Shown here piece after piece: positions 1 to 52,505 of a stretch of 52,505 bases of DNA. The translations under genes and the position numbers were made by a program. How positions within the stretch are numbered: position 1 is the stretch's first letter; each line of letters opens with the position of its first letter. The DNA lies in IMG/VR virus record IMGVR_UViG_3300046050_000049, positions 1-52,505 of that record; one strand, given 5' to 3'. The notes under the pieces are model-generated. The model ran no database searches. It was not told the DNA's origin and saw nothing but the letters and a program-made list of their open reading frames with translations. Source of the DNA: a virus. Its lineage: Duplodnaviria; Caudoviricetes.

Positions 1-41
1 TGGGTGCTGTCCCGAGGACAGGCACCCGCACTCTGTGAGAG

Positions 42-55
42 TGCGTGGGACCGGA
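42..55 (+). repeat. att core, integrase-proximal copy (displaced tRNA 3' end), TGCGTGGGACCGGA
   Basis: Identical to 52453-52466; reverse complement TCCGGTCCCACGCA is the 3' T-stem plus acceptor strand of the tRNA. Confidence 0.9.
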
Positions 56-103
56 ACTGAACCACCACTTTACATGCGGCCGACTCCCCCGTTCCAAGCA
101 CGG

Positions 104-1366
104 ATGGCTGACAAAGATTTCAACGAGATGGTCGAACACGTACTGGAGACCATCCGCGAATCCGACCGGCTCGATGACCGCGACATCGAACTGCTCGTGC
201 AGTACAATCGCCGACTGCGCCGTCAGCAGTCGCGCGTCGGCGTGAAACGCCGGCTGAAGAATCTGAAACACCTGCGCCTGCTCGCCGGTCACTCGCAGAA
301 ATACAGTCCCGATGAACTCCCGGACCCGGCGCTCGCAGACGCCCTCAAGGACCGAGAGGCGGTTGGACGCTTCCTCGATTTCATCCACGCGACGTACTCC
401 AACGAGGAGACGAACCGCGACTACCGCGCTGCGCTTCGCTCGTTCGGTGAACACGCGACGGACGGTGACATCTCGGACCCGATGGATGAGATCTCCGCGA
501 CGACCTCGCACGACTATCAGCCGATGCCGGACCCGGCGAAGATGTACCGCTGGGAGGACCACATCCAGCCGATGCTCAACGCGGCTCGATACACGCGTGA
601 GCGAGCGCTGATTGCTGTCGCGTGGGACGCCGGCCTTCGATCCGGAGAGCTCTACAATCTCCGGATCGGTGACATCGCTGACCACAAATACGGTCTGTCG
701 GTGACCGTCGACGGAAAGCGAGGGCAGCACTCGGTGACGCTGATCCCCGGTGTGCCGTACCTCAAACGCTGGCTGGAGAACCACCCAGCACCGGACGATC
801 AAACTGCTCCATTGTGGTCCGACTTGGACACTAACCGCGCTGTCTCGTACAAGATGAAACTGAAGATGCTGAAGAAGCCGGCGCGTGACGCCGATATGGT
901 CCCGCCCTCGTCGGCGACGCCCACCCGGATGCGAAAGTCCTCGGCGAGCTATCTTGCGAGTCAGGGTGTCAATCAGGCGCATCTCGAGGACCACCACGGC
1001 TGGAAGCGCAGCTCCGACGCCGCGTCCCACTACATCACTGTGTTCGCTGACGCCGGCGACCGCGCCATCGCGAAGGCGCACGGCGTCGACGTCGAACCCG
1101 ATGAGAACGACCCGATTGCACCGATTGAGTGCCCCCGTTGCTCGCGGGACACGCCTCGTGAACGCGGGGCCTGCGTCTGGTGCGGGCAGGCGCTCGCTCA
1201 GGAGACGGCTCGCGAAGTCGACCACCAGCGGACCGAGATCATGCAGTCGCTGGCCGAGACTACCAGTGACGATGTCGCGCAGGCGCTCATGGCGGTCGAC
1301 GACAAGCTCGGTGGCGACGCGCTGTTCAGCTACGAGGGGGCCGTCGACACGCCGGCCGGCGACTGA
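104..1366 (+). CDS. int: Tyrosine recombinase/integrase with C-terminal Zn ribbon (SNJ2-like haloarchaeal type)
   Basis: Catalytic motifs GLRSGEL, DGKRG, RMRKSSASYL, HHGW, SHY; C-terminal CPRC...CVWC; next to att. ATG at 104 chosen because the longer ORF (35) crosses att. Confidence 0.92.
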   Translation: MADKDFNEMVEHVLETIRESDRLDDRDIELLVQYNRRLRRQQSRVGVKRRLKNLKHLRLLAGHSQKYSPDELPDPALADALKDREAVGRFLDFIHATYSNEETNRDYRAALRSFGEHATDGDISDPMDEISATTSHDYQPMPDPAKMYRWEDHIQPMLNAARYTRERALIAVAWDAGLRSGELYNLRIGDIADHKYGLSVTVDGKRGQHSVTLIPGVPYLKRWLENHPAPDDQTAPLWSDLDTNRAVSYKMKLKMLKKPARDADMVPPSSATPTRMRKSSASYLASQGVNQAHLEDHHGWKRSSDAASHYITVFADAGDRAIAKAHGVDVEPDENDPIAPIECPRCSRDTPRERGACVWCGQALAQETAREVDHQRTEIMQSLAETTSDDVAQALMAVDDKLGGDALFSYEGAVDTPAGD

Positions 1367-1367
1367 G

Positions 1368-1529
1368 TTACCCATTCCGAACCTCCTTGAGACGGGTGAG
1401 GAGGTGTCCACACCGCTCCGACACCGGGAGGTCCTCCTCGGCAAGGAGTTCGAGTTCCTCCTCGATCTCTTCGAGTTCTTCAATTCGCGAGCGATACGCG
1501 TCTTCGGGGTCTGTTGATTCTGCACTCAT
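1368..1529 (-). CDS. Small acidic protein (53 aa, MSAESTDPEDAY...)
   Basis: Read by hand; below the ORF-track cutoff; acidic composition; convergent with the integrase. Confidence 0.5.
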   Translation of the reverse strand: MSAESTDPEDAYRSRIEELEEIEEELELLAEEDLPVSERCGHLLTRLKEVRNG

Positions 1530-1622
1530 GAGTAAATCACTCCATAAGAAGTCGCGGCACCGATACTGGCGTTCACTACCACGTCGGTGAAATCGAACGT
1601 GGTGACCAGCGGGGCTGTCATC

Positions 1623-1847
1623 TTACCCACTCACCTCCTGCACCGCGCGTTCGGCATCGCGTGGTAGGATCGGCGCACAGCCCGTACCGAGTTGCTCGAG
1701 CAAGCCGGTAGCGTCGAGCAGCTTCGTGGTCGTCTCGCGGTCGACGCGAAGCTCGCGCTGGACGTGATGGACCGTCTGCGAGTCCGTGATCGCGCCGACG
1801 GTGACGCCGCCGGCGACCTCCTCAAGATACGGATTCTCAAAGGTCAC
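1623..1847 (-). CDS. Hypothetical protein, possibly HTH
   Basis: GTGA overlap with the upstream gene; end of the early operon. Confidence 0.6.
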   Translation of the reverse strand: MTFENPYLEEVAGGVTVGAITDSQTVHHVQRELRVDRETTTKLLDATGLLEQLGTGCAPILPRDAERAVQEVSG

Positions 1848-2131
1848 ACCGACTCACCTCCGGTCTCGTCGACTTCGCCATCGGGCCAGCACCAGACGAA
1901 TTCACCGTCGACGGTGACGGCCAGCCCCTCGGACGTGATCCGGTCGTACGCGTACAGTAAGGAGCTGACCCCTCCGAGGCCGTGCTGATACTGACCGACC
2001 TTCGCGTACGCCATCACGAGTCGGTGGCGTCGGTAGCGGACCCGAAGTCTCCGAATGCAGCCGGTCGGATCGCGGAGGGCTCGCCGGAGCTTCGCAAGCG
2101 TCGATGAGATAGCACTACGCATCGACACCAC
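1844..2131 (-). CDS. Hypothetical protein
   Basis: Overlapping operon arrangement; start uncertain. Confidence 0.55.
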   Translation of the reverse strand: MVSMRSAISSTLAKLRRALRDPTGCIRRLRVRYRRHRLVMAYAKVGQYQHGLGGVSSLLYAYDRITSEGLAVTVDGEFVWCWPDGEVDETGGESV

Positions 2132-2330
2132 CCCCGTCCTCGGCCTCGTCGGTCGCGCACGTCAGACAGCGGATGGTCGTCGGGTAGATCCCCCGGTCCA
2201 TCGCCTGCTGGGTCGCCGGGCTGATGACGACGTCTTCGCCGCAGTCGTCGCAGGTGTCGGTCGCGCTCCCGGGAACGGACACGGACGCGTTCCCGACGCG
2301 CATCGTGAGCGTGAGCTCGTCGTCAGTCAT
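2115..2330 (-). CDS. Small CxxC Zn-finger protein (MTDDELTL...)
   Basis: CDDC...CLTC; overlaps both neighbours. Confidence 0.6.
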   Translation of the reverse strand: MTDDELTLTMRVGNASVSVPGSATDTCDDCGEDVVISPATQQAMDRGIYPTTIRCLTCATDEAEDGGGVDA

Positions 2331-2694
2331 CGTTCTCACCCTCGTTGACGGCGAGCGCTTCGTCGACCATCGCGTCGATGAGATCGGTCGTGTCCAGACC
2401 GGTCGTATCCAGCACGGCACGGAAGTGCGCGCCCAGCATCTGGATCTGCGCGACGGCCATCGGGGTGCCAGCCTCAAGGACGGTACTGGAGTAGTAGTCC
2501 GTCTGGCCTTCGGCCATCGCAACGAGAAAGTACCCCATCAGCTCGTCAGGATTCTCGAGCGCGTTGCGAGCGATGTCAACATGGTCCGGAAAGTCCTCGT
2601 TGGCGTCGGTACCGTACGCGACATCGTATCCGTCGTTCCGGAGCGCCGTGATCAGCTCGTGGGTGCGCTTGGTCTCCTCTTGTTCATCAGTCAT
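2323..2694 (-). CDS. Hypothetical acidic protein
   Basis: ATGA overlap; acidic composition. Confidence 0.7.
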   Translation of the reverse strand: MTDEQEETKRTHELITALRNDGYDVAYGTDANEDFPDHVDIARNALENPDELMGYFLVAMAEGQTDYYSSTVLEAGTPMAVAQIQMLGAHFRAVLDTTGLDTTDLIDAMVDEALAVNEGENDD

Positions 2695-3542
2695 TGCGAA
2701 TCACCCCGGTCAGTGTCCGTGTCTACGGACCGGCTGTTCCCGCCGTCCGTAGCTGGAATTAACTTCGTCTGTTCGGCGATGGCACGACCGTAGCGGTCGA
2801 CTTTTTCCCGGTAGTCGGCGAACAGTTCCTTTTTGTGGGCTTTCGAGTCCGCCCGGTAGTTCCACGCCGACGTATCACTTGACGCGAAGCGCCCCCACAG
2901 ACGGCTGTCCTTCCACCCATTGAGGGTTAGGCCGAATAGGTGCCACTGTCGGGGGCCGAGAACATCCTCGCAGGCGTCGAGCACCTCGCCGATCTTCGAC
3001 GGGTCGTCGCGTTTGCAGACCGTCCCGATGGCCATTCGGTCGGTGTCGATACCGTGACGCTGGAAGCGCCGGGCGCACTCTCGGTAGTCGTCAGGGTCCC
3101 AGCCCTGTAAGACCGGGAGAACCTCAAACGGCCAGTTGTGTGACTCGTAGAGGTTGTGGGCTTCGCGGTGTTTTTCGACGGTCTGGTCGATGCGCTCTTG
3201 AGGCGTCGTCTCGTGGAGTTCAGGTTCGCAGGCGTAGTCGGGGAGTGCCACCTCGTCGGCCCCGACCTCGGCGGCCCACTCGAATAAGTCACGAACGGAG
3301 TAGGGATATTCGAGGTCCCAGCCGGCGGTGACTTGGAAACCGCCCGAGTCCACGAGGACGTGGCCGGGAGAGTCGGGGACGTGGAGGTTGAACGTCGGGC
3401 CGCTGTTGTTCCACGCGAGACCGGCAGACAAAAGAATGTTCTCGCCGTTGAACATTCCGTTGTAGGTCCCAGTAGTGTCGATGCAGTAGTGCATCCGGGG
3501 GGCGTCAAATTGGTCAGTACCGCCGATAGACTGCTCACTCAT
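2691..3542 (-). CDS. tRNA-guanine transglycosylase-fold protein (DpdA-like, candidate 7-deazaguanine DNA transglycosylase)
   Basis: TGT-type motifs in order: VLVDSGGFQ, ALPDY, LPVLQG, MAIGTV, WHLFG, SSDTSAW; start taken at MSEQSIGG. Confidence 0.75.
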   Translation of the reverse strand: MSEQSIGGTDQFDAPRMHYCIDTTGTYNGMFNGENILLSAGLAWNNSGPTFNLHVPDSPGHVLVDSGGFQVTAGWDLEYPYSVRDLFEWAAEVGADEVALPDYACEPELHETTPQERIDQTVEKHREAHNLYESHNWPFEVLPVLQGWDPDDYRECARRFQRHGIDTDRMAIGTVCKRDDPSKIGEVLDACEDVLGPRQWHLFGLTLNGWKDSRLWGRFASSDTSAWNYRADSKAHKKELFADYREKVDRYGRAIAEQTKLIPATDGGNSRSVDTDTDRGDSQ

Positions 3543-3807
3543 CGCGATCACCGCCCGACGCATCGCGCTCGTCTCGCTGTCGCTCCGCAAGATGCCGGGC
3601 GCAGAGTCGCATCGAGCCGTCGTCTGGATGATGTGCTGTGTACACGCGCTCACAGTCGCCACACTCGTCGCAGCCGAACTCCTCGGTTGTTGGGACGTGG
3701 AAGTGACCGCCGCAGTCCTGACAGCGGGTCGGCGGCTGTGTCGTGCTGATCTTCTTACAGCCCGAACATATCCAGCAGGACCCTTCGTTGAGGGCCGCAA
3801 TGCTCAT
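3535..3807 (-). CDS. Multi-CxxC Zn-finger protein
   Basis: CSGC, CQDC, CDEC, CARH; operon overlaps. Confidence 0.65.
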   Translation of the reverse strand: MSIAALNEGSCWICSGCKKISTTQPPTRCQDCGGHFHVPTTEEFGCDECGDCERVYTAHHPDDGSMRLCARHLAERQRDERDASGGDRDE

Positions 3808-4004
3808 CGCCGCACCTCAACAAACTCACCACGAACAATCGCGGCTTTCTCACAGGGGTGCGTCGTCCCTGATGCCACTTCGTCGATATGCAACCACAGC
3901 CGTTCGCCGATCATATCCTCCCGAATCTCGCCGGCCGGGAGCCGCCGATTTGCGGCCGCGACAAGTTCGAGTTTCGGATCGTCGAAGGTGGTGTCGTCAC
4001 TCAT
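3804..4004 (-). CDS. Hypothetical protein
   Basis: ATGA overlaps. Confidence 0.6.
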   Translation of the reverse strand: MSDDTTFDDPKLELVAAANRRLPAGEIREDMIGERLWLHIDEVASGTTHPCEKAAIVRGEFVEVRR

Positions 4005-4792
4005 TGGGTATCACCCACATGGTCGGCGAGTTCTGTGCCGTCCTCGCGTCGCACTGTCCGGACCTCCGGTGTGATCGCATCAAGATCGCGGTTCAGAACC
4101 GCGGCGACACGCTGTCGGGCGCGCAGTGGGAGATCGGCGAAGTCCACGGCATCAGCCATCACTCCGCCCTCACACCAGTAGTTGCCCTTATTCGTGTGTT
4201 CGACTGCGAAGCCAGCGATGAGTTCGTCATCGTTGTCGAGTCGGTCGGTGCAATGAACCGTCCACTTCTCGTCGGTCTGGTAGCCCTCGTCGTGAAGCTG
4301 CACGTCGATCTTGATGTTCGTCGCTGAGGTGTCCTTCTTCCACGCCGGCGGGGTCTCGGGGTCGCCGCAGTTCTTCGGGTCGGTCAGGTCCTTGCCACAC
4401 TCGACGCACTCGATTCGGTCAGTGCCTCCTCCAGATTGACCGCCGTCGGCGCGGAGACCGTCGTCGAACCGAGATTCGGCGACATGCGTGACGGTGAACG
4501 GCTCGTCGGCGAGCAGCGCCCGCACGTCCCGTGCCGAGCACACCCGCTCGCCCGTCGCGTCAACGACCGGGTAGCGGACCTCGCCGGTCTCGTCCACGTC
4601 AGCGCGGATCTCCTCGATGCCGTCAACGATGACCTGCAGGTGGTCGGCCTGCCGCAGACACCACAGGACATCGCTCTCGGAGACATCCTCGCGTGGACGG
4701 GAATCGTTGAGATAGCCGCAGACGCGTGCCGCCGGTGCGCCCTCGTCGGCGAGGTCCAGCAGTGTCGCGTCGACGCTGGGGTGCGCCGTCAT
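4001..4792 (-). CDS. Two-module hypothetical protein with ADGG linker; second module starts with CxxC
   Basis: Acidic ORF in the operon chain. Confidence 0.7.
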   Translation of the reverse strand: MTAHPSVDATLLDLADEGAPAARVCGYLNDSRPREDVSESDVLWCLRQADHLQVIVDGIEEIRADVDETGEVRYPVVDATGERVCSARDVRALLADEPFTVTHVAESRFDDGLRADGGQSGGGTDRIECVECGKDLTDPKNCGDPETPPAWKKDTSATNIKIDVQLHDEGYQTDEKWTVHCTDRLDNDDELIAGFAVEHTNKGNYWCEGGVMADAVDFADLPLRARQRVAAVLNRDLDAITPEVRTVRREDGTELADHVGDTQ

Positions 4793-5151
4793 CGCTGGTC
4801 CTCCATGTGGACGACCTCGTCGGTTCGCAGCCCGGCGTCTAGCTCGACGTGGACGTCGACGTACCCCTCGTCGATCAGATCGCGCTCCGAGAGATACTCG
4901 ATTGACTTGTCGAGTGTTTCGGCGGCCTCGTGGAGCTGGGCGACGTGCTCGAACACCTCCTCGTCGAGGAAGGCGACCTCGTCACTGTCGACGAGCATCC
5001 CAAACTCGACGGGATCGTCGTCCTCCCCGCGGGTCCAACGCTCGGGCTCGTCGTCGAACAGCGCCGCGAGCGCTCGCAGGTCGGCGGCGAGCGGGCCGTC
5101 GGTCGGATATCCCTCGGCGTGGCAGTGTGCCAGCGCTGGTGGCTCACTCAT
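4789..5151 (-). CDS. Hypothetical acidic protein
   Basis: Operon overlaps; acidic composition. Confidence 0.7.
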   Translation of the reverse strand: MSEPPALAHCHAEGYPTDGPLAADLRALAALFDDEPERWTRGEDDDPVEFGMLVDSDEVAFLDEEVFEHVAQLHEAAETLDKSIEYLSERDLIDEGYVDVHVELDAGLRTDEVVHMEDQR

Positions 5152-6646
5152 CGTCCATCTCCTCCATGAGACACTCGAAACAGGGGAGTGGCGTCCCGCA
5201 GCCTCGATTCCCGTTCTCGCAGGTCGGGTCTTGGTCGCCGACGCCGGCGTCGCTCCGGACGGCGTCGACGGACTGGTGACGGAGGCGGCCGCGGTCGCGA
5301 CCGCCGTCGGCGACGCGGTCGTAGAACACAGCGTCGCAGTGCTGGATGTCGTCGGTCTTGTCGACTATCTCGCCGGGACCGTAGTCTCGGAGGTCCGGAG
5401 CCCAGCCGATCTCCTGACACCAGTGTGCGATGACCCACTGCGCCGCCTTTTCATCGTCCTCCCAGCTCCCGTCGTACCGACGGGCCTCCACCGCGAGTGC
5501 AACGAGATAGTGCAGCGGGTTCTCGACGTCAAGGTGGTCGCCGTCGACGGCGATTCTGAGGTTCTTCACCGGCGCACCCGTCTCGTCGGTGTTGGTCTCC
5601 TCCTCGTCAGGATAGTACCCCTTTCGTCCGAGAAACGCCACGCACTGGGCACAGACGAAGTCTTCTCGCGCCTCGCTATACCCGAGGTTTGTTTCGTCGG
5701 ATGTCTGTCCGCACGACGCACAGTGGTCGGCTTCGTCTAGAGTCGGCCCGCCGTCCGTCCGCGGCTCGCTCCCGAAGGTGTCGTCGAACTCGCGAGCTAG
5801 GGCGCGGAGCGCACGTCCGGGGGTCCGACCGCCCATCACCGTGTACGCGTCGGCGTTGTCTACCTCTACCTTCCAGACCTGTTTACTCTTGTCACCGTCG
5901 CGAACGTGCGTCCGCTCAAGAGTGATGTCGTAAGATCCCTCGCCGTCGGTCAGCAACGACGGGTCGATGTCTCGGTCCTCGGGGTTGTGGACGCCCTTGA
6001 CCCGGACGACATGCGACTCGTCGGCCATGTTCTTGTGCAACCTGACTGCATGTTCGACGGCATCGGGAGGTCCTTCCGCCGGATGTTCCATCCCGGAGAT
6101 GGTGTCGTCGTAGTCGCAGTCCATGCACTCGAGCCGCCACTCCGTTTCGGGGTTCACTCCCCCATCCGTCGCGAGCATGGGATCCGGGTGCGCCGGGACG
6201 ACCCGCATTCCACCATCGTCGCGACGGTAGATCCGAACGTCGACGCTCGGTGGGATGTCGAGCGTTTGACGGACAAGTCGTGCGGAAACTTTGACCCCAG
6301 CGCCGACATTGTATTTGAACGCTCGCGCTTGTCCAAGGGGATCGTCGGGCTCTTCGTCGACGATACTGAGTCCGGGACCATCGTCGACGACCCAGAGATC
6401 GTCGCCCTTTCGCCAGTCGTAGTTCGTCCAAGCTCCAATCGAGATGTTCAGCGAGTACCCCCCGAGTCTGACGATACCGAGATACCCCTCTCCGGTCTCG
6501 TTGACGTACTTGGAACCGCCGTCCGTCGCGGCGCGCTCGATATCGACATCGTGGAACTCTTCGTGGCCCTCAAGGGCGTCGCCGACGGTCTCGAAGTCGC
6601 CCGTCTCGATGACGCCACACTGCTCGCATCTCGCGACGTAGCTCAC
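5144..6646 (-). CDS. Mosaic multi-module protein (about 6 modules separated by TDGG-like linkers, several Cys/His fingers)
   Basis: ATDGG x2, LTDGEG, RTDGG, ADGG separate unrelated segments. Confidence 0.75.
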   Translation of the reverse strand: MSYVARCEQCGVIETGDFETVGDALEGHEEFHDVDIERAATDGGSKYVNETGEGYLGIVRLGGYSLNISIGAWTNYDWRKGDDLWVVDDGPGLSIVDEEPDDPLGQARAFKYNVGAGVKVSARLVRQTLDIPPSVDVRIYRRDDGGMRVVPAHPDPMLATDGGVNPETEWRLECMDCDYDDTISGMEHPAEGPPDAVEHAVRLHKNMADESHVVRVKGVHNPEDRDIDPSLLTDGEGSYDITLERTHVRDGDKSKQVWKVEVDNADAYTVMGGRTPGRALRALAREFDDTFGSEPRTDGGPTLDEADHCASCGQTSDETNLGYSEAREDFVCAQCVAFLGRKGYYPDEEETNTDETGAPVKNLRIAVDGDHLDVENPLHYLVALAVEARRYDGSWEDDEKAAQWVIAHWCQEIGWAPDLRDYGPGEIVDKTDDIQHCDAVFYDRVADGGRDRGRLRHQSVDAVRSDAGVGDQDPTCENGNRGCGTPLPCFECLMEEMDDE

Positions 6647-7842
6647 TGACCGTCACCTCCGTTATCGCTCGGTTGCGTTCGAGGCTCCGCGCCGGCGAGC
6701 CGATGGGGTTCGTCGTCATCGGCGTCGGCTGCCGACTCTGCATACTTGACGAGATTTCTGATACGCTCAACTCGAGACTTCGAATACCGGAGCGCGTCGA
6801 TGTATCCCTCGAGGTACGCTTGGAATCGGTCGTTGTGGGGCTGATCGAGCATCACACCGTCGAGAATACCCTGCTGGACACGGCCGCCGATGTGCTCTAT
6901 TCTGTCTTCGATTTCTTCTTTCGCCTCGTCGATTTCGGTTTGCTGGTATTCCTGCCACGTTTTCTTCTCGGACTCAGTGTCGCTTGCAGGCTGCCCGCCG
7001 TCTGGGACGGGTTCTTTTTCCGTACCCTCGTCGCCGTCGCCCTCTTGGTCGTCCTCGTCCTCAGCCGCACGAAGGCGCTCGACGTGCTCGGCGATGACCT
7101 CCGCGTGGCACGCCGGTTCGTCTTCGCTGAGGCGCTGGCACCAGCAGCCGAGCGTTTTGCCGGCGAGGTTGCGCACGGCCTGCCGGAACGCGTCATCGTC
7201 GCGAAGCCGCGCCTCGAAATCGCGTCTGAACTGCTGGATGGACGCAGCGCGGCTCTCGCTCTCGCTGAGCGGGTAGGGATTGCCTAGCCAGCCACGCTGG
7301 TTGGTATCCGTCGTGTTGAGTCCTCGGCCACCCGGCCCGCGCCCGACGTACACATCGGTGTCGTTGTGGACACAGTGCCCGACGCGGGTCCGTCCCTCAC
7401 CACCGTCCGAGAGCACCTCGTCCGGATCGGCATTAAGGAGTTTCTGTCCCGGTGCCGATGTGTGGCCTCCGCTGTTCTTATCCGGTGCTCGTTCGGCCGG
7501 CTCGTTGAACTGGGCGTCGCAGTCGTCACACCGCCAGTCGGTTTCTGGGGTCGAAACGATACCGCCCGGGGTGGGAAAAATGTCGGAGGACTTGCACTCG
7601 GGGCACGCTTTGACCGTGCCGCCGTCGGGTGCGAGATCACCAGCATACCGCCGTCGCTGAGACTCGCACTCTGGACATTCGTCGCTGTCGTCCGACCGGT
7701 AGTGCGCGCCGCAGCCGGTACACTCGTAGGTGACAGCCGGCTGCGATGTGTCGTCACGCGCTGGGGTGTACCGTTCGTCGAGAGCGCACTGCCGACACAG
7801 CCTGCTCCGGGTGGTCCGTGAGCCGCACTTCGTGCAGCTCAT
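6643..7842 (-). CDS. Mosaic protein: Zn fingers, a DUF4326-like domain and an acidic helical module
   Basis: DVYVGRG...WLGNPY...LGCWC...CHAEVI is the DUF4326 pattern; PDGG and SDGG linkers. Confidence 0.75.
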   Translation of the reverse strand: MSCTKCGSRTTRSRLCRQCALDERYTPARDDTSQPAVTYECTGCGAHYRSDDSDECPECESQRRRYAGDLAPDGGTVKACPECKSSDIFPTPGGIVSTPETDWRCDDCDAQFNEPAERAPDKNSGGHTSAPGQKLLNADPDEVLSDGGEGRTRVGHCVHNDTDVYVGRGPGGRGLNTTDTNQRGWLGNPYPLSESESRAASIQQFRRDFEARLRDDDAFRQAVRNLAGKTLGCWCQRLSEDEPACHAEVIAEHVERLRAAEDEDDQEGDGDEGTEKEPVPDGGQPASDTESEKKTWQEYQQTEIDEAKEEIEDRIEHIGGRVQQGILDGVMLDQPHNDRFQAYLEGYIDALRYSKSRVERIRNLVKYAESAADADDDEPHRLAGAEPRTQPSDNGGDGQ

Positions 7843-8270
7843 TCTCGTCCCTCCAGTTCGGCCGAGCCGCCGTCCGGGATGGCCTCGTCCGGGTCGGCAG
7901 CGAGGAGCTTCTGCCCCATCGCCGAGGTGGTGCCGCTGCCGCGAAGCGGAGGCCGCTCGACCGGCTCGTTACACCGTGCTCCGCAGTCGCGGCAGTACCA
8001 GTCGTGCGTGGCCTCCTTTTCCACGCCGCCGTGGCGTGGGTGGATATCTGAGCTATTGCACTCGGGGCAGGCTTGGACCGTCTCGGCGTTCAAGTCGGTA
8101 GGCTCTTGCTCGTCGGTGATGTCGGTACTGCTGGCGGGTCCTGTCCCTATCTCAGTCCCCGCTGTTTCTGCGTCGGGAGCCGCGCTGCTCGTCTCAGGGT
8201 CGCTGGTGCGACCCGACTGTACGTCCTCGTGGGGCTGAGTATTATGTGCCCCGTGGTCGTGGTCTTGCAT
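7839..8270 (-). CDS. First gene of the early operon; Zn-ribbon protein
   Basis: CPEC...WYCRDC module paralogous to one in the next gene. Confidence 0.7.
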   Translation of the reverse strand: MQDHDHGAHNTQPHEDVQSGRTSDPETSSAAPDAETAGTEIGTGPASSTDITDEQEPTDLNAETVQACPECNSSDIHPRHGGVEKEATHDWYCRDCGARCNEPVERPPLRGSGTTSAMGQKLLAADPDEAIPDGGSAELEGRE

Positions 8271-8287
8271 GGTCGGTTGACTTTCGC

Positions 8288-8364
8288 AAACTCCTGATGG
8301 GAGTTGACCCGACCCCGGCGTGTCCTTAGCACGCCGGCCTTCGCGTAGCCGGAAGGGCCGGGTC
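8288..8364 (-). ncRNA. Structured 5' leader of the early operon (multi-stem RNA)
   Basis: Outer stem GACCCGGCCC/GGGTCGGGTC, hairpin CCGGCGTG-CTAAGGA-CACGCCGG, hairpin AACTCC-CATCA-GGAGTT. Confidence 0.45.
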
Positions 8365-8435
8365 GTTACCTGTTACTGATGGGCTTCACTTAACTTTTTG
8401 TGTCTGCTAACACAATACGGAACTGAGAAACACAG

Positions 8436-8786
8436 ATGCGTACTAACTATAACAACGCTGAGAAATCCGATGCGACTAATACGGCGAATCCAGATACAGG
8501 AGACGTGGCTGAGAAGGGTAGCCGGGAAGTCATCTTGGAGTTCTTCGCCAGCCACGACTACCCCCACCAACCGCTGGATGTGTACGGTGGGCTGATTTAT
8601 ACTGGAGACATCACCTTCAGTTACCGGACAGTTCAAAACGCCATCTCGGAGCTCTCGGAATCGGGCGACCTCAGCAAAGTTGCTATCGACCGCGAGGATG
8701 GCGTCGTCAGAGAACTGCCCCAGAATACCAGCAAGCGCGCTCATTATGTGATCACTGACGAGGGGCGAGAGCGTATCAACGAGTGA
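8436..8786 (+). CDS. Winged-helix transcriptional regulator (repressor-like), divergent from the early operon
   Basis: ILEFFASH...SYRTVQNAISELSESGDL...YVITDEGRERI wHTH pattern. Confidence 0.75.
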   Translation: MRTNYNNAEKSDATNTANPDTGDVAEKGSREVILEFFASHDYPHQPLDVYGGLIYTGDITFSYRTVQNAISELSESGDLSKVAIDREDGVVRELPQNTSKRAHYVITDEGRERINE

Positions 8787-8844
8787 CGCCCCGACGGACA
8801 GCTCGGGGAAACGGCTTTTGACCGTGGGTCCCCTTAGGTCGCGT

Positions 8845-9084
8845 ATGAACGGCGCTGCCCTCGCGTTCCGGCTTTGACTGCTCGCAACCGGCAGCGCCGT
8901 TGCCGCCGCGGTCTGTATGTTCGGGGCCGTCGTCGTTGACCGCTGGATGCTCGCGTTGATCGTTCTGGGCATCATCGGCGCGGCCGTCGCCGCAGCCGTC
9001 GAAATGCTGTTTATTGTCGTCGAACTGAACCCCGACGTTAAGATCACCCTCGACACCGAGGGCGAGCCCGAGCGGGCGTCCTGA
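8845..9084 (+). pseudogene. Two-TM membrane protein gene with an in-frame TGA at codon 11
   Basis: MNGAALAFRL*LLATGSAVAAAVCMFGAVVVDRWMLALIVLGIIG...ERAS; TATA-like CTTTTGA about 25 nt upstream. Confidence 0.55.
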
Positions 9085-9093
9085 GCCGCGCGG

Positions 9094-9330
9094 ATGGCTG
9101 GGGACTCGCGAGCAGCGGCGGCGCGTGATCTCCGACTCGTCAGTGCCGTGTTCGTCGGAAACGTGTTCGTGCTGGCGCTTGGGTTTGGGGTCGTCGCTGG
9201 CAGTGCCTTTCTACTCGGTCGGAATGGCCTCGCGAACGTCTTCGCGAGCGGGACAGGATTCCTTCTAGCACTCGCGGCCGCCCTTGTCTTCGTTCGGTCG
9301 TCGCTCATCGGCGTTGTCGCTGGGCCGTGA
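9094..9330 (+). CDS. Small two-TM membrane protein
   Basis: Two hydrophobic stretches. Confidence 0.65.
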   Translation: MAGDSRAAAARDLRLVSAVFVGNVFVLALGFGVVAGSAFLLGRNGLANVFASGTGFLLALAAALVFVRSSLIGVVAGP

Positions 9331-9443
9331 GGCCCCCCCAGCGACTGCCATTGTCAGACGCACGTTCGACGACCGTTCGGAATTTGTATCGCAACATGTG
9401 CTTTATCTCGTCGTTCCGTCTGTGTACTGCCGAGGCCCCCTCG

Positions 9444-9689
9444 TTACTCCGCGTCGAGTTCGTAGCGGTCGTCCTCGCGTTCCAGCGGCGTGACATCATC
9501 GTCGACGAGATCGTCCAGCGCGCGCCGAACGTCGGGCTCGGGGAGATCGAGAACGTCGGCGGCCTCGTCGACGGTCACCGCGGTTCGGTCCCCGCGGAAC
9601 TTGCGCTGGAGCCAGTTGCCCAGCTGTTCGTGGACGTACGCACGCCGTTCGGGACCGTCGTCCGGGAGGTCTACTGCTGTGGTCGCCAT
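9444..9689 (-). CDS. Small winged-HTH protein
   Basis: VTVDEAADVLDLPEPDVRRALDDLV; TTTATTA TATA-like box about 28 nt upstream. Confidence 0.7.
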   Translation of the reverse strand: MATTAVDLPDDGPERRAYVHEQLGNWLQRKFRGDRTAVTVDEAADVLDLPEPDVRRALDDLVDDDVTPLEREDDRYELDAE

Positions 9690-9725
9690 CGCGACTGGTC
9701 GTAGCAGAGATGGCTGTAATAAACC

Positions 9726-9746
9726 GTGCCTCAATTCCGGGGGGTG
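9726..9746. promoter_or_regulatory. 21-bp element GTGCCTCAATTCCGGGGGGTG, copy 1 (ORB/G-string-like)
   Basis: Exact copy at 11798-11818; 37 bp upstream of a leftward ATG. Confidence 0.7.
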
Positions 9747-9776
9747 GAAGTGTCGATAGCTACTAGAAGAGGCAGG

Positions 9777-10025
9777 TTATTCTCCAACGCGAGTGGTTCG
9801 CTTTCCGCGGCAGTTCGGGCAGGTTGGACGGGCGGCATCGCCGGTGTACGGCCAGACGTTCCCACAGCCGTTGCACTGTCGAAGCGGGATAACTGTCCGC
9901 GTGACGAGCGCGTCACACTCTATGCAGACGGCCTTCTTATCGTGCCCTGCGGGATGGGTTTTATGATGATTGTTGACGTGGCCGTTTTCACACTCGTAGG
10001 CGATTTCTTTTCCGTCGGGGATCAT
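9777..10025 (-). CDS. Double Zn-ribbon protein
   Basis: CENGH, CIEC, CNGCGNVWPYTG...CPNC; TAATG overlap. Confidence 0.7.
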   Translation of the reverse strand: MIPDGKEIAYECENGHVNNHHKTHPAGHDKKAVCIECDALVTRTVIPLRQCNGCGNVWPYTGDAARPTCPNCRGKRTTRVGE

Positions 10026-10402
10026 TATCGTCCCCCCGCTCTGTCGCGGAGTTCGTCGGTCGCTACTGTGAGACTCATAGACCCGTAGCATTCTCCACAG
10101 GTCGCTTTAACACCGTTCCGCTCAGCTCGGCCCTTCTCCCGTGCTACGTAGTCGTCCCAAGAGTCGATGTCGTGGGCGTCGTCGTCGAACAGCCGTTGCA
10201 TCGACTCGTCTTCGGGGTCTTTGCGCTCCCACGGGAACGACCCGCCGATCTCTCTCGCCTCCGCAAGCGAGTGGTCGGCTTCGCGGGCGTGGCGGTCGCG
10301 AGGGCCGCGCCAGTAGAGATCGTTTTCTCCACAGCCGCACGCGACAAGCCCGTTCTCGTCTGATTCGACCTTGATCGTTAGCTCGCTCTTCTCGTCGCTC
10401 AT
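10025..10402 (-). CDS. Cys-containing hypothetical protein (MSDEKSEL...)
   Basis: CGCG and CGEC; overlaps both neighbours. Confidence 0.65.
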   Translation of the reverse strand: MSDEKSELTIKVESDENGLVACGCGENDLYWRGPRDRHAREADHSLAEAREIGGSFPWERKDPEDESMQRLFDDDAHDIDSWDDYVAREKGRAERNGVKATCGECYGSMSLTVATDELRDRAGGR

Positions 10403-10545
10403 CCTTCTGCCTCCATCTGGCAGGTCATGTCGCAGTAGTGATCTGCCGCCTTGACGGACCACGCATCCGCGCCGGGGTCGTCGCTCAGGTCAACGGTGAG
10501 TTCGTCGCCACAGTGCTCGCATTCGCTTTGGAATTGTCGGCTCAT
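10399..10545 (-). CDS. 48-aa Zn-finger microprotein (MSRQFQSECEHC...)
   Basis: Read by hand; directly after a TATA box; ATGA overlap with the next gene. Confidence 0.6.
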   Translation of the reverse strand: MSRQFQSECEHCGDELTVDLSDDPGADAWSVKAADHYCDMTCQMEAEG

Positions 10546-10557
10546 TGTGTCTCCCTC

Positions 10558-10606
10558 TGTCTAATGTTAGACACCGTGTGTATATAAGTCTTTCTCACAT
10601 TAGACA
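10558..10606 (-). promoter_or_regulatory. Leftward promoter (CTTATATA) flanked by two operators TGTCTAA-NN-TTAGACA
   Basis: Perfect palindrome 10558-10573, degenerate copy 10591-10606, TATA at 10581-10588. Confidence 0.65.
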
Positions 10607-10662
10607 CCTATCCGGAACCCGATATGCGGCGCGTGTCCTTCTTCCGTCTCCACCCGTCGGCG

Positions 10663-11760
10663 TCAGTCGTTGGACGTCGATCCCGACACGTTGATCGCCG
10701 GCTCGTCGGCGGTGAGCGGGTCGAACGTGACCCCGGGATCGATTTCGTCGTCAACGACGCCGTAGCGTCGGTCGTGCTCCTTACCCTCAAACTTGATCAG
10801 GTCGTACTCGTGCAGCTTCGCGAGCTTATTTCGTCGCGACCGCCGACAGATGGGCGTCTGTGGAGAGCCACGATACAGCCGCTCGGCGAGATAGTCGTAG
10901 TAAGCGTGAAGCGTCGCACCGTCGAGCGGCCCCCACGCGTGGATGATCCCGTACAGGATCTGATGATGAAGCGGGACGGACTGGATGTTCGAGGCACGAA
11001 TCATGTGCCGAGCTCGCTCATAACAGTCGGCGACATCGGCGTCGCGAATTGAGGCGTGCTCGCGCTCGACAGCCAACTGGGCGGCGGCGTACAGCGACTG
11101 GATGCCGCGTCGAGCGACCCCGGCCGTCTCGTCGGCGATCTCTCGAAGCTGTTCGTTGTCGACGACGCCGTCGCGAAGGCCCTGTATCGCTCGGGCGCTG
11201 AGGATGTCGGCGAGTTCGGTCGTGCTAAATCGATCAAGCTCGATCTGCGTAGCAATCGAGCCGCGAACGCGGTCGGAGCAGGCGGCGAGCCAGCGGTCAG
11301 GATTGTGGACGATGACGACGACGGACAGCAACGGACAGTCGAGCAGCTGGTCGAGTGCCTCGGAGTGGCAGAGGTCGTCCCCCTCGTCGCACACGACGAT
11401 ATACGGGTCGTCGACGGTCTCGCGAAGCAGTCGTGGGAGGCCGTCGGTCGGGGTGTTCGAGGCTGGCTCGGGGCCGCGGGGATAGGCCGCGATGACCTCG
11501 CGGAGGATTGTTCCAGTCCTCTTGCCGAGGGTCCGGATGTGGGTCTGCGGGACGCCGGCGTGATCGGCGACCTTATCAACGACGTGGCGTGCGAGGGCGG
11601 TCTTCCCGACGCCGGAGCTCCCGGAGAGGAGGACATCGTCGGCTCGATCACCGTGGACGGCTGGGGCGAGCGCGTTATGAAGGCGAGTAACGGGCTGATG
11701 CCGGTGGATGAGCTGTCGCGGCGGCCACTCGTCGGTGAAGACCCGTGCCTCCGTTATCAT
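10663..11760 (-). CDS. cdc6: Orc1/Cdc6 family AAA+ replication initiator
   Basis: MITEARVF start, Walker A GSSGVGKT, Walker B VVCDEGD, LADILSARA, GVARRGI, C-terminal wHTH. Confidence 0.9.
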   Translation of the reverse strand: MITEARVFTDEWPPRQLIHRHQPVTRLHNALAPAVHGDRADDVLLSGSSGVGKTALARHVVDKVADHAGVPQTHIRTLGKRTGTILREVIAAYPRGPEPASNTPTDGLPRLLRETVDDPYIVVCDEGDDLCHSEALDQLLDCPLLSVVVIVHNPDRWLAACSDRVRGSIATQIELDRFSTTELADILSARAIQGLRDGVVDNEQLREIADETAGVARRGIQSLYAAAQLAVEREHASIRDADVADCYERARHMIRASNIQSVPLHHQILYGIIHAWGPLDGATLHAYYDYLAERLYRGSPQTPICRRSRRNKLAKLHEYDLIKFEGKEHDRRYGVVDDEIDPGVTFDPLTADEPAINVSGSTSND

Positions 11761-11797
11761 GACAGCAGTCGATGATGAGGACCGGGTACAAAAGTAA

Positions 11798-11818
11798 GTG
11801 CCTCAATTCCGGGGGGTG
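11798..11818. promoter_or_regulatory. 21-bp element, copy 2, upstream of cdc6
   Basis: Identical to 9726-9746; 38 bp upstream of the cdc6 ATG. Confidence 0.7.
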
Positions 11819-11839
11819 ACACGGCGGCCTCGGCGGCGG

Positions 11840-12208
11840 CTAACTCGCGAGGGCGTCGTGGAAGTTGATGAAGGCCTCGACTACCGGAGCGTCCTCGGCG
11901 TCTCGTAGCGCGTACATCTGTGCCCCGCTGGTGGTTCGCGTTTCCTCGACCAACCCGAGACTGACCAGCAGGTCGATATTATTGTGAACCGTGCGCCGCC
12001 CCACGTCGGCCATCTCTGCGAGGTCGGACTTGTTGAGATCCATTCCCTGTGCATCGAGCAGGGCGCGGAGCATCCGGCAGGCAGCCGGGTGGCTGGTCAG
12101 CTCGACCCACGGGTGCTCGACGAACGCGGCGTCAGCGTCGTCGAGCGCCCCCTCGCCATCAGTGCCTCCATCAGTACCGCCACCGTGAGAAGTCTGTTGC
12201 TCTCCCAT
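11840..12208 (-). CDS. ArsR/HTH-type transcriptional regulator
   Basis: LNKSDLAEMADVGRRTVHNNIDLLVSLGLVEETR wHTH. Confidence 0.8.
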   Translation of the reverse strand: MGEQQTSHGGGTDGGTDGEGALDDADAAFVEHPWVELTSHPAACRMLRALLDAQGMDLNKSDLAEMADVGRRTVHNNIDLLVSLGLVEETRTTSGAQMYALRDAEDAPVVEAFINFHDALAS

Positions 12209-12319
12209 ATGCAACCAATTGCACGCATAGGGCATAAAAATTGTGCATCTGGTTGCTGCACAGTGTGCAATCTATTGCACAACACTTATGATGGTGGCGT
12301 GTGTGTATTTAATTGCACA
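12208..12319. promoter_or_regulatory. Divergent promoter with 3-4 palindromic operators TGTGCAAT-NN-ATTGCACA
   Basis: Perfect copy 12264-12281; variants 12208-12225 and 12302-12319; weak copy 12242-12259. Confidence 0.7.
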
Positions 12320-12353
12320 CAGGGGGCGTACCCGGTGCGGAGGTGACTCAAAA

Positions 12354-12509
12354 ATGGCAAAATCGTATTGCGACCGATGTGGCAGCGAGTACAATCGCTA
12401 CCTTGGAGATCGCTTCTGGTCCGGTTCCTTCCCCGAGGAACAGCCGGACGGAAGCGTGAGTGTCTACGAGACGCTCTGTGATAATTGTCACCGACAAGTA
12501 GTACGGTAA
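12354..12509 (+). CDS. 51-aa Zn-finger microprotein (MAKSYCDRC...CDNC)
   Basis: GGAGGTG RBS upstream; two CxxC motifs. Confidence 0.65.
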   Translation: MAKSYCDRCGSEYNRYLGDRFWSGSFPEEQPDGSVSVYETLCDNCHRQVVR

Positions 12510-12540
12510 AAAAAGCTTTCCTCCCCCAATTTTTTCTCGC
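12508..12540. terminator. Probable bidirectional archaeal poly-T terminator
   Basis: A-run and T-run between convergent genes. Confidence 0.4.
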
Positions 12541-12819
12541 TCAGATGTCCTCCGCGACAACAGTACCTGCGTGCGCCGGAACCCGCACCCGCCGGGCGAC
12601 GACCTCATTCTCGCTGTCGAGTATGAGTTCGTCCTGCTCGATCTGCTCGCCGTCCGCAACGCGGCCGCGACTGTGAATTACACGCAGCTGCATATCGCCG
12701 TCGGTCCACTCCTTCGCCTCAAGATACCACGCGGAGCCCCACCGCTCGCGGGCCTCCTGCTTGAGCCGCGCTGCTTCTTCTGACGATTGACTGTCAGTCG
12801 GATGAGTGTTCTGAGCCAT
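12541..12819 (-). CDS. Hypothetical protein
   Basis: Acidic ORF; AT-rich upstream region. Confidence 0.6.
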   Translation of the reverse strand: MAQNTHPTDSQSSEEAARLKQEARERWGSAWYLEAKEWTDGDMQLRVIHSRGRVADGEQIEQDELILDSENEVVARRVRVPAHAGTVVAEDI

Positions 12820-12928
12820 ATGTGGTCTTGTGTGTTGACCAAAAAATGGTTTCCGGATATTGAGAAAGTCCAAAACGTTCCTCGGGTTCGACGGTCGGGG
12901 CTTCGCCCGTCGTAGGCGATCTCGCCCC

Positions 12929-13087
12929 TCACCCGGGCTGGTGGGTGCATCTCTCGTAGATATGGTATTTCACGCCAGATTCAGAGAGATCGTATTCCGC
13001 AGCGATCAACCCAATCCAATAGCCCTGCTCGTGGGCTTCCCGCATTTCCCGGCACTCCTCGGGGGTGACGTGGCGGCCGAGTGTCAT
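12929..13087 (-). CDS. Small HTH protein
   Basis: IGLIAAEYDLSESGVKYHI. Confidence 0.55.
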   Translation of the reverse strand: MTLGRHVTPEECREMREAHEQGYWIGLIAAEYDLSESGVKYHIYERCTHQPG

Positions 13088-13088
13088 C

Positions 13089-13595
13089 TCAGAGTGACAG
13101 CCAGTGCCGACCGTATCGTTCAATCTCGTCCAACGAGAGCCCGGTCGCTCGGAGATCGACGGCCCGGTTGCTGAGTCGAGCCTCATGGATGCCTTGCTCA
13201 ACAGCCGCCGGCTGATACCACTCTGCTGTGAGGTCCTGATACCGACCGAGCGACGGGTCTGAGGGGACTGTCTCGTCCGTATAGCACTGAGTCGGCTCTC
13301 CCAATATCAACGCGTGCTGGAGGACGATCCCCGCTGCGAAGCCGAGATTGCCCTCCAGCGAAAGGAACATCCCGAGTGAGCCTGTCGTCTCGGTTCCCGA
13401 GAGCGTAAACTCGTCGCCGTCCTCAACGAATACCATCTCGTAGTCGCGCTGCAGAGCAGTCAGCTCGCCGGGCAGATCGATCTCGTGATCCGACCCGTAG
13501 CTGACCCTCACCGTCGCGAGGTCGTCGAGGAGGTCTCGCAGTTCGTCGTCGGGGTCGTACGCAGTGTCGGTGATCTGGGTGTCGGCTTGGTTCAT
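13089..13595 (-). CDS. Hypothetical protein
   Basis: Acidic ORF in operon. Confidence 0.6.
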   Translation of the reverse strand: MNQADTQITDTAYDPDDELRDLLDDLATVRVSYGSDHEIDLPGELTALQRDYEMVFVEDGDEFTLSGTETTGSLGMFLSLEGNLGFAAGIVLQHALILGEPTQCYTDETVPSDPSLGRYQDLTAEWYQPAAVEQGIHEARLSNRAVDLRATGLSLDEIERYGRHWLSL

Positions 13596-13596
13596 C

Positions 13597-14787
13597 CTAC
13601 AGCTCCGGCCCGTGATTCGCGAGCCACTCCCCCTCAGTCTTCTCGCCTCGGTAGCGGTCGACATGTGTACCGACCTCGCGCCTATCGCTCAGACCCAACT
13701 TCTCAGCGACCTCGCGATAAAGCAGCCCAGCATCAACGAGCGCGACTGCCTTCGCGCGCATCTCCGGCACGTCGCCCTTCTCTTCGAGCTCGGCAGCCAG
13801 CTCTTCCCACGTTTGACTCTTGTCTTCGCTTGACCACCCACAGTTCGGGCAGGTCACAACGCCGGTTTTCCGCTCGGTGACGGCCACGTCGCAGTAGCAC
13901 TCGCGGCAGTGGACGCCCGTATTGTAAGCGTACTCGTCGGTCACGAAGATCGGCGAGGCGACCGGGTCCGTGGGATCGCCGTCGCCGAACAGCGGCTCGG
14001 CGTCGTCAGGAACGAACGCGTCGATGTCCTCCGAGACGGAGGTGTCGAGTCGAGAGTCGTCGCTGCCCTCAGCGTCGTGACTCGGCTGATCGGTAGGGGA
14101 GCCGGCAGAGCGGCCGCCGTCGGTCGCGACCGTCGGCTCGCTCGACAGGCGCACGTCCCCGATGTATTCTTGCTCGCCGTCCGCCCATGATATCTGGTGT
14201 TTCCGGACAGCGCCTTGGAGCGCGGACTTGCAGATGCCGTACGCCTGCGAGTCGGCCGTGTCCTTAATCCCCGCCTGAGCCATCGCCCGCTCAACCTCGT
14301 GGGCGTACGCCTCCTCGCGGTGGGTCCAGACCTTCTGCTTGTTACACGGGACATTACCGCCGCCCGGACCGCGCTGACGGATATCCTCGTGGAGCACAGT
14401 CTGAGCACCCTCCTGCCACTGCTCAACCAGCGTCTCGGCCAGCGTCGCGGCGCTATCGCGAAGTGCAACAGCGAGCTGTTCGTAGTCGTCGGCCTCCAGT
14501 TCCTGACCGCGCTCGTGGAGTGTTTCGGCGTCGCTCTCGATTGCATCGCGAACGTGGTCAACGCTGAGGTCCGCCGGCTCAACCACAAGTTCACCCACGC
14601 CGTAGACGGTGTAGTCTGTCTCCGAAGGCCCGACCTGCCAGCGCCGCCAGCAGACCCACGCCTCGGTCCCCGCAAGCCGACCGAGGTAGTTGTGACGGCT
14701 GTTGTCGCTATCGTACCAGTGGTGTTTGATATCGTACTCCTGTTCGCGGGGATCGATTTCGTCGGCGTTAACTTTGTTGTCGCTCAT
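13597..14787 (-). CDS. Multi-module protein: unknown N-domain, ATDGG linker, Zn ribbon, C-terminal HTH
   Basis: CREC...CPNC; LLYREVAEKLGLSDRREVGTHV. Confidence 0.7.
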   Translation of the reverse strand: MSDNKVNADEIDPREQEYDIKHHWYDSDNSRHNYLGRLAGTEAWVCWRRWQVGPSETDYTVYGVGELVVEPADLSVDHVRDAIESDAETLHERGQELEADDYEQLAVALRDSAATLAETLVEQWQEGAQTVLHEDIRQRGPGGGNVPCNKQKVWTHREEAYAHEVERAMAQAGIKDTADSQAYGICKSALQGAVRKHQISWADGEQEYIGDVRLSSEPTVATDGGRSAGSPTDQPSHDAEGSDDSRLDTSVSEDIDAFVPDDAEPLFGDGDPTDPVASPIFVTDEYAYNTGVHCRECYCDVAVTERKTGVVTCPNCGWSSEDKSQTWEELAAELEEKGDVPEMRAKAVALVDAGLLYREVAEKLGLSDRREVGTHVDRYRGEKTEGEWLANHGPEL

Positions 14788-14794
14788 ATGATAT

Positions 14795-15235
14795 TCACCA
14801 CGGGCTGTGTGCCGGGTCAATATTTCCAGCCGGCTCGTCGAGAACGCCGATATCGACAATCTCGACGCGGTCGGCTGGAATAGGGTCAGCGTGGACGTAC
14901 GCGTCCGGGACGTTCGGCGGCGACGTTGCGCTCTCGCTGTCGAGGGTCAGCCGGTCCGGATTGACCTCAGCCCGGACAAGAGCGAATCGCTCCCCGTGCT
15001 CCATCTCAGCACGGACATCTTTGAGAGAGGTCCGCGCGTATATCTCCATATTCCGACGCGTCTTACAGACGTGAACGCCCTCGGTCACCGTCTCGACGGT
15101 ACTTGGATCGGTTGGGTCCTGCGCGAGGTGTGTTGCGATGCAGTCGGTCATTTCGAGGCCGTCCTCCGTGATGCTGTCAATATTACTCTCTGCCGTAACG
15201 TGCCACACGGTAATGTGGTCGGTCGTGTCGCTCAT
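14795..15235 (-). CDS. Putative ADP-ribosyltransferase-fold protein (Tpt1/DUF952/DarT-like)
   Basis: VWHVT...NIDSITEDGL...GVHVC...LVRAEV...YVHADPIP pattern. Confidence 0.55.
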   Translation of the reverse strand: MSDTTDHITVWHVTAESNIDSITEDGLEMTDCIATHLAQDPTDPSTVETVTEGVHVCKTRRNMEIYARTSLKDVRAEMEHGERFALVRAEVNPDRLTLDSESATSPPNVPDAYVHADPIPADRVEIVDIGVLDEPAGNIDPAHSPW

Positions 15236-15239
15236 TGGT

Positions 15240-15914
15240 TTAGTGGGTGTGGGTACGGCGCGTCTCGACAGCGCCCTCGGGCGTCGCGACGCGGGTCACG
15301 CGGTCGAGCGAGCACTCCTTACGCGGGTCGTTGCAGTCGGTCGTTGACTCGTTGATGACGACCTCGTCGCCAGTCTCGGCGGCCTCGTTGAGGGCGTCCT
15401 GCTCCTGTTCCTCGCTGGTGCGCGGGTCGTCGAGCAGATCCTCGAATGTCAGCACGTCGCCCGGCTCAGCGTCGTCGGGCACCCGGTCGGTGTCGACACG
15501 GCGCGCGAGTTCGCTTTCGCGGTCGGTCATCTCTTTGCGGGACTTGCTCGCGACGAGCGTCTGCTCGGTCAGCTCCTGTCCCCACGAGCCGGTGCCGTTG
15601 GAGCGCTCCTCAACCTCGTAGGTCAACGGGCTGTCGTCGATGCTCGCCTCGCGGAGCGCCTCAATCTCGTCGCGGCGGCCCTCGACGGGGATGAGCGCGC
15701 GGACTCGGTCGTTGCTGTCGTCGCGGTGGGTGCCTGCGTCGAGCACGTGCGTTCCCTTCGCGTAGTCGAGCTGCGCCTTGGTGTCGTCAACGGACACGCC
15801 GCCGGAGTCGAACGTGACGAAGAGGGTGCCAGCGTCTGCCCGAACGGTCACGTCTGCGCCGCGGTCGGTCGTAAAGTTGATCTCGTCGTCGGTGGTGCTG
15901 TTATCAGTCGTCAT
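15240..15914 (-). CDS. Hypothetical acidic protein
   Basis: First gene after the promoter at 15921-15980. Confidence 0.7.
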   Translation of the reverse strand: MTTDNSTTDDEINFTTDRGADVTVRADAGTLFVTFDSGGVSVDDTKAQLDYAKGTHVLDAGTHRDDSNDRVRALIPVEGRRDEIEALREASIDDSPLTYEVEERSNGTGSWGQELTEQTLVASKSRKEMTDRESELARRVDTDRVPDDAEPGDVLTFEDLLDDPRTSEEQEQDALNEAAETGDEVVINESTTDCNDPRKECSLDRVTRVATPEGAVETRRTHTH

Positions 15915-15920
15915 CTGCCT

Positions 15921-15980
15921 TGTCACACATATGTGTACGACGGAAGGGTACTTAATACTGTCGCACAGAATTGTGCGACA
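15921..15980 (-). promoter_or_regulatory. Leftward promoter (TATTAAG) flanked by two 22-bp operators TGTCGCACA-N4-TGTGCGACA
   Basis: Perfect inverted repeat 15959-15980; degenerate copy 15921-15942. Confidence 0.65.
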
Positions 15981-15989
15981 AAAGCAGCG

Positions 15990-16460
15990 TTAGTCGCCAG
16001 TCGCAGACTCCGGGATGTCGACCGGCGGTCGAGCGTCGACGATAGAGGGAGCACGGTCAACGTGTGCGAGCGGACAGGTCTCGGCGTGCAGCACACCCCC
16101 CAACGACTCGTCAACCATCCCACACGAGCACTCGAAGCCGAGAACCTCGCCCTCGCACAGCCCGCCGCGCCCCTCTGTCTCGCCGAACTCGATGATGTAC
16201 GCGACCGTGTCGGCCTCAAACTCGGGCGACGGCGGTCCACTGTCGACGTACTCGGCCTTGTCGTAGAACCGGCGGCCGTGCGCGCCAGCGTGCGAGCAGT
16301 CGGCCTTGTGGAACAACTGGCGCGCGGTCTCGTCGACGGCGTTGCACTCACCGCAGAAGAAGGCGATGACCTCGTCGACCCCGTGGTCGGACGCGCCGGG
16401 ATCGGTGACGCGCAGCTGCTGGAGCGGCGAATCGTCGAGGTCGTCACGCGTGACCATCAC
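15990..16460 (-). CDS. Protein with an internal duplicated Cys/His module
   Basis: FFCGECNAVDE...HKADCSHA and FECSCGMVDE...HAETCPLA. Confidence 0.65.
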   Translation of the reverse strand: MMVTRDDLDDSPLQQLRVTDPGASDHGVDEVIAFFCGECNAVDETARQLFHKADCSHAGAHGRRFYDKAEYVDSGPPSPEFEADTVAYIIEFGETEGRGGLCEGEVLGFECSCGMVDESLGGVLHAETCPLAHVDRAPSIVDARPPVDIPESATGD

Positions 16461-16801
16461 GGTAGGTCACCCGGCGAGAGTGCGTCGGGATCGAACTCAT
16501 CGAGCGCGGCATCGAGGAGATCGTCGCGACGGCGGTCGCGAGCCTGCGAGAGATGTCCGTGGGCGCGTCCCAGATGGCCGCGGATCTCGTCGTGTCGCTG
16601 ATCGTCCGCGTTCAGCTCTAGTCGCCGGTACGTTTCCATCTCCTCAGCGCGTTCGGCCGCGGCCACGAGCCACGTCCACAGGTCGTCCTCTAGGAGAGCG
16701 TTCTCGGCGGCCTCGGCTGCACCCTCGTGATAGCGGAGAGCGATTACGTCCCACGCGACCGCCTTCGCTCGCTCGACCGCGCGGCTGTCGACATCAGCCA
16801 T
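16457..16801 (-). CDS. Hypothetical helical protein (MADVDSRAVE...)
   Basis: Operon overlap. Confidence 0.6.
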   Translation of the reverse strand: MADVDSRAVERAKAVAWDVIALRYHEGAAEAAENALLEDDLWTWLVAAAERAEEMETYRRLELNADDQRHDEIRGHLGRAHGHLSQARDRRRDDLLDAALDEFDPDALSPGDLP

Positions 16802-17162
16802 CGTGGCCTCCGTGCGTCTCCTCGAACACCGGGTCGCCGTCGACGTGCTGGCCGAGCTGATCGTCGACGTCGTCACGGTCGACCCACGCGGGGATGGCCT
16901 CGCGCCCGGTCGCGAATAGGACTCTCCGGATATGCTTACAGCCGCCTGACCGGTCTCGATACTGCGAGTCGGGGCACTCGCAGGCCGCGTCGCGAGCGTC
17001 GACGAGGTACTCGCTACCGGACTCGGAGACGACGAGGAACAGACCGGGCGCGTCACGAACCCGACCGACATCGTCCATGACGGTCAGATACTGCGTGAGC
17101 GCTCGCGCGTCGACCTCGTCGAGGACATCTTCCCCGTCCGCGGAGTCGGTTACGGCCATCAC
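16794..17162 (-). CDS. SWIM zinc-finger protein
   Basis: SGSEYLVD...CECPD...CKHIRRV. Confidence 0.8.
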   Translation of the reverse strand: MMAVTDSADGEDVLDEVDARALTQYLTVMDDVGRVRDAPGLFLVVSESGSEYLVDARDAACECPDSQYRDRSGGCKHIRRVLFATGREAIPAWVDRDDVDDQLGQHVDGDPVFEETHGGHDG

Positions 17163-17548
17163 CGGACCTCCTCGTCCAGCACATCCTGTAGCCCGCTCGT
17201 CGTGAGTAGCGCCCGCGCCTCGTCGATCCGTGTCAGGACGCGCTCGCGGTTGGCTGGTGCATCTGCTCTTTGTGCTGCCTCGCGAGCGGCGGTGAGTTGG
17301 TCTTCGACGCGCCAGAGCGGCGCGCCGCCTTCGGGGTCTGCGTCCCCACCGTCGTACTGACCGATGAGGTCGCTGACTGAGACGGCGTCAGTTAGGCTTG
17401 ATCTCGGTGTCGAGTAGCCACAGGCTGGACATCCCCACGAGTCGATCTCATCTCCTCGGTGCTCGAAGCCGCGAACGTGTCCGGGAACGGAATCGCCGCA
17501 GTTCGGACACGTCGCGACGAGCGTATCGAGGTATTCGGGATCGCTCAT
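17159..17548 (-). CDS. Zn-ribbon protein
   Basis: CPNC...CPAC. Confidence 0.65.
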   Translation of the reverse strand: MSDPEYLDTLVATCPNCGDSVPGHVRGFEHRGDEIDSWGCPACGYSTPRSSLTDAVSVSDLIGQYDGGDADPEGGAPLWRVEDQLTAAREAAQRADAPANRERVLTRIDEARALLTTSGLQDVLDEEVR

Positions 17549-17895
17549 GCTGACCCCTCCCGGCCGCGGTGGACAGCGACGACGCGCTCCAGTCGCGAGC
17601 GTGGGAACGCGAACCGCTTCGTTGTCCTGACATCGGCCACAGTCCGCCTCGCGTAAATCACCTCGATGACGTGGTCGGCCTCCGGGTACTCTGGGTTCAC
17701 GTCGGCGACGGTGGTCCCGTCCGCGCCGATCTGTTTGCTGGCGGCGCGTTGGAGTGGCGTCGCGACGACCAGCAGCACCGGGTCGCGGTCCTCGCGGTCG
17801 ACCACGTGGTCGCCGACGTTGAGCACTGGGAGTTCGGCGGTGGCCGGCTCGTGGTCGGGGAGGTCGCTCGGGTCGTGGTCAGGGGGGTTGCTCAT
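17545..17895 (-). CDS. Hypothetical beta-rich protein
   Basis: ATGA overlaps; VGDHVVDRED...VADVNPEYP...FAFPRSRL. Confidence 0.65.
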   Translation of the reverse strand: MSNPPDHDPSDLPDHEPATAELPVLNVGDHVVDREDRDPVLLVVATPLQRAASKQIGADGTTVADVNPEYPEADHVIEVIYARRTVADVRTTKRFAFPRSRLERVVAVHRGREGSA

Positions 17896-18290
17896 GCGTC
17901 GTCACCCCGGAGGTCCGCGAGCGTCACGTCGTCGCTAAGCCACGACCGGCAGTCGTCGAGGTGTTCGGCCGCCAGCGCCTCGGCGTAAGCATCGAGTGCT
18001 TCGTCGACGCGGAGGTCGCTCTTTACGACGGTCTCTTCAACGTCGGTTCGGTCGCCGACTCCTCGATCCTCGGCGCGTCGACGGTCACGCTGGATACGCT
18101 GCGCACGCTGTGTCGCTCCGGCTGCCTGCGCCAGTTCAAGTAGGAGTTCGTCGCTGGCGACGATCTCGTCGAGCGCGTAGTAGAGGTCGGGTTCCTCGTC
18201 GAGCCACGCGTCGCTGCCGAGTGTCTCGGTGAGGCCTTGCTTTAGCGCGTTCTCGCGACGGTCACGAGCGCGGGTCGAAAGCCGGCTCAT
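17892..18290 (-). CDS. Hypothetical protein with C-terminal CRSW
   Basis: Start at MSRLSTR overlaps the upstream stop. Confidence 0.6.
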   Translation of the reverse strand: MSRLSTRARDRRENALKQGLTETLGSDAWLDEEPDLYYALDEIVASDELLLELAQAAGATQRAQRIQRDRRRAEDRGVGDRTDVEETVVKSDLRVDEALDAYAEALAAEHLDDCRSWLSDDVTLADLRGDDA

Positions 18291-18814
18291 GCCGACCCCT
18301 CCCGCAGCGCTGCGAGGATGTCGGCGACGCCGCCCGACATCACCGTATCCGGGTCCGGGTCGTTGATGACCCGGTAAATGCGGCCTTCTAAGCGGACGTA
18401 CGTCAGAGTCATCCGGTCTACTCTGACCTTCAGACGGTCGGTGACTTCGACCGTGTCCCTCCGGTCGGCCCCGTCGAACAGCTTGAACGGCGGAACCTTC
18501 TCCACGATGCCAGATCGGCGTAATGGCATGTTGGACCGGTCGGTCGGGTCGCCGCCGTCCCAGAAGACGACGCCGTCGCCTTCGCTGATGGCGTCCGTGT
18601 CGATGTCCACGGCATCCAGCTGTTCGCGAGCGAACGTCGCCCGGCAGTTCCGGCAGCAGCCCCGCGAGTAGGGGAGCGGGACGCCAAGGTACTCGCCGGA
18701 TTGTTCCTGCTGGTCGGTCGGGGTGTTCAGCCCGCAAAGCGTCCGGTCAGCGTCGCCGCAGACCAGATGGACTTTGTCAGCAGGCGCGTACCAGCGCCAC
18801 TCATCGTCACTCAT
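18287..18814 (-). CDS. Hypothetical Cys/His protein
   Basis: Operon overlap. Confidence 0.65.
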   Translation of the reverse strand: MSDDEWRWYAPADKVHLVCGDADRTLCGLNTPTDQQEQSGEYLGVPLPYSRGCCRNCRATFAREQLDAVDIDTDAISEGDGVVFWDGGDPTDRSNMPLRRSGIVEKVPPFKLFDGADRRDTVEVTDRLKVRVDRMTLTYVRLEGRIYRVINDPDPDTVMSGGVADILAALREGSA

Positions 18815-19111
18815 TCAGATCGCCTCCCGTAGTGATACGAGTTCGTCGGTATACACCTCGTCGAACGCGCCGAGCCGGCGGGAGTCCCACTGTCGCCGTT
18901 CAGCGATGTGGTCGGCCCACTTGTCGGCGTCGACGTTGTCCTGTCGCCAGACTACGTCGGTCCCCTCGACGACGAGGAGCGTGTCGGTCGCCTGCTCGGT
19001 CTTGAGCACGTGATGACAGCTGTCGGTGTCGATGCCGACGAGCAGCGTGTCGTCGCGGGGGTCGTGGTGTTCAAGTGCGGTGCGGTCGTCCGTCTGGGTG
19101 CTTCGTTCCAT
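18815..19111 (-). CDS. First gene of the second early operon
   Basis: MERSTQTDD...; preceded by a structured leader. Confidence 0.6.
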   Translation of the reverse strand: MERSTQTDDRTALEHHDPRDDTLLVGIDTDSCHHVLKTEQATDTLLVVEGTDVVWRQDNVDADKWADHIAERRQWDSRRLGAFDEVYTDELVSLREAI

Positions 19112-19125
19112 AGTCGGTTCGGAGC

Positions 19126-19173
19126 ACGGGGTCGGCGCTGTGACGCCGGCCTCACTTTCTGAGGCATCCCCGC
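19126..19173 (-). ncRNA. Structured 5' leader (three-way junction)
   Basis: GCGGGG/CCCCGT outer stem enclosing GCCTCA-GAAAG-TGAGGC and CGGCG-TCACAG-CGCCG. Confidence 0.45.
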
Positions 19174-19218
19174 TTCCTGTCCTACAGTAGGGCACCTATC
19201 TACTAATAGTTAACGATG

Positions 19219-19292
19219 GCAACCTACAAATTGGGTTGCTATGCGCGGCGTACGTCGGTAACTTTACGTCGTAGGCGTGAGTCGGTAACTTT
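19219..19292. promoter_or_regulatory. Divergent immunity/switch region
   Basis: Imperfect inverted repeat GCAACC..GGTTGC (19219-19239); direct repeat GTCGGTAACTTT at 19254-19265 and 19281-19292. Confidence 0.55.
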
Positions 19293-19571
19293 GTGAGTAC
19301 GACAACCGACTCCAGCGGTATGCTCGACCCTGATGACCTCCGCCAGCCGGTGGACGGAGCAATCCTCGACCTGCTCAACGAGGGACGCGTCTCCCCTCAG
19401 TATGCCCGTGAGCGACTCGACGCCGACGATGTTGACGACTACTCGCGGTCGTACGTCCAGCAGCGCCTCGCCCGGCTGGAGGAGCACAGCCACGTCTGCA
19501 ACCTGCTTGGGTGCGGGCTGTACGAACTGATGAGTGATCCGCGCGACAGTGACAACGATGAAGTACGTTGA
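19293..19571 (+). CDS. PhiH1-repressor-like winged-HTH protein
   Basis: DGAILDLLNEGRVSP...SRSYVQQRLARLEEH...GLYEL..DP; divergent from the early operon. Confidence 0.75.
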   Translation: MSTTTDSSGMLDPDDLRQPVDGAILDLLNEGRVSPQYARERLDADDVDDYSRSYVQQRLARLEEHSHVCNLLGCGLYELMSDPRDSDNDEVR

Positions 19572-19704
19572 ACTTCGGACGCGGCCAACCGCCGAATCGG
19601 CCCGTTCCGGCGACGATCTCGGCGCGGTCCCGAGACAGTCACCGCGCTCGGCGAGCTGGAAGCTCCGCAACTGGCGACCGAACGAGAAAAAGCGGGGTCG
19701 TCAG

Positions 19705-19944
19705 ATGGTGATGTCTCTCACGAGTTGCGAGCTCGGAGAGGAAAATCAGGCGCTACCCGTAGTCCAACCGGAGGATCATACCACGGTTGATTGGGATGCC
19801 TATCACGAGGCTAAAGAGAACGGCGAGAAGCCCCCATGTCCTGAATGTGGGTCAGGGGACATCAACGAAGTCCCGATTTCAGGCGCGAAGTACCGTTGTC
19901 GGAACTGTAGCCATGCCTACGGAGACGCGGGGGCATACAGATGA
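19705..19944 (+). CDS. Zn-ribbon protein (start uncertain)
   Basis: CPECGS...YRCRNC. Confidence 0.55.
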   Translation: MVMSLTSCELGEENQALPVVQPEDHTTVDWDAYHEAKENGEKPPCPECGSGDINEVPISGAKYRCRNCSHAYGDAGAYR

Positions 19945-20150
19945 GCGGAACGGATCGGTCTGGATGTCCGAGCTGCGATTGGAACGGTGAAGTCGCGGTG
20001 ACCCACGACAGGACTCACCGGTACTACACTCACGTCATCATCGAAGATGGTGAGGTATTCAAAGGCAGGACGTGTTCGGAGCGCACCCATCCGAAAAAGC
20101 GCGGTCTCGTCGAACGAGTGGCTGATGGTCTGGAGGTGGACTTCCTGTGA
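19941..20150 (+). CDS. Small CxxC protein
   Basis: ATGA overlap; CPSC. Confidence 0.6.
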   Translation: MSGTDRSGCPSCDWNGEVAVTHDRTHRYYTHVIIEDGEVFKGRTCSERTHPKKRGLVERVADGLEVDFL

Positions 20151-20485
20151 CGAGTGAGTTCGATCACGAGAAGTGCCGCCAGCATGTCTGCGGGGCTTGC
20201 TTCCGGTACTTCTGGACGGTTGATGCCTACAACAAGGAGGTCTCTTGCCCGTACTGTGGCGAAGACCCCGACCTTTCGAGTGCTCGGCCAGAGGAGAGAC
20301 TGGTCATTGAAGGGGATTTCGGTGATCTCGACAAGCCAGACGGGGCCGTGTACGAACTCCCGAACGGCCACCGCTACGAGATGGGTACTCGTCACGATTG
20401 TGGAGTCCGGGACTGCCCGGCGAATAACCTCCACGTTCCGCCGACTTCGGAAAAATCCTCAGAAGAAACGGAGGCAGGACGATGA
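20147..20485 (+). CDS. Zn-finger protein
   Basis: CGAC...CPYC; GTGA overlap. Confidence 0.6.
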   Translation: MTSEFDHEKCRQHVCGACFRYFWTVDAYNKEVSCPYCGEDPDLSSARPEERLVIEGDFGDLDKPDGAVYELPNGHRYEMGTRHDCGVRDCPANNLHVPPTSEKSSEETEAGR

Positions 20486-20733
20486 ATTCGGACGATGACG
20501 TTCGTCAAAAAACCGGTTCAACGCATGGGGTGAGTGACGAGTGTGCCGATCACCTCCGCGCGGCGGCCGACTCGCTTGGCGATGTGCGGACTGACCTGAC
20601 CCACGCCGTTGAGCGTAGTCCAGGCGATACTGAAGCACTGATCAACGAGCACAGCGATATGGCGTCGCAGCTGCAGGATACCCTCCGCGAACTCGCTATC
20701 AACGTTGAGGTACTCGAAGAGGCCGACGAATAA
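20482..20733 (+). CDS. Small helical protein
   Basis: Overlaps both neighbours. Confidence 0.6.
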   Translation: MNSDDDVRQKTGSTHGVSDECADHLRAAADSLGDVRTDLTHAVERSPGDTEALINEHSDMASQLQDTLRELAINVEVLEEADE

Positions 20734-22532
20734 TGAGCACGCAGAACCCCACCGATAGCGACAGCGAGTCGGTTAGCGAGGACGGCGGCGACATCTCCCT
20801 TGAAGATCTCGGCGAACGACTCCGGTCGTCGACGCCACAGGACCTCCTCGCGCTCGCCGACCGACTTGACGAGACAGCCCGTCGTCGCGAGATCGCGCAC
20901 GTCGCAGATATCATCGACGAGGACGACGAGCAAGAAGAGCGCATCCGCCTCTATCCGAGCCAGCTCCGTCTCCATGTTGACGCGCCGGCCAAGGAGACGA
21001 AGACGACGCTCGGGGACCTCGCACACTTAGTCGAGACGAGCCACGACGGCGATGCCTCGATCTACGAGACCGAGCCGCTCGACATCTGGACGTCGCCCTA
21101 CGAGTTCGTCGACGAGCTGCTCGACGACTACGCGCGGACGGTCGGGCAGCTTCCCGAGTCGGTGGAGAAGCAACTCCGCCGAATCTGGGAGCGTGGGCAC
21201 GCCTTTCGGCTCCGCACCCATCCCGACGGCTTTACGGTGCTACGAGCGTCGACGACCGAACTCTTCGAGGATGTCGCAAAGGAATACCTTGAGCACAACG
21301 ACCACTACACGCAGTACCTCTCGGACACCGAAATGCGGGTCAAGTCCGGTGCCGAGGGCGATGTAAAAGAGGTGCTCTACGAAGCGGGCTACCCGCCGAT
21401 AGATGAACGCGACCTTGATCCCGGTGCTGACCTAAGCGTCAGCCTCGACGAGGATCTCGAACTCCGCCCCTACCAGCGGGAGTGGGTCGACCGGTTCCTC
21501 GAAACGGGAAGCGGCGTGATCGACGCTCCGCCCGGCGCTGGCAAGACGGTCGCGGCGCTCGCAGTCCTCGCTGAACTCGGGCAGGAGGCGCTCGTCCTCG
21601 TCCCCAGTCGAGAACTCGCCCAGCAGTGGCAGCAGGCGCTTGCGGAGGGGACGGACCTCGCAAGCGGCTACAGCCGGAAGATCGGTCAGTACCACGGCGG
21701 CGAGAAGAACCTCCGCCCGGTCACGATCACCACCTACGACATGGCCTCGAAGAGTCGGCACGGCCGGAAGCTCTTCGACCGCGAATGGGGACTCATCATC
21801 CACGACGAGGCACACCACACCCCCGCGTCGGTCTGGCGACGGACCTCCGAACTGCAGGCGCGCTCGCGGCTCGGGCTGACCGCGACGCCAGTTCGGTCGG
21901 ACGGAAAGAGCGAGGAGATCTTCACGCTCATCGGCCGACCAGTGACCTCGACGTGGGAAGAACTCTACGAGGCGGGCTGGGTCCATCGCCCGAACGTCGA
22001 GGTCCGGTTCGTCCCGTGGGCCAGCGGCGACGACCGCGAGGGCTACCGCTCTGCAGAGGGCACCCGGAAAATGATGGCGGCCGCGGAGAATCCAGCGAAG
22101 CTTCGAGAAACCCAGCGGCTCCTTGAGACGCACGCCGACGAGAAGGTGCTGATCTACTGCGGCTGGACCGATCAGGGCGAACAGTACGCCGACGTCCTTG
22201 ACCTCCCGTTCGTACAGGGTGAGACGCGGCACTCGCAGCGCGAGGAGTACTACGAGCAGCTGCGCGAGGGCGATCTGGAAGGGCTGATCGTGTCCCGAGT
22301 GGCTGATGAGGGGATCGACCTCCCTGATGTTGACACGGTGATCATCGCCTCGATGCTCGGTGGGTCGCGTCGGCAGGGTGCCCAGCGCGTTGGTCGAGTG
22401 ATGCGGCCGCTCGGCGGCGCAGACGCGTACCTGCTTGCGACACGGGGGTCGAACGAGGAGGAGTACGCCCGGTCGCAGATGAACTACCTTCGCGAACGGG
22501 GGACGACGGTCACCGAGACCGAAGTCGAGTAG
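20733..22532 (+). CDS. XPB/Rad25-like SF2 DNA helicase
   Basis: LRPYQ, PPGAGKT, DEAH, GLTATP, DEGIDLP, QRVGRVMRP; XPB-type N-terminal region ending EAGYP. Confidence 0.88.
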   Translation: MSTQNPTDSDSESVSEDGGDISLEDLGERLRSSTPQDLLALADRLDETARRREIAHVADIIDEDDEQEERIRLYPSQLRLHVDAPAKETKTTLGDLAHLVETSHDGDASIYETEPLDIWTSPYEFVDELLDDYARTVGQLPESVEKQLRRIWERGHAFRLRTHPDGFTVLRASTTELFEDVAKEYLEHNDHYTQYLSDTEMRVKSGAEGDVKEVLYEAGYPPIDERDLDPGADLSVSLDEDLELRPYQREWVDRFLETGSGVIDAPPGAGKTVAALAVLAELGQEALVLVPSRELAQQWQQALAEGTDLASGYSRKIGQYHGGEKNLRPVTITTYDMASKSRHGRKLFDREWGLIIHDEAHHTPASVWRRTSELQARSRLGLTATPVRSDGKSEEIFTLIGRPVTSTWEELYEAGWVHRPNVEVRFVPWASGDDREGYRSAEGTRKMMAAAENPAKLRETQRLLETHADEKVLIYCGWTDQGEQYADVLDLPFVQGETRHSQREEYYEQLREGDLEGLIVSRVADEGIDLPDVDTVIIASMLGGSRRQGAQRVGRVMRPLGGADAYLLATRGSNEEEYARSQMNYLRERGTTVTETEVE

Positions 22533-22698
22533 TGTTGCCACTGGCCGGTTTCTGATTCTGCTCGCCAGAGCGTCCGCGAGCGGGTCGAGGACGAGCTCGC
22601 AGGCTATGGTGCCGACGAGACCACCATCGAGGAGACGTACGAGCAGGTGCTCGCGGCGCTGGCGACAAACTGAATCCTGTGATTCTCCGCCCGGCGTC

Positions 22699-22905
22699 TT
22701 AGAATTCTGAGAGCCGCCGGCAGACGAGGGGCTGGCCGCCAGCCGTCCCGATGGCGTAGCGCGCCCAGAACGCCAACACGACGGGCGACAGGAACGTCAC
22801 AGCGGCGAATAGTGGGGTGAGGAGTGCCCCCAGAACCGGGTAGAACGGCCACACGAGAGCGAAGGCCACGCCGTCCGGCACCGAGTGGTAGGAGAAGCCG
22901 GTCAT
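22699..22905 (-). CDS. Small membrane protein at the end of the late operon
   Basis: Hydrophobic; ATGA overlap with adhesin C. Confidence 0.5.
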   Translation of the reverse strand: MTGFSYHSVPDGVAFALVWPFYPVLGALLTPLFAAVTFLSPVVLAFWARYAIGTAGGQPLVCRRLSEF

Positions 22906-23390
22906 GCTTTGCTGATGCTGTCAATGACGTAGCCGGAGCTAACGGTGTACTCTAATATCGTGTACCCGAAAATATTCTCGTTGTTGTTTCCTGAGAGTTG
23001 TCTGAACCTGTTGCCACCGAAGCCCCCACCATCTATGTTCACCCACCCGGTGTCGTGTGGCGATGTCTTCTGTTGGTCGTATATCTTCGTGCCGTCGTCC
23101 TCGTAAATACGGATCTCTATATCTTGATTAACAAATTGCAATTCCGCGTAGCATCGAACCCGGTCAGGCTGACGGTTCGTGATTCCTCCCCTGCCCGGAT
23201 AGAACTGTTTATATGATTCGCCATTATCCAGAAATTCGTCCCAGTAACAGCGACTACGGAACGTTAGTGAACTGTCGCTCACCGATACGTCGTACTCAGC
23301 ATCCGTGAACTGCGCGAACATGCTTGTACTCTCGCCGTTGTTCACGTCGACAGTCGACTCCATCTTCGCGTTGAAGCCTCGGAGGGGCAT
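22902..23390 (-). CDS. Putative tail adhesin/receptor-binding protein, paralog C
   Basis: Paralog of A and B; downstream of the tail fibre; aromatic and Gly-rich. Confidence 0.7.
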   Translation of the reverse strand: MPLRGFNAKMESTVDVNNGESTSMFAQFTDAEYDVSVSDSSLTFRSRCYWDEFLDNGESYKQFYPGRGGITNRQPDRVRCYAELQFVNQDIEIRIYEDDGTKIYDQQKTSPHDTGWVNIDGGGFGGNRFRQLSGNNNENIFGYTILEYTVSSGYVIDSISKA

Positions 23391-23391
23391 C

Positions 23392-23940
23392 TTACGCGGC
23401 CCTCCCCAGACCAACACTGGATGGTGCTGAACCCCCTCGATTAGTTACCCCCCCCCCTTTGCTGATGTCGTCGATAGAGTAGCCGGAGCTAACGGTGTAT
23501 TCTAATATCGTGTAGCCGGCGCACGACTCCTCGCTGTTTCCTGTCTCTTGTCTGAACCAGTTGCCACCGAAGCCCCCACCACTCGTGTCCAACCACCCGG
23601 TGTCGTGTGGTGCTGTCTTCTGTTGGTCGTATATGACCGTGCCGTCGTTCGCTTTAACACGGATGGTCATATCACCATCAACGTAATCAAACTCGCCGTA
23701 GCATCGAACTCTGTCAGGTTGACGGTTCGTGATCCCGCCCCTGAAAGGATAGAACTGATAATACTCCTGACCATCACTCAGATAGGAGTCCCAGTGACAG
23801 CGACTACGGAACGTTAGTGAACTGTCGCTCACCGACACGTCGAACTCGGCATCCCCGAACTGCGCGAACGTCGACGTGCTTTCTCCGTCGTTCACGTCGA
23901 CAGTTGAATCCATAGCCGCGTTGAAACCACGGAGAGGCAT
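23392..23940 (-). CDS. Putative tail adhesin, paralog B (G10 tract near the 3' end)
   Basis: MPLRGFNA...VSSGYSIDDISK-GGG tail. Confidence 0.7.
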   Translation of the reverse strand: MPLRGFNAAMDSTVDVNDGESTSTFAQFGDAEFDVSVSDSSLTFRSRCHWDSYLSDGQEYYQFYPFRGGITNRQPDRVRCYGEFDYVDGDMTIRVKANDGTVIYDQQKTAPHDTGWLDTSGGGFGGNWFRQETGNSEESCAGYTILEYTVSSGYSIDDISKGGGVTNRGGSAPSSVGLGRAA

Positions 23941-23941
23941 C

Positions 23942-24541
23942 TTATGCCACCCCCTCCGGACCGACACTGGATACTGCTTGAACTTCTATATCAGTTACCC
24001 CCCACCCCCCCCCTTTGCTGATCCCGTCGACAGAATAGCCCGAGGAGACAGGGACACGAAGCTCCAGCGCCCACTCCACCCTCAGGTCGGTGCCGGAGTT
24101 GTTGAATACCTGATACTCCAGCCGGTCGCCGGGGTGAGTCATCCAGCCGGTCGTTTTGAACTTGTCGTACTCGGCCTCGTAGTAAACATCGTTGTTGTCT
24201 TGATCCTCTACGTACATTCGCCATTTTTCGCCATCGTTCCCGACAAGCGCCGCTTGGAAACGAAATTCATCGGGAGGCGCAGAAGGACCGATAATGCCGG
24301 CGTCCGGCGACACGCCCGAACCGCCGTTGAGTACGTCATAGCCGTAGTTCGATCCGGGGTTCACATACTCAGAATCGGACCACGAATCATAACGGCCGCG
24401 CGTACCGATTTCGATGGTCTGAGTGTTGTCCGACACGCTCACGTCGTATTCGGTATCTGCGTACTGTGCGAACGTTGACGTACTTTCTCCGTTGTTCACG
24501 TTGATTCTCGAATCCATTTTGGCGTTAAATCCTCGAAGCAT
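23942..24541 (-). CDS. Putative tail adhesin, paralog A (G9-T-G6 tract near the 3' end)
   Basis: Same N- and C-terminal blocks, divergent core; TAATG-coupled to the fibre gene. Confidence 0.7.
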   Translation of the reverse strand: MLRGFNAKMDSRINVNNGESTSTFAQYADTEYDVSVSDNTQTIEIGTRGRYDSWSDSEYVNPGSNYGYDVLNGGSGVSPDAGIIGPSAPPDEFRFQAALVGNDGEKWRMYVEDQDNNDVYYEAEYDKFKTTGWMTHPGDRLEYQVFNNSGTDLRVEWALELRVPVSSGYSVDGISKGGGWGVTDIEVQAVSSVGPEGVA

Positions 24542-25908
24542 TATGCTATCACCACTGAGCCGCCGCCTGCGAGGTCGTAGTCTGTCGTCGTCGTGTTGTC
24601 CACGAGGAGCGCGACCGTCTGCGCGCCGCCGGAGCTGTTCGTGTACGATCCGCTCGCGTTGTCGTAGACCGTCCCGCCGTCGCCGGCGGCCACCGTCGTC
24701 TGCACCGTGTAGCCGCCCGCGCCGTCGAGGACCGCGATCACGAGGTCGACGCCGGTCGCGACGGCTGTCCCGTCGCTGTTCATCAGCGTGGCGCGGTCCA
24801 CGTCGAGCGTCTCGCCGTCCAGCACCTCCGTCGGCGCGATCAGGGCCGCGTCGCCGCTGGCCACCACGCCGCTCTGATATGCAGAGGGCACCTGTTGGGC
24901 CTCACTGTCCGAGTAGCGGGCGTGGTGGTTGTCCGGCTGCACGTCTTCCAGCCTGCTGTGTAGCGGCTGTCTATCCACGGGACCTTGGCTATATATTTGC
25001 CGCCAAGACCCATTCCAGTAGAACCGAAGCCCCTCGCTGTTGTCCCATCCAATCCTTCCCTCGTCGTTGGCTGCCTCATCGAACTCGATGTTGTTGAGTT
25101 TGACAGAATTGATATTATCCTTCACTGCCTCTTTCGCTTCGGCGTCCGAGTAGCGGCTGTGATGCACGTCGCTTGCTCCTGAGTGGTTGCTGAGTTCGGT
25201 TTCGGTCGCCGTCGCGAACGCCAGCATATCCTCAGTCACACCATCGGCTTCGACGCGAATATTCCCGTCCGCGTCCAGCGTGAGACCGTTCGCGACCGCA
25301 GCAGCGAGCGCATTCCCCGATATTGTCAGCCCTTTCCCGAGCGTCAGTTCAAGACCCTGCGCACCGTCTTCGGTGAGCGGGTCCGAGACTGAGACCGGGT
25401 TATGATGTGCTGCTGGGCGGTCGGCGTGTCGCTTCAGCAGGCGCTCATCAACGACCGACGTGACACCGCTACCGTCGGTGTCAAACGTCCAGAGCGGGAT
25501 CGTCGGGTCAAGATCGCCGAACGCGCTCGCGAGGCCGACGATCACTGTGTCAGCCGCGTCCCGATCTGCATCGTCGGCCGACGAATAAACAGCGGACACG
25601 TCCCAGCCGACGAACACTGTCTGTCCGGCTGTCGATGCTGCAAGGTCGACGTCGGTCGCCACATCGCGAGCGAGCCACCCATCGACAAACGCCTCGCCAG
25701 GGTCGATCGTCACCGTCAACGAGGTTGCCGAGTGGGTTTGGTCGAACGCATTCAGCACCGTTTCGTCGATACCAGAATCGGCCGCCTGCGACGACCGTGT
25801 TGGCTGTGTTGATGGGACGACCCAGCCGTCGGCAGCTTGTCCCCACGACTCGCCGGCTTCGACGGTGTGGACGAGACTCCCAGTCGCGCCGGGTTGTGCT
25901 CGATCCAT
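24541..25908 (-). CDS. Tail fibre protein
   Basis: Position; TIDPGEAFVDG N-domain; GKGLT/NGLT repeats; HHxRYSDxEA repeats. Confidence 0.75.
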   Translation of the reverse strand: MDRAQPGATGSLVHTVEAGESWGQAADGWVVPSTQPTRSSQAADSGIDETVLNAFDQTHSATSLTVTIDPGEAFVDGWLARDVATDVDLAASTAGQTVFVGWDVSAVYSSADDADRDAADTVIVGLASAFGDLDPTIPLWTFDTDGSGVTSVVDERLLKRHADRPAAHHNPVSVSDPLTEDGAQGLELTLGKGLTISGNALAAAVANGLTLDADGNIRVEADGVTEDMLAFATATETELSNHSGASDVHHSRYSDAEAKEAVKDNINSVKLNNIEFDEAANDEGRIGWDNSEGLRFYWNGSWRQIYSQGPVDRQPLHSRLEDVQPDNHHARYSDSEAQQVPSAYQSGVVASGDAALIAPTEVLDGETLDVDRATLMNSDGTAVATGVDLVIAVLDGAGGYTVQTTVAAGDGGTVYDNASGSYTNSSGGAQTVALLVDNTTTTDYDLAGGGSVVIA

Positions 25909-25910
25909 GA

Positions 25911-26456
25911 TTATGGGTTACTAAATGAGAGCGACACGTCGATGGTCGCCGTCGATTCGTCGTCCTTCACGATGTCTGAGATGAGCGCATGATTCAGCAG
26001 GACGTTCGATCCACCAGCGGCGCTCGTCACCAGCCCCGCTTCAACAAGTGTATTCCCGTTCGCTTCTGTGCTGTCTAAAAACGTCGATGTGAACAGCTCG
26101 CTGCCGCGGTCGGCGGTGTCGGTTACTGTGACTCGATAGACTTCGTTGTTCAGCGCGGAGTTGCCGCTGTCCGGTTGCGTACTGTCCGTACCGAGTGCGA
26201 GATGCGACGCCGACTCATCAACGGCCTGATCACCGTGGAGCTGGTCGACGATGAGCTCGTGGAGGCCGGTCGTCGTGATGTTTGATGATTCGACGACCCG
26301 CGTCGGCTCAACCTGACGAGCGAGCGAGAGCTGCTCCTGTTTCGAGAGCCCGTCCCACTCGTGATACCGCGAGCGAAGGTCGCCCACGTCGTGGAGACTG
26401 ATCCGGACGTTGTCGATGCCACTGATCTCTGGTGTAAGGTGTCTGTTGTCGCTCAT
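25911..26456 (-). CDS. Tail tip/fibre-attachment protein
   Basis: HLALGTD...ALNNEVYR...EANGNTLVEAGL motif typical of fibre-anchoring domains. Confidence 0.65.
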   Translation of the reverse strand: MSDNRHLTPEISGIDNVRISLHDVGDLRSRYHEWDGLSKQEQLSLARQVEPTRVVESSNITTTGLHELIVDQLHGDQAVDESASHLALGTDSTQPDSGNSALNNEVYRVTVTDTADRGSELFTSTFLDSTEANGNTLVEAGLVTSAAGGSNVLLNHALISDIVKDDESTATIDVSLSFSNP

Positions 26457-26487
26457 AGTTGCTCAATTTCGAGATCGCCGAGAACAG

Positions 26488-26811
26488 TCAGTCCCAGTAG
26501 TCTTCTTCCCAAGCCGCTTCGTTCCACGCTGCCTTCTCAACCGCGGCCGTGGTCGTGCTGGTCGCATCGCTGGTGCTGGTCGTCTCGTCAACCGCCGCAT
26601 CCGGACCCGTCGTCGCCGAATCCGTCGCGACGGCGGTGTCATTAACGGCCGCCGACGGGCCAGTCTCAACGGTGTCGTCGGTGGTCGTCGTTTCGCTGAC
26701 GCGCCGGAGAACACGCAAGACACCGCCGAACCGCTCGCCGGACTTCAGCCGATCAACATCCGACCGGAGATTGCGGAGTCGCTCTGCCGCCTCGCGGAGT
26801 GGGTCGCTCAC
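26488..26811 (-). CDS. Minor tail protein
   Basis: Position; Thr/Asp-rich with Trp-repeat C-terminus. Confidence 0.6.
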   Translation of the reverse strand: MSDPLREAAERLRNLRSDVDRLKSGERFGGVLRVLRRVSETTTTDDTVETGPSAAVNDTAVATDSATTGPDAAVDETTSTSDATSTTTAAVEKAAWNEAAWEEDYWD

Positions 26812-28250
26812 AGCGAACTCGCCTCCTGAAGCGACAGCTCGGTCGAGAGCATGGTTGATTCCGCATCGATCGTCGTTGAGCGCCGCGTGACCAGATACGT
26901 GCCGGTAACTGGCGCACCGGACCAGTCGCCGACGCCTGTATCGACGATATCGCCGGGCTGGAGTCGGTGGGCGCGAACGGATTCGGCTTCGCCGTCGATC
27001 GTTCGCGTCGGCGCAGTATTGTGCTGGAGATGCGAGCGTGCAGTGTCGCGCACTGCGGCGAATGTCCCGAGCGTGTCATCACGGATTCGGTGGTCGCGAC
27101 GACGATACTCGCCTGCAGCACCCTCATCGCGAGCTCTCGTGAGCAGCGGGTACGGATACTCAGCCTGATACGTGAGGTTCCCGTTCCCGTCGGTTCCAAC
27201 GAGATGACCTGTGGAGCCGGTTGCCTCGACGATCACCCACGGGTTATCGTTTGGTGCGAGGGTGTGCGAGGGCAGCAGAAACGTCGTCAGGCCGCCATCC
27301 GCGAGAAACTCTGGGCTGAGTCGCTTCGATGCGATATCCGACTCCGTCAACTCGACGGCGACGGGCGCACCGCCGCGATCGGACTGGAGTCGTACGGCGA
27401 GTTTGTCCGGACTCGTATCATCTGGATCAGTCCACACTTGGACGCGGTCCACCTCGGACTTTCGCGTCTGCACTTGTGTCATGATCCGGTCCGACCGTGT
27501 GACCCGCGTTGTTGCCGACTGGGATAGCTGTTCGTCGTCGGTGTCGTGAGCCGTGCCGCCGTCGACGCGGACGAGTGTTGCGAGGTCGTCGTCGTTTCCC
27601 GAGATGTCGATGCTTCCGCGAAGGTCTTCGGGCATGAGCGAGTACTTCACGCTGACATCCTGCAACGGTTCGAAGACAAGTGCGGTCCCCTCCTGAGCGA
27701 TCACCGCGTCGGCGATCGGCGCGAGGTCCTCAACGAGCACGGTCCGGAGATCGCGTCCGTTCACGAACGTATCCGTCTCCCGGGCGACGGTTCCGATCTG
27801 CGACCGGTCAATCTCTGGTGCTTCCTCACGCAGCAGCGAATCGACGATCGCATCTGGTGATCCTGCGATCGGTGCGTCCTCAAAGTCCACATAGGGCCGT
27901 CGCCACGAGAGGACGGCCGAGACGAAGTCCCGCGCGCCGATCTCGATGCTACGGCGGGTCCCGCCGGCGAGGGTGATACGTGGGGGCTTCGCGACTGCCG
28001 TCCAGAACTGGTTGAGCTGGGATTCGCCGGCAAGCTGCAGCCAGAGTTCGAGCCGGTCGCCAGCTGTGATATCGACGCCGTCGTAGCGACCGTGATCGTT
28101 CGGGATCGTAAAGCTACCTTGGTCAATTGCGCCCTGTCCACGTTCGGTGATGGTGACACTGTCGAGATCCCGGCCGGGGATACTCACGTGCGGCTGGTCG
28201 GCATTAGGATGGTAGACGCGGAGTTCCGCGTCGGCGATGGAGAGAGGCAT
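26808..28250 (-). CDS. Tail tip/baseplate hub-like protein
   Basis: Directly after the tape measure gene; beta-rich; LQPGDIV motif. Confidence 0.65.
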   Translation of the reverse strand: MPLSIADAELRVYHPNADQPHVSIPGRDLDSVTITERGQGAIDQGSFTIPNDHGRYDGVDITAGDRLELWLQLAGESQLNQFWTAVAKPPRITLAGGTRRSIEIGARDFVSAVLSWRRPYVDFEDAPIAGSPDAIVDSLLREEAPEIDRSQIGTVARETDTFVNGRDLRTVLVEDLAPIADAVIAQEGTALVFEPLQDVSVKYSLMPEDLRGSIDISGNDDDLATLVRVDGGTAHDTDDEQLSQSATTRVTRSDRIMTQVQTRKSEVDRVQVWTDPDDTSPDKLAVRLQSDRGGAPVAVELTESDIASKRLSPEFLADGGLTTFLLPSHTLAPNDNPWVIVEATGSTGHLVGTDGNGNLTYQAEYPYPLLTRARDEGAAGEYRRRDHRIRDDTLGTFAAVRDTARSHLQHNTAPTRTIDGEAESVRAHRLQPGDIVDTGVGDWSGAPVTGTYLVTRRSTTIDAESTMLSTELSLQEASSL

Positions 28251-28253
28251 GAA

Positions 28254-31058
28254 TTAGATGTCCAGTGCGTCAAGTTCGTCGCGGAGTGCCTTCGCGGCAT
28301 CGCGGCCCTCCTGCCGGCCGGACGCCTCAATTCGCTCGATGATGATCCGAGTCTCCCCCTCACTTGCGTCAACCGCACCGCGGTCGGTCACTTGTGCCGA
28401 CGGGACGACTCGCTCACCTGCATGCAAGATCGCCGCCCCTGCAGACTCGATCAGACCGCCCGTCGCGAGGCCGGTCATACCATGCGGGTCGTCTGGGACA
28501 GGTACGCTATCTGGACCGTCGTACACGGGGCCGGGCGAACCAGATCCGCCACTTGATCCACCCGAGGAGCCGCCACCGCCGGTACCACCACCGCCACCGC
28601 CACCACCACCGCCACCGCCACCACCACCGCCACCGATTGGATCTGGTGGGTCGGGCCAGTCGATATCGAGGTTTCCGTTGTACGCTTTTTTGACGATGGT
28701 CGGCAGCTCCGGCCAGTCAATATCGAAGCTGATCGCCCGGAAAACGGCACCAACAGCGTCGACCATCGCCTCCGCTGCGCTCTGTACCGCCCGCTTCCCG
28801 TCGTTTCGTAAGAACGCCGCTATCGACTGGATGGTCTCAGGAACAATGCTGTTTCCGATTAGTCCCTGATGAAGCCCTTCAAACGCAGCCATGACCACAT
28901 CGATGACAACACCGATGGCAGCCTTGAGGTCGCTCTTTGCGTCACTTATGAGATAGGACGCGATGTTTTTGATAAGTGACTTAACGATACCGCCCGCACC
29001 GATGACAGCCGTTTTCAGGGCGGACCAAGCTGCCTCGCCAACAGCCGTCAACACGAAGAATGCGGTCTTGAGGTCGCCTTTCGCATCAGTTCTGAGGTAG
29101 TTCACTGTCTGTGAAATCAAGGTCTTGATGATGCCCCCCGCGCCGATGATGGCGTCCTTCACCCCGAGGATTATCGTTCGAATGCCCAGTCCAAGCAGTC
29201 TAAACGCGGCCTTCACGTCCTCCGTGCCGATGTTCGTAATGTAGGTGACGATTGCGCTGAACACCGAACGGATCGTGGTTTCGATGGCCGTGAACGCGTC
29301 CGACACGAGGCCGCGAATGAGAGTGAACGCAGAATCGAAGTCGCCACGGACGATTGCGAGTCCTGCGCGGGCGAGCGTAATGACGGTGTCAAGGTAGGCC
29401 TTGACCACCCACGCGATGGCGCTGAACGCCGATTCTACGACGCCCATGATGCGGTCGCCATGCGCTGTCCAGAATGCCTGCAGTCGGTTGAGAGCGCCCG
29501 TCACGTACGGCTCGACGAAGTCGATGGCGGCCCGAACCCGACTGGAGATGATGCGCCACGTTTCCTTGGTTTCGGCCTGCAGTTTCTCACCGTGTTCCGT
29601 CCAGACTCCTTGGACGCCGCTGATGAACGGCGCGAGGAGGTCATTCCGGATGTAGTTGACCGCGTTCCCGACGCGTGTCTGCACCGCATCGAAGGCGGTG
29701 CGTGTCTTCTCCTGTATCCCGCCGATATCACGTTGCCACGCGACAGCAAGCCCAGCGATCGCGGCGATGGCGATGCCGATTGGACCGGTTAACGCCGTGA
29801 GTGCCGTTCCGAGGGCCGACGTGGCGGACCCGATAAGCCCAAACTGCGAGGCAAGTAGTGCCCCCCCACCGACCAACCCGCCAATGGCCGTTGTAACAAG
29901 TCCGATAGTGGCCGGAAGGCCATCGAATTGGTCGTTAAACCGGGTGAAGGCATCCAACGCGGGGAGGATCGCATCTTGGGTAAGGTTCTTTAGCACGGGA
30001 GCGAGTCGCTCGCCGACTGATCTGAATAGATTGTTCACACGGGCGCGGAGCAACTGAAATTGCCCCGACAGCGTGGAGGTTCGGATCTCCATCTCCCGTT
30101 GCAGGCTCGTCCCGTCCTCAAACTGCTCGTTGACTCTCTGTTGGGCCTTCTCTGTTCGGGACATCTGTGCGCCAAGCTTGCTGAAGGCTCGGGTAGCTCG
30201 TGTTCCGAGAGCTGAAGAAAGGTCTCTCGCGGCCTCTCCGCCGCCAACCATTTTCTCGCTTACAAGAGTGAGCAACTCCTCAGGACTCTCATCCCGCAGT
30301 TCTCGAAACTTCTCGGGAGGCATCCCCAGCGCCTGAGAAACGTCTTCGACCTTTTTTGGATTCATAAGTGCTTCCGCAGCACGTCGAAGCCCCCCAGCCG
30401 CTCTTCTACTGCTCGGAGAGACCTCATTCATCGAGGCGCTGAGTGCCAGTACGGCATCCTCCCCCAAGCCAAACTGCTCGGACAGAACGTTTGCAGCACG
30501 GGTAGCGGTATCAGTCACCTCGGAGGAGTTCGTTCTCATCGAGTCAGCGAGCGCGTTCACAGCATTTCCCAACTCCCCAATCTCATTCATCGGCGTCCCG
30601 ACCGCGCCAGCTATTTTTGCGAACCGCTTCCCGGCTTCTTCGGCGGCGAGATCTGTACCGACTGTGATTTTGCTGATGCTCTCGCTGAAGGAGAGAATTG
30701 CATCCTCACTCTCCGCGCCGAATTTCGCTGCTTGCGTCCCGAGTGCCGATAGCTTCTCAGCTGAGAGAGGAATTCGTTCGGCGAGCGTCTCAAACTGCTC
30801 AGAGAGTGTGGCAGCGATGTCGGTGCTACTTACCTTCTCGAGATCGGCGATAGCGTCCTCAAAATTCTGAAATTTGTCAACACTCGTTTTGAGTGCGCCG
30901 GTGGCGAGTGCTCCAAGAGCAATCCCGACGCCCCCGACTGCCTTTTTGAAACCACTTAACTTGCCGATGGAGTCGCTGATGTTCTGGTTGAACGACGATG
31001 TATCTGCCCCGACCGCGACCTGTACGGCGGGATCGCTGGAGAATGGATTTCTTGGCAT
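28254..31058 (-). CDS. Tail tape measure protein
   Basis: 934 aa, Ala/Gly-rich helical, FEDAIADLEKV, LTGPIGIAIAAI, GLATGGLI..G.A.LHAGERVVP. Confidence 0.92.
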   Translation of the reverse strand: MPRNPFSSDPAVQVAVGADTSSFNQNISDSIGKLSGFKKAVGGVGIALGALATGALKTSVDKFQNFEDAIADLEKVSSTDIAATLSEQFETLAERIPLSAEKLSALGTQAAKFGAESEDAILSFSESISKITVGTDLAAEEAGKRFAKIAGAVGTPMNEIGELGNAVNALADSMRTNSSEVTDTATRAANVLSEQFGLGEDAVLALSASMNEVSPSSRRAAGGLRRAAEALMNPKKVEDVSQALGMPPEKFRELRDESPEELLTLVSEKMVGGGEAARDLSSALGTRATRAFSKLGAQMSRTEKAQQRVNEQFEDGTSLQREMEIRTSTLSGQFQLLRARVNNLFRSVGERLAPVLKNLTQDAILPALDAFTRFNDQFDGLPATIGLVTTAIGGLVGGGALLASQFGLIGSATSALGTALTALTGPIGIAIAAIAGLAVAWQRDIGGIQEKTRTAFDAVQTRVGNAVNYIRNDLLAPFISGVQGVWTEHGEKLQAETKETWRIISSRVRAAIDFVEPYVTGALNRLQAFWTAHGDRIMGVVESAFSAIAWVVKAYLDTVITLARAGLAIVRGDFDSAFTLIRGLVSDAFTAIETTIRSVFSAIVTYITNIGTEDVKAAFRLLGLGIRTIILGVKDAIIGAGGIIKTLISQTVNYLRTDAKGDLKTAFFVLTAVGEAAWSALKTAVIGAGGIVKSLIKNIASYLISDAKSDLKAAIGVVIDVVMAAFEGLHQGLIGNSIVPETIQSIAAFLRNDGKRAVQSAAEAMVDAVGAVFRAISFDIDWPELPTIVKKAYNGNLDIDWPDPPDPIGGGGGGGGGGGGGGGGGTGGGGSSGGSSGGSGSPGPVYDGPDSVPVPDDPHGMTGLATGGLIESAGAAILHAGERVVPSAQVTDRGAVDASEGETRIIIERIEASGRQEGRDAAKALRDELDALDI
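28570..28634. repeat. CCA/CCG triplet microsatellite encoding poly-Gly in the tape measure protein
   Basis: Tandem CCACCG-type units. Confidence 0.8.
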
Positions 31059-31090
31059 AATTTTTATTGATCGGGTTTGTTGAGACAGCT

Positions 31091-31333
31091 ATGACCGAGG
31101 CTGAAGGGCCGTGTCAGAAGTGCGATTCACCCATCTCTACGGACGCCGCTCGATGTCCTGCGTGTGGATACGAGCCGGGTGCTGAAATTCGCAAGCAGGC
31201 AAGGTGGCGATGGGGGATTGGTGCGCTCTGCTGTCTCACTATCATCGGCGGGATCATTGGAATCCCGCTGGTTATCTCGGGGTTCTTACACCACCGGAAA
31301 GCGAAGAGCGCTACGCCAGTACATTCAGATTAG
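31091..31333 (+). CDS. Antisense moron: Zn ribbon plus TM helix
   Basis: CQKC...CPACG then CLTIIGGIIGIPLVI; opposite strand inside the tail operon; TTTTTATT upstream. Confidence 0.7.
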   Translation: MTEAEGPCQKCDSPISTDAARCPACGYEPGAEIRKQARWRWGIGALCCLTIIGGIIGIPLVISGFLHHRKAKSATPVHSD

Positions 31334-31353
31334 TTCTCTTCGCCCGCTTGGCG

Positions 31354-31626
31354 TCACGGTGTCGATTGTGTACCGTTCATCTCGCTGAGGAGCCGCTGGC
31401 GCTCGGCCCGCCGACCTGCCTCTAATTTTTGCTTGTGGTCGCGGATCGAACTATTCTCGCCCGCCGACTGCTGACCCTCCTGATGAATGAGGTGTCCGAG
31501 TAAGAGCGTATCCAGTTCTACAGGCGTTAATCCCGCAATCGCTGCGTCACCATGAAACGAATACGATGTCTCCGTATGAAGCCACCAGACGAACGATGCA
31601 TGGGACTCAACGGGATTCAGTTTCCC
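31354..31626 (-). CDS. Tail assembly chaperone -1 frameshift extension (lambda gpT-like)
   Basis: Slippery G GGA AAC just before the chaperone stop; -1 frame open for about 90 codons (KLNPVESHASFVWWLH...QSTP). Confidence 0.8.
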   Translation of the reverse strand, partial: GKLNPVESHASFVWWLHTETSYSFHGDAAIAGLTPVELDTLLLGHLIHQEGQQSAGENSSIRDHKQKLEAGRRAERQRLLSEMNGTQSTP

Positions 31627-31970
31627 GCTGCGCCACTCTGCCGCTGCTCAAGCTCCTCTTGAACCTCTTCCGCGTACTCGTCGCTACTCCCCTCTGAGTA
31701 GTCCACGATCCCCTCGACGTAGCACAGGAGTTCACGCATCGTCAGGTCCTCATCCTCTGGGATCGCGGGCTTCACGAGGTGTTTATCGATGATATCGCGA
31801 AGTTCGCTCGAACCGGTCTCTTCGCCCATACTCTCGTACTCCTCGAATTCCGAGATTGTCGGAGGGATGAGTTTGATCGTCACCTCGTCGCCATCCCATT
31901 GGTAGCTGTGGTCAACAGGTTGCAGTTCGCCGTCCTTGTCGCGCGTGGATGGTAGTCCGTATTCTGTCAT
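31617..31970 (-). CDS. Tail assembly chaperone (lambda gpG-like)
   Basis: Between tail tube and tape measure; acidic; slippery site at its end. Confidence 0.8.
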   Translation of the reverse strand: MTEYGLPSTRDKDGELQPVDHSYQWDGDEVTIKLIPPTISEFEEYESMGEETGSSELRDIIDKHLVKPAIPEDEDLTMRELLCYVEGIVDYSEGSSDEYAEEVQEELEQRQSGAAGN

Positions 31971-33214
31971 CAGTTAGCCTCCAGTTCGATCGCTGGGTCA
32001 CCCGACGCCGCGAACGTTTCTGAGATCGAGGCGACAGCCTGCCCACTCGCTTCGCGCTGCCGTTCTCCGTTGCCCTCGACGACCGTGTTCTTGAATCTAA
32101 ACACACCGCCCGAGAGCTCGTGTTCGTAGTCCTGCTGTGTCTTTTCCAGCGCCTCGATCATCGAGTCGTGCGAGACCTTCGGCCCGCCGACGTCGGCGTC
32201 GACGGTCACCGTGCGGTCCGACTCGTCGACGGTCGGGAGCCGCGAGGTGTGGACCGAGTCGGCCGAGAGGTCGTTCTCGACACTCCATCCGGCACTGATG
32301 ACGCGCGGACGGACCGGAGAGCCGACCGGTCGCTCGATGCGGTCGCCGACGAAGTGCTCGTAACTCGTGCCGATCGGGTCGGCGCGCGAGCCAGCGCCGA
32401 GTGCCGGGACGCCCTGATCGCCGTCGACGGGCTGGTCGTCCTCGCTGTAGGTCAGCCCGCCAGCGATCTCCATAATCGTCGTCCCAGAGCCGTCGGTGAC
32501 GGTCACGTCACCTTCTGGCTGGTCCGAGAGCCAGATCGCGTCGATGTCGTCGAACGACTCCGTGGTCGCGACCGCGGTCGTGCCGCTAAGCGCGACCGTT
32601 TCTGAGGTTGTCGCGCCCTCCGACTCGATGGTGATGTCCATCGAATCCGCATCGCTGTCGGAGACGATCTCCAGCGTCGAGGCGGCCGACAGCTGGTGGA
32701 TGGCGTACGACCGGACCTTTGTCGGCATCAACGAGAGCTCCATGAGGATCGGATCCTCACTCGACGGGTCGTTGGTCGCCTCCGCACTTTCGACTTTTGT
32801 GCCGCGGATGACGGTGTAGATGCGCATCCCTGCGCCGTCGTTTCCGCCCGGTGTCTCGGTTCGTTCGACCGCGAGCAACGTGCCGAGCAGCTGGTTATAC
32901 TCGTCGCGGAGGATCCCGTACGCGGCCGCCGACTGCGGATCCCCGTTAGCGTCAACGGGGAATTTCTGGAAGTCGTACCCCAGACTCGCAGACGGATCCT
33001 CCGTTCCTCGGTTGTGATCGGTCGCATCGGGGGTTCCGATGCCGTCCTGACGGGCGTAGCTCGCGCCGGGGTCGGCAGAGAACGATCGCATCGTGTCTGA
33101 AAAGCGCTGCCACTCGGGGTCAGTAGGGACCTCCATCGGTGCCGGCTCGATAAGGTACTCGTACCGGCCCGGAAGCGTCCCGCTCTCGGCTGTTGCGTAT
33201 TGATCAGTCGACAT
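31970..33214 (-). CDS. Major tail (tube) protein
   Basis: Position before the chaperone and tape measure; 414 aa, beta-rich. Confidence 0.7.
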   Translation of the reverse strand: MSTDQYATAESGTLPGRYEYLIEPAPMEVPTDPEWQRFSDTMRSFSADPGASYARQDGIGTPDATDHNRGTEDPSASLGYDFQKFPVDANGDPQSAAAYGILRDEYNQLLGTLLAVERTETPGGNDGAGMRIYTVIRGTKVESAEATNDPSSEDPILMELSLMPTKVRSYAIHQLSAASTLEIVSDSDADSMDITIESEGATTSETVALSGTTAVATTESFDDIDAIWLSDQPEGDVTVTDGSGTTIMEIAGGLTYSEDDQPVDGDQGVPALGAGSRADPIGTSYEHFVGDRIERPVGSPVRPRVISAGWSVENDLSADSVHTSRLPTVDESDRTVTVDADVGGPKVSHDSMIEALEKTQQDYEHELSGGVFRFKNTVVEGNGERQREASGQAVASISETFAASGDPAIELEAN

Positions 33215-33217
33215 GTC

Positions 33218-33400
33218 TTACTCCTTGGGTTCGATTGCGTCGTAGTGCTCTATCAGCGCCTCACCGACGGCGGCGGTAACGTTAGCCGTTCCATTGCCTG
33301 TGAACTCAACCGGCTCGTCGAGCAGCGGCTCGCCGTCGTCGTCAGTGAGGTCCTCGGTGTAGAGCAACTTCGTCGCCCCGTTTGTGTTCGTGATGAACAT
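33218..33400 (-). CDS. Small virion-module protein
   Basis: VEFTGNGTANV, similar to LEFTDGVATV of 35077-35457. Confidence 0.6.
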   Translation of the reverse strand: MFITNTNGATKLLYTEDLTDDDGEPLLDEPVEFTGNGTANVTAAVGEALIEHYDAIEPKE

Positions 33401-33405
33401 TCGTT

Positions 33406-33936
33406 TCAGGGTCGCTCTGTGTGTTTTAGCAAACCGATGACGACACGACGGTAGTGCGTCGGCGATCGGTTGGTATCGTTGCTCTCAGTCGGCGGTTCAG
33501 CGTTGACCCACTCGTAGCCATCCGGCACGGGCGGACCCTCGGCAGCCTCGTCGGCCTCAAACAGCACGCGATGTACTTCGCGGCCGAGCTCGTTCGCGAC
33601 CACGTCCGGGTGCGAGCCCTCGGTCTGGTAGACTTCTGCAGTATCGGGACCGCCCCAGCAGTCGATCTGTACGCTCGTGATGACATCTTGGATACCGCCG
33701 CGACCACCGGCATCAATGCCGGAATACCGTGACTGGCCGCCGCCGGACACGCTGGGATCTTCGGAGGCGATTGCGATCTGCGGATACTCGTTCTCACCGT
33801 CGTAGTCGGCGAAACGAACCCCGCCCGATGCGTTCGGCTTGGATGGATTGCCGGAATCGAACGAGACGGTGATGCTAGTCTCGTCGATGTAGGTCCGCAG
33901 GAACGTGACGAGATCCTGCTTGATATCGCGGGCCAT
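33406..33936 (-). CDS. Tail terminator-like protein
   Basis: Synteny; YPQIAI...VQIDCW. Confidence 0.6.
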   Translation of the reverse strand: MARDIKQDLVTFLRTYIDETSITVSFDSGNPSKPNASGGVRFADYDGENEYPQIAIASEDPSVSGGGQSRYSGIDAGGRGGIQDVITSVQIDCWGGPDTAEVYQTEGSHPDVVANELGREVHRVLFEADEAAEGPPVPDGYEWVNAEPPTESNDTNRSPTHYRRVVIGLLKHTERP

Positions 33937-33937
33937 C

Positions 33938-34288
33938 TTACTCGTTCACGACGATCAGGACGGTGACGCCGCTATCCTCGGGATGCGTGCTGAGTAGGCG
34001 ATACGTCTGCCCAGTCGGGTGCTTGAGAAGCGTCGGGTGTCCATCGTTGCTGCCGGCAGGCCAGAGTGTCGTCGCTTCGTCGGTGACAGCACGAAGCTCA
34101 AGGTCAGTTTCGACATCGGTTCCATCCGAATCGGTCGCCGTCTGTGGCCGCCCGCGACGTTCGAGGACGCCGATGAGCGTGCCGTCATCGCTGTAGTCCG
34201 GAGCCGACCGACCGCCGCCGCCAGTCGCGTTCTGGACGGTGTACGTTCGCCCCCGTGACCGGATCAGTCGGCGTACTGGTCCTGTCAC
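33938..34288 (-). CDS. Head closure/stopper-like protein
   Basis: Synteny, size, beta-rich. Confidence 0.55.
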   Translation of the reverse strand: MTGPVRRLIRSRGRTYTVQNATGGGGRSAPDYSDDGTLIGVLERRGRPQTATDSDGTDVETDLELRAVTDEATTLWPAGSNDGHPTLLKHPTGQTYRLLSTHPEDSGVTVLIVVNE

Positions 34289-34666
34289 TTAATTCACCCG
34301 GTGGATGGTTATGGATGCTATCAGCTGACCGGTGTCGCGGATGTCCTTTGCGTCGGCGATCCGCTTTGCTTCGTTTTGAACAGCGAGTGCAAGCGCTCTG
34401 ACGAGACCCGCCTCGTCTGAGATGTCGATGCCCTGTGCAGCGGCGATTTTACTCGCGTATTCGAGGGGGGACGCCTGCACGCGTTCCGCTGCTGGACGGA
34501 CGAACGGCCGCGCTTGCTGTTCGCTCGTGCCCATCTCCTGCTCAAGTGCGTACTCGACTGTCGGTCCGGCCAAGTAGACCGTGTCACCGTCGAAGCGAGT
34601 CTGTACTGCCTCCAGCACGTTGAGTGCGTCCCCGAGGCCGACCAGCGTCGCTCCCCAGCCGCTCAC
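34289..34666 (-). CDS. HK97 gp10-like neck/tail completion protein
   Basis: EYALEQEMGT...ARPFVRPA; DTGQLIASI. Confidence 0.75.
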   Translation of the reverse strand: MSGWGATLVGLGDALNVLEAVQTRFDGDTVYLAGPTVEYALEQEMGTSEQQARPFVRPAAERVQASPLEYASKIAAAQGIDISDEAGLVRALALAVQNEAKRIADAKDIRDTGQLIASITIHRVN

Positions 34667-35073
34667 GAGTCGTCACCCGTCGTGACGATGTGTCGGCTGG
34701 TATCACGAGTGACGCAACTGGACCGGCCGAACGCTTCGCCGGGGTCGGCTCGCCGAACACGTTTGCGGAGGTTCTGGATTTCCGCGGTTTCGTACTCGGT
34801 CGACGTTCGACCTGATGAGACGGACTCCCCGCGGCGGTCGCGCCCTTCGGCGATGCGCAGCGCTGCCAAGGCCGCCTCGAGGTCTTGGCGATGCTGATCG
34901 TCGGTGAAGGTCACGCTGGTGCTGTCGTACTCGCGGGTAATCTCTCGCTCGATCCGTCCGAGGATACCCGTGTCATCCGGGTCATTCTCTGCGCCCTCGA
35001 TGTCCGCGTCCGAGAGTACGGTGTCGATCTCGACGCGAACATCAGAGGCGGTCGTACCGGCGCTCGTCGTCAT
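34663..35073 (-). CDS. Head-tail adaptor protein
   Basis: Synteny; helical with ESVSSGRTSTEY. Confidence 0.6.
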   Translation of the reverse strand: MTTSAGTTASDVRVEIDTVLSDADIEGAENDPDDTGILGRIEREITREYDSTSVTFTDDQHRQDLEAALAALRIAEGRDRRGESVSSGRTSTEYETAEIQNLRKRVRRADPGEAFGRSSCVTRDTSRHIVTTGDDS

Positions 35074-35076
35074 GTG

Positions 35077-35457
35077 TTACTCCCGTCGCTCGTCGATGGC
35101 ATCGGCGACGCCATCTCGGTCACGGCCTTCAGCTTCGGCCGCTTCGATGGCGTCGAGATGGGCGTCGTAGTCGCCAGATTCGATGTCGGCGATCACGTCG
35201 TCCATCGGCGTCCGGTCGACGAACGCGGCGGGGTCGAAGGCATCGTCGCTGTCGACGGTGTCCTCGGACGTGCCGCTGTCCGCCGTGGAGCCGTCGTAGG
35301 TGATCGCCGCGTACCGGTCGGCGATTGCCTCGGCGCGAGCTTCGGCTTCGACCGTTGCCACGCCGTCGGTGAACTCCAGAACACCGTCCGGAGCGGCTCC
35401 GAGCGACAGCTCACCTGTGTACTCAGGGCGTCGCTCGTGGTGTACCTCGTAGGACAC
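35077..35457 (-). CDS. Hypothetical head-associated protein
   Basis: Follows the capsid gene; C-terminal AEAEGRDRDGVADAI. Confidence 0.65.
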   Translation of the reverse strand: MSYEVHHERRPEYTGELSLGAAPDGVLEFTDGVATVEAEARAEAIADRYAAITYDGSTADSGTSEDTVDSDDAFDPAAFVDRTPMDDVIADIESGDYDAHLDAIEAAEAEGRDRDGVADAIDERRE

Positions 35458-35463
35458 AGACGA

Positions 35464-36300
35464 TCACCCCTCAATGCGGACTGCGGCCGCCTCACGTTTG
35501 GGAGTCCATCCGTACGCGGCCTTGATCTTGGTCTTGATCGCGTCGGCGTCGAAGTCGGTCTCCTGATCGGTGTCGATCTCCTGCCATTCGCCCTCGTAGC
35601 CGAACTGATCGGAGTCGACGACGATTGCCTCGGGGTTGGCGGTCGCGTTGAGCGCGACGTTCGTTGTGTGCATGTAGGTCAGACCGCCGAACTCGCCGAT
35701 CTCACCGTTGCGGACGACCTCGTCGCCGATGTCGGTGCCCCGCTCAGCGAGGAAGTTGGTGATCGACTCCTTGCCGGCGGAACCGACGAGAGCCATGTCG
35801 GCCGTAAACCCGTCGTCGCCGCGCTGGGCGAGTTCGGTCGCGCCGGCGTTCATGTCCTGAAAGGACAGCGTGCCGTTGGCGTCGCCGACGGCCTCAGCGG
35901 CTGGTGCGGCGCTGTCGAGAACGGCGAAGGCCGCACGGTCGAGCCGCTTGCTCATGTTCTTCGCGTGTCCCTCGAGGTGGTCGTCGAGGAGGTCGAAAAT
36001 GTTGTCGTTGATGTCCTCTTCTGGAATCTTTGATCCCGTTTTGAAGATGCGCCGTTCGAGCTCCGGTCGGCCGTACTCCTCACGGTCGTAGGTCGTGTCT
36101 GCACCGGGTTCGACTTCTTCGGGCTCGCCGAGCGACTCGGCGGGGACCGGCACCTGATGCGTCTCACCGGCACCGTCCGGCACGCCACCGGGCGGTTCCA
36201 TGAAGAAGTCGCGGACGACTGTACGTGCCTCGACCCGTTCGGCCGCCAGTTCAGCGACGGTCTGCGGGTCGATGATCTGTTCGATGTTGGGTAGCGTCAT
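35464..36300 (-). CDS. Major capsid protein (HK97 fold)
   Basis: Position after protease/decoration genes; EEVEPGAD, GEIGEFGGL pattern. Confidence 0.85.
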   Translation of the reverse strand: MTLPNIEQIIDPQTVAELAAERVEARTVVRDFFMEPPGGVPDGAGETHQVPVPAESLGEPEEVEPGADTTYDREEYGRPELERRIFKTGSKIPEEDINDNIFDLLDDHLEGHAKNMSKRLDRAAFAVLDSAAPAAEAVGDANGTLSFQDMNAGATELAQRGDDGFTADMALVGSAGKESITNFLAERGTDIGDEVVRNGEIGEFGGLTYMHTTNVALNATANPEAIVVDSDQFGYEGEWQEIDTDQETDFDADAIKTKIKAAYGWTPKREAAAVRIEG

Positions 36301-36340
36301 TTATCGATTGAGGTCAGCACTGCGATGGTTCGCGTGCGAT

Positions 36341-36739
36341 TCAGACGTCGACGTGGGCGAAGCCGTCGTCGACGTTCGGGATGCCGCTCGGGGCCGCGCC
36401 CTCGGCGTACATCGTCATGATGCCCTTCGTCGAGCTCCCGCCGGCGAGTTCGCCCTCGGTGGCAGAGGCCCCGAGTTCGACGCCCGCGCCGACTCCGGCG
36501 GCGACGTTTGCCACGACAGGGCCGCTGTACACGACGAGCACCGTGTCGCCAGCGTCGACGCCGTCGGGGTGGTGGCCAACGACGCCGTAGACCGTCGGGT
36601 CGTTCGTCCCGTCGGCGCGGACGGCTTCACCGTTACCGTCGAGGGCCACTGCATCACCTGACGAGAGAGCTTCAGCCGCGGTGCGGGTCTCGGTGTGACG
36701 AGCGTCGGACTTGTGTGACTGTCCGGGTTCGAGGCTCAT
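36341..36739 (-). CDS. Capsid decoration/cement protein
   Basis: AAEALSSGDAV...YGVV...AGDTV; between protease and capsid genes. Confidence 0.65.
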   Translation of the reverse strand: MSLEPGQSHKSDARHTETRTAAEALSSGDAVALDGNGEAVRADGTNDPTVYGVVGHHPDGVDAGDTVLVVYSGPVVANVAAGVGAGVELGASATEGELAGGSSTKGIMTMYAEGAAPSGIPNVDDGFAHVDV

Positions 36740-38202
36740 GCGTCACCCCCTGTGATCGTCTCCAGTTCGCTTTCGAGCCGCTCCATCTCGCGCTCGGCGA
36801 TGACGTTGTCCTCGCCGCTGAGCGTCTCGAGTCGCTCCTCGATCTCGCCCTTCCGCTCGCGCTTCTCGTCGGAGAGATTTGGGTCCGAGGGGCCGCTGCC
36901 CGTCTCGGGATTCTGGGCGAGCGCCTCGACGTTGAGAGCGCCGTCATCAGTCTCGAACTCGGTGGCGAGGGCCTCGAACGGCATGGCCTCGATGGCCGTG
37001 TCCGAGAGGCCGGTCTGCTCTTGGAGTGCGTCGGCGAGGACTTCGCGCACCTCGTCGACGCGGGCCTCCAGCGTTTCGTAGTCGGATTCGGAGACGACCG
37101 TCGGCTCGTCGATGCCGTCGGCAGCCTCGATCAGTTCCTCGTGGTCGGAGAGTCGCTCGGCCGCGTCCGTCTCGACGACCGTGGGGTCGTCGAGCTGGCG
37201 AGAGGCGGCGAGTAACTCACGTTCTTCGTCTGTGATGTCGTCCATGAGTGGATCACTCTGGGTTTCGTCGTCCGGGAGGCTCTGGCCCGTACTGCCGCGT
37301 GAGCCGTCATCACCATCCCGGTGATTCGCGAGCGATTCGGGGTCCGGCAGCTCGTCGATGATCGTCAGCGTGTCCGTATTGAGCGTGTGGCCGGCCATCG
37401 TGCCGGACGGTTGCCAGCCACCGTCCCCATCCGGCCGATGGACCTTGACCAGCGCTGCCGGCGGCTGGACCGTTTGGTCGCCGTCGATCTCCCCGTCGAG
37501 CGGCGCGTCGCTCTCAGTGCGGATCTCCTCGATCCTGCCGTACGCCGGGCGGTCGCCGCTGGAGGACCACCGGACGAGCGTGCCCTGTTGGACATCTTCG
37601 ACGGCGGCCAGATGCTCTGTGTCCCTGTTTTCGGTGGGAGAAGAATCTGCATCTTCTGTGTGGCTCCGCTGGAACTTGTTGAAGTGGCGCGCCAGTGCCT
37701 CCGCAGTGCCGGGCTGGATCGACGCCGAGGCATGTGCTCCGTCAGCGACGATAGCGAGGTCGCGGTAGTCGACGACTGCCGCCACTCGCTCGGCGTCTCG
37801 CTCGGGGTCCTGCTCCCCCGGCTCCAACGCGACCGATGGCGACACGTCAACACGGCCACGGGCGATCTGTCGGGCACGGTCGGGATCGTCAATCTCGGCC
37901 TCGTAGACCAGTGCCTCGCGGTCGGCGTCGAAGGCGGCGTCGGTCACCTCGCCAACGATTATCTCGGGATGGGGCTGGCCGGCATCCAGTGCGCGGTGGT
38001 CGTCGGGATCGACGATGGGCGTCCCGACGAGCTTCTTGGCTGCATCCTCGAGTACCTCCGGCGGCCAGTACCTCCGCTGACCCGAGACACCCTGTGTCAC
38101 TTCCGCGGCTTGAGCGATCCCGTGGACGATGAAGGGTCCATCGTCGAAGGTCGCGTCGGCGCTGATCGTTGCGTCACCAGTCTGTAATCGGTCAGTTATC
38201 AT
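36736..38202 (-). CDS. Prohead protease/scaffold fusion (DUF2213-like N-terminus)
   Basis: YWPPEVLE...GTPIV...DVSPS...DLAIVADGA; acidic coiled C-terminus. Confidence 0.75.
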   Translation of the reverse strand: MITDRLQTGDATISADATFDDGPFIVHGIAQAAEVTQGVSGQRRYWPPEVLEDAAKKLVGTPIVDPDDHRALDAGQPHPEIIVGEVTDAAFDADREALVYEAEIDDPDRARQIARGRVDVSPSVALEPGEQDPERDAERVAAVVDYRDLAIVADGAHASASIQPGTAEALARHFNKFQRSHTEDADSSPTENRDTEHLAAVEDVQQGTLVRWSSSGDRPAYGRIEEIRTESDAPLDGEIDGDQTVQPPAALVKVHRPDGDGGWQPSGTMAGHTLNTDTLTIIDELPDPESLANHRDGDDGSRGSTGQSLPDDETQSDPLMDDITDEERELLAASRQLDDPTVVETDAAERLSDHEELIEAADGIDEPTVVSESDYETLEARVDEVREVLADALQEQTGLSDTAIEAMPFEALATEFETDDGALNVEALAQNPETGSGPSDPNLSDEKRERKGEIEERLETLSGEDNVIAEREMERLESELETITGGDA

Positions 38203-39068
38203 GATGCGTCACCAGTCCACACGTGGTGGCTGCATCGGCAGTTCGGATGCCGAGGAAGGTTTCCGTAGGCGTTCGATGTTCGGTACGGCTCGCCGGCCTT
38301 GTACGCCTGACACTGCGGACAGGCATCTCCCGCGATCAGCACACCAACCCGCTCGACGCCGGCGCGCTCCCATTCTTGGAGGCGAGCCCGGTCGTGCGAG
38401 TTCATGATCTCCGTGCGAGCAATCATCGTCGCTCGGTTCATCGCCGCGCGAGGCGTCCCGTCCTCGACACGACCGATGATGTCAGTGAGACCGTCGGCGA
38501 TGTCTCGTGGGCCGTCACCAGCGGCCAGCCCCTCGGTAAGTTCACGCCGGAGGTCCGTCGCAACGGCGTTGGTCATCCCCTCCAGCTCGTTGAGATTCCG
38601 CGCGAACAAGGACTGGAGCTGCTCACGGTGGACAGGCAGGCGTAACGCCGTCGCGCCGGCACGCCCCTGTGACAGCTCCAGCGCGTGAAGTTCGGCCTGC
38701 GCATCGGTGACGCCCCGCTCGTAGGCCGCCGAGATGAACTGATTCTCGTCGCCGAAGCGAGTGAGGATATCCTGTTCTGTCTGAGTATCGAGCCACTTGG
38801 CGAACGCATCGGCCCGCCGAGCGTCGGTGTCGAAGTCGAACTGATCGCGGGTCGGGGTGCTCGCCAGCGACTCGATCCCGAGGGCATCGTGCTCAACGAG
38901 GCCACGACGGAGGGCGGCTCGGATGCCGACCCATGCACCGCGGAGCCGCTGGGCATATCGCTGTCGGAGGGACCGGGTGCGGGTTGGCTCCTCGCGCTGA
39001 CGCGCCCGACGGAGCTGTTGCCTATGCTGGCGGGTCCCAGTGATGTCGGCAGTTGCGGTCGCGCTCAT
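38199..39068 (-). CDS. SPP1 gp7/MuF-like head morphogenesis protein
   Basis: RATMIARTE...CPQC...PRHPNCRC. Confidence 0.88.
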   Translation of the reverse strand: MSATATADITGTRQHRQQLRRARQREEPTRTRSLRQRYAQRLRGAWVGIRAALRRGLVEHDALGIESLASTPTRDQFDFDTDARRADAFAKWLDTQTEQDILTRFGDENQFISAAYERGVTDAQAELHALELSQGRAGATALRLPVHREQLQSLFARNLNELEGMTNAVATDLRRELTEGLAAGDGPRDIADGLTDIIGRVEDGTPRAAMNRATMIARTEIMNSHDRARLQEWERAGVERVGVLIAGDACPQCQAYKAGEPYRTSNAYGNLPRHPNCRCSHHVWTGDAS

Positions 39069-40585
39069 TCGTCGTCCTCCATATCGGTCTGTTCGAGCGC
39101 GGCCGTGAGATCCGCAGCGGCCTCATCGGCGTCGACCTCGCTACCGGCAAAGACCTCGTCGGGAAGGTCCATCGTAGTCTGGAGGAACGCCTGCAGGTCG
39201 AGGACCGTATCGACCGGCACGTCGCCGAGACCACTGTCCAGCGCCGACATGAACTGCTCCATCCGCTGGATTTCCTCGTCGCTCAGCTCGGCCACCGGGT
39301 TCGAGGATGCCTTCGGCGCGATGCGGACCTCGATACCGTCCGATTTTAGATCCGGATGCCGGTTGGCGACCTCGCGGAACGCCTGCGTCCAGTCTCGCTC
39401 TTGCGCTTTGCGTTCCTCCCCGACGAGATCACGGTAGGCCTCTGCCTGCTCGTCGCTGACATGTTGGGTAATGTCGTCGCCGTGGGCCGTTGCGTACTTC
39501 GGCGCGGGGAGCGGCGCGAGGATGTCGTCGACGAGGTGCTGGAGGTCGTCGTCCAGATCAGGGAGGTTCGGCACCCATTGATCGAGGTCGACTGAACCAT
39601 CGTGGCCGAGGATGCTTCCCGGGCTGAGCCCGTTGACGCCGCTGACCCAGTCGTCTTGCTCATCATCAGTCCACTCTTGAATCAGCGTCTCGTCGCCGAG
39701 GTCGTAGGCGGTCGGCGTGAACTCGGCGATCCAGACACCTTCGACTTTGGTCTTGATCGCTTCAGCGCGGTTGCGTTTAATCGTCCGGTAGTCGGTCGCA
39801 TCGTCGGCTGCAGCTTCGAGCGGACTGGTCCCAAAGACGCCGTCCTCGGTCGCCTTGTCGCCGCCGATATCGGGGTTGTTGACCTGTTTGAGCACGTCGT
39901 TCTGCGACAGTGCGACCGAGTCTTCGTCGAGACCGCCACGCCGTTTGCCAAGAATCGACTGGTCGTCAAACTGAACGTAGGCGGCGGCCTCGTTGCGGCG
40001 GGTCGTCTCCTCTGCGAGATTCGTCTCATCGGGACCGATGAGAATGTTCGTGTTCGAGCGGACCCGTGCCGAAACCGTTTCAGGGCGGATGTGCTTGAAC
40101 CCCTGAATCTTGAAATCGGGATCGTCCTTCTCTTCGTCGCTCTTGAGATATTCGTGGAGTGCCGTCCCGCGCGTATATTTCTGGACGATGCTGCTCTTAA
40201 GATACGGGTAGAACGGTTTGTTCCGCTCGCCGGCGATGACCGCACAGTTGTCGAGGAAGCCACCCGGCGGCGCGAAATCCGGCAGGTCGGCCTCGTCAGT
40301 CCCCTCGCCGGTGAAGTACGCCTGCGTGACCGGGTCGTCGGCGTTAATCCGGACACCCGGCTCAACGACGTCGCGGACGAACTGGTTGATGTTGCCACAG
40401 ACGATCCCCAGTTCACGGTACAGTTTGTGGAACTTATCGATATCGTCCGGCGGACTGAGGTCGTCAACGCCGGTGTTCTTGACGAACAGCTTTGGCGACG
40501 ACCGAGTGACAGTCTCGACCGACTGGGAGAGTCGCTGCTGAAGCGCTTCAAGCCGACCACGAATCGGACCTGTGGATGTACTCAT
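39065..40585 (-). CDS. Portal protein
   Basis: 506 aa between terminase and MuF; FGTSPLE motif. Confidence 0.8.
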   Translation of the reverse strand: MSTSTGPIRGRLEALQQRLSQSVETVTRSSPKLFVKNTGVDDLSPPDDIDKFHKLYRELGIVCGNINQFVRDVVEPGVRINADDPVTQAYFTGEGTDEADLPDFAPPGGFLDNCAVIAGERNKPFYPYLKSSIVQKYTRGTALHEYLKSDEEKDDPDFKIQGFKHIRPETVSARVRSNTNILIGPDETNLAEETTRRNEAAAYVQFDDQSILGKRRGGLDEDSVALSQNDVLKQVNNPDIGGDKATEDGVFGTSPLEAAADDATDYRTIKRNRAEAIKTKVEGVWIAEFTPTAYDLGDETLIQEWTDDEQDDWVSGVNGLSPGSILGHDGSVDLDQWVPNLPDLDDDLQHLVDDILAPLPAPKYATAHGDDITQHVSDEQAEAYRDLVGEERKAQERDWTQAFREVANRHPDLKSDGIEVRIAPKASSNPVAELSDEEIQRMEQFMSALDSGLGDVPVDTVLDLQAFLQTTMDLPDEVFAGSEVDADEAAADLTAALEQTDMEDDE

Positions 40586-40590
40586 GATGA

Positions 40591-42255
40591 TTACACACTC
40601 CCCGTCGACGGCGACCCACCGGGACGACGGCGAACAGTTTTCGTGGTTCCGGCGTTGTCGTCGGCCGCCCAGACGGCCATGCTTGCGGCGTCTAGGTAGT
40701 CTGGGGAGTGGCCGAGCCGCTCCTCGATGACCTCTTTCGAGTTGACGGTCACGACCTCAGCGCCGTGCTCCCCCCGGCTGTTGAGTGTCTTGGTGTCGTT
40801 CTCGATGGTGCGGCCGCCGATGACCAGCTGGTCGCGAAGGTCGCGGTTCGAGTATTGGACCTCCTCAAGGACATTGCCGAGCATGGCGAGGGCCTCTGCC
40901 CGCTGGTCTTCGTAGTTGATCCGGCCGTAGGGATTGTCGTCGTCGGTCCCCTCAGTCAGCGGCTTCTTATTCGAGCCGAACCGGTAGACATCGGGCCACC
41001 GGTCACCGAGATAGTCCGCCAAGCCAGAGCCCTCGCCGGCGGCATCAACGGCAACCGGATGGCGAGGGTCGCCGCCGAGCCGGGAGTCGGCCATGATCTC
41101 CTGCTCCTGCTCGGGGTAGTCCGTGTTCTGGGCCGTGTACCGGACCGTGAGCACCCCGGCCGACCAGTATGTAATCAGAACCGTCTCATCAGAGCCGGGT
41201 CCAGCGACATCGATGCCGGTGCCCAGCGGCTGCCGGGGCTCAACGGTGATTCGGTCGGTGTAGGCGTCTTTCGCCGCGCTGGCGCTGTACGGCCGGTGAA
41301 CAGACGCGCCCTCTGGCGGTATGATCCCGGCACGACGGCGATACCAGCGTTTTGAGAGGTCGGGACGAAATGCAGGGTTGTCCTCGAGATCGTCATCATT
41401 TCTGAAGACGAGATTGCCGTCGGAGTCGAGCTTTGGGGCTGAGACGCGCAGTGCCGTGTCGATCCCCGGCCACGGCGTGTTGTTGTTCTCGACCCAGTCG
41501 TCCTCAAGTTTCGAGATACTGGCGATGCCATCGATCTTCGGCGCGTTGATGTTCCCGAGCTCAACCTGAACGTTGTGTGCGTCGAACGTGCTGAAGCGGA
41601 CAACCTCCCAATTCGGATGGTCGTTCATCAGCGGGTAGATCGAGTTCGCCTCATCTTCCGGCGGGTTTGCGATGAGGACGAGCCGGTCGCGGTCGTCGGT
41701 CGCGAGCGACCGCATCGCCTCGATGATGTCCTCGTCGATGGCGTCCTTGTCGGCCTCCTCGATGATCGAAAGCGTGTAGGCATTGTGAACACCTTCGAGC
41801 TCGCCGGCGTCCCGTGGGGAGGAGGCCTCGAAGAAGTGCTCGGGCTCGCCGTCGATCTCGATGCGCTCGGGGCGACTCTTGTACTCGCCGGGGAGCGGGA
41901 TGCGAGCGTCGCCGTGGAGGCTCTCGACGGGCTTGCAGTACGTCCGCTTCATCTTGCGCTCGGTCCCCGACGTTGCGAACGCCGCGGCGGGATACCGGCA
42001 GAAGAGCCAGACGATGGTGATCGCCGCCAAGATGTACGACTTCCCCAGCGAGTTCGCCGAGACGACGAGGAGCTGCTTGTTCTTCGCGACAGCGCGGCAG
42101 ATCCGGCGCTGCGCCTCCCCGACGCGGATGCCGAGGTAGTCTTCGATGGCGTCCTCGAGCCACGTCGCGTCGCCAGCGTCAGCACGCTCCGCGTAGTGAG
42201 CCGGGGGCTTCGGCGCGTTGACGCCGTCAGTCGCGGCAGGGCTGGTACTCGCCAT
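40591..42255 (-). CDS. terL: Terminase large subunit
   Basis: Walker A SANSLGKS, Walker B IIEEA, ANP coupling motif, nuclease GIDVA...D...SPDYLDA. Confidence 0.9.
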   Translation of the reverse strand: MASTSPAATDGVNAPKPPAHYAERADAGDATWLEDAIEDYLGIRVGEAQRRICRAVAKNKQLLVVSANSLGKSYILAAITIVWLFCRYPAAAFATSGTERKMKRTYCKPVESLHGDARIPLPGEYKSRPERIEIDGEPEHFFEASSPRDAGELEGVHNAYTLSIIEEADKDAIDEDIIEAMRSLATDDRDRLVLIANPPEDEANSIYPLMNDHPNWEVVRFSTFDAHNVQVELGNINAPKIDGIASISKLEDDWVENNNTPWPGIDTALRVSAPKLDSDGNLVFRNDDDLEDNPAFRPDLSKRWYRRRAGIIPPEGASVHRPYSASAAKDAYTDRITVEPRQPLGTGIDVAGPGSDETVLITYWSAGVLTVRYTAQNTDYPEQEQEIMADSRLGGDPRHPVAVDAAGEGSGLADYLGDRWPDVYRFGSNKKPLTEGTDDDNPYGRINYEDQRAEALAMLGNVLEEVQYSNRDLRDQLVIGGRTIENDTKTLNSRGEHGAEVVTVNSKEVIEERLGHSPDYLDAASMAVWAADDNAGTTKTVRRRPGGSPSTGSV

Positions 42256-42701
42256 TAGGCCTCCTCCTCGTGGTACGACCGCAGGTTTTCCAGAAACGCG
42301 TCTTCGAGAGAGACGTTCGCCTCAAGGCGCTCGGGTTCCCGGTCAACAATCCCCCGGTCGGCGAGCCAGTCGTTCCATTCGCCCACCGTCCGTGCGGCCT
42401 TTCGATACTCGTCGTTGCTCATCAACTCTTGAACGGCGGTCTGGAATACCGTCTGCGTGATGGCGTCGACGCGGCCGTCGTCTAGTTGGCCGGCGATGTA
42501 CTCCTGAAGGCGAGTTTTATCCTGCGAGATCTGTCCCTTCGACACATCGTATCGGTCGGCTAAACGTGTCGGGCTGATCGAGCCGGGATGGCCGGCCTGC
42601 TCGATCAGCTGGAGGATCTCCGCCCGTCGCTCCGTCCAGTGGTATTCGGCGGGCGGCTTGTCCTGTGGGATCTCGATTGTCCGGTAGTCAGGGGTGCTCA
42701 T
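42255..42701 (-). CDS. Putative terminase small subunit 1 (HTH type)
   Basis: Abuts terL; HTH PTRLADRYDVSKGQISQD. Confidence 0.65.
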   Translation of the reverse strand: MSTPDYRTIEIPQDKPPAEYHWTERRAEILQLIEQAGHPGSISPTRLADRYDVSKGQISQDKTRLQEYIAGQLDDGRVDAITQTVFQTAVQELMSNDEYRKAARTVGEWNDWLADRGIVDREPERLEANVSLEDAFLENLRSYHEEEA

Positions 42702-42805
42702 GTTTAGCCTCGTTTAGTCCGCTGCGGAGTTCACGGGGGGGTGCGGTTGGCACTCGACGTGGGTGTTCACCGTCGGGGACGTCGACGGCGCCGTAATCGA
42801 TATCA

Positions 42806-44014
42806 TCACTCATCGTCACCTGCGTTGCCCCCGGTGTCGCCCTCCGCGGCCGCCTTGATCCGCTGGACCTCTTGGACCCGACGGTCGATCACCTCGCGAT
42901 AATTCTTCTCGTCGATCTCGAAGCCTACGAAGTTCCGGTCGGCCTGAAGGGCCGCGACCGCAGTAGTACCACTTCCGACGAACGGGTCCAGAACCGTGTC
43001 CTCCGGGTCAGTTGAGTTGTGAACCAGCTCCTCGATTAGCGGCACCGGCTTCTCAGTCGGGTGGCTGTAGGCAGAGGTATCCGCTCGCTGGTACTCCAGA
43101 ACATCAGCGAGACGATCCGCATCGTTCAGGTCGCGTCGGTTGTCGCCGACCGAGCCGTAGAAGCAGACCTCGTACTGGGGACGGTAGCGGTCACGGACCT
43201 CAGGGCCGGTGATCCCGAAGTTATTTTTCACCCAGATCAGGGTACTGAGGTGCTCGAAACGCTCCCGGAAGAGGTCCTCCATCCGGCCGTAGTGTTGCCA
43301 TCCCCACCAGACGTAGACGTGCCCGGTGTCGGTGACGACGCGCCGGACCTCATCAAGGAAGTTCTCGAACAGGTCCCAGTCGTCGTAGTTCGCTAAGGAG
43401 TCGAACTCCTGATCGCCCCGGCCTTGGTAGTCAAACCCGTAAGGTGGGTCGGCGATGACGCAGTCGACCGAGTCGTCGTCCAGTCGGGACTGCATCCCCT
43501 CAACGCAGTCCTCGTAGTAGATATCGTGGTCGACATCGTACTCATAGGCCGGCGAGCAGGTGGTGTCGACCCGGATCTCCGCGAGCAGTTCGTTGAGGTC
43601 CTCGCCGGCGGCGTCCGTGAGCCGCTCAACTTCGTCTGACTTCCCGGCGGCGAGCAACTCGTCGTATTCGAGCGCGTCGCGCTTTGCGTCGTGTTCGCCG
43701 CTGATCTTGTTGAGTTCCTGTCGCCACAGCCGGCGTTCGGCGTCATCGATATCGTACTGTCGGACGGGGACTTCCTCAAGCCCAATCTCCTGAGCTGCTC
43801 GGTATCGATGTTCGCCGTCAGCAATGAGCCCGTCCGTGTCAGTGATGACCGGGCCACTAAGCCAACCATTCTCGCGTAAGCGGTCACACAGAAGTCCGAA
43901 CTGTTCGTCGGTCATCTCGTTGGGGTTCTCGCCGTCCGTATCAAGCTCCTCAACGGACAAGATTCCCTCAAACGCCGGCTGGGGCAGGTCACCCGGCGTC
44001 AGTGTGTCGCTCAC
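42806..44014 (-). CDS. ParB/Srx-like domain fused to a beta-class N6A/N4C DNA methyltransferase
   Basis: NPNEM, IADGEHRYRAA; DPPY, HPTEKP, DPFVGSGTT. Confidence 0.9.
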   Translation of the reverse strand: MSDTLTPGDLPQPAFEGILSVEELDTDGENPNEMTDEQFGLLCDRLRENGWLSGPVITDTDGLIADGEHRYRAAQEIGLEEVPVRQYDIDDAERRLWRQELNKISGEHDAKRDALEYDELLAAGKSDEVERLTDAAGEDLNELLAEIRVDTTCSPAYEYDVDHDIYYEDCVEGMQSRLDDDSVDCVIADPPYGFDYQGRGDQEFDSLANYDDWDLFENFLDEVRRVVTDTGHVYVWWGWQHYGRMEDLFRERFEHLSTLIWVKNNFGITGPEVRDRYRPQYEVCFYGSVGDNRRDLNDADRLADVLEYQRADTSAYSHPTEKPVPLIEELVHNSTDPEDTVLDPFVGSGTTAVAALQADRNFVGFEIDEKNYREVIDRRVQEVQRIKAAAEGDTGGNAGDDE

Positions 44015-44687
44015 GCCCAACCACCTCGGGCGCGACTGGGATGCCCTCCCACTTCGTATGGCACGCGCGGCAGAGTGTAAGAAGATTCTCCAGCGAGTTC
44101 GCTTCCTCGGGCGTCTCGAATGTCGCTATCGGCTGGACATGATGAACGTGGAGGTCGCATCCGTGTGTATCCTGATGTTCCTCTTGACCCATCCCGCAGA
44201 CTACACACTCGATGCCATCGCGTTCTAGTGCCGCTTTGCGTTGTTCCGTCCAGTTCTCGCCGTAGTAGTCCTCGTGGCCGGTGTATGCCGGATGCTGTGG
44301 TCCGGTCGTACCGCTCAGATGCCAGTCTTCGTTGGAGAACTCGACCGATTGGGCGGCCGACTGGCACTCTCGCGAACAGAACCGGCTCCCCTCCGCGTTC
44401 GCAGCTGCTCGCCGATACTCTTCGCCGCACCGCTCGCAGGTGAGGTGTACGCCGTTTCGCTCGCCGCCGAACGGCGAGTCTATTGTGTCCGACTGGTGTG
44501 CGGCCTGACAGTCGCGAGAACAGAATCGGCTCCGGTCGGCCTCCGACGGTGACTTTGAATAGGTGTCTCCACAGTACTCGCAGGTGATTTCGACACCCGA
44601 AATGCTCTCGCCATGCGCTTTTGAGTGATGTATCTTGAGTGCCCGCTCGGTGTCGAACTCCCGGTCGCAAGTGGGGCACTCCTCCAT
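43989..44687 (-). CDS. HNH endonuclease with C2H2 finger and repeated C..C/FCS..C modules (homing-type)
   Basis: CPTC..HH; RFCSRDC, RFCSREC; ALERD..CVVC..LHVHH...NLLTLCRACH. Confidence 0.85.
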   Translation of the reverse strand: MEECPTCDREFDTERALKIHHSKAHGESISGVEITCEYCGDTYSKSPSEADRSRFCSRDCQAAHQSDTIDSPFGGERNGVHLTCERCGEEYRRAAANAEGSRFCSRECQSAAQSVEFSNEDWHLSGTTGPQHPAYTGHEDYYGENWTEQRKAALERDGIECVVCGMGQEEHQDTHGCDLHVHHVQPIATFETPEEANSLENLLTLCRACHTKWEGIPVAPEVVGRERHTDAG

Positions 44688-44744
44688 ACGCTTCTAATTG
44701 GCCTTGTACTACCATCAAAGCCATGTTTCTGCGGTGAAGGTACC

Positions 44745-44814
44745 CGTCCGGAGGGACCGTGGTCTCCTCAGCCGGCTGTGGGAGCTCGTCAAGGGTGAGT
44801 TCGTCGTTAGTCAT
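44745..44814 (-). pseudogene. Orphan 5' stub of a ParB-type gene (MTNDELTLDELPQPAEETTVPPD)
   Basis: Resembles the N-terminus of the MTase gene (SDTLTPGDLPQPA). Confidence 0.45.
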
Positions 44815-45100
44815 TGGACATCTCCCACGGTTTCCCGTCTTCCTCCCAGTGGACATCCTCGACGGGGACGTGCTCACCGCAGGTGGCACAGAACGTCTTT
44901 CCGTACTGGTTCGGATCTCGGGCCACGGACTCGGGGAGGTCACCAGTCATCGTGGTAGCCCCGCCACACTCCTCGTGGACGTACGTCTTGCGAACTGGTT
45001 GGACGAACTCGCCGTCGTCGGTCGTCGGATAGTTCTCGAACTGTCCATCGTCCAGCCGTTCGCCGTAGTCGAAGTTTTCCGGCGGTGGATCGTCAGTCAT
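44807..45100 (-). CDS. Small Zn-binding phage protein
   Basis: FVQPVRKTYVHEECG..T...YGKTFCATC. Confidence 0.7.
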   Translation of the reverse strand: MTDDPPPENFDYGERLDDGQFENYPTTDDGEFVQPVRKTYVHEECGGATTMTGDLPESVARDPNQYGKTFCATCGEHVPVEDVHWEEDGKPWEMSND

Positions 45101-45650
45101 TGGTCTCGTGGTACTCTCGAAGATTCGTCATGAAGGCGTCGGCGAGCCCTTCGTGCGTGACGGTCAGCTCCTCGTCGGGGAAGATGCCGGCCTTGTCACA
45201 GATCGACTCATACCGTCGAAGGAACCGCTCGTCGCCGGTGACTCGGAACTTCTCGAGTGCGACCTGCGCCATCAGTCGAGCCTGCTTCTGGGCACCCTCG
45301 GGATTGTCGGTCAGGTCGAACCCATCCTCAATCCGCTCTTTCCCGTCGGAACCGACGAATCCGTCGAGGAACTTGTCGGAGTACGCCCCGTGGTCGGCCG
45401 CGTTCGTGTTCTCGGTGGGAGCGCCTCCGTCGTTGCCCTCGGCGTTCGTGTTGCCCTCGGGGGCTCCGGAGTCGTCAGCTCCGCCGTGGGTGCTACACTT
45501 GCCGTGGGAACCCTGAGCGTACCCGCGACAGCGTCGGCCGGCCGACTTCGCTGTTGCGATGCACTGCCCCCACTCGCTGTACTGCCGTTCACCGGTGATC
45601 TCTCTGGCGTCGGGATGGGCGTCCGGATGGAACTCGTCTGGTGCTCCCAT
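45093..45650 (-). CDS. Putative terminase small subunit 2 (C..C..CxxHGG and GAPxGNxNA..HG type)
   Basis: CIATAK..RC...CSTHGG; GAPEGNTNA and GAPTENTNAADHGAY. Confidence 0.65.
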   Translation of the reverse strand: MGAPDEFHPDAHPDAREITGERQYSEWGQCIATAKSAGRRCRGYAQGSHGKCSTHGGADDSGAPEGNTNAEGNDGGAPTENTNAADHGAYSDKFLDGFVGSDGKERIEDGFDLTDNPEGAQKQARLMAQVALEKFRVTGDERFLRRYESICDKAGIFPDEELTVTHEGLADAFMTNLREYHETND

Positions 45651-45686
45651 GAGGTTGAGTTGTTTCGTCTAAACCCGAGCCGTCGT

Positions 45687-45980
45687 CTACAGGTCGGGAG
45701 AGGGCGGTGAAGCAGCCGGCTTCGGTGGTTCAGTCCCGGATGGCGACGGGGGTTGTAGCCGGGGATCGTCGATATTGAGGCCGTGCTCACCACCGAGATG
45801 GCAAGACGAGCACAGCGCGACAAGGTTCGACTCGTCGTTATTCTCTTTGTTGCCGTCGAGGTGGTGGACGTGAAACGCCTGCACACCGTCGCAACCGCGA
45901 CCGCAGCCGGGGCAGCGATACCGGTCAGGATCACGGTCGCGCCAGAAGAGCGCTCGACCTGAAGCGCGGGGGTCAGTCAT
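45687..45980 (-). CDS. Small HNH endonuclease (packaging-associated type)
   Basis: CPGC...HVHHLDGNKENNDESNLVALCSSCH. Confidence 0.85.
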   Translation of the reverse strand: MTDPRASGRALFWRDRDPDRYRCPGCGRGCDGVQAFHVHHLDGNKENNDESNLVALCSSCHLGGEHGLNIDDPRLQPPSPSGTEPPKPAASPPSPDL

Positions 45981-46161
45981 GGATCAGGATCTTCTTGACG
46001 CAGTCCGGGCAGAGGGTGACGGTGTCGCCCAACTCGTAGTCGTGCGACTGCATCGTCTCCCCGAACGGCGTCGTCGTCCACGTTCGCTTATTAAACGTGG
46101 CGAGGAATCCCGGGAACTCGCCTTCGTGCTCGCAGCGGTCGCAGGTGTAGTCGTAGCCCAT
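45973..46161 (-). CDS. Small Zn-finger protein
   Basis: CDRC...CPDC. Confidence 0.65.
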   Translation of the reverse strand: MGYDYTCDRCEHEGEFPGFLATFNKRTWTTTPFGETMQSHDYELGDTVTLCPDCVKKILIHD

Positions 46162-46164
46162 CGC

Positions 46165-46728
46165 TCAGTTCTCGTGACTGAACCCGCGCGGATCGAGGCC
46201 GTTCGGAGTGTCGTACCGCTTGCCGACCCAGTCGGTCGCATCGTGCATGTCCCGCTCTCGGAGATGCGCTCTGGGATGATGAAGCGCGCTCGGCTCTTCG
46301 TGCGCGTACAGCTCGGTGGTCCCATCGGACTGAGCGAACCCGCGGATGTGCAGCTGTCGATGTGGGTGCTCGCGCTCAGGATCGAACAGATATCGACGCG
46401 CGTTGAGGTCCTCACCTCGGTAATGATACGAGAGCGGCCACGCCGGTTCGTAGGACTGTCGGCCGAGTCGCTCAGTAACCGCCTCGATATCGGCGTCGAC
46501 GAGCGCCGTCGACGGCGGAGCACCGGCACTGAAGAAGCGCCGGCGGAGTGCGTAGACGATACGACGGAACACACGCCACGGAAGTTGCGCGAGCGGGAGT
46601 GATCCCGTCCGGCGGTAGTACCGAACTGCGCCGGCGCTCCCCGAAAGGCCGGTCGCGAGGGCGACGGCGAGGTCGGGGTGACTGGCGAGCCATGCGAGGG
46701 TCGTGCGAAGGAGATCTTCGGGTGTCAT
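46165..46728 (-). CDS. Membrane-anchored protein (possible lysis accessory)
   Basis: N-terminal hydrophobic segment; RQLHIRGF...AHEE. Confidence 0.65.
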   Translation of the reverse strand: MTPEDLLRTTLAWLASHPDLAVALATGLSGSAGAVRYYRRTGSLPLAQLPWRVFRRIVYALRRRFFSAGAPPSTALVDADIEAVTERLGRQSYEPAWPLSYHYRGEDLNARRYLFDPEREHPHRQLHIRGFAQSDGTTELYAHEEPSALHHPRAHLRERDMHDATDWVGKRYDTPNGLDPRGFSHEN

Positions 46729-46732
46729 GAGA

Positions 46733-47053
46733 CTATTTTTCTCCCTCAGCGTCAGCCGCGGGGCCGCCGGCGATCTCGAGGACGGCTCTCGCCACCGCTG
46801 CGTAGTCGACCGCGAGGACGCCGTTCAGCAGGCCCAGCGTGACGATTGCTGCGCCACCGACCCACGTCGGGTCCGCGCCAGCGCGAATTGCGATGACGCC
46901 GACGAGGATAACGCCGATATTGGCGATGAGCGATTGGATTGCTTTGATCGTCTTGAGCATCTGGAGATCACCACCCCTCTCCGCGACAGCGAGATAGTCC
47001 TCGACGAGTGCATCGAAACAATACCACGGCCGTGATGCGTGATTGCTGGTCAT
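46733..47053 (-). CDS. Two-TM holin-like membrane protein
   Basis: Two TM helices; at the start of the late operon. Confidence 0.5.
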   Translation of the reverse strand: MTSNHASRPWYCFDALVEDYLAVAERGGDLQMLKTIKAIQSLIANIGVILVGVIAIRAGADPTWVGGAAIVTLGLLNGVLAVDYAAVARAVLEIAGGPAADAEGEK

Positions 47054-47241
47054 GATTCATTTCCGGGGTCGCTTGCAACGGTCTTCGATTGCGGCACACG
47101 GAGTCGCGTCCCGTCGACGTTGACCGTCAGGAGCGTCGTCACCGAAACCGCCGACGCTCGGAGCTCGTGATCAACGACGGTCCCGGAGACGACATCACCC
47201 GAGAACGGCGATTCGAACGCGACGCGATTTGGAATACTCAT
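47050..47241 (-). CDS. Small hypothetical protein (MSIPNRVAFE...)
   Basis: ATGA overlap with the next gene. Confidence 0.55.
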   Translation of the reverse strand: MSIPNRVAFESPFSGDVVSGTVVDHELRASAVSVTTLLTVNVDGTRLRVPQSKTVASDPGNES

Positions 47242-47474
47242 AGGTCGATACTGTCGAAGGCGTCGGCGAGGAGTTGCACCTCTCCGTGGGGGTACGGCAC
47301 TATTGGATTGCCGACGCAGCACGGTCGAGGGTGCGACCGCTCGGTATGCTGTACGATCCGGCGCTCGGACGGGGTGAGCGTCGCGAGCACCACGATGCGT
47401 CGGTTCCCGCTCGTTGCGACGGAGCCGTGACGAGCGAGGAGGACAGGTTAGGCGGTCACGAAAGCACTCGACAG

Positions 47475-47963
47475 TCACTCAGCGAGCGGGTCGGTCGTGG
47501 ACTGGCGGTCAGTCGCAGCACTGTGCTGAACGCCCGCGTCGATACCGGCCGCCAGCGCATCGTTCACGTCGTGCTCGTCGCAGTAACGCTGGATAGCGAT
47601 GTAGACGGCTGGCCGTTGCGAGAGCGTGACGCCCTTAGCTTCGAGTGACTCAATACACCGGCGGAGGAGGGTTTTGAACCGTGTCATCGTGAGACAGCGG
47701 TCATCGCCGTCGTCCCAGACGCGCTCGTACGCTGATGCAACGCCACACTCACACCAGACCTCCGTTGCGTCAGCCGGCGGGCCGTACGGGACGGCCTCGA
47801 CCTCGGTCGTCGGCTCCGCGCGCCTGTACGCCGAGCGACGGACCGACGTGGGTTCCGTCGGGTCGCTGCTCTCGCGTTTGACGCGTTCGACGCGGATGCG
47901 TCGAAAACAGTTGGAGCAGACGTCCGGAGCGTTCAGCGCGTGTGCTTGGAGAATATCTGACAC
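47475..47963 (-). CDS. Cys-containing hypothetical protein (possible late regulator)
   Basis: CSNC, WCECG. Confidence 0.6.
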   Translation of the reverse strand: MSDILQAHALNAPDVCSNCFRRIRVERVKRESSDPTEPTSVRRSAYRRAEPTTEVEAVPYGPPADATEVWCECGVASAYERVWDDGDDRCLTMTRFKTLLRRCIESLEAKGVTLSQRPAVYIAIQRYCDEHDVNDALAAGIDAGVQHSAATDRQSTTDPLAE

Positions 47964-48094
47964 AAGTGACTAAAGCCCACTTTCGGTTGGTCACGAGCAC
48001 CGGCCGTCGTGCGTCTGCTCATTCATACCCGCGGTGGTGGATAGTCGCTTGCGACAGCGTGAGATATTAACGCTTTCTCGACGCCGGCTGGCGA

Positions 48095-48310
48095 TTAGGT
48101 CCGGTCATTCCGCGCATAGAGGCGTTCGCGAGCGTCGCCGGGACGCGGCCACGATTCGATCGTTCCGCGAGTCCGGAGCCGACGAAGTGCCCATCGCGCG
48201 GTTGATCGCGGCAGCCCCGACTCGTCGACGACCTCGGACAGGGTCGCCGGCCCGATCTCGTTGAGAACGCGCTCAACGAGTCGGACGGACGGGGGCTTGG
48301 AGTCGGTCAT
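48095..48310 (-). CDS. MarR-like winged-HTH protein
   Basis: GPATLSEVVDESGLPRSTARWALRRL...DARERLY. Confidence 0.75.
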   Translation of the reverse strand: MTDSKPPSVRLVERVLNEIGPATLSEVVDESGLPRSTARWALRRLRTRGTIESWPRPGDARERLYARNDRT

Positions 48311-48365
48311 GATCGGAGTGCCGCTGGCTGGTCGGCGGGGCAATCAGCGGCCGTCGGGACGGGGA

Positions 48366-51107
48366 TCAGCCTCCTCCAGCGCCCGCTTCCCAGTCCCAGA
48401 CGCCCGTCGTCTCGTCCGAGCTGCTACTCGATCCGGCTGTTCGTGAGGGATCAGCGTCCGACGGGTCGGCAATCGCGACGGTCCACGTATAGGAGGACCA
48501 TACGGGGGCCGTCACGACTTCGCCATCCTCGTCCGTGAGGTCAGCGACGCCGGCGTTCGGCACTCCCGTCTTGGCGTACATCGTGGCACCGTTCGGTCCA
48601 TGACGTTCGACGGCGTCGACGACATCTTCCTTGAGGAGCCGTTCAAGCGTCCGGTGGACGTGCCGCTTCGAGGCATCTGTTCGGTTAGCGATGTTGCGAG
48701 CGGAGAGGCGACCGGAGGCGTCTCGCAGCGCTTCAATGATCTCCTCCTGCTTCCGTGAGAAGCGCCAGACGACGCCCGAGGTCTGGACATCGGTGAACCC
48801 CGCAGGCATCGCATCGGTTCTGACGAAGACGGTCGCCGTCGACTCGGGATCTGTCGGGTCACGAGCATACCGGCCTGCGGCCTGCGCAGTGTGGTTCTCG
48901 CGAACGCTTGCGAGAATCTCCTGTGCGGTGCAAGCATCGTCGCCGACGAACCCTCGACCGTGAGCGCGTTTGAATCCGGTCCCGTCGCACTCGTGACACC
49001 CATCGCCCTCGCAGTCATCGCAGACCGTCTCCGAGCGCTCGGGTTCGGCATCGAGATCGAGCTCGGCGAGCAGGTCGACGACGTAGTCGTCGCCGGGGTC
49101 GATACACCCGTTTACGAGGCCGACGCGCTCGGCCTCGAAGTCGTTGCGCGACTTCTCCTCGCCGAAGTGCATCGTCTCAACGTCGCCACACCCGGAGTTC
49201 TTCATGATACGGGCGAGCCGATCCTCGACAGAGTCGGCCGTGAGTGCCGTCCGGAGGTCGTCGCCATACTGTTCGCGGAGGTGCTTGATGAGAACGCGCA
49301 CGCCCTTAGAATCGAAGTACTCGCCGCTGGCGAGCGGCCGCGTCGCGTCGCCGACCTGCACAACTCGGAGGCCGCGCTCGTAGCGCCGCCACAGACGCCG
49401 AGCCTCCGGTTCGAGGACCTCGGCCCGCTGGATGTACGGCAGGGTGTTCGCCTGCCAGACAGGGAGCGCGGGGTGAGCGTCGAGGCCGACGACAGAGCGC
49501 GCGGCCGAGAAGTCCGGGACAGAGCGAACCGTCCGGACATCGTTGTGTTCGTCAAGGACGACCGTGAGCCACTCTTGATTCCACGAGTCCTCGTCGTGGA
49601 CGTTGGCGTCGAGTCGGGGCGGCTCGTACGGGGTCTTCCCGACGCGACGGCCGTTCGAGCGTTCCTCGGCGTGGAAGATCGCCCGAGCGAGGGCCGGGGC
49701 CATCGTGTGCGCGCGTTCGTCGGTGAAGTACCACTCCCGATCGGGTTCGCAGTCGAGCGCCTGTTCCATCGCTTCACGTTCAGCGGCGGCGTCGTCCCCC
49801 CAGCCGTCGTACTCGGCCAGCGTGAGCAAGTGTTCCCACGTGGTGACTGGCGCGTCGATTTCCCGGAGATACGCGCCGACGGCATCGCGTACGCGCGCTG
49901 TCTCGAGATCGGCGGCGAAATCGACCGACTCGTCGAGAACGACGTTGTTGTGTGAGCGAATCCCCGGCACGTGTGCGAAGTTGTGGGTCGCAAGGACGAG
50001 CGGCCAGTCGCCATCGCGGTAGCGCTCCCACTGGTGGATGGCCGGACACTCGCTGGACTCACCGTCGTTGAACTCTCCGTCCTCGTGGTCGTAACTCGTC
50101 GACGACCCCTCACAGCACGGAAGTTCGGCGGACTGGTCGTTGTTGTCTTCGAGATACCGGTGGACGGCCGAGAACGGGAGACCGCGGCCGTCGCACAGCT
50201 CTTGGATGACATCGGACGCGGGGACGCCGTCGACGGTGATCGGCATGTAGTCGATATCGACATCGTCGTCATCCGGTGGGTCATAGTCGCCGGCCGCGAC
50301 CGGGCACGCCTCGTGGCGACTCTTTAAAACAAAGTACTGGCCGCCGTGTTCGTCGGCGACCTCAATTGCTTCGTCGCGGGCGTCCCGCGTCTCCGAGAGA
50401 TGGATCACCGGCCGGTCGCCGGTGATGTCGTCGCGCGCCCCCCAGCGCGTCGTTGCGACGGTGAAGCTCTTCCCCAGCGAGGTGGGGGCGTCGACGACGC
50501 GGGCGTCCTCGTTGCGCATCGTCGCCGCAATCGTGTCGAACAGTTGATCGCGAGCGTCGTCGGTCGACGGCCAGTCGACCCCGCGCTTCTTCGCCGCGCG
50601 TCGACGGTCGGCCGGCGACATCGCGTCAAGCTGGGCGAGCGGCAGCCCGGACACTGGAGCGGCCATCCCTGTACTGCCGGAGGACGGCAGGTCCTTCCGT
50701 TCGTCAGACTCGTCAGACTCAGCGGAGGGCACGCCCCCGCCCATGAACAGATGCATCGAGAAGTCCTCCACATCCTCGTCGGGCTGCTCGTCGCCCCCAT
50801 CGTCCTCGTCGCGCTTGCGAGCGATGGCGTCCTCAATGGCGGCATCCGTATGCGGGTTCTCGGACTGCTCCGGCTCGTACTCAGCGCCGGCGACAGCCGA
50901 CGCCTCGGCTAGACGCTCCTCCTCGTCGACGATGTCGTCCGTCGTAGACGGGGGACGCTCGTGAGGCTCGTCGAGGGTAGCATCCCCGGGGTGGTGGCGC
51001 TCGCAGAGCGAGTGCGAGTGCGGATTGACCGCAGGCTCGTTACAGCGTCGGAGCGCACACCGGTGGATGCGCCGAGGCTCCTCGCTGGCGTCGGTCACTT
51101 CGACCAC
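48366..51107 (-). CDS. Large divergent helicase-like replication protein with C-terminal wHTH
   Basis: Walker A-like APTSLGKS, Walker B-like VVLDE, QAAGRYAR motif VI-like, Cys clusters, SARNIANRTDASKRHVHRTL. Confidence 0.65.
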   Translation of the reverse strand: MVEVTDASEEPRRIHRCALRRCNEPAVNPHSHSLCERHHPGDATLDEPHERPPSTTDDIVDEEERLAEASAVAGAEYEPEQSENPHTDAAIEDAIARKRDEDDGGDEQPDEDVEDFSMHLFMGGGVPSAESDESDERKDLPSSGSTGMAAPVSGLPLAQLDAMSPADRRRAAKKRGVDWPSTDDARDQLFDTIAATMRNEDARVVDAPTSLGKSFTVATTRWGARDDITGDRPVIHLSETRDARDEAIEVADEHGGQYFVLKSRHEACPVAAGDYDPPDDDDVDIDYMPITVDGVPASDVIQELCDGRGLPFSAVHRYLEDNNDQSAELPCCEGSSTSYDHEDGEFNDGESSECPAIHQWERYRDGDWPLVLATHNFAHVPGIRSHNNVVLDESVDFAADLETARVRDAVGAYLREIDAPVTTWEHLLTLAEYDGWGDDAAAEREAMEQALDCEPDREWYFTDERAHTMAPALARAIFHAEERSNGRRVGKTPYEPPRLDANVHDEDSWNQEWLTVVLDEHNDVRTVRSVPDFSAARSVVGLDAHPALPVWQANTLPYIQRAEVLEPEARRLWRRYERGLRVVQVGDATRPLASGEYFDSKGVRVLIKHLREQYGDDLRTALTADSVEDRLARIMKNSGCGDVETMHFGEEKSRNDFEAERVGLVNGCIDPGDDYVVDLLAELDLDAEPERSETVCDDCEGDGCHECDGTGFKRAHGRGFVGDDACTAQEILASVRENHTAQAAGRYARDPTDPESTATVFVRTDAMPAGFTDVQTSGVVWRFSRKQEEIIEALRDASGRLSARNIANRTDASKRHVHRTLERLLKEDVVDAVERHGPNGATMYAKTGVPNAGVADLTDEDGEVVTAPVWSSYTWTVAIADPSDADPSRTAGSSSSSDETTGVWDWEAGAGGG

Positions 51108-52177
51108 CTCCTGAGGTCGGTGGCAGCCTCACGCGCCGGCGGGAGTTCCGGGAGTGGGGCAGCCGGTGGCTCCCGACCGGCGAACGGCTCGGGAGACGCC
51201 CGCTCCTTCCACGCCGTGAGCCACTCGCGCTCGCGGCCGTCGACGGCGTCTATCAGCTGGTCGTCGGGCCAGAGGTAGATCGGGAGGTCGAGGTCGGCAC
51301 CGATCTCCTGCACCCAGCGGAGATGGTTGAGCTGGTAGTCGACCCAGCGCTGTTCGCGAGCGTCGATTTCGACGAGCGCCTGATGCAGTTCGTTCGCACC
51401 GGCGTCGGCGGCCGCCTGCTTCGTCAGCTCGAAGTTCGACCCGCGTGGGTTGAGCGGCTCGTGGAAGACGACGGCCGGGTCGAGCGCGACGGTCGCCTCA
51501 AGTAGCTCCCGGAGTGCCGCCCGGTCAAGCGTCGGGTAGGTAGGATTGACGGAGACGAAGACCTGAACGCCAGCGTCGGCGAACTTTTTGAGGCCGCGGA
51601 GGCGGTGGGACGGAGCCGGGGCCGCCGGCTCGATGGCGATTGCCGCCTCATCGTCGAGCGTGGAGAGCGACGTGCCGACCGTGACGTGGTCGCTGGCGTC
51701 CTTGAAGACATTGAGGTCCTGCAGCGCGAGGATCGGGTTTCGGGTCTGAATCCGAGCGTAGTGCTCCTGTTCCGCGAGCAACCTGACGCAACGCCGAGTG
51801 ATGCTGCCGGCGCGGCCGTCCATGTAGCAGTCGGTCCCGTAGGAGATTCCGAAGACGCCGCGCCCACGTTCGGACATCTCGAAGGCGCGCGTGCCGGAGT
51901 CGATTGATTCGAGCGCGGTCTCCAGATGATGCGGGAGATCGTCTCGGTAGAGGACGTAGTCGCCCCACTCCTCCTGAGAATCGTCGACGCCGACGCTCTC
52001 AAGCTTGTCGGTGTGGTATCGGTACGGCGGGGTCGTAGGGACGTAACAGAACTTGCACCCATGCCGACAGCCCGTCGCGACGTTGATGACGTAGTCACAG
52101 AGGCGCTTCTCGGTGAGCGCCGACTCGGAGTATGGCGTTCGCGATGGATCGGACGCAGTCGCAACGTCGTTGGTCAC
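51095..52177 (-). CDS. Radical SAM protein, spore-photoproduct-lyase-like family
   Basis: INVATGCRHGCKFCYV (CxxxCxxC), TDCY, IQTR, IEPAAPAPSHRL. Confidence 0.85.
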   Translation of the reverse strand: MTNDVATASDPSRTPYSESALTEKRLCDYVINVATGCRHGCKFCYVPTTPPYRYHTDKLESVGVDDSQEEWGDYVLYRDDLPHHLETALESIDSGTRAFEMSERGRGVFGISYGTDCYMDGRAGSITRRCVRLLAEQEHYARIQTRNPILALQDLNVFKDASDHVTVGTSLSTLDDEAAIAIEPAAPAPSHRLRGLKKFADAGVQVFVSVNPTYPTLDRAALRELLEATVALDPAVVFHEPLNPRGSNFELTKQAAADAGANELHQALVEIDAREQRWVDYQLNHLRWVQEIGADLDLPIYLWPDDQLIDAVDGREREWLTAWKERASPEPFAGREPPAAPLPELPPAREAATDLRRWSK

Positions 52178-52395
52178 GCCGACCACCCCCAGTCGTCGAG
52201 CGTCGTCTGTCCATCGACATCGGTCGGCGGTTCTCCGCCGTCCGGAACGGGGACGTTCTTTGCAGTCTCCTCACCAGCGGGGGTGGGGTCGGTCGCATAG
52301 ACCGTTTCGCCGGCGTCCTCGTCGGCGACGGGACGCTCGTGGAAGTACTGCCACGAGTGGTCGAGCGGCTCGCCGTCATACGAGCGCCGGCTCAC
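52174..52395 (-). CDS. Small acidic protein, first gene downstream of the tRNA
   Basis: GTGA overlap with the radical SAM gene; ends GQTTLDDW. Confidence 0.6.
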   Translation of the reverse strand: MSRRSYDGEPLDHSWQYFHERPVADEDAGETVYATDPTPAGEETAKNVPVPDGGEPPTDVDGQTTLDDWGWSA

Positions 52396-52452
52396 GCGAG
52401 ACCACCCCGTTGGGCCTCAGCAGTGGCTACCGCATGTGAACTCAGCGGAGTA

Positions 52453-52466
52453 TGCGTGGGACCGGA
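52453..52466 (+). repeat. att core inside the tRNA-Leu 3' end
   Basis: Direct repeat of 42-55; identity ends at the T-loop. Confidence 0.9.
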
Positions 52467-52505
52467 TTTGAACCGGCGGACCTCTACAGGACAGCGCCCT
52501 CAACG
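52453..52505 (-). tRNA. tRNA-Leu(GAG), 3' part; the 5' part lies beyond the window
   Basis: Minus strand CGTT-GAG-GGCGCTG TCCTGTAGAGGTC CGCCGGTTCAAATCCGGTCCCACGCA: anticodon GAG, long variable arm, T-arm GGTTCAAATCC, discriminator A. Confidence 0.9.

Follow-up and report, generated by a model that had tools for sequence, protein, structure and literature searches.

Several neighbouring minus-strand genes in the window (the whole 52,505-nucleotide stretch of viral DNA analysed here) repeat one short peptide, [T/A/P/S]DGG, and the question is what this peptide does between the protein modules on either side of it. A preliminary description took the encoded proteins to be unrelated modules joined at this peptide, and proposed either polyprotein processing at a di-glycine site or a DNA micro-homology handle for shuffling. 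All the sites that it listed, including three outlying ones, lie in frame on the minus strand (Table 1). Its TDGEG variant was also present, but displaced by one base (5936-5950 rather than ~5937-5951), and three items had gone unlisted: DDGG within a module (6209-6220), TDETG at the point of a relative's TDGG (5576-5590), and GACGGCGG out of frame (7647-7655).

Table 1 Genes, modules and motif copies in the window
Feature	Position	Strand	Remarks
DpdA/TGT-like gene	2691..3563	-	PF23859, E 3e-9; phrog_1279; TDGG 15 residues before stop
ATDGG	2739-2753	-	in frame; TDGG part 2739-2750
Gene E, 263 aa	4001..4792	-	N-terminal module / ADGG / CxxC-containing C-terminal part
ADGG	4439-4450	-	in frame; within gene E
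Gene C, 500 aa	5144..6646	-	~7 modules joined by junction motifs
ADGG junction	5300-5311	-	upstream of Cys-rich C-terminal module of gene C
TDETG, degenerate junction	5576-5590	-	relative P0006 has KVTDGG directly ahead of same downstream module
TDGG junction	5747-5758	-	gene C, in frame
TDGEG, junction variant	5936-5950	-	one residue inserted; relatives have IDPSLLTDGG at that point
TDGG junction	6158-6169	-	gene C, in frame
'SKY' beta-rich module, gene C residues 45-159	6170..6514	-	pLDDT 94-98
TDGG junction	6515-6526	-	gene C; model pLDDT <50 at residues 40-43
Gene B, 399 aa	6643..7842	-	zinc ribbons / PDGG / zinc-ribbon module / SDGG / DUF4326 / PDGG / helical C-terminal module
PDGG junction	6994-7005	-	gene B, in frame
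DUF4326 domain, gene B residues 153-252	7087..7386	-	PF14216, E 8e-19; wholly between two junctions
SDGG junction	7399-7410	-	3 residues ahead of conserved TRVGHC start of DUF4326
PDGG junction	7618-7629	-	gene B, in frame
Gene A, 143 aa	7839..8270	-	acidic N-terminus, zinc-ribbon module, PDGG, 8-aa tail overlapping gene B start
PDGG 'split' junction	7866-7877	-	then 8 residues, stop, ATG of gene B
Winged-helix protein	11840..12235	-	TDGG + TDGEG N-terminal to HTH
TDGG	12164-12175	-	TDGEG directly after; winged-helix protein
420-aa protein	13597..14859	-	TDGG between N-terminal part and zinc-ribbon + HTH C-terminal part
TDGG	14113-14124	-	420-aa protein
73-aa ORF with PDGG	52174..52395	-	holds the outlying PDGG
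PDGG	52234-52245	-	73-aa ORF

Enrichment and conservation of the motif

We counted the motif against the expectation from composition. The six minus-strand genes between 2691 and 8270 (1794 aa) hold 11 DGG, with 1.58 expected, and 10 [TAPS]DGG, with 0.41 expected, and neither count was attained in any within-protein residue shuffle (0/20000). The other 51 window ORFs (10686 aa), called with a crude GC3-based ORF picker that missed some genes, gave 10 DGG vs 6.2 expected and 3 [TAPS]DGG vs 1.7. In 400 kb of the Halorientalis brevis chromosome (314 ORFs, 105503 aa), we found 67 DGG vs 63.7 expected, 23 [TAPS]DGG vs 17.2 and 7 TDGG vs 4.1. Per 1000 aa, the density of [TAPS]DGG was 5.6 in the six genes vs 0.22 in the cellular background, a 25-fold difference. 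The enrichment foreseen in the preliminary description is thus present in the six genes, whereas the rest of the window and the haloarchaeal chromosome stand at chance. The shuffles and the cellular background counts rule out chance or a D/G-rich composition, and a general haloarchaeal linker was rejected because the motif is at chance in the 105503 aa of cellular chromosome. At the DNA level, the pattern ACNGAYGGNGG had 184 and 119 copies in two whole genomes (4.1 and 2.7 Mb, respectively), vs 57 and 30 for a reversed control.

The motif is prominent beyond the window too. A set of 156 proteins related to the 500-aa product of gene C (39438 aa in all) holds 337 DGG vs 40.6 expected, and no tetrapeptide in it is more frequent than TDGG, with 244 copies or 91 times expectation. 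Each of the last three positions is strict: T-x-GG is filled by D in 244 cases and E in 1, TD-x-G by G in 244, and TDG-x by G in 244 vs S in 7. The resulting consensus, [L/V/I]-[V/A/L/R]-[T>A,P,S]-D-G-G, has two hydrophobic residues ahead of T, which carry 1.15 and 1.24 bits (169 non-redundant upstream contexts); any position after GG carries at most 0.38 bits (199 non-redundant downstream contexts). In this context analysis D is fixed by the pattern, and its strictness was tested independently by the T-x-GG counts. A canonical copy is also present in a cultured virus of Haloarcula californiae, HCIV-1, whose ORF41 reads ...GYLV-TDGG-.... A search of the literature found no published description of the junction motif.

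Synonymous codons vary within the motif, as had been noted at the outset, and stand at background usage (first Gly GGC in 11/15, p=0.05; second Gly in 6/15; mixed in L004). Of 12 GAYGGNGG matches in the region, 11 fall in the coding frame (P=5e-5). The word GACGGCGG, which is the reading of 10 of the 14 in-frame window copies, is found beyond these ten at 4 minus-strand and 7 plus-strand positions, without excess. Background codon usage and the predominance of in-frame DNA matches therefore indicate that selection acts on the peptide, as the preliminary description had suspected, and that the motif is strongly selected as such.

Module boundaries, breakpoints and stand-alone versions

The preliminary description spoke of 'early' proteins and 'anti-host' modules. 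Most of the modules that Pfam recognises are DNA-binding or regulatory. In gene A, residues 64-101 give weak Lar/TFIIB zinc-ribbon matches, and residues 75-151 of gene B are a paralogue of this zinc-ribbon module, xDGG included. The DUF4326 domain of gene B is a stand-alone gene in phiCh1 and phiH; in the phiH record, the late lytic transcript T(LL) begins upstream of the homologue. Gene C divides into modules at residues 1-44, 45-163, 164-237, 238-300, 301-~352, ~353-449 and 450-500, and the matched stretches of its relatives cluster on these limits; its SKY module is a stand-alone protein of ~125 aa in many relatives. The DpdA/TGT-like gene probably starts at the ATG at 3561-3563, within a longest ORF that extends to 3800.

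Homology breakpoints proved to fall on the motif. Among 6160 internal BLASTP breakpoints, 46% lay within 6 aa of GG, where a uniform spread would put 12%, and offset 0 was the most frequent, although these counts are non-independent and the shared motif itself draws alignment ends. Consistent with the boundary placement first described, 17 of 18 Pfam stretches (including PadR, MarR, RHH, TFIIB and a Rv2179c-type exonuclease) lie wholly between motifs, the exception being one weak, sub-threshold zinc-ribbon stretch that spans a motif in P0009. Downstream modules start 0-9 residues past GG; the distance from GG to DUF4326 is 2-9 residues in 7/9 fused relatives, and an N-terminal DUF4326 starts 5-12 residues behind its Met.

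The same modules also occur alone, mostly without the motif. Of the 156 relatives, 50 have no motif copy; these have a median length of 125.5 aa, and 43 of them reach at most 170 aa. A stand-alone SKY module opens with M(S)SKY at the very point where the fused copies read TDGG-SKY, and stand-alone modules can keep decayed remnants (MADGSKY; ...DPFVDGGDC and stop). Close relatives hold the same modules in other combinations, with varying order and number; in P0006, for example, the N-terminus of gene A (7839-8270) is fused to modules of gene C (5144-6646). Cellular DUF4326 proteins with a fixed two-domain architecture (P0170-P0178) have no junction motif, only an internal G/ADGG. Modules are thus swapped, fused and split at the junction, and sequence comparison indicates that, in proteins of haloarchaeal viruses and integrated elements, the motif stands where modules that fold independently would otherwise be separated by a stop and a start.

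Structure prediction places the motif in a flexible stretch at module boundaries. In the AF2 model, pLDDT falls below 50 around the first TDGG of gene C (residues 41-44) and to ~51 in the block after TDGG 160-163, and these stretches flank a domain at pLDDT 94-98. An AF2 model built from one sequence was too poor for use (mean pLDDT 36.8), and module 3 was misaligned in alignment A2 and folded poorly. A Foldseek search of the PDB with the 240-residue model that includes the beta-rich module gave no match at E<=0.001. Scanning viral contigs with the whole 500-aa protein returned no relative; searches with module alignments returned 1 locus and then 0 in viral contigs, 0 and then 3 in genome contigs, and 3 in metagenome contigs, and tblastn against phages and plasmids gave single-module matches only.

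Cleavage site, linker or relic

Our best reading, tentative and a little short of an even chance, is that the long ORFs are putative polyproteins cut at the junction. Were the junction a proteolytic processing site, it would follow that the long ORFs are polyproteins, and ORFs 5144-6646 and 6643-7842, with their relatives, would be released as single modules after one translation start. As in polyproteins, a recurrent consensus does lie at the boundaries of functional units. The strictness of D, G and G appears to exceed what a passive spacer would need, and specificity confined to the upstream side looks like non-primed-side protease recognition. Two bonds are candidates for the cut, the one following G-G and the one following D, and the protease could come from the host or be a viral enzyme that escaped recognition. 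With the cut behind G-G, the site would be similar to ubiquitin-like, adenain or PLpro sites. If the cut falls after D, [LVI]-x-T-D followed by G resembles a caspase-type tetrapeptide, and the hydrophobic P4, invariant P1 Asp and small P1' of such sites are all found here. The available part of one report describes very high LEVD-, VEID- and IETD-cleaving activity in H. volcanii extracts, in growing cells, and there gives the activity without a gene assignment (PMC3615174).

We searched for candidate proteases in the window and in two array-bearing haloarchaeal genomes. Window proteins matched no protease family in Pfam or PHROGs, the sole protease-like row being a 'head maturation protease' PHROG match on the Mu-F-like head morphogenesis protein at 38199-39068. 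The window and three of the six array loci compared have only an Orc1 gene in common, and no protease. In the two genomes, neither Peptidase_C14 (PF00656), the family expected of a caspase-type host enzyme, nor Peptidase_C48 was found (0/2 each); Asparaginase_2 was present in one, and Prok-JAB in both, with 2 copies each and none in the window. JAB genes near chance DNA-pattern matches were dismissed as unrelated to the arrays. The SAMP/ubiquitin-JAMM version of processing put forward in the preliminary description is accordingly weak: JAMM/MPN+ proteases are available in both genomes, but the two Prok-JAB copies inspected lie away from the arrays, and in place of a beta-grasp modifier domain, GG is preceded by diverse modules (zinc ribbons, DUF4326, PadR/RHH and a beta-rich one).

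Three further observations count against cleavage. The strict second Gly is not accounted for by caspase-type specificity. Pro, disfavoured at P1' by many proteases, directly follows GG in 13 of 337 DGG copies. Motifs with only 0-9 residues after them (15 of 106 motif-bearing proteins), or with only a 5-aa leader ahead, as in P0101, would release pointless peptides.

Such tails and leaders would be harmless if the motif were an uncleaved, conserved inter-module linker, with TDGG as a defined turn or cap, or a partner-binding element, and the modules as beads on a string, much as TGEKP links the fingers of C2H2 arrays. This is the main rival, although we consider it unlikely. It fits the low-confidence, flexible stretches between folded modules and the protease searches that found none (Pfam/PHROGs in the window; C14 and C48 in two genomes); furthermore, many modules are DNA-binding (PadR, MarR, RHH, zinc ribbons), so tethering could give multivalent binding. 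However, a spacer rarely needs D and not E, and G and not A/S, across three positions in 169 non-redundant contexts. With downstream modules beginning so close to GG, there is almost no spacer. The modules are unrelated, combine in any order and number and are found singly as well, so a shared structural role for a linker is hard to see, and the motif is absent from the cellular two-domain DUF4326 proteins and at chance in cellular proteins generally.

We regard as improbable that the motif is a by-product, namely a relic of gene junctions in which a G-rich Shine-Dalgarno sequence, located in the final codons of the upstream gene, is read as Gly-Gly and 8-11 nt of nearly identical DNA (ACS GAC GGS GG) provide microhomology for in-frame exchange. 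Breakpoints at the motif, the recombined modules of P0006, the decayed remnants and the share of in-frame copies reading GACGGCGG all agree with it, as do phiCh1 and phiH, where the modules are separate ORFs overlapping by 8 or 11 nt and many end GG..D[V/A/E] before the stop. Yet synonymous codons vary at background frequency and T is replaceable by A, P or S, and therefore the DNA is not what is conserved; the first Gly is mostly GGC, yielding GGCGG and not a GGAGG-type ribosome-binding sequence, and the DNA word is not enriched outside the coding frame. A functionless relic would also decay, whereas D, G and G are held in ~300 copies among proteins of only 30-60% identity. Of the micro-homology handle first proposed, shuffling at the motif therefore stands, but DNA as the reason for conservation does not. 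A site-specific recombination core was ruled out for lack of DNA-level conservation, and the frame-independent nucleotide conservation of a recombination site or shufflon was not seen. A Shine-Dalgarno or internal-start reading was rejected, since most copies are GAC GGC GGN and not GGAGG; no in-frame start codon follows the motif copies, except one GTG at 6158.

Quite improbable is a short linear signal other than cleavage (Thr/Asp modification, host-factor docking, or ribosome pausing that aids upstream folding): the strict short consensus, disordered context and repetition within a protein suit it, and Asp/Gly/Pro-rich tripeptides slow elongation in other systems, but nothing points to a specific enzyme or partner, and docking or modification does not predict exact boundary placement or stop/start equivalence.

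Returning to cleavage, a broader reading, somewhat less likely than not, is that integrated elements and haloarchaeal viruses (the tailed ones and some icosahedral ones) make batteries of small regulatory and DNA-handling proteins as polyproteins that a host protease cuts at [LVI]-x-T-D-G-G; this protease could be specific for Gly-Gly or be the source of the caspase-like activity seen in haloarchaea. If this host-protease reading is true, TDGG would be a portable protein-level gene boundary permitting free in-frame module shuffling, the strategy would be the first of its kind described for archaeal dsDNA viruses, and the proteins would be natural substrates for the caspase-like activity. Cleavage would mean that archaeal DNA viruses use polyprotein expression and escape the need for a translation start per small gene, and would give the hunt for the haloarchaeal protease a defined substrate. 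Without cleavage, too, the motif is a simple, accurate marker dividing hundreds of unannotated 'hypothetical' halovirus proteins into real units, which improves homology searches and structure prediction, and it documents an unusually clean module-shuffling system.

Comparison with known systems

Viral polyproteins carry repeated protease sites, such as those of picornavirus 3C, Gly-Gly-X in ASFV pp220/pp62 and (M/I/L)XGG-X in adenovirus. The junctions described here share with them one consensus at every unit boundary, specificity upstream of the presumed cut and units that are separate genes in relatives; they differ in that Pfam and PHROGs reveal no protease gene in this virus, a tailed dsDNA virus of an archaeon. 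We found no report in the literature of polyproteins in tailed dsDNA archaeal viruses.

Polyubiquitin, ubiquitin-fusion and SAMP precursors are processed after a C-terminal Gly-Gly. Here too, head-to-tail units end in GG, sometimes with a short tail (PDGG + 8 aa at 7866-7877; TDGG + 15 aa at 2739-2750), whereas the upstream units have unrelated folds rather than one beta-grasp, and T-D is as strict as GG. Caspase-type tetrapeptide sites match the motif in [L/V/I]-x-T-D followed by Gly; the strict second Gly and the absence of Peptidase_C14 from both array-bearing genomes set it apart.

The TGEKP linker of tandem C2H2 zinc fingers joins homologous repeats and is not known to be cut. It is likewise a short conserved peptide between small, often zinc-binding, nucleic-acid-binding modules; here, in contrast, unrelated modules are shuffled and can trade places with stand-alone genes, and the homologous repeats in one fixed architecture that typify TGEKP proteins were not found.

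The small-ORF region of phiH and phiCh1 (Myohalovirus) resembles this locus in its DUF4326 and CxxC proteins and its tightly packed same-strand gene block. There, unlike here, each module has its own ORF and few copies of xDGG occur (4 among the 26 phiCh1 products and 3 among the 22 phiH products compared); the two-module phiCh1 protein PhiCh1_350 carries ...DLIIADGGQEP.

Density, conservation and coding of the junction motif

All motif sites listed in the preliminary description, which had proposed a recurrent [T/A/P/S]DGG linker between unrelated modules, were confirmed in frame in the window sequence, with the TDGEG variant at 5936-5950. The six array genes (several modules joined by the motif; within 2691-8270, 1794 aa in sum) contain 11 DGG against 1.58 expected from composition, and 10 [TAPS]DGG against 0.41, and neither count was matched in any of 20000 within-protein residue shuffles. 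The remaining 51 called window ORFs (10686 aa) hold 10 DGG (6.2 expected) and 3 [TAPS]DGG (1.7 expected). As a host stand-in we used 400 kb of the Halorientalis brevis chromosome (314 ORFs, 105503 aa), which carries 67 DGG (63.7 expected), 23 [TAPS]DGG (17.2 expected) and 7 TDGG (4.1 expected); TDGG does not outnumber other orderings of T, D, G and G there. In the array genes the motif thus reaches about 25 times its density in cellular or structural proteins, bearing out the recurrence claimed for it.

Relatives of the 500-aa protein (gene 5144-6646) were collected in two ways, by a word-indexed search and by a complete phmmer run against 1.84 billion representatives; the best 150 of the 172 phmmer matches at E ≤ 0.001, together with the word search, gave 156 proteins (39438 aa). 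DGG occurs 337 times in these (40.6 expected), and their commonest tetrapeptide is TDGG, whose 244 copies amount to 91 times the expected number. D is preceded by T in 244 copies, by A in 31, P in 21, S in 9 and D in 9, while at T-x-GG we counted D 244 times versus E once, at TD-x-G G 244 times, and at TDG-x G 244 times versus S 7 times. After similar contexts were collapsed, the two positions before T carried 1.15 bits (L/V/I/P) and 1.24 bits (V/A/R/L) in 169 upstream contexts, and every position downstream carried at most 0.38 bits in 199 contexts. Motif count follows protein length (r = 0.85), at a median spacing of 69 aa (interquartile range 53-99.5). In an independent family, relatives of the DUF4326-bearing gene 6643-7842, [TAPS]DGG is present in 14 of 21, typically as ...LVTDGG-x(2-9)-TRVGHC... 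with the motif again past the domain; DUF4326 relatives of fixed two-domain architecture, several on Mb-size contigs, lack junction motifs.

The reading of most copies, GAC GGC GGN, merely reflects codon preference. Of 15 copies, 11 use GGC for the first Gly (background 0.49, p = 0.05) and 6 use it for the second; one related locus mixes GGG, GGC and GGT. GAYGGNGG matches the minus strand of the region 12 times, and 11 of these matches keep to the coding frame (P about 5e-5). Apart from its in-frame copies, GACGGCGG occurs 4 times on the minus and 7 times on the plus strand, hence no more commonly on the minus. A ribosome-binding-site reading was rejected, the sequence not being of GGAGG type and an in-frame start codon downstream being absent. 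These results show that selection is on the peptide, as had been suspected. The sole off-frame GACGGCGG in the region, at 7647-7655 (-), reads R-R-R in the gene frame; it precedes the in-frame PDGG (7618-7629) by 20 nt.

Module boundaries in fused and stand-alone proteins

The 156 relatives match the 500-aa protein only in pieces, clustered at residues 1-45, 45-163, 158-237, 228-303, 294-351, 355-448 and 440-495; these stretches correspond to the window's inter-motif segments. Across 15 motif-bearing proteins, 17 of 18 Pfam stretches lie wholly between motifs (including PadR, MarR, HTH_27, RHH, HhH, TFIIB repeat, zinc ribbons and Rv2179c-type exonuclease), the lone exception being a sub-threshold zinc-ribbon match in one relative (P0009) that joins two CxxC pairs across a motif. 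DUF4326 in gene 6643-7842 (residues 153-252) is flanked by SDGG (145-148) and PDGG (280-283). The expectation that homology breakpoints fall on the motif held: 46% of 6160 internal BLASTP breakpoints lie within 6 residues of GG versus 12% if uniform, with the GG boundary itself as the mode. This effect size is approximate, as individual counts depend on one another and alignment ends are drawn to the shared motif. An AF2 model of 240 residues (38-sequence alignment) gave pLDDT of 94-98 at residues 51-150, the region of the 'SKY' module encoded at 6170-6514 (-); values dropped to about 51 in the block following the second TDGG, and to less than 50 at residues 40-43. Foldseek of this model against PDB returned no match at E ≤ 0.001; the rows nearest the beta-rich 'SKY' module (~115 aa) were weak plant B3 DNA-binding pseudobarrel matches.

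Motif-free proteins make up 50 of the 156, and since their median length is 125.5 aa, with 43 of 50 at or below 170 aa, most are single modules. A stand-alone 'SKY' protein of ~125 aa is widespread. It begins M(S)SKY... at the exact point where fused copies have TDGG-SKY..., and ends ...DPxx with a short G/D-rich tail. DUF4326 starts 5-12 residues past Met when N-terminal, and 2-9 residues past GG when fused in 7 of 9 relatives, the other 2 having an intervening zinc ribbon. Many bacteriophages, as well as phiCh1 and phiH, carry the exonuclease and DUF4326 modules as ordinary genes of their own; in phiCh1, phiH and Humcor1, modules of this kind form separate small ORFs in which motifs are few. 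Successive small ORFs of phiCh1 and phiH share 8 or 11 nt, and GG..D[V/A/E] is the ending of many products, consistent with the next gene's ribosome-binding site and ATG being read in the upstream frame.

Close relatives recombine modules: one protein (P0006) joins the N-terminus of gene 7839-8270 to modules of gene 5144-6646. The adjacent genes 7839-8270 and 6643-7842 (-) share a duplicated unit of zinc ribbon, xDGG and subsequent EGR (local alignment score 223), and a stop 8 codons past PDGG truncates the upstream gene's copy.

Genomic setting of the arrays

The window (52505 bases, G+C ~63%) is a complete virus record and its source is a haloarchaeal tailed virus, with Orc1/Cdc6-like, terminase, portal, Mu-F-like, capsid, tape-measure and integrase genes. 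Nearly all of its genes lie on the minus strand. Coordinates come from an ORF listing and a crude GC3-based gene picker that overlooks some genes. DNA-level likeness is limited to short stretches of phiH, phiCh1 and Humcor1. G+C dips to 0.56-0.61 at 28001-32000, in the tape-measure gene region (elsewhere 0.62-0.67). DpdA/TGT-like and radical-SAM genes suggest a 7-deazaguanine-type DNA modification set; the DpdA-like C-terminus is TDGG plus 15 residues.

Features in the window and in related loci
Feature	Sequence	Coordinates	Strand	Family
Integrase	window	35-1366		
DpdA/TGT-like	window	2691-3563	-	PF23859, phrog_1279
Orc1/Cdc6-like	window	10663-11760	-	
Radical-SAM	window	51095-52186	-	
Orc1/Cdc6-like	locus L005	4415-5458		
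Orc1/Cdc6-like	locus L006	1266-2312		
Orc1/Cdc6-like	locus L010	878-1909		
Motif-bearing entries (ORF41, ORF39)	HCIV-1 KT809302	3455-4378 and 4832-6076		

Arrays were found in an IMG/VR contig, hypersaline metagenome contigs, a Halobacteriales MAG, and Halorientalis and Salarchaeum genomes, often adjoined by an Orc1 gene. Array genes aside, the Orc1/Cdc6-like protein is the one window product common to 3 of the 6 loci with arrays that were compared, so TDGG arrays tend to lie close to the elements' replication gene. In the cultured icosahedral sphaerolipovirus HCIV-1, a canonical ...GYLV-TDGG-... precedes DUF4326 in ORF41, so the junction also occurs outside tailed viruses; ORF39 of this virus has two ADGG five residues apart. 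The label 'early' for the array genes is unsupported by the nearest annotated relative, phiH (MK002701), where the late lytic transcript T(LL) starts at 7287, just upstream of the DUF4326 homologue.

Proposed proteolysis and alternative readings of the junction

These results demonstrate a strictly conserved, peptide-selected junction in flexible sequence, swappable with a stop/start boundary and a site of module exchange. The finding is real and general, and apparently undescribed: full-text literature, covering few subscription journals, yielded no description of a TDGG/DGG junction or of polyproteins in haloarchaeal viruses.

We tentatively favor proteolysis of the array ORFs at the junction, because a near-invariant motif with upstream-only specificity, at every boundary of unrelated units, has the look of polyprotein protease sites, and because arbitrary module order and number, with free fused/split conversion, are most easily tolerated if the modules are ultimately separated. 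Leaderless mRNAs are frequent in haloarchaea, which would give a rationale for one start and many products. Counting against processing, the window yielded no protease, and none was common to the array loci compared; two genomes with arrays lack C14 and C48; JAMM, the only family checked that is present in both, was unlinked to arrays in the copies inspected; and short tails or leaders beside some motifs would give pointless fragments if cut. An uncleaved conserved linker is the next candidate and rather unlikely; a relic of joining that also serves as recombination microhomology is distinctly less probable, and another kind of linear signal least probable of all.

The biochemical meaning of the junction is directly testable in cultured systems. 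Proteolysis would cut after GG or, alternatively, after D ([LVI]-x-T-D|G). The latter is possible since this stretch resembles a caspase-type site, and a published study reports very high hydrolysis rates of H. volcanii extracts on LEVD-, VEID- and IETD-AMC (PMC3615174).

Follow-up and report, generated by a model that had tools for sequence, protein, structure and literature searches.

The three small genes that directly follow the tail-fibre gene of a haloarchaeal tailed virus are, judged by sequence comparison, tandem duplicates within a small and very rare family of haloarchaeal virus proteins (~150–175 aa) that had no earlier name. The reading we favour, with about even confidence, is that their products are fibre-associated host-binding knobs that have been triplicated and have diverged. 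The window, which is the whole contig analysed (52.5 kb), carries the fibre gene and then paralogs A, B and C in tandem, all on the minus strand:

24541–25908, minus strand: fibre-like gene, 455 aa
23942–24541, minus strand: paralog A, an ORF of 199 aa with a 176-aa family core whose ISK end lies at 24014
23998–24013, minus strand: poly-G tract of A, G9-T-G6 on the coding strand, directly followed by a TAA (23995–23997) shifted by one base from the reading frame
23392–23940, minus strand: paralog B, 182 aa from the ATG at 23940, with a 161-aa core extending to 23458
23797–23835, minus strand: 39-nt run identical to 23247–23285, codons 36–48, the longest identity between B and C
23448–23457, minus strand: poly-G tract of B, G10, followed by a TAA (23445–23447) shifted by one base from the reading frame
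22902–23390, minus strand: paralog C, 162 aa, with an ISKA-stop end and without poly-G; its TGA overlaps the next ATG
22699–22905, minus strand: final gene of the late operon, encoding a hydrophobic protein of 68 aa, with an ATGA overlap with C
20733–22532, plus strand: helicase gene, convergent with the gene for the 68-aa protein

A reading of this DNA made from the sequence only had described three tandem paralogs immediately after the tail fibre, sharing a block at each end. Both statements hold: the genes are true paralogs tied to the fibre, their coordinates are as described, and the N-block and C-block (VSSGYxxDxISK) show little or no variation among the three copies, in an alignment with 55 invariant columns. 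Paralog A matches the family profile at E 1.6e-72. A full HMMER scan of 1.84 billion representative sequences returned 14 proteins at E ≤ 1e-3, two of which are the window's own and nine of which are 147–174 aa long with both end blocks. Three long repeat proteins among the matches (P0004, P0012 and P0015) were set aside as spurious. A profile search added three further members, giving a family of 15, with 12 outside the window. The 15-member alignment retains the N-block, and all 12 outside members stop 1–3 residues past the C-block; both blocks are kept even in single-copy relatives of 20–30% identity.

The family stands apart from those already described. None of A, B and C matched Pfam or PHROG at E ≤ 0.01, and no family was matched by more than one of 12 family members at E ≤ 1. 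The family profile found nothing among all PDB sequences at E ≤ 0.1; the four matches at E 0.17–0.68 include neither XepA nor YomS. The best score in the ESM Atlas was 0.83, below the useful range, and the family profile, a weak search for this purpose, revealed no longer or fused forms. Scans of viral contigs with the family alignments, P0005, the fibre and the 480-aa tail protein confirmed no relative, and scans of genome contigs with the family alignment and the fibre gave no matches. Nor did tblastn give a match, either in isolate phages (queries B, A and P0005) or in plasmids (query A).

The link to fibre genes recurs outside the window. Three outside loci are readable (L006, L007 and L008, from two sets of contig names, Ga0207770/Ga0207771 and Ga0102939), and six of the 12 outside members lie on contigs of ≤ 2.5 kb. 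In the window and at each of these loci (4/4), the gene directly upstream is fibre-like and its TAA overlaps the ATG of the family gene as TAATG, in the window a 1-nt overlap between the fibre stop and the start of A. The upstream shaft is homologous to the window fibre in L006 (E 3e-15) and in L008. [quoted passage not shown] The family gene is single-copy at both outside loci where the two flanks are readable.

L006 is an SNJ1/HJIV-1-like tail-less element whose packaging ATPase is 39% identical to theirs; that ATPase accounts for the sole PHROG "terminase large subunit" match in L006, and the 10 ORFs scanned gave no match to families of tail, portal or HK97-type capsid proteins. A new and very rare family thus travels with fibre-shaft genes in a tailed virus and in an SNJ1-like tail-less element. 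Its presence in a tail-less element argues that the module goes with host recognition and not with tail assembly, and its presence in both lineages that host-recognition modules appear to be shared between unrelated halite/brine viruses. The C-termini of the window and L006 fibres are not homologous, though the N-blocks of the paralogs are related. This agrees poorly with simple docking at the tip and counts against the favoured reading, and the proposal that the shared blocks dock on the fibre tip is for this reason not taken as established.

The window fibre has three parts. Its N-terminal 158 aa resemble phiCh1 ORF33 and ChaoS9 gp32, a shaft in which HH motifs recur makes up the middle (an Adeno_shaft match at E 3e-6, below the cut-off), and the C-terminal ~110 aa are similar to the "baseplate protein" of HCTV-2, HHTV-2 and HVTV-1. 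It matches phrog_18555 (E 2e-48) and phrog_20556 (E 2e-22); the "baseplate protein" PHROG of the C-terminal domain is T4 gp9/gp10-like by the annotation of a single halovirus record. In HCTV-2 and HHTV-2 the protein sharing this domain is followed directly by a laminin-G (lectin-fold) protein, and each fibre gene of phiCh1 and ChaoS9 has a small gene (~95 aa) behind it.

A small gene immediately behind a fibre, with overlapping stop and start, is also what would be expected of a Tfa-like fibre assembly chaperone, which would be missing from the virion or at most loosely attached to it, and the ~95-aa genes of phiCh1 and ChaoS9 occupy the same position. We consider this unlikely, although it is the strongest of the alternatives. 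There is one fibre gene and yet there are three diverged copies; the same family stands behind fibres with unrelated C-termini; none of the three proteins matches the Pfam or PHROG tail-assembly families (Tfa/Caudo_TAP); and variation falls at one end of a stable β-sandwich, with dN/dS there near or above 1.

That sandwich is predicted for both paralogs modelled. The models of A and B are each 8-stranded, with a confident β-jelly-roll core and a poorly predicted N-block (pLDDT 84–96 in the core of B and below 50 for its residues 1–37; pLDDT 72 for A). Prediction of single paralogs was among the checks put forward for a receptor-binding role, and it gave a core resembling known binding modules. 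The best structural matches, at Z 8–11.6, are the XepA N-domain, GOLD, the Tk-SP jelly roll, collagen-binding/PPC domains, Ena pilins, C1q and the PRD1 P5 knob. As modelled, the fold is generic, with matches at Z 8–11 scattered over unrelated families. A complex prediction of three copies of B (score 0.00, no controls) has no bearing on oligomerization.

The top match of B is the N-domain of XepA from PBSX (Z 11.5, rmsd 2.4 over 100 residues), A matches XepA at Z 11.1 and YomS scores Z 7.4–7.8, so the proteins could instead be egress or lysis accessories that act with a holin-like membrane partner encoded downstream and not in adsorption. Like XepA, they are small β-sandwich proteins of a late region, in that case of a prophage, and XepA itself belongs to a prophage lytic cassette and has cytotoxic activity toward Bacillus (PMC6834076). 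Where downstream sequence is readable, two of three loci (the window and L006) have a gene for a small hydrophobic protein behind the family gene; the window example has a Kyte-Doolittle mean above 1.5 in 19-residue windows across about residues 11–52. We regard this reading as improbable, slightly more so than a chaperone. GOLD and the Tk-SP jelly roll equal XepA for A (Z 11.3–11.6), as expected of a match to a common fold that unrelated β-sandwiches share. The models have one domain and not the two of the XepA dumbbell, sequence similarity to XepA or YomS, as to any PDB chain at E ≤ 0.1, is absent, and no endolysin lies nearby. The ORF downstream in L007 has merely 23 codons, and the membrane proteins of the window and L006 have no detectable similarity to each other. 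The mechanism of XepA is itself described as unsettled (PMC6834076).

B and C align over 161 codons each without a gap, with 79% nucleotide and 73% amino acid identity (102 nt and 43 aa differences); A is only 42% identical to B, consistent with the earlier description of a largely different core. Long identical stretches of B and C had been said to alternate with clustered substitutions, and this is borne out: the 39-nt string occurs at both sites and exceeds the mean expected for the longest identical run (21 nt, p = 0.006), and the differences fall into 123 nucleotide runs against 162 ± 7 when permuted, with no permutation that low. The description of the substitutions as aromatic-rich is not upheld (10 of 43 variable against 16 of 118 conserved positions, Fisher p = 0.15).

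The differences between B and C concentrate in one half of the predicted sandwich. Mapped from strand topology and not from coordinates, 25 of 52 residues vary in the half distal to the termini, whereas the lower half varies at 10 of 53 and the arm at 2 of 22, a bias toward the distal half (Mann-Whitney p ~1e-4). A bias of this kind is what a repertoire of binding proteins would predict. The dN/dS ratio is 0.13–0.28 for codons 1–40 and 0.99–1.46 for codons 81–140, where the windows above 1 span only 20 codons each. Over the whole of B and C the ratio is 0.49, and an overall value below 1 counts against the host-binding reading.

If the paralogs are host-binding knobs, a family gene would be co-translated with a fibre or spike-shaft protein and its product would work with that protein as a distal host-binding subunit, perhaps an adhesin or a lectin-like protein. 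The N-terminal ~40 residues and the C-terminal strand would form the attachment or oligomerization part, and the loops and strand ends distal to the termini, where the variation lies, would be the binding face. Gene duplication together with point substitution, selection being relaxed or positive, would account for the diversity; gene conversion between B and C would have added to it occasionally at most, and an invertase, a diversity-generating retroelement (DGR) or a dedicated system for swapping cassettes would have had no part in it. The A/B and B/C junctions are both TAA-G-ATG, as had been read, with each downstream start one base past the upstream stop. A single late operon encodes the paralogs, with each stop tightly coupled to the next start, so that three specificities would be available for one virus to carry or to choose from. 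Promoter-like and terminator-like sites in the contig are not above those in shuffled sequences, and the contig scan found no Rfam family and no tRNA. The idea of a receptor-binding repertoire is thus partly supported, by the link of the paralogs to the fibre gene, the predicted jelly-roll core, the distal-half variation and the lack of an invertase or DGR; the use of the shared blocks as recombination handles is not supported.

Those blocks behave as conserved protein and not as conserved DNA. They are retained in the 12 outside relatives, including the single-copy loci. In B and C synonymous divergence peaks in the N-block (dS 0.8 and 0.53), where dN/dS is low, and identical runs inside the end blocks are only 9–21 nt. 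The longer runs shared by B and C (39, 22, 21, 21 and 18 nt) and the uneven dS (0.17–0.2 for codons 101–140 against 0.5–0.8 for codons 1–40) would fit an actively switching repertoire, in which recombination at shared blocks or slippage in poly-G selects the paralog or chimera that is made. We think such switching improbable, and more so than either the chaperone or the XepA-like reading, given the diverged synonymous sites of the end blocks. No recombinase is close by: the sole tyrosine recombinase lies at 2–1366 (Phage_integrase match 557–1042), ~21 kb away, and a resolvase is absent from the contig. The assembled contigs of three runs, in which rare variants are invisible, contain no joint or alternative arrangement. 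In one run (X1) the contigs end at the 39-nt repeat and close to both poly-G tracts, so that 23434–23447 and 23827–23988 are uncovered, and in a second (X2) no contig covers ~23170–24170; none of these gaps has value as proof.

The poly-G tracts belong to the same question. The C-block had been taken as the end of each paralog, but the ORFs of A and B continue for 19–23 codons through poly-G to the TAA before the next ATG. The G10 and G9 are the two longest homopolymers in the 52.5 kb, all others being ≤ 7, and they lie at the matching site in B and A, directly past the C-block, where all 12 outside relatives end. Loss of one G would bring the adjacent TAA into frame, with a stop 54 nt upstream of the next ATG, so one base separates an early from a late stop. 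Both tracts thus have the sequence layout of a contingency locus, a long homopolymer at a coding end where a change of ±1 alters the product. At the assembled tract length translation would stop one base before the next ATG, which favours termination-reinitiation, and with this geometry slippage could set the output of B and C, lineage by lineage. The presence of the 19-aa tail on A and B could depend on slippage as well. A slipped-strand switch that makes the adhesin repertoire of an archaeal virus phase-variable with no invertase is a long shot; if true, it would be a new means for archaeal viruses to vary their adhesins.

Among haloarchaeal viruses, host recognition is described as characterized only for the phiCh1 inversion system and for the gp38-like adhesins of hafunaviruses, which are glycine-rich and track host range (PMC8651126). 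The array resembles the invertible locus of phiCh1/phiH1 and DGRs in offering alternative, here putative, host-binding proteins. The window fibre is homologous at its N-terminus to phiCh1 ORF33, which adjoins the invertible fibre locus of that virus. The array was expected to differ from both systems, and it does. Unlike phiCh1/phiH1, the array has no recombinase closer than 21 kb and is not flanked by long inverted repeats, and A, B and C are all direct and intact. Unlike DGRs, no reverse transcriptase (RVT_1) match was found in the contig, whereas control genomes did match. The earlier remark that no invertase or reverse transcriptase is adjacent is correct for the whole contig apart from the distant tyrosine recombinase.

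Other parallels lie in bacteriophages. Multi-RBP phages (such as CBA120 and those with branched complexes of the G7C type) have adjacent receptor-binding proteins that share an N-terminal anchor and differ in their heads. By analogy, A, B and C are side-by-side genes with a conserved, putative attachment end and divergent, putative binding parts, but they are very small single domains and not tailspikes. The "baseplate protein" match at the C-terminus of the window fibre is a further point in common, its gp10-like label being the annotation of another record. Like gp38 of T2/T6, they are small proteins encoded just downstream of a distal fibre gene in which conserved and variable segments alternate. 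One study assigns attachment to the N-terminal part of gp38 and specificity to the remainder, with exchanges often in or near conserved motifs (PMC3157838). Unlike gp38, the family shows no glycine-rich motif series in its alignments and no Pfam or PHROG sequence match, and it occurs also in a tail-less virus-like element. The polyglycine sandwich of gp38 likewise differs from a predicted β-jelly roll with both ends conserved and three tandem copies.

That A, B and C form one hetero-oligomeric, C1q-like knob and are not alternative adhesins is the least likely alternative, since the jelly-roll matches to trimeric knobs (C1q and PRD1 P5, both Z 8.0) are generic, even though the three paralogs would be co-translated with both ends in common and a lone copy, as at the two single-copy loci, would form a homo-oligomer.

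For the host-binding knobs that we favour, the close variants B and C together with the distant A make a natural set for mapping a binding face. The divergence is best explained by A being the oldest copy and B and C the latest split. A second halite run contains a ~90%-identical variant over A and the 3' end of the fibre gene (73 differences in 704 nt), while the pieces flanking it differ by 1–2%.

With about even confidence, the three paralogs A, B and C, which lie in tandem 3' of the fibre-like gene, are read here as members of a new and rare jelly-roll family, fibre-associated, triplicated and since diverged, and most likely host-binding. The contig is a complete or near-complete virus record (52,505 bp, CheckV 96%, GC about 63%). 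Its late genes run in the following order, with two further features given last:

40591-42255, minus strand: large terminase, first of the late genes
39065-40585, minus strand: portal
between portal and major head protein, minus strand: head morphogenesis protein
35464-36300, minus strand: major head protein
28254-31058, minus strand: tape measure
between tape measure and fibre-like gene, minus strand: a 480-aa protein, then a 181-aa protein
24541-25908, minus strand: fibre-like protein, 455 aa, directly before the paralog array
23942-24541, minus strand: paralog A
23392-23940, minus strand: paralog B
22902-23390, minus strand: paralog C
22699-22905: small hydrophobic protein of 68 aa, 3' of C
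2-1366, contig start: tyrosine integrase

The integrase at the contig end points to a temperate lifestyle. Next to the packaging genes, 42806-44020 encodes a fusion of a ParB-like domain with a DNA methyltransferase.

The layout proposed in the sequence-only reading was borne out: three same-strand ORFs follow the fibre, all carry both the shared N-terminal segment (N-block) and the C-terminal one (C-block, VSSGYxxDxISK), and the A/B and B/C junctions are both TAA-G-ATG. The fibre/A junction is TAATG. The contig encodes no resolvase or reverse transcriptase, only the distant integrase; no long inverted repeats are present at the array, which is neither a DGR nor an invertible locus. B and C align without gaps over 161 codons each (79% nucleotide and 73% amino acid identity), and A is 42% identical to B, with insertions in its core. 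Substitutions between B and C are indeed clustered (in a runs test, none of 5000 permutations gave so few runs), and their longest identical run is 39 nt against a permutation mean of 21 (p = 0.006). The supposed aromatic enrichment of these substitutions was not significant. GC is clearly lower in the paralogs (0.505-0.547) than in the fibre (0.635) or the contig (0.629).

For the B/C pair, whole-gene dN/dS is 0.49; it is 0.13 for codons 1-20 and 0.28 for codons 21-40, and rises to 0.99 (codons 81-100), 1.29 (101-120) and 1.46 (121-140). Placed along the predicted sandwich by model strand order, a topology-based estimate rather than coordinates, the differences affect 25 of 52 residues in the termini-distal half, 10 of 53 in the lower half and 2 of 22 in the arm (Mann-Whitney p about 1e-4).

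The suggestion that the end blocks serve as recombination handles was not supported. Protein-level selection keeps the blocks, which are still present in single-copy relatives that are 20-30% identical. Synonymous divergence between B and C is highest in the N-block (dS 0.8 and 0.53), and identical DNA inside the blocks is short: 15 nt (N-block) and 21 nt (C-block) for B/C, and 9-13 nt for A against B or C. Longer B/C identical runs (39, 22, 21 and 18 nt) map to the core of the beta-sandwich; that of 39 nt covers the N-block end and first strand. These runs, together with the uneven dS along B/C, make occasional B/C gene conversion possible. Active switching of the array is a rival explanation; no recombination joints were seen among contigs assembled from three runs, evidence that carries little weight.

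No match was found for A, B or C in Pfam or PHROGs, for A or B among isolate phages, or for A among plasmids, and among 5.8 billion clusters a word-indexed search recovered B and C alone. With a three-sequence profile, HMMER run in full over 1.84 billion representatives gave 14 proteins at E <= 1e-3: two of the window's own, three long repeat proteins, dropped as spurious, and nine of 147-174 aa. A profile search added three members, giving 12 relatives from outside the window. All nine HMMER members and the three added ones are from metagenome sources, in clusters of 1-2 sequences with no functional name. In all 12 the window's N-block and a C-terminal block are kept, and the cores between them are difficult to align; constant ends and a variable core are thus a trait of the whole family, not peculiar to the array. 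In a non-exhaustive search, the family was not described in excerpts of the haloarchaeal fibre-adhesin literature, including PMC8651126 and PMC12494034.

AlphaFold2 modelled B (12-row alignment) as a confident beta-sandwich (residues 40-155, pLDDT 84-96; residues 1-37 below 50). Its very long first and last strands (34-54 and 138-160) suggest a predicted two-stranded arm formed from the N-block end and the C-block. A, modelled from a 15-row alignment, shares this layout; its N-terminal hairpin is weak, and an insertion at 60-91 is of low confidence. The top fold-search match for B was the XepA N-domain (Z 11.5, rmsd 2.4, 100 residues), followed at Z 7-10 by GOLD domains, Ena pilins, YPM, PirA, C1q, PRD1 P5, YomS and an HFTV1 tail chain; the best Foldseek match was Ena2A (E 5e-5). 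A matched the Tk-SP jelly roll (Z 11.6), GOLD (11.4) and XepA (11.1). An XepA-like egress factor is a rival identity for the paralogs. The predicted fold is that of a generic beta-jelly-roll, which is widespread among binding modules and the knobs of virions, and does not fix function.

Gene context was compared between the window and three metagenome loci, L006, L007 and L008. A profile scan found one family copy in each of the three and none in the phiCh1, ChaoS9, HCTV-2 and HHTV-2 regions; the gene is single-copy where both flanks are readable (L006, L007). A fibre-like gene lies directly upstream in all three, and in 4 of 4 loci, the window included, its stop codon and the family start codon share a base in the sequence TAATG. 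[quoted passage not shown] The relevant features of L006 are:

within L006 3699-10779: three-gene run of fibre-shaft gene, family gene and small membrane protein
L006 15977-17029: integrase-like ORF

From its gene content, L006 is an SNJ1/HJIV-1-like tail-less element rather than a tailed virus. It encodes a HerA-like packaging ATPase with 34-40% identity to the HJIV-1, NVIV-1 and SNJ1 counterparts, and 39% against SNJ1/HJIV-1; no tail, portal or HK97-type capsid family was matched in the 10 ORFs scanned, and their sole PHROG 'terminase large subunit' match is that ATPase. The module of fibre-shaft and family gene therefore occurs in two unrelated virus types, which argues for host recognition over tail assembly. 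Rival readings are that the paralogs form a hetero-oligomer or that they are chaperones. L006 shows the same GC contrast (family homolog 0.585, fibre 0.686). Directly after the family gene, the window and L006 each encode a small hydrophobic protein, and L007 does not; between these two proteins no similarity was detectable.

Judged by its matches, the window fibre is a chimera. Residues 2-158 share 48-50% identity with phiCh1 ORF33 and ChaoS9 gp32, whose gene immediately precedes the invertible fibre locus of those viruses. Its central part is a shaft in which HH motifs recur. The fibre carries three HH-containing motifs (AHHNP, VHHSRYSD and NHHARYSD), two of them inside a 37-nt direct repeat; according to excerpts of PMC12494034, histidines coordinate Zn in HFTV1 fibres. 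For residues about 330-446, the match (34-40% identity) is to the 'baseplate protein' C-terminus in HCTV-2, HHTV-2, HVTV-1 and HCTV-5. Directly 3' of this protein, HCTV-2 (L010 5384-6481) and HHTV-2 (L011 5348-6478) encode a laminin-G-domain protein and then either a beta-propeller protein or small proteins. By analogy, this layout fits a platform plus lectin-like partner, and these genes may together make up an adhesin set analogous to the array. In its logic, the array comes closest to the T2/T6 gp38 adhesin, as described in excerpts of PMC3157838; the paralog family falls outside gp38 in both sequence and fold. Multi-RBP phages with a shared anchor offer another close parallel.

Two poly-G tracts, which include the contig's two longest homopolymers (every other is <= 7), follow the C-blocks of A and B:

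23448-23457, coding strand: G10 in B, immediately after the ISK codons
23998-24013, coding strand: G9-T-G6 in A, immediately after the ISK codons

A TAA lies directly after each tract, one base out of frame, so the A and B ORFs extend 57 nt further, as far as the TAA abutting the next ATG. SD-like GGAGG motifs precede each ATG. Between the two 57-nt spacers there are 17 differences, with no third-position excess (5/8/4), and 12 of 12 outside relatives end 1-3 residues past the C-block; this gives the A and B tails the look of spacers that were once intergenic. The read-through may be a homopolymer assembly slip, tolerated read-through or a slippage-sensitive switch.

Assembled contigs from X2, a second metagenome of the same halite study, differ by 1-2% over the 3' half of C, the 68-aa gene and 26094-26500. 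Over the 5' two-thirds of A and the fibre 3' end (24197-24900), 73 of 704 positions differ (~10%), a divergence consistent with a local between-strain hotspot there.
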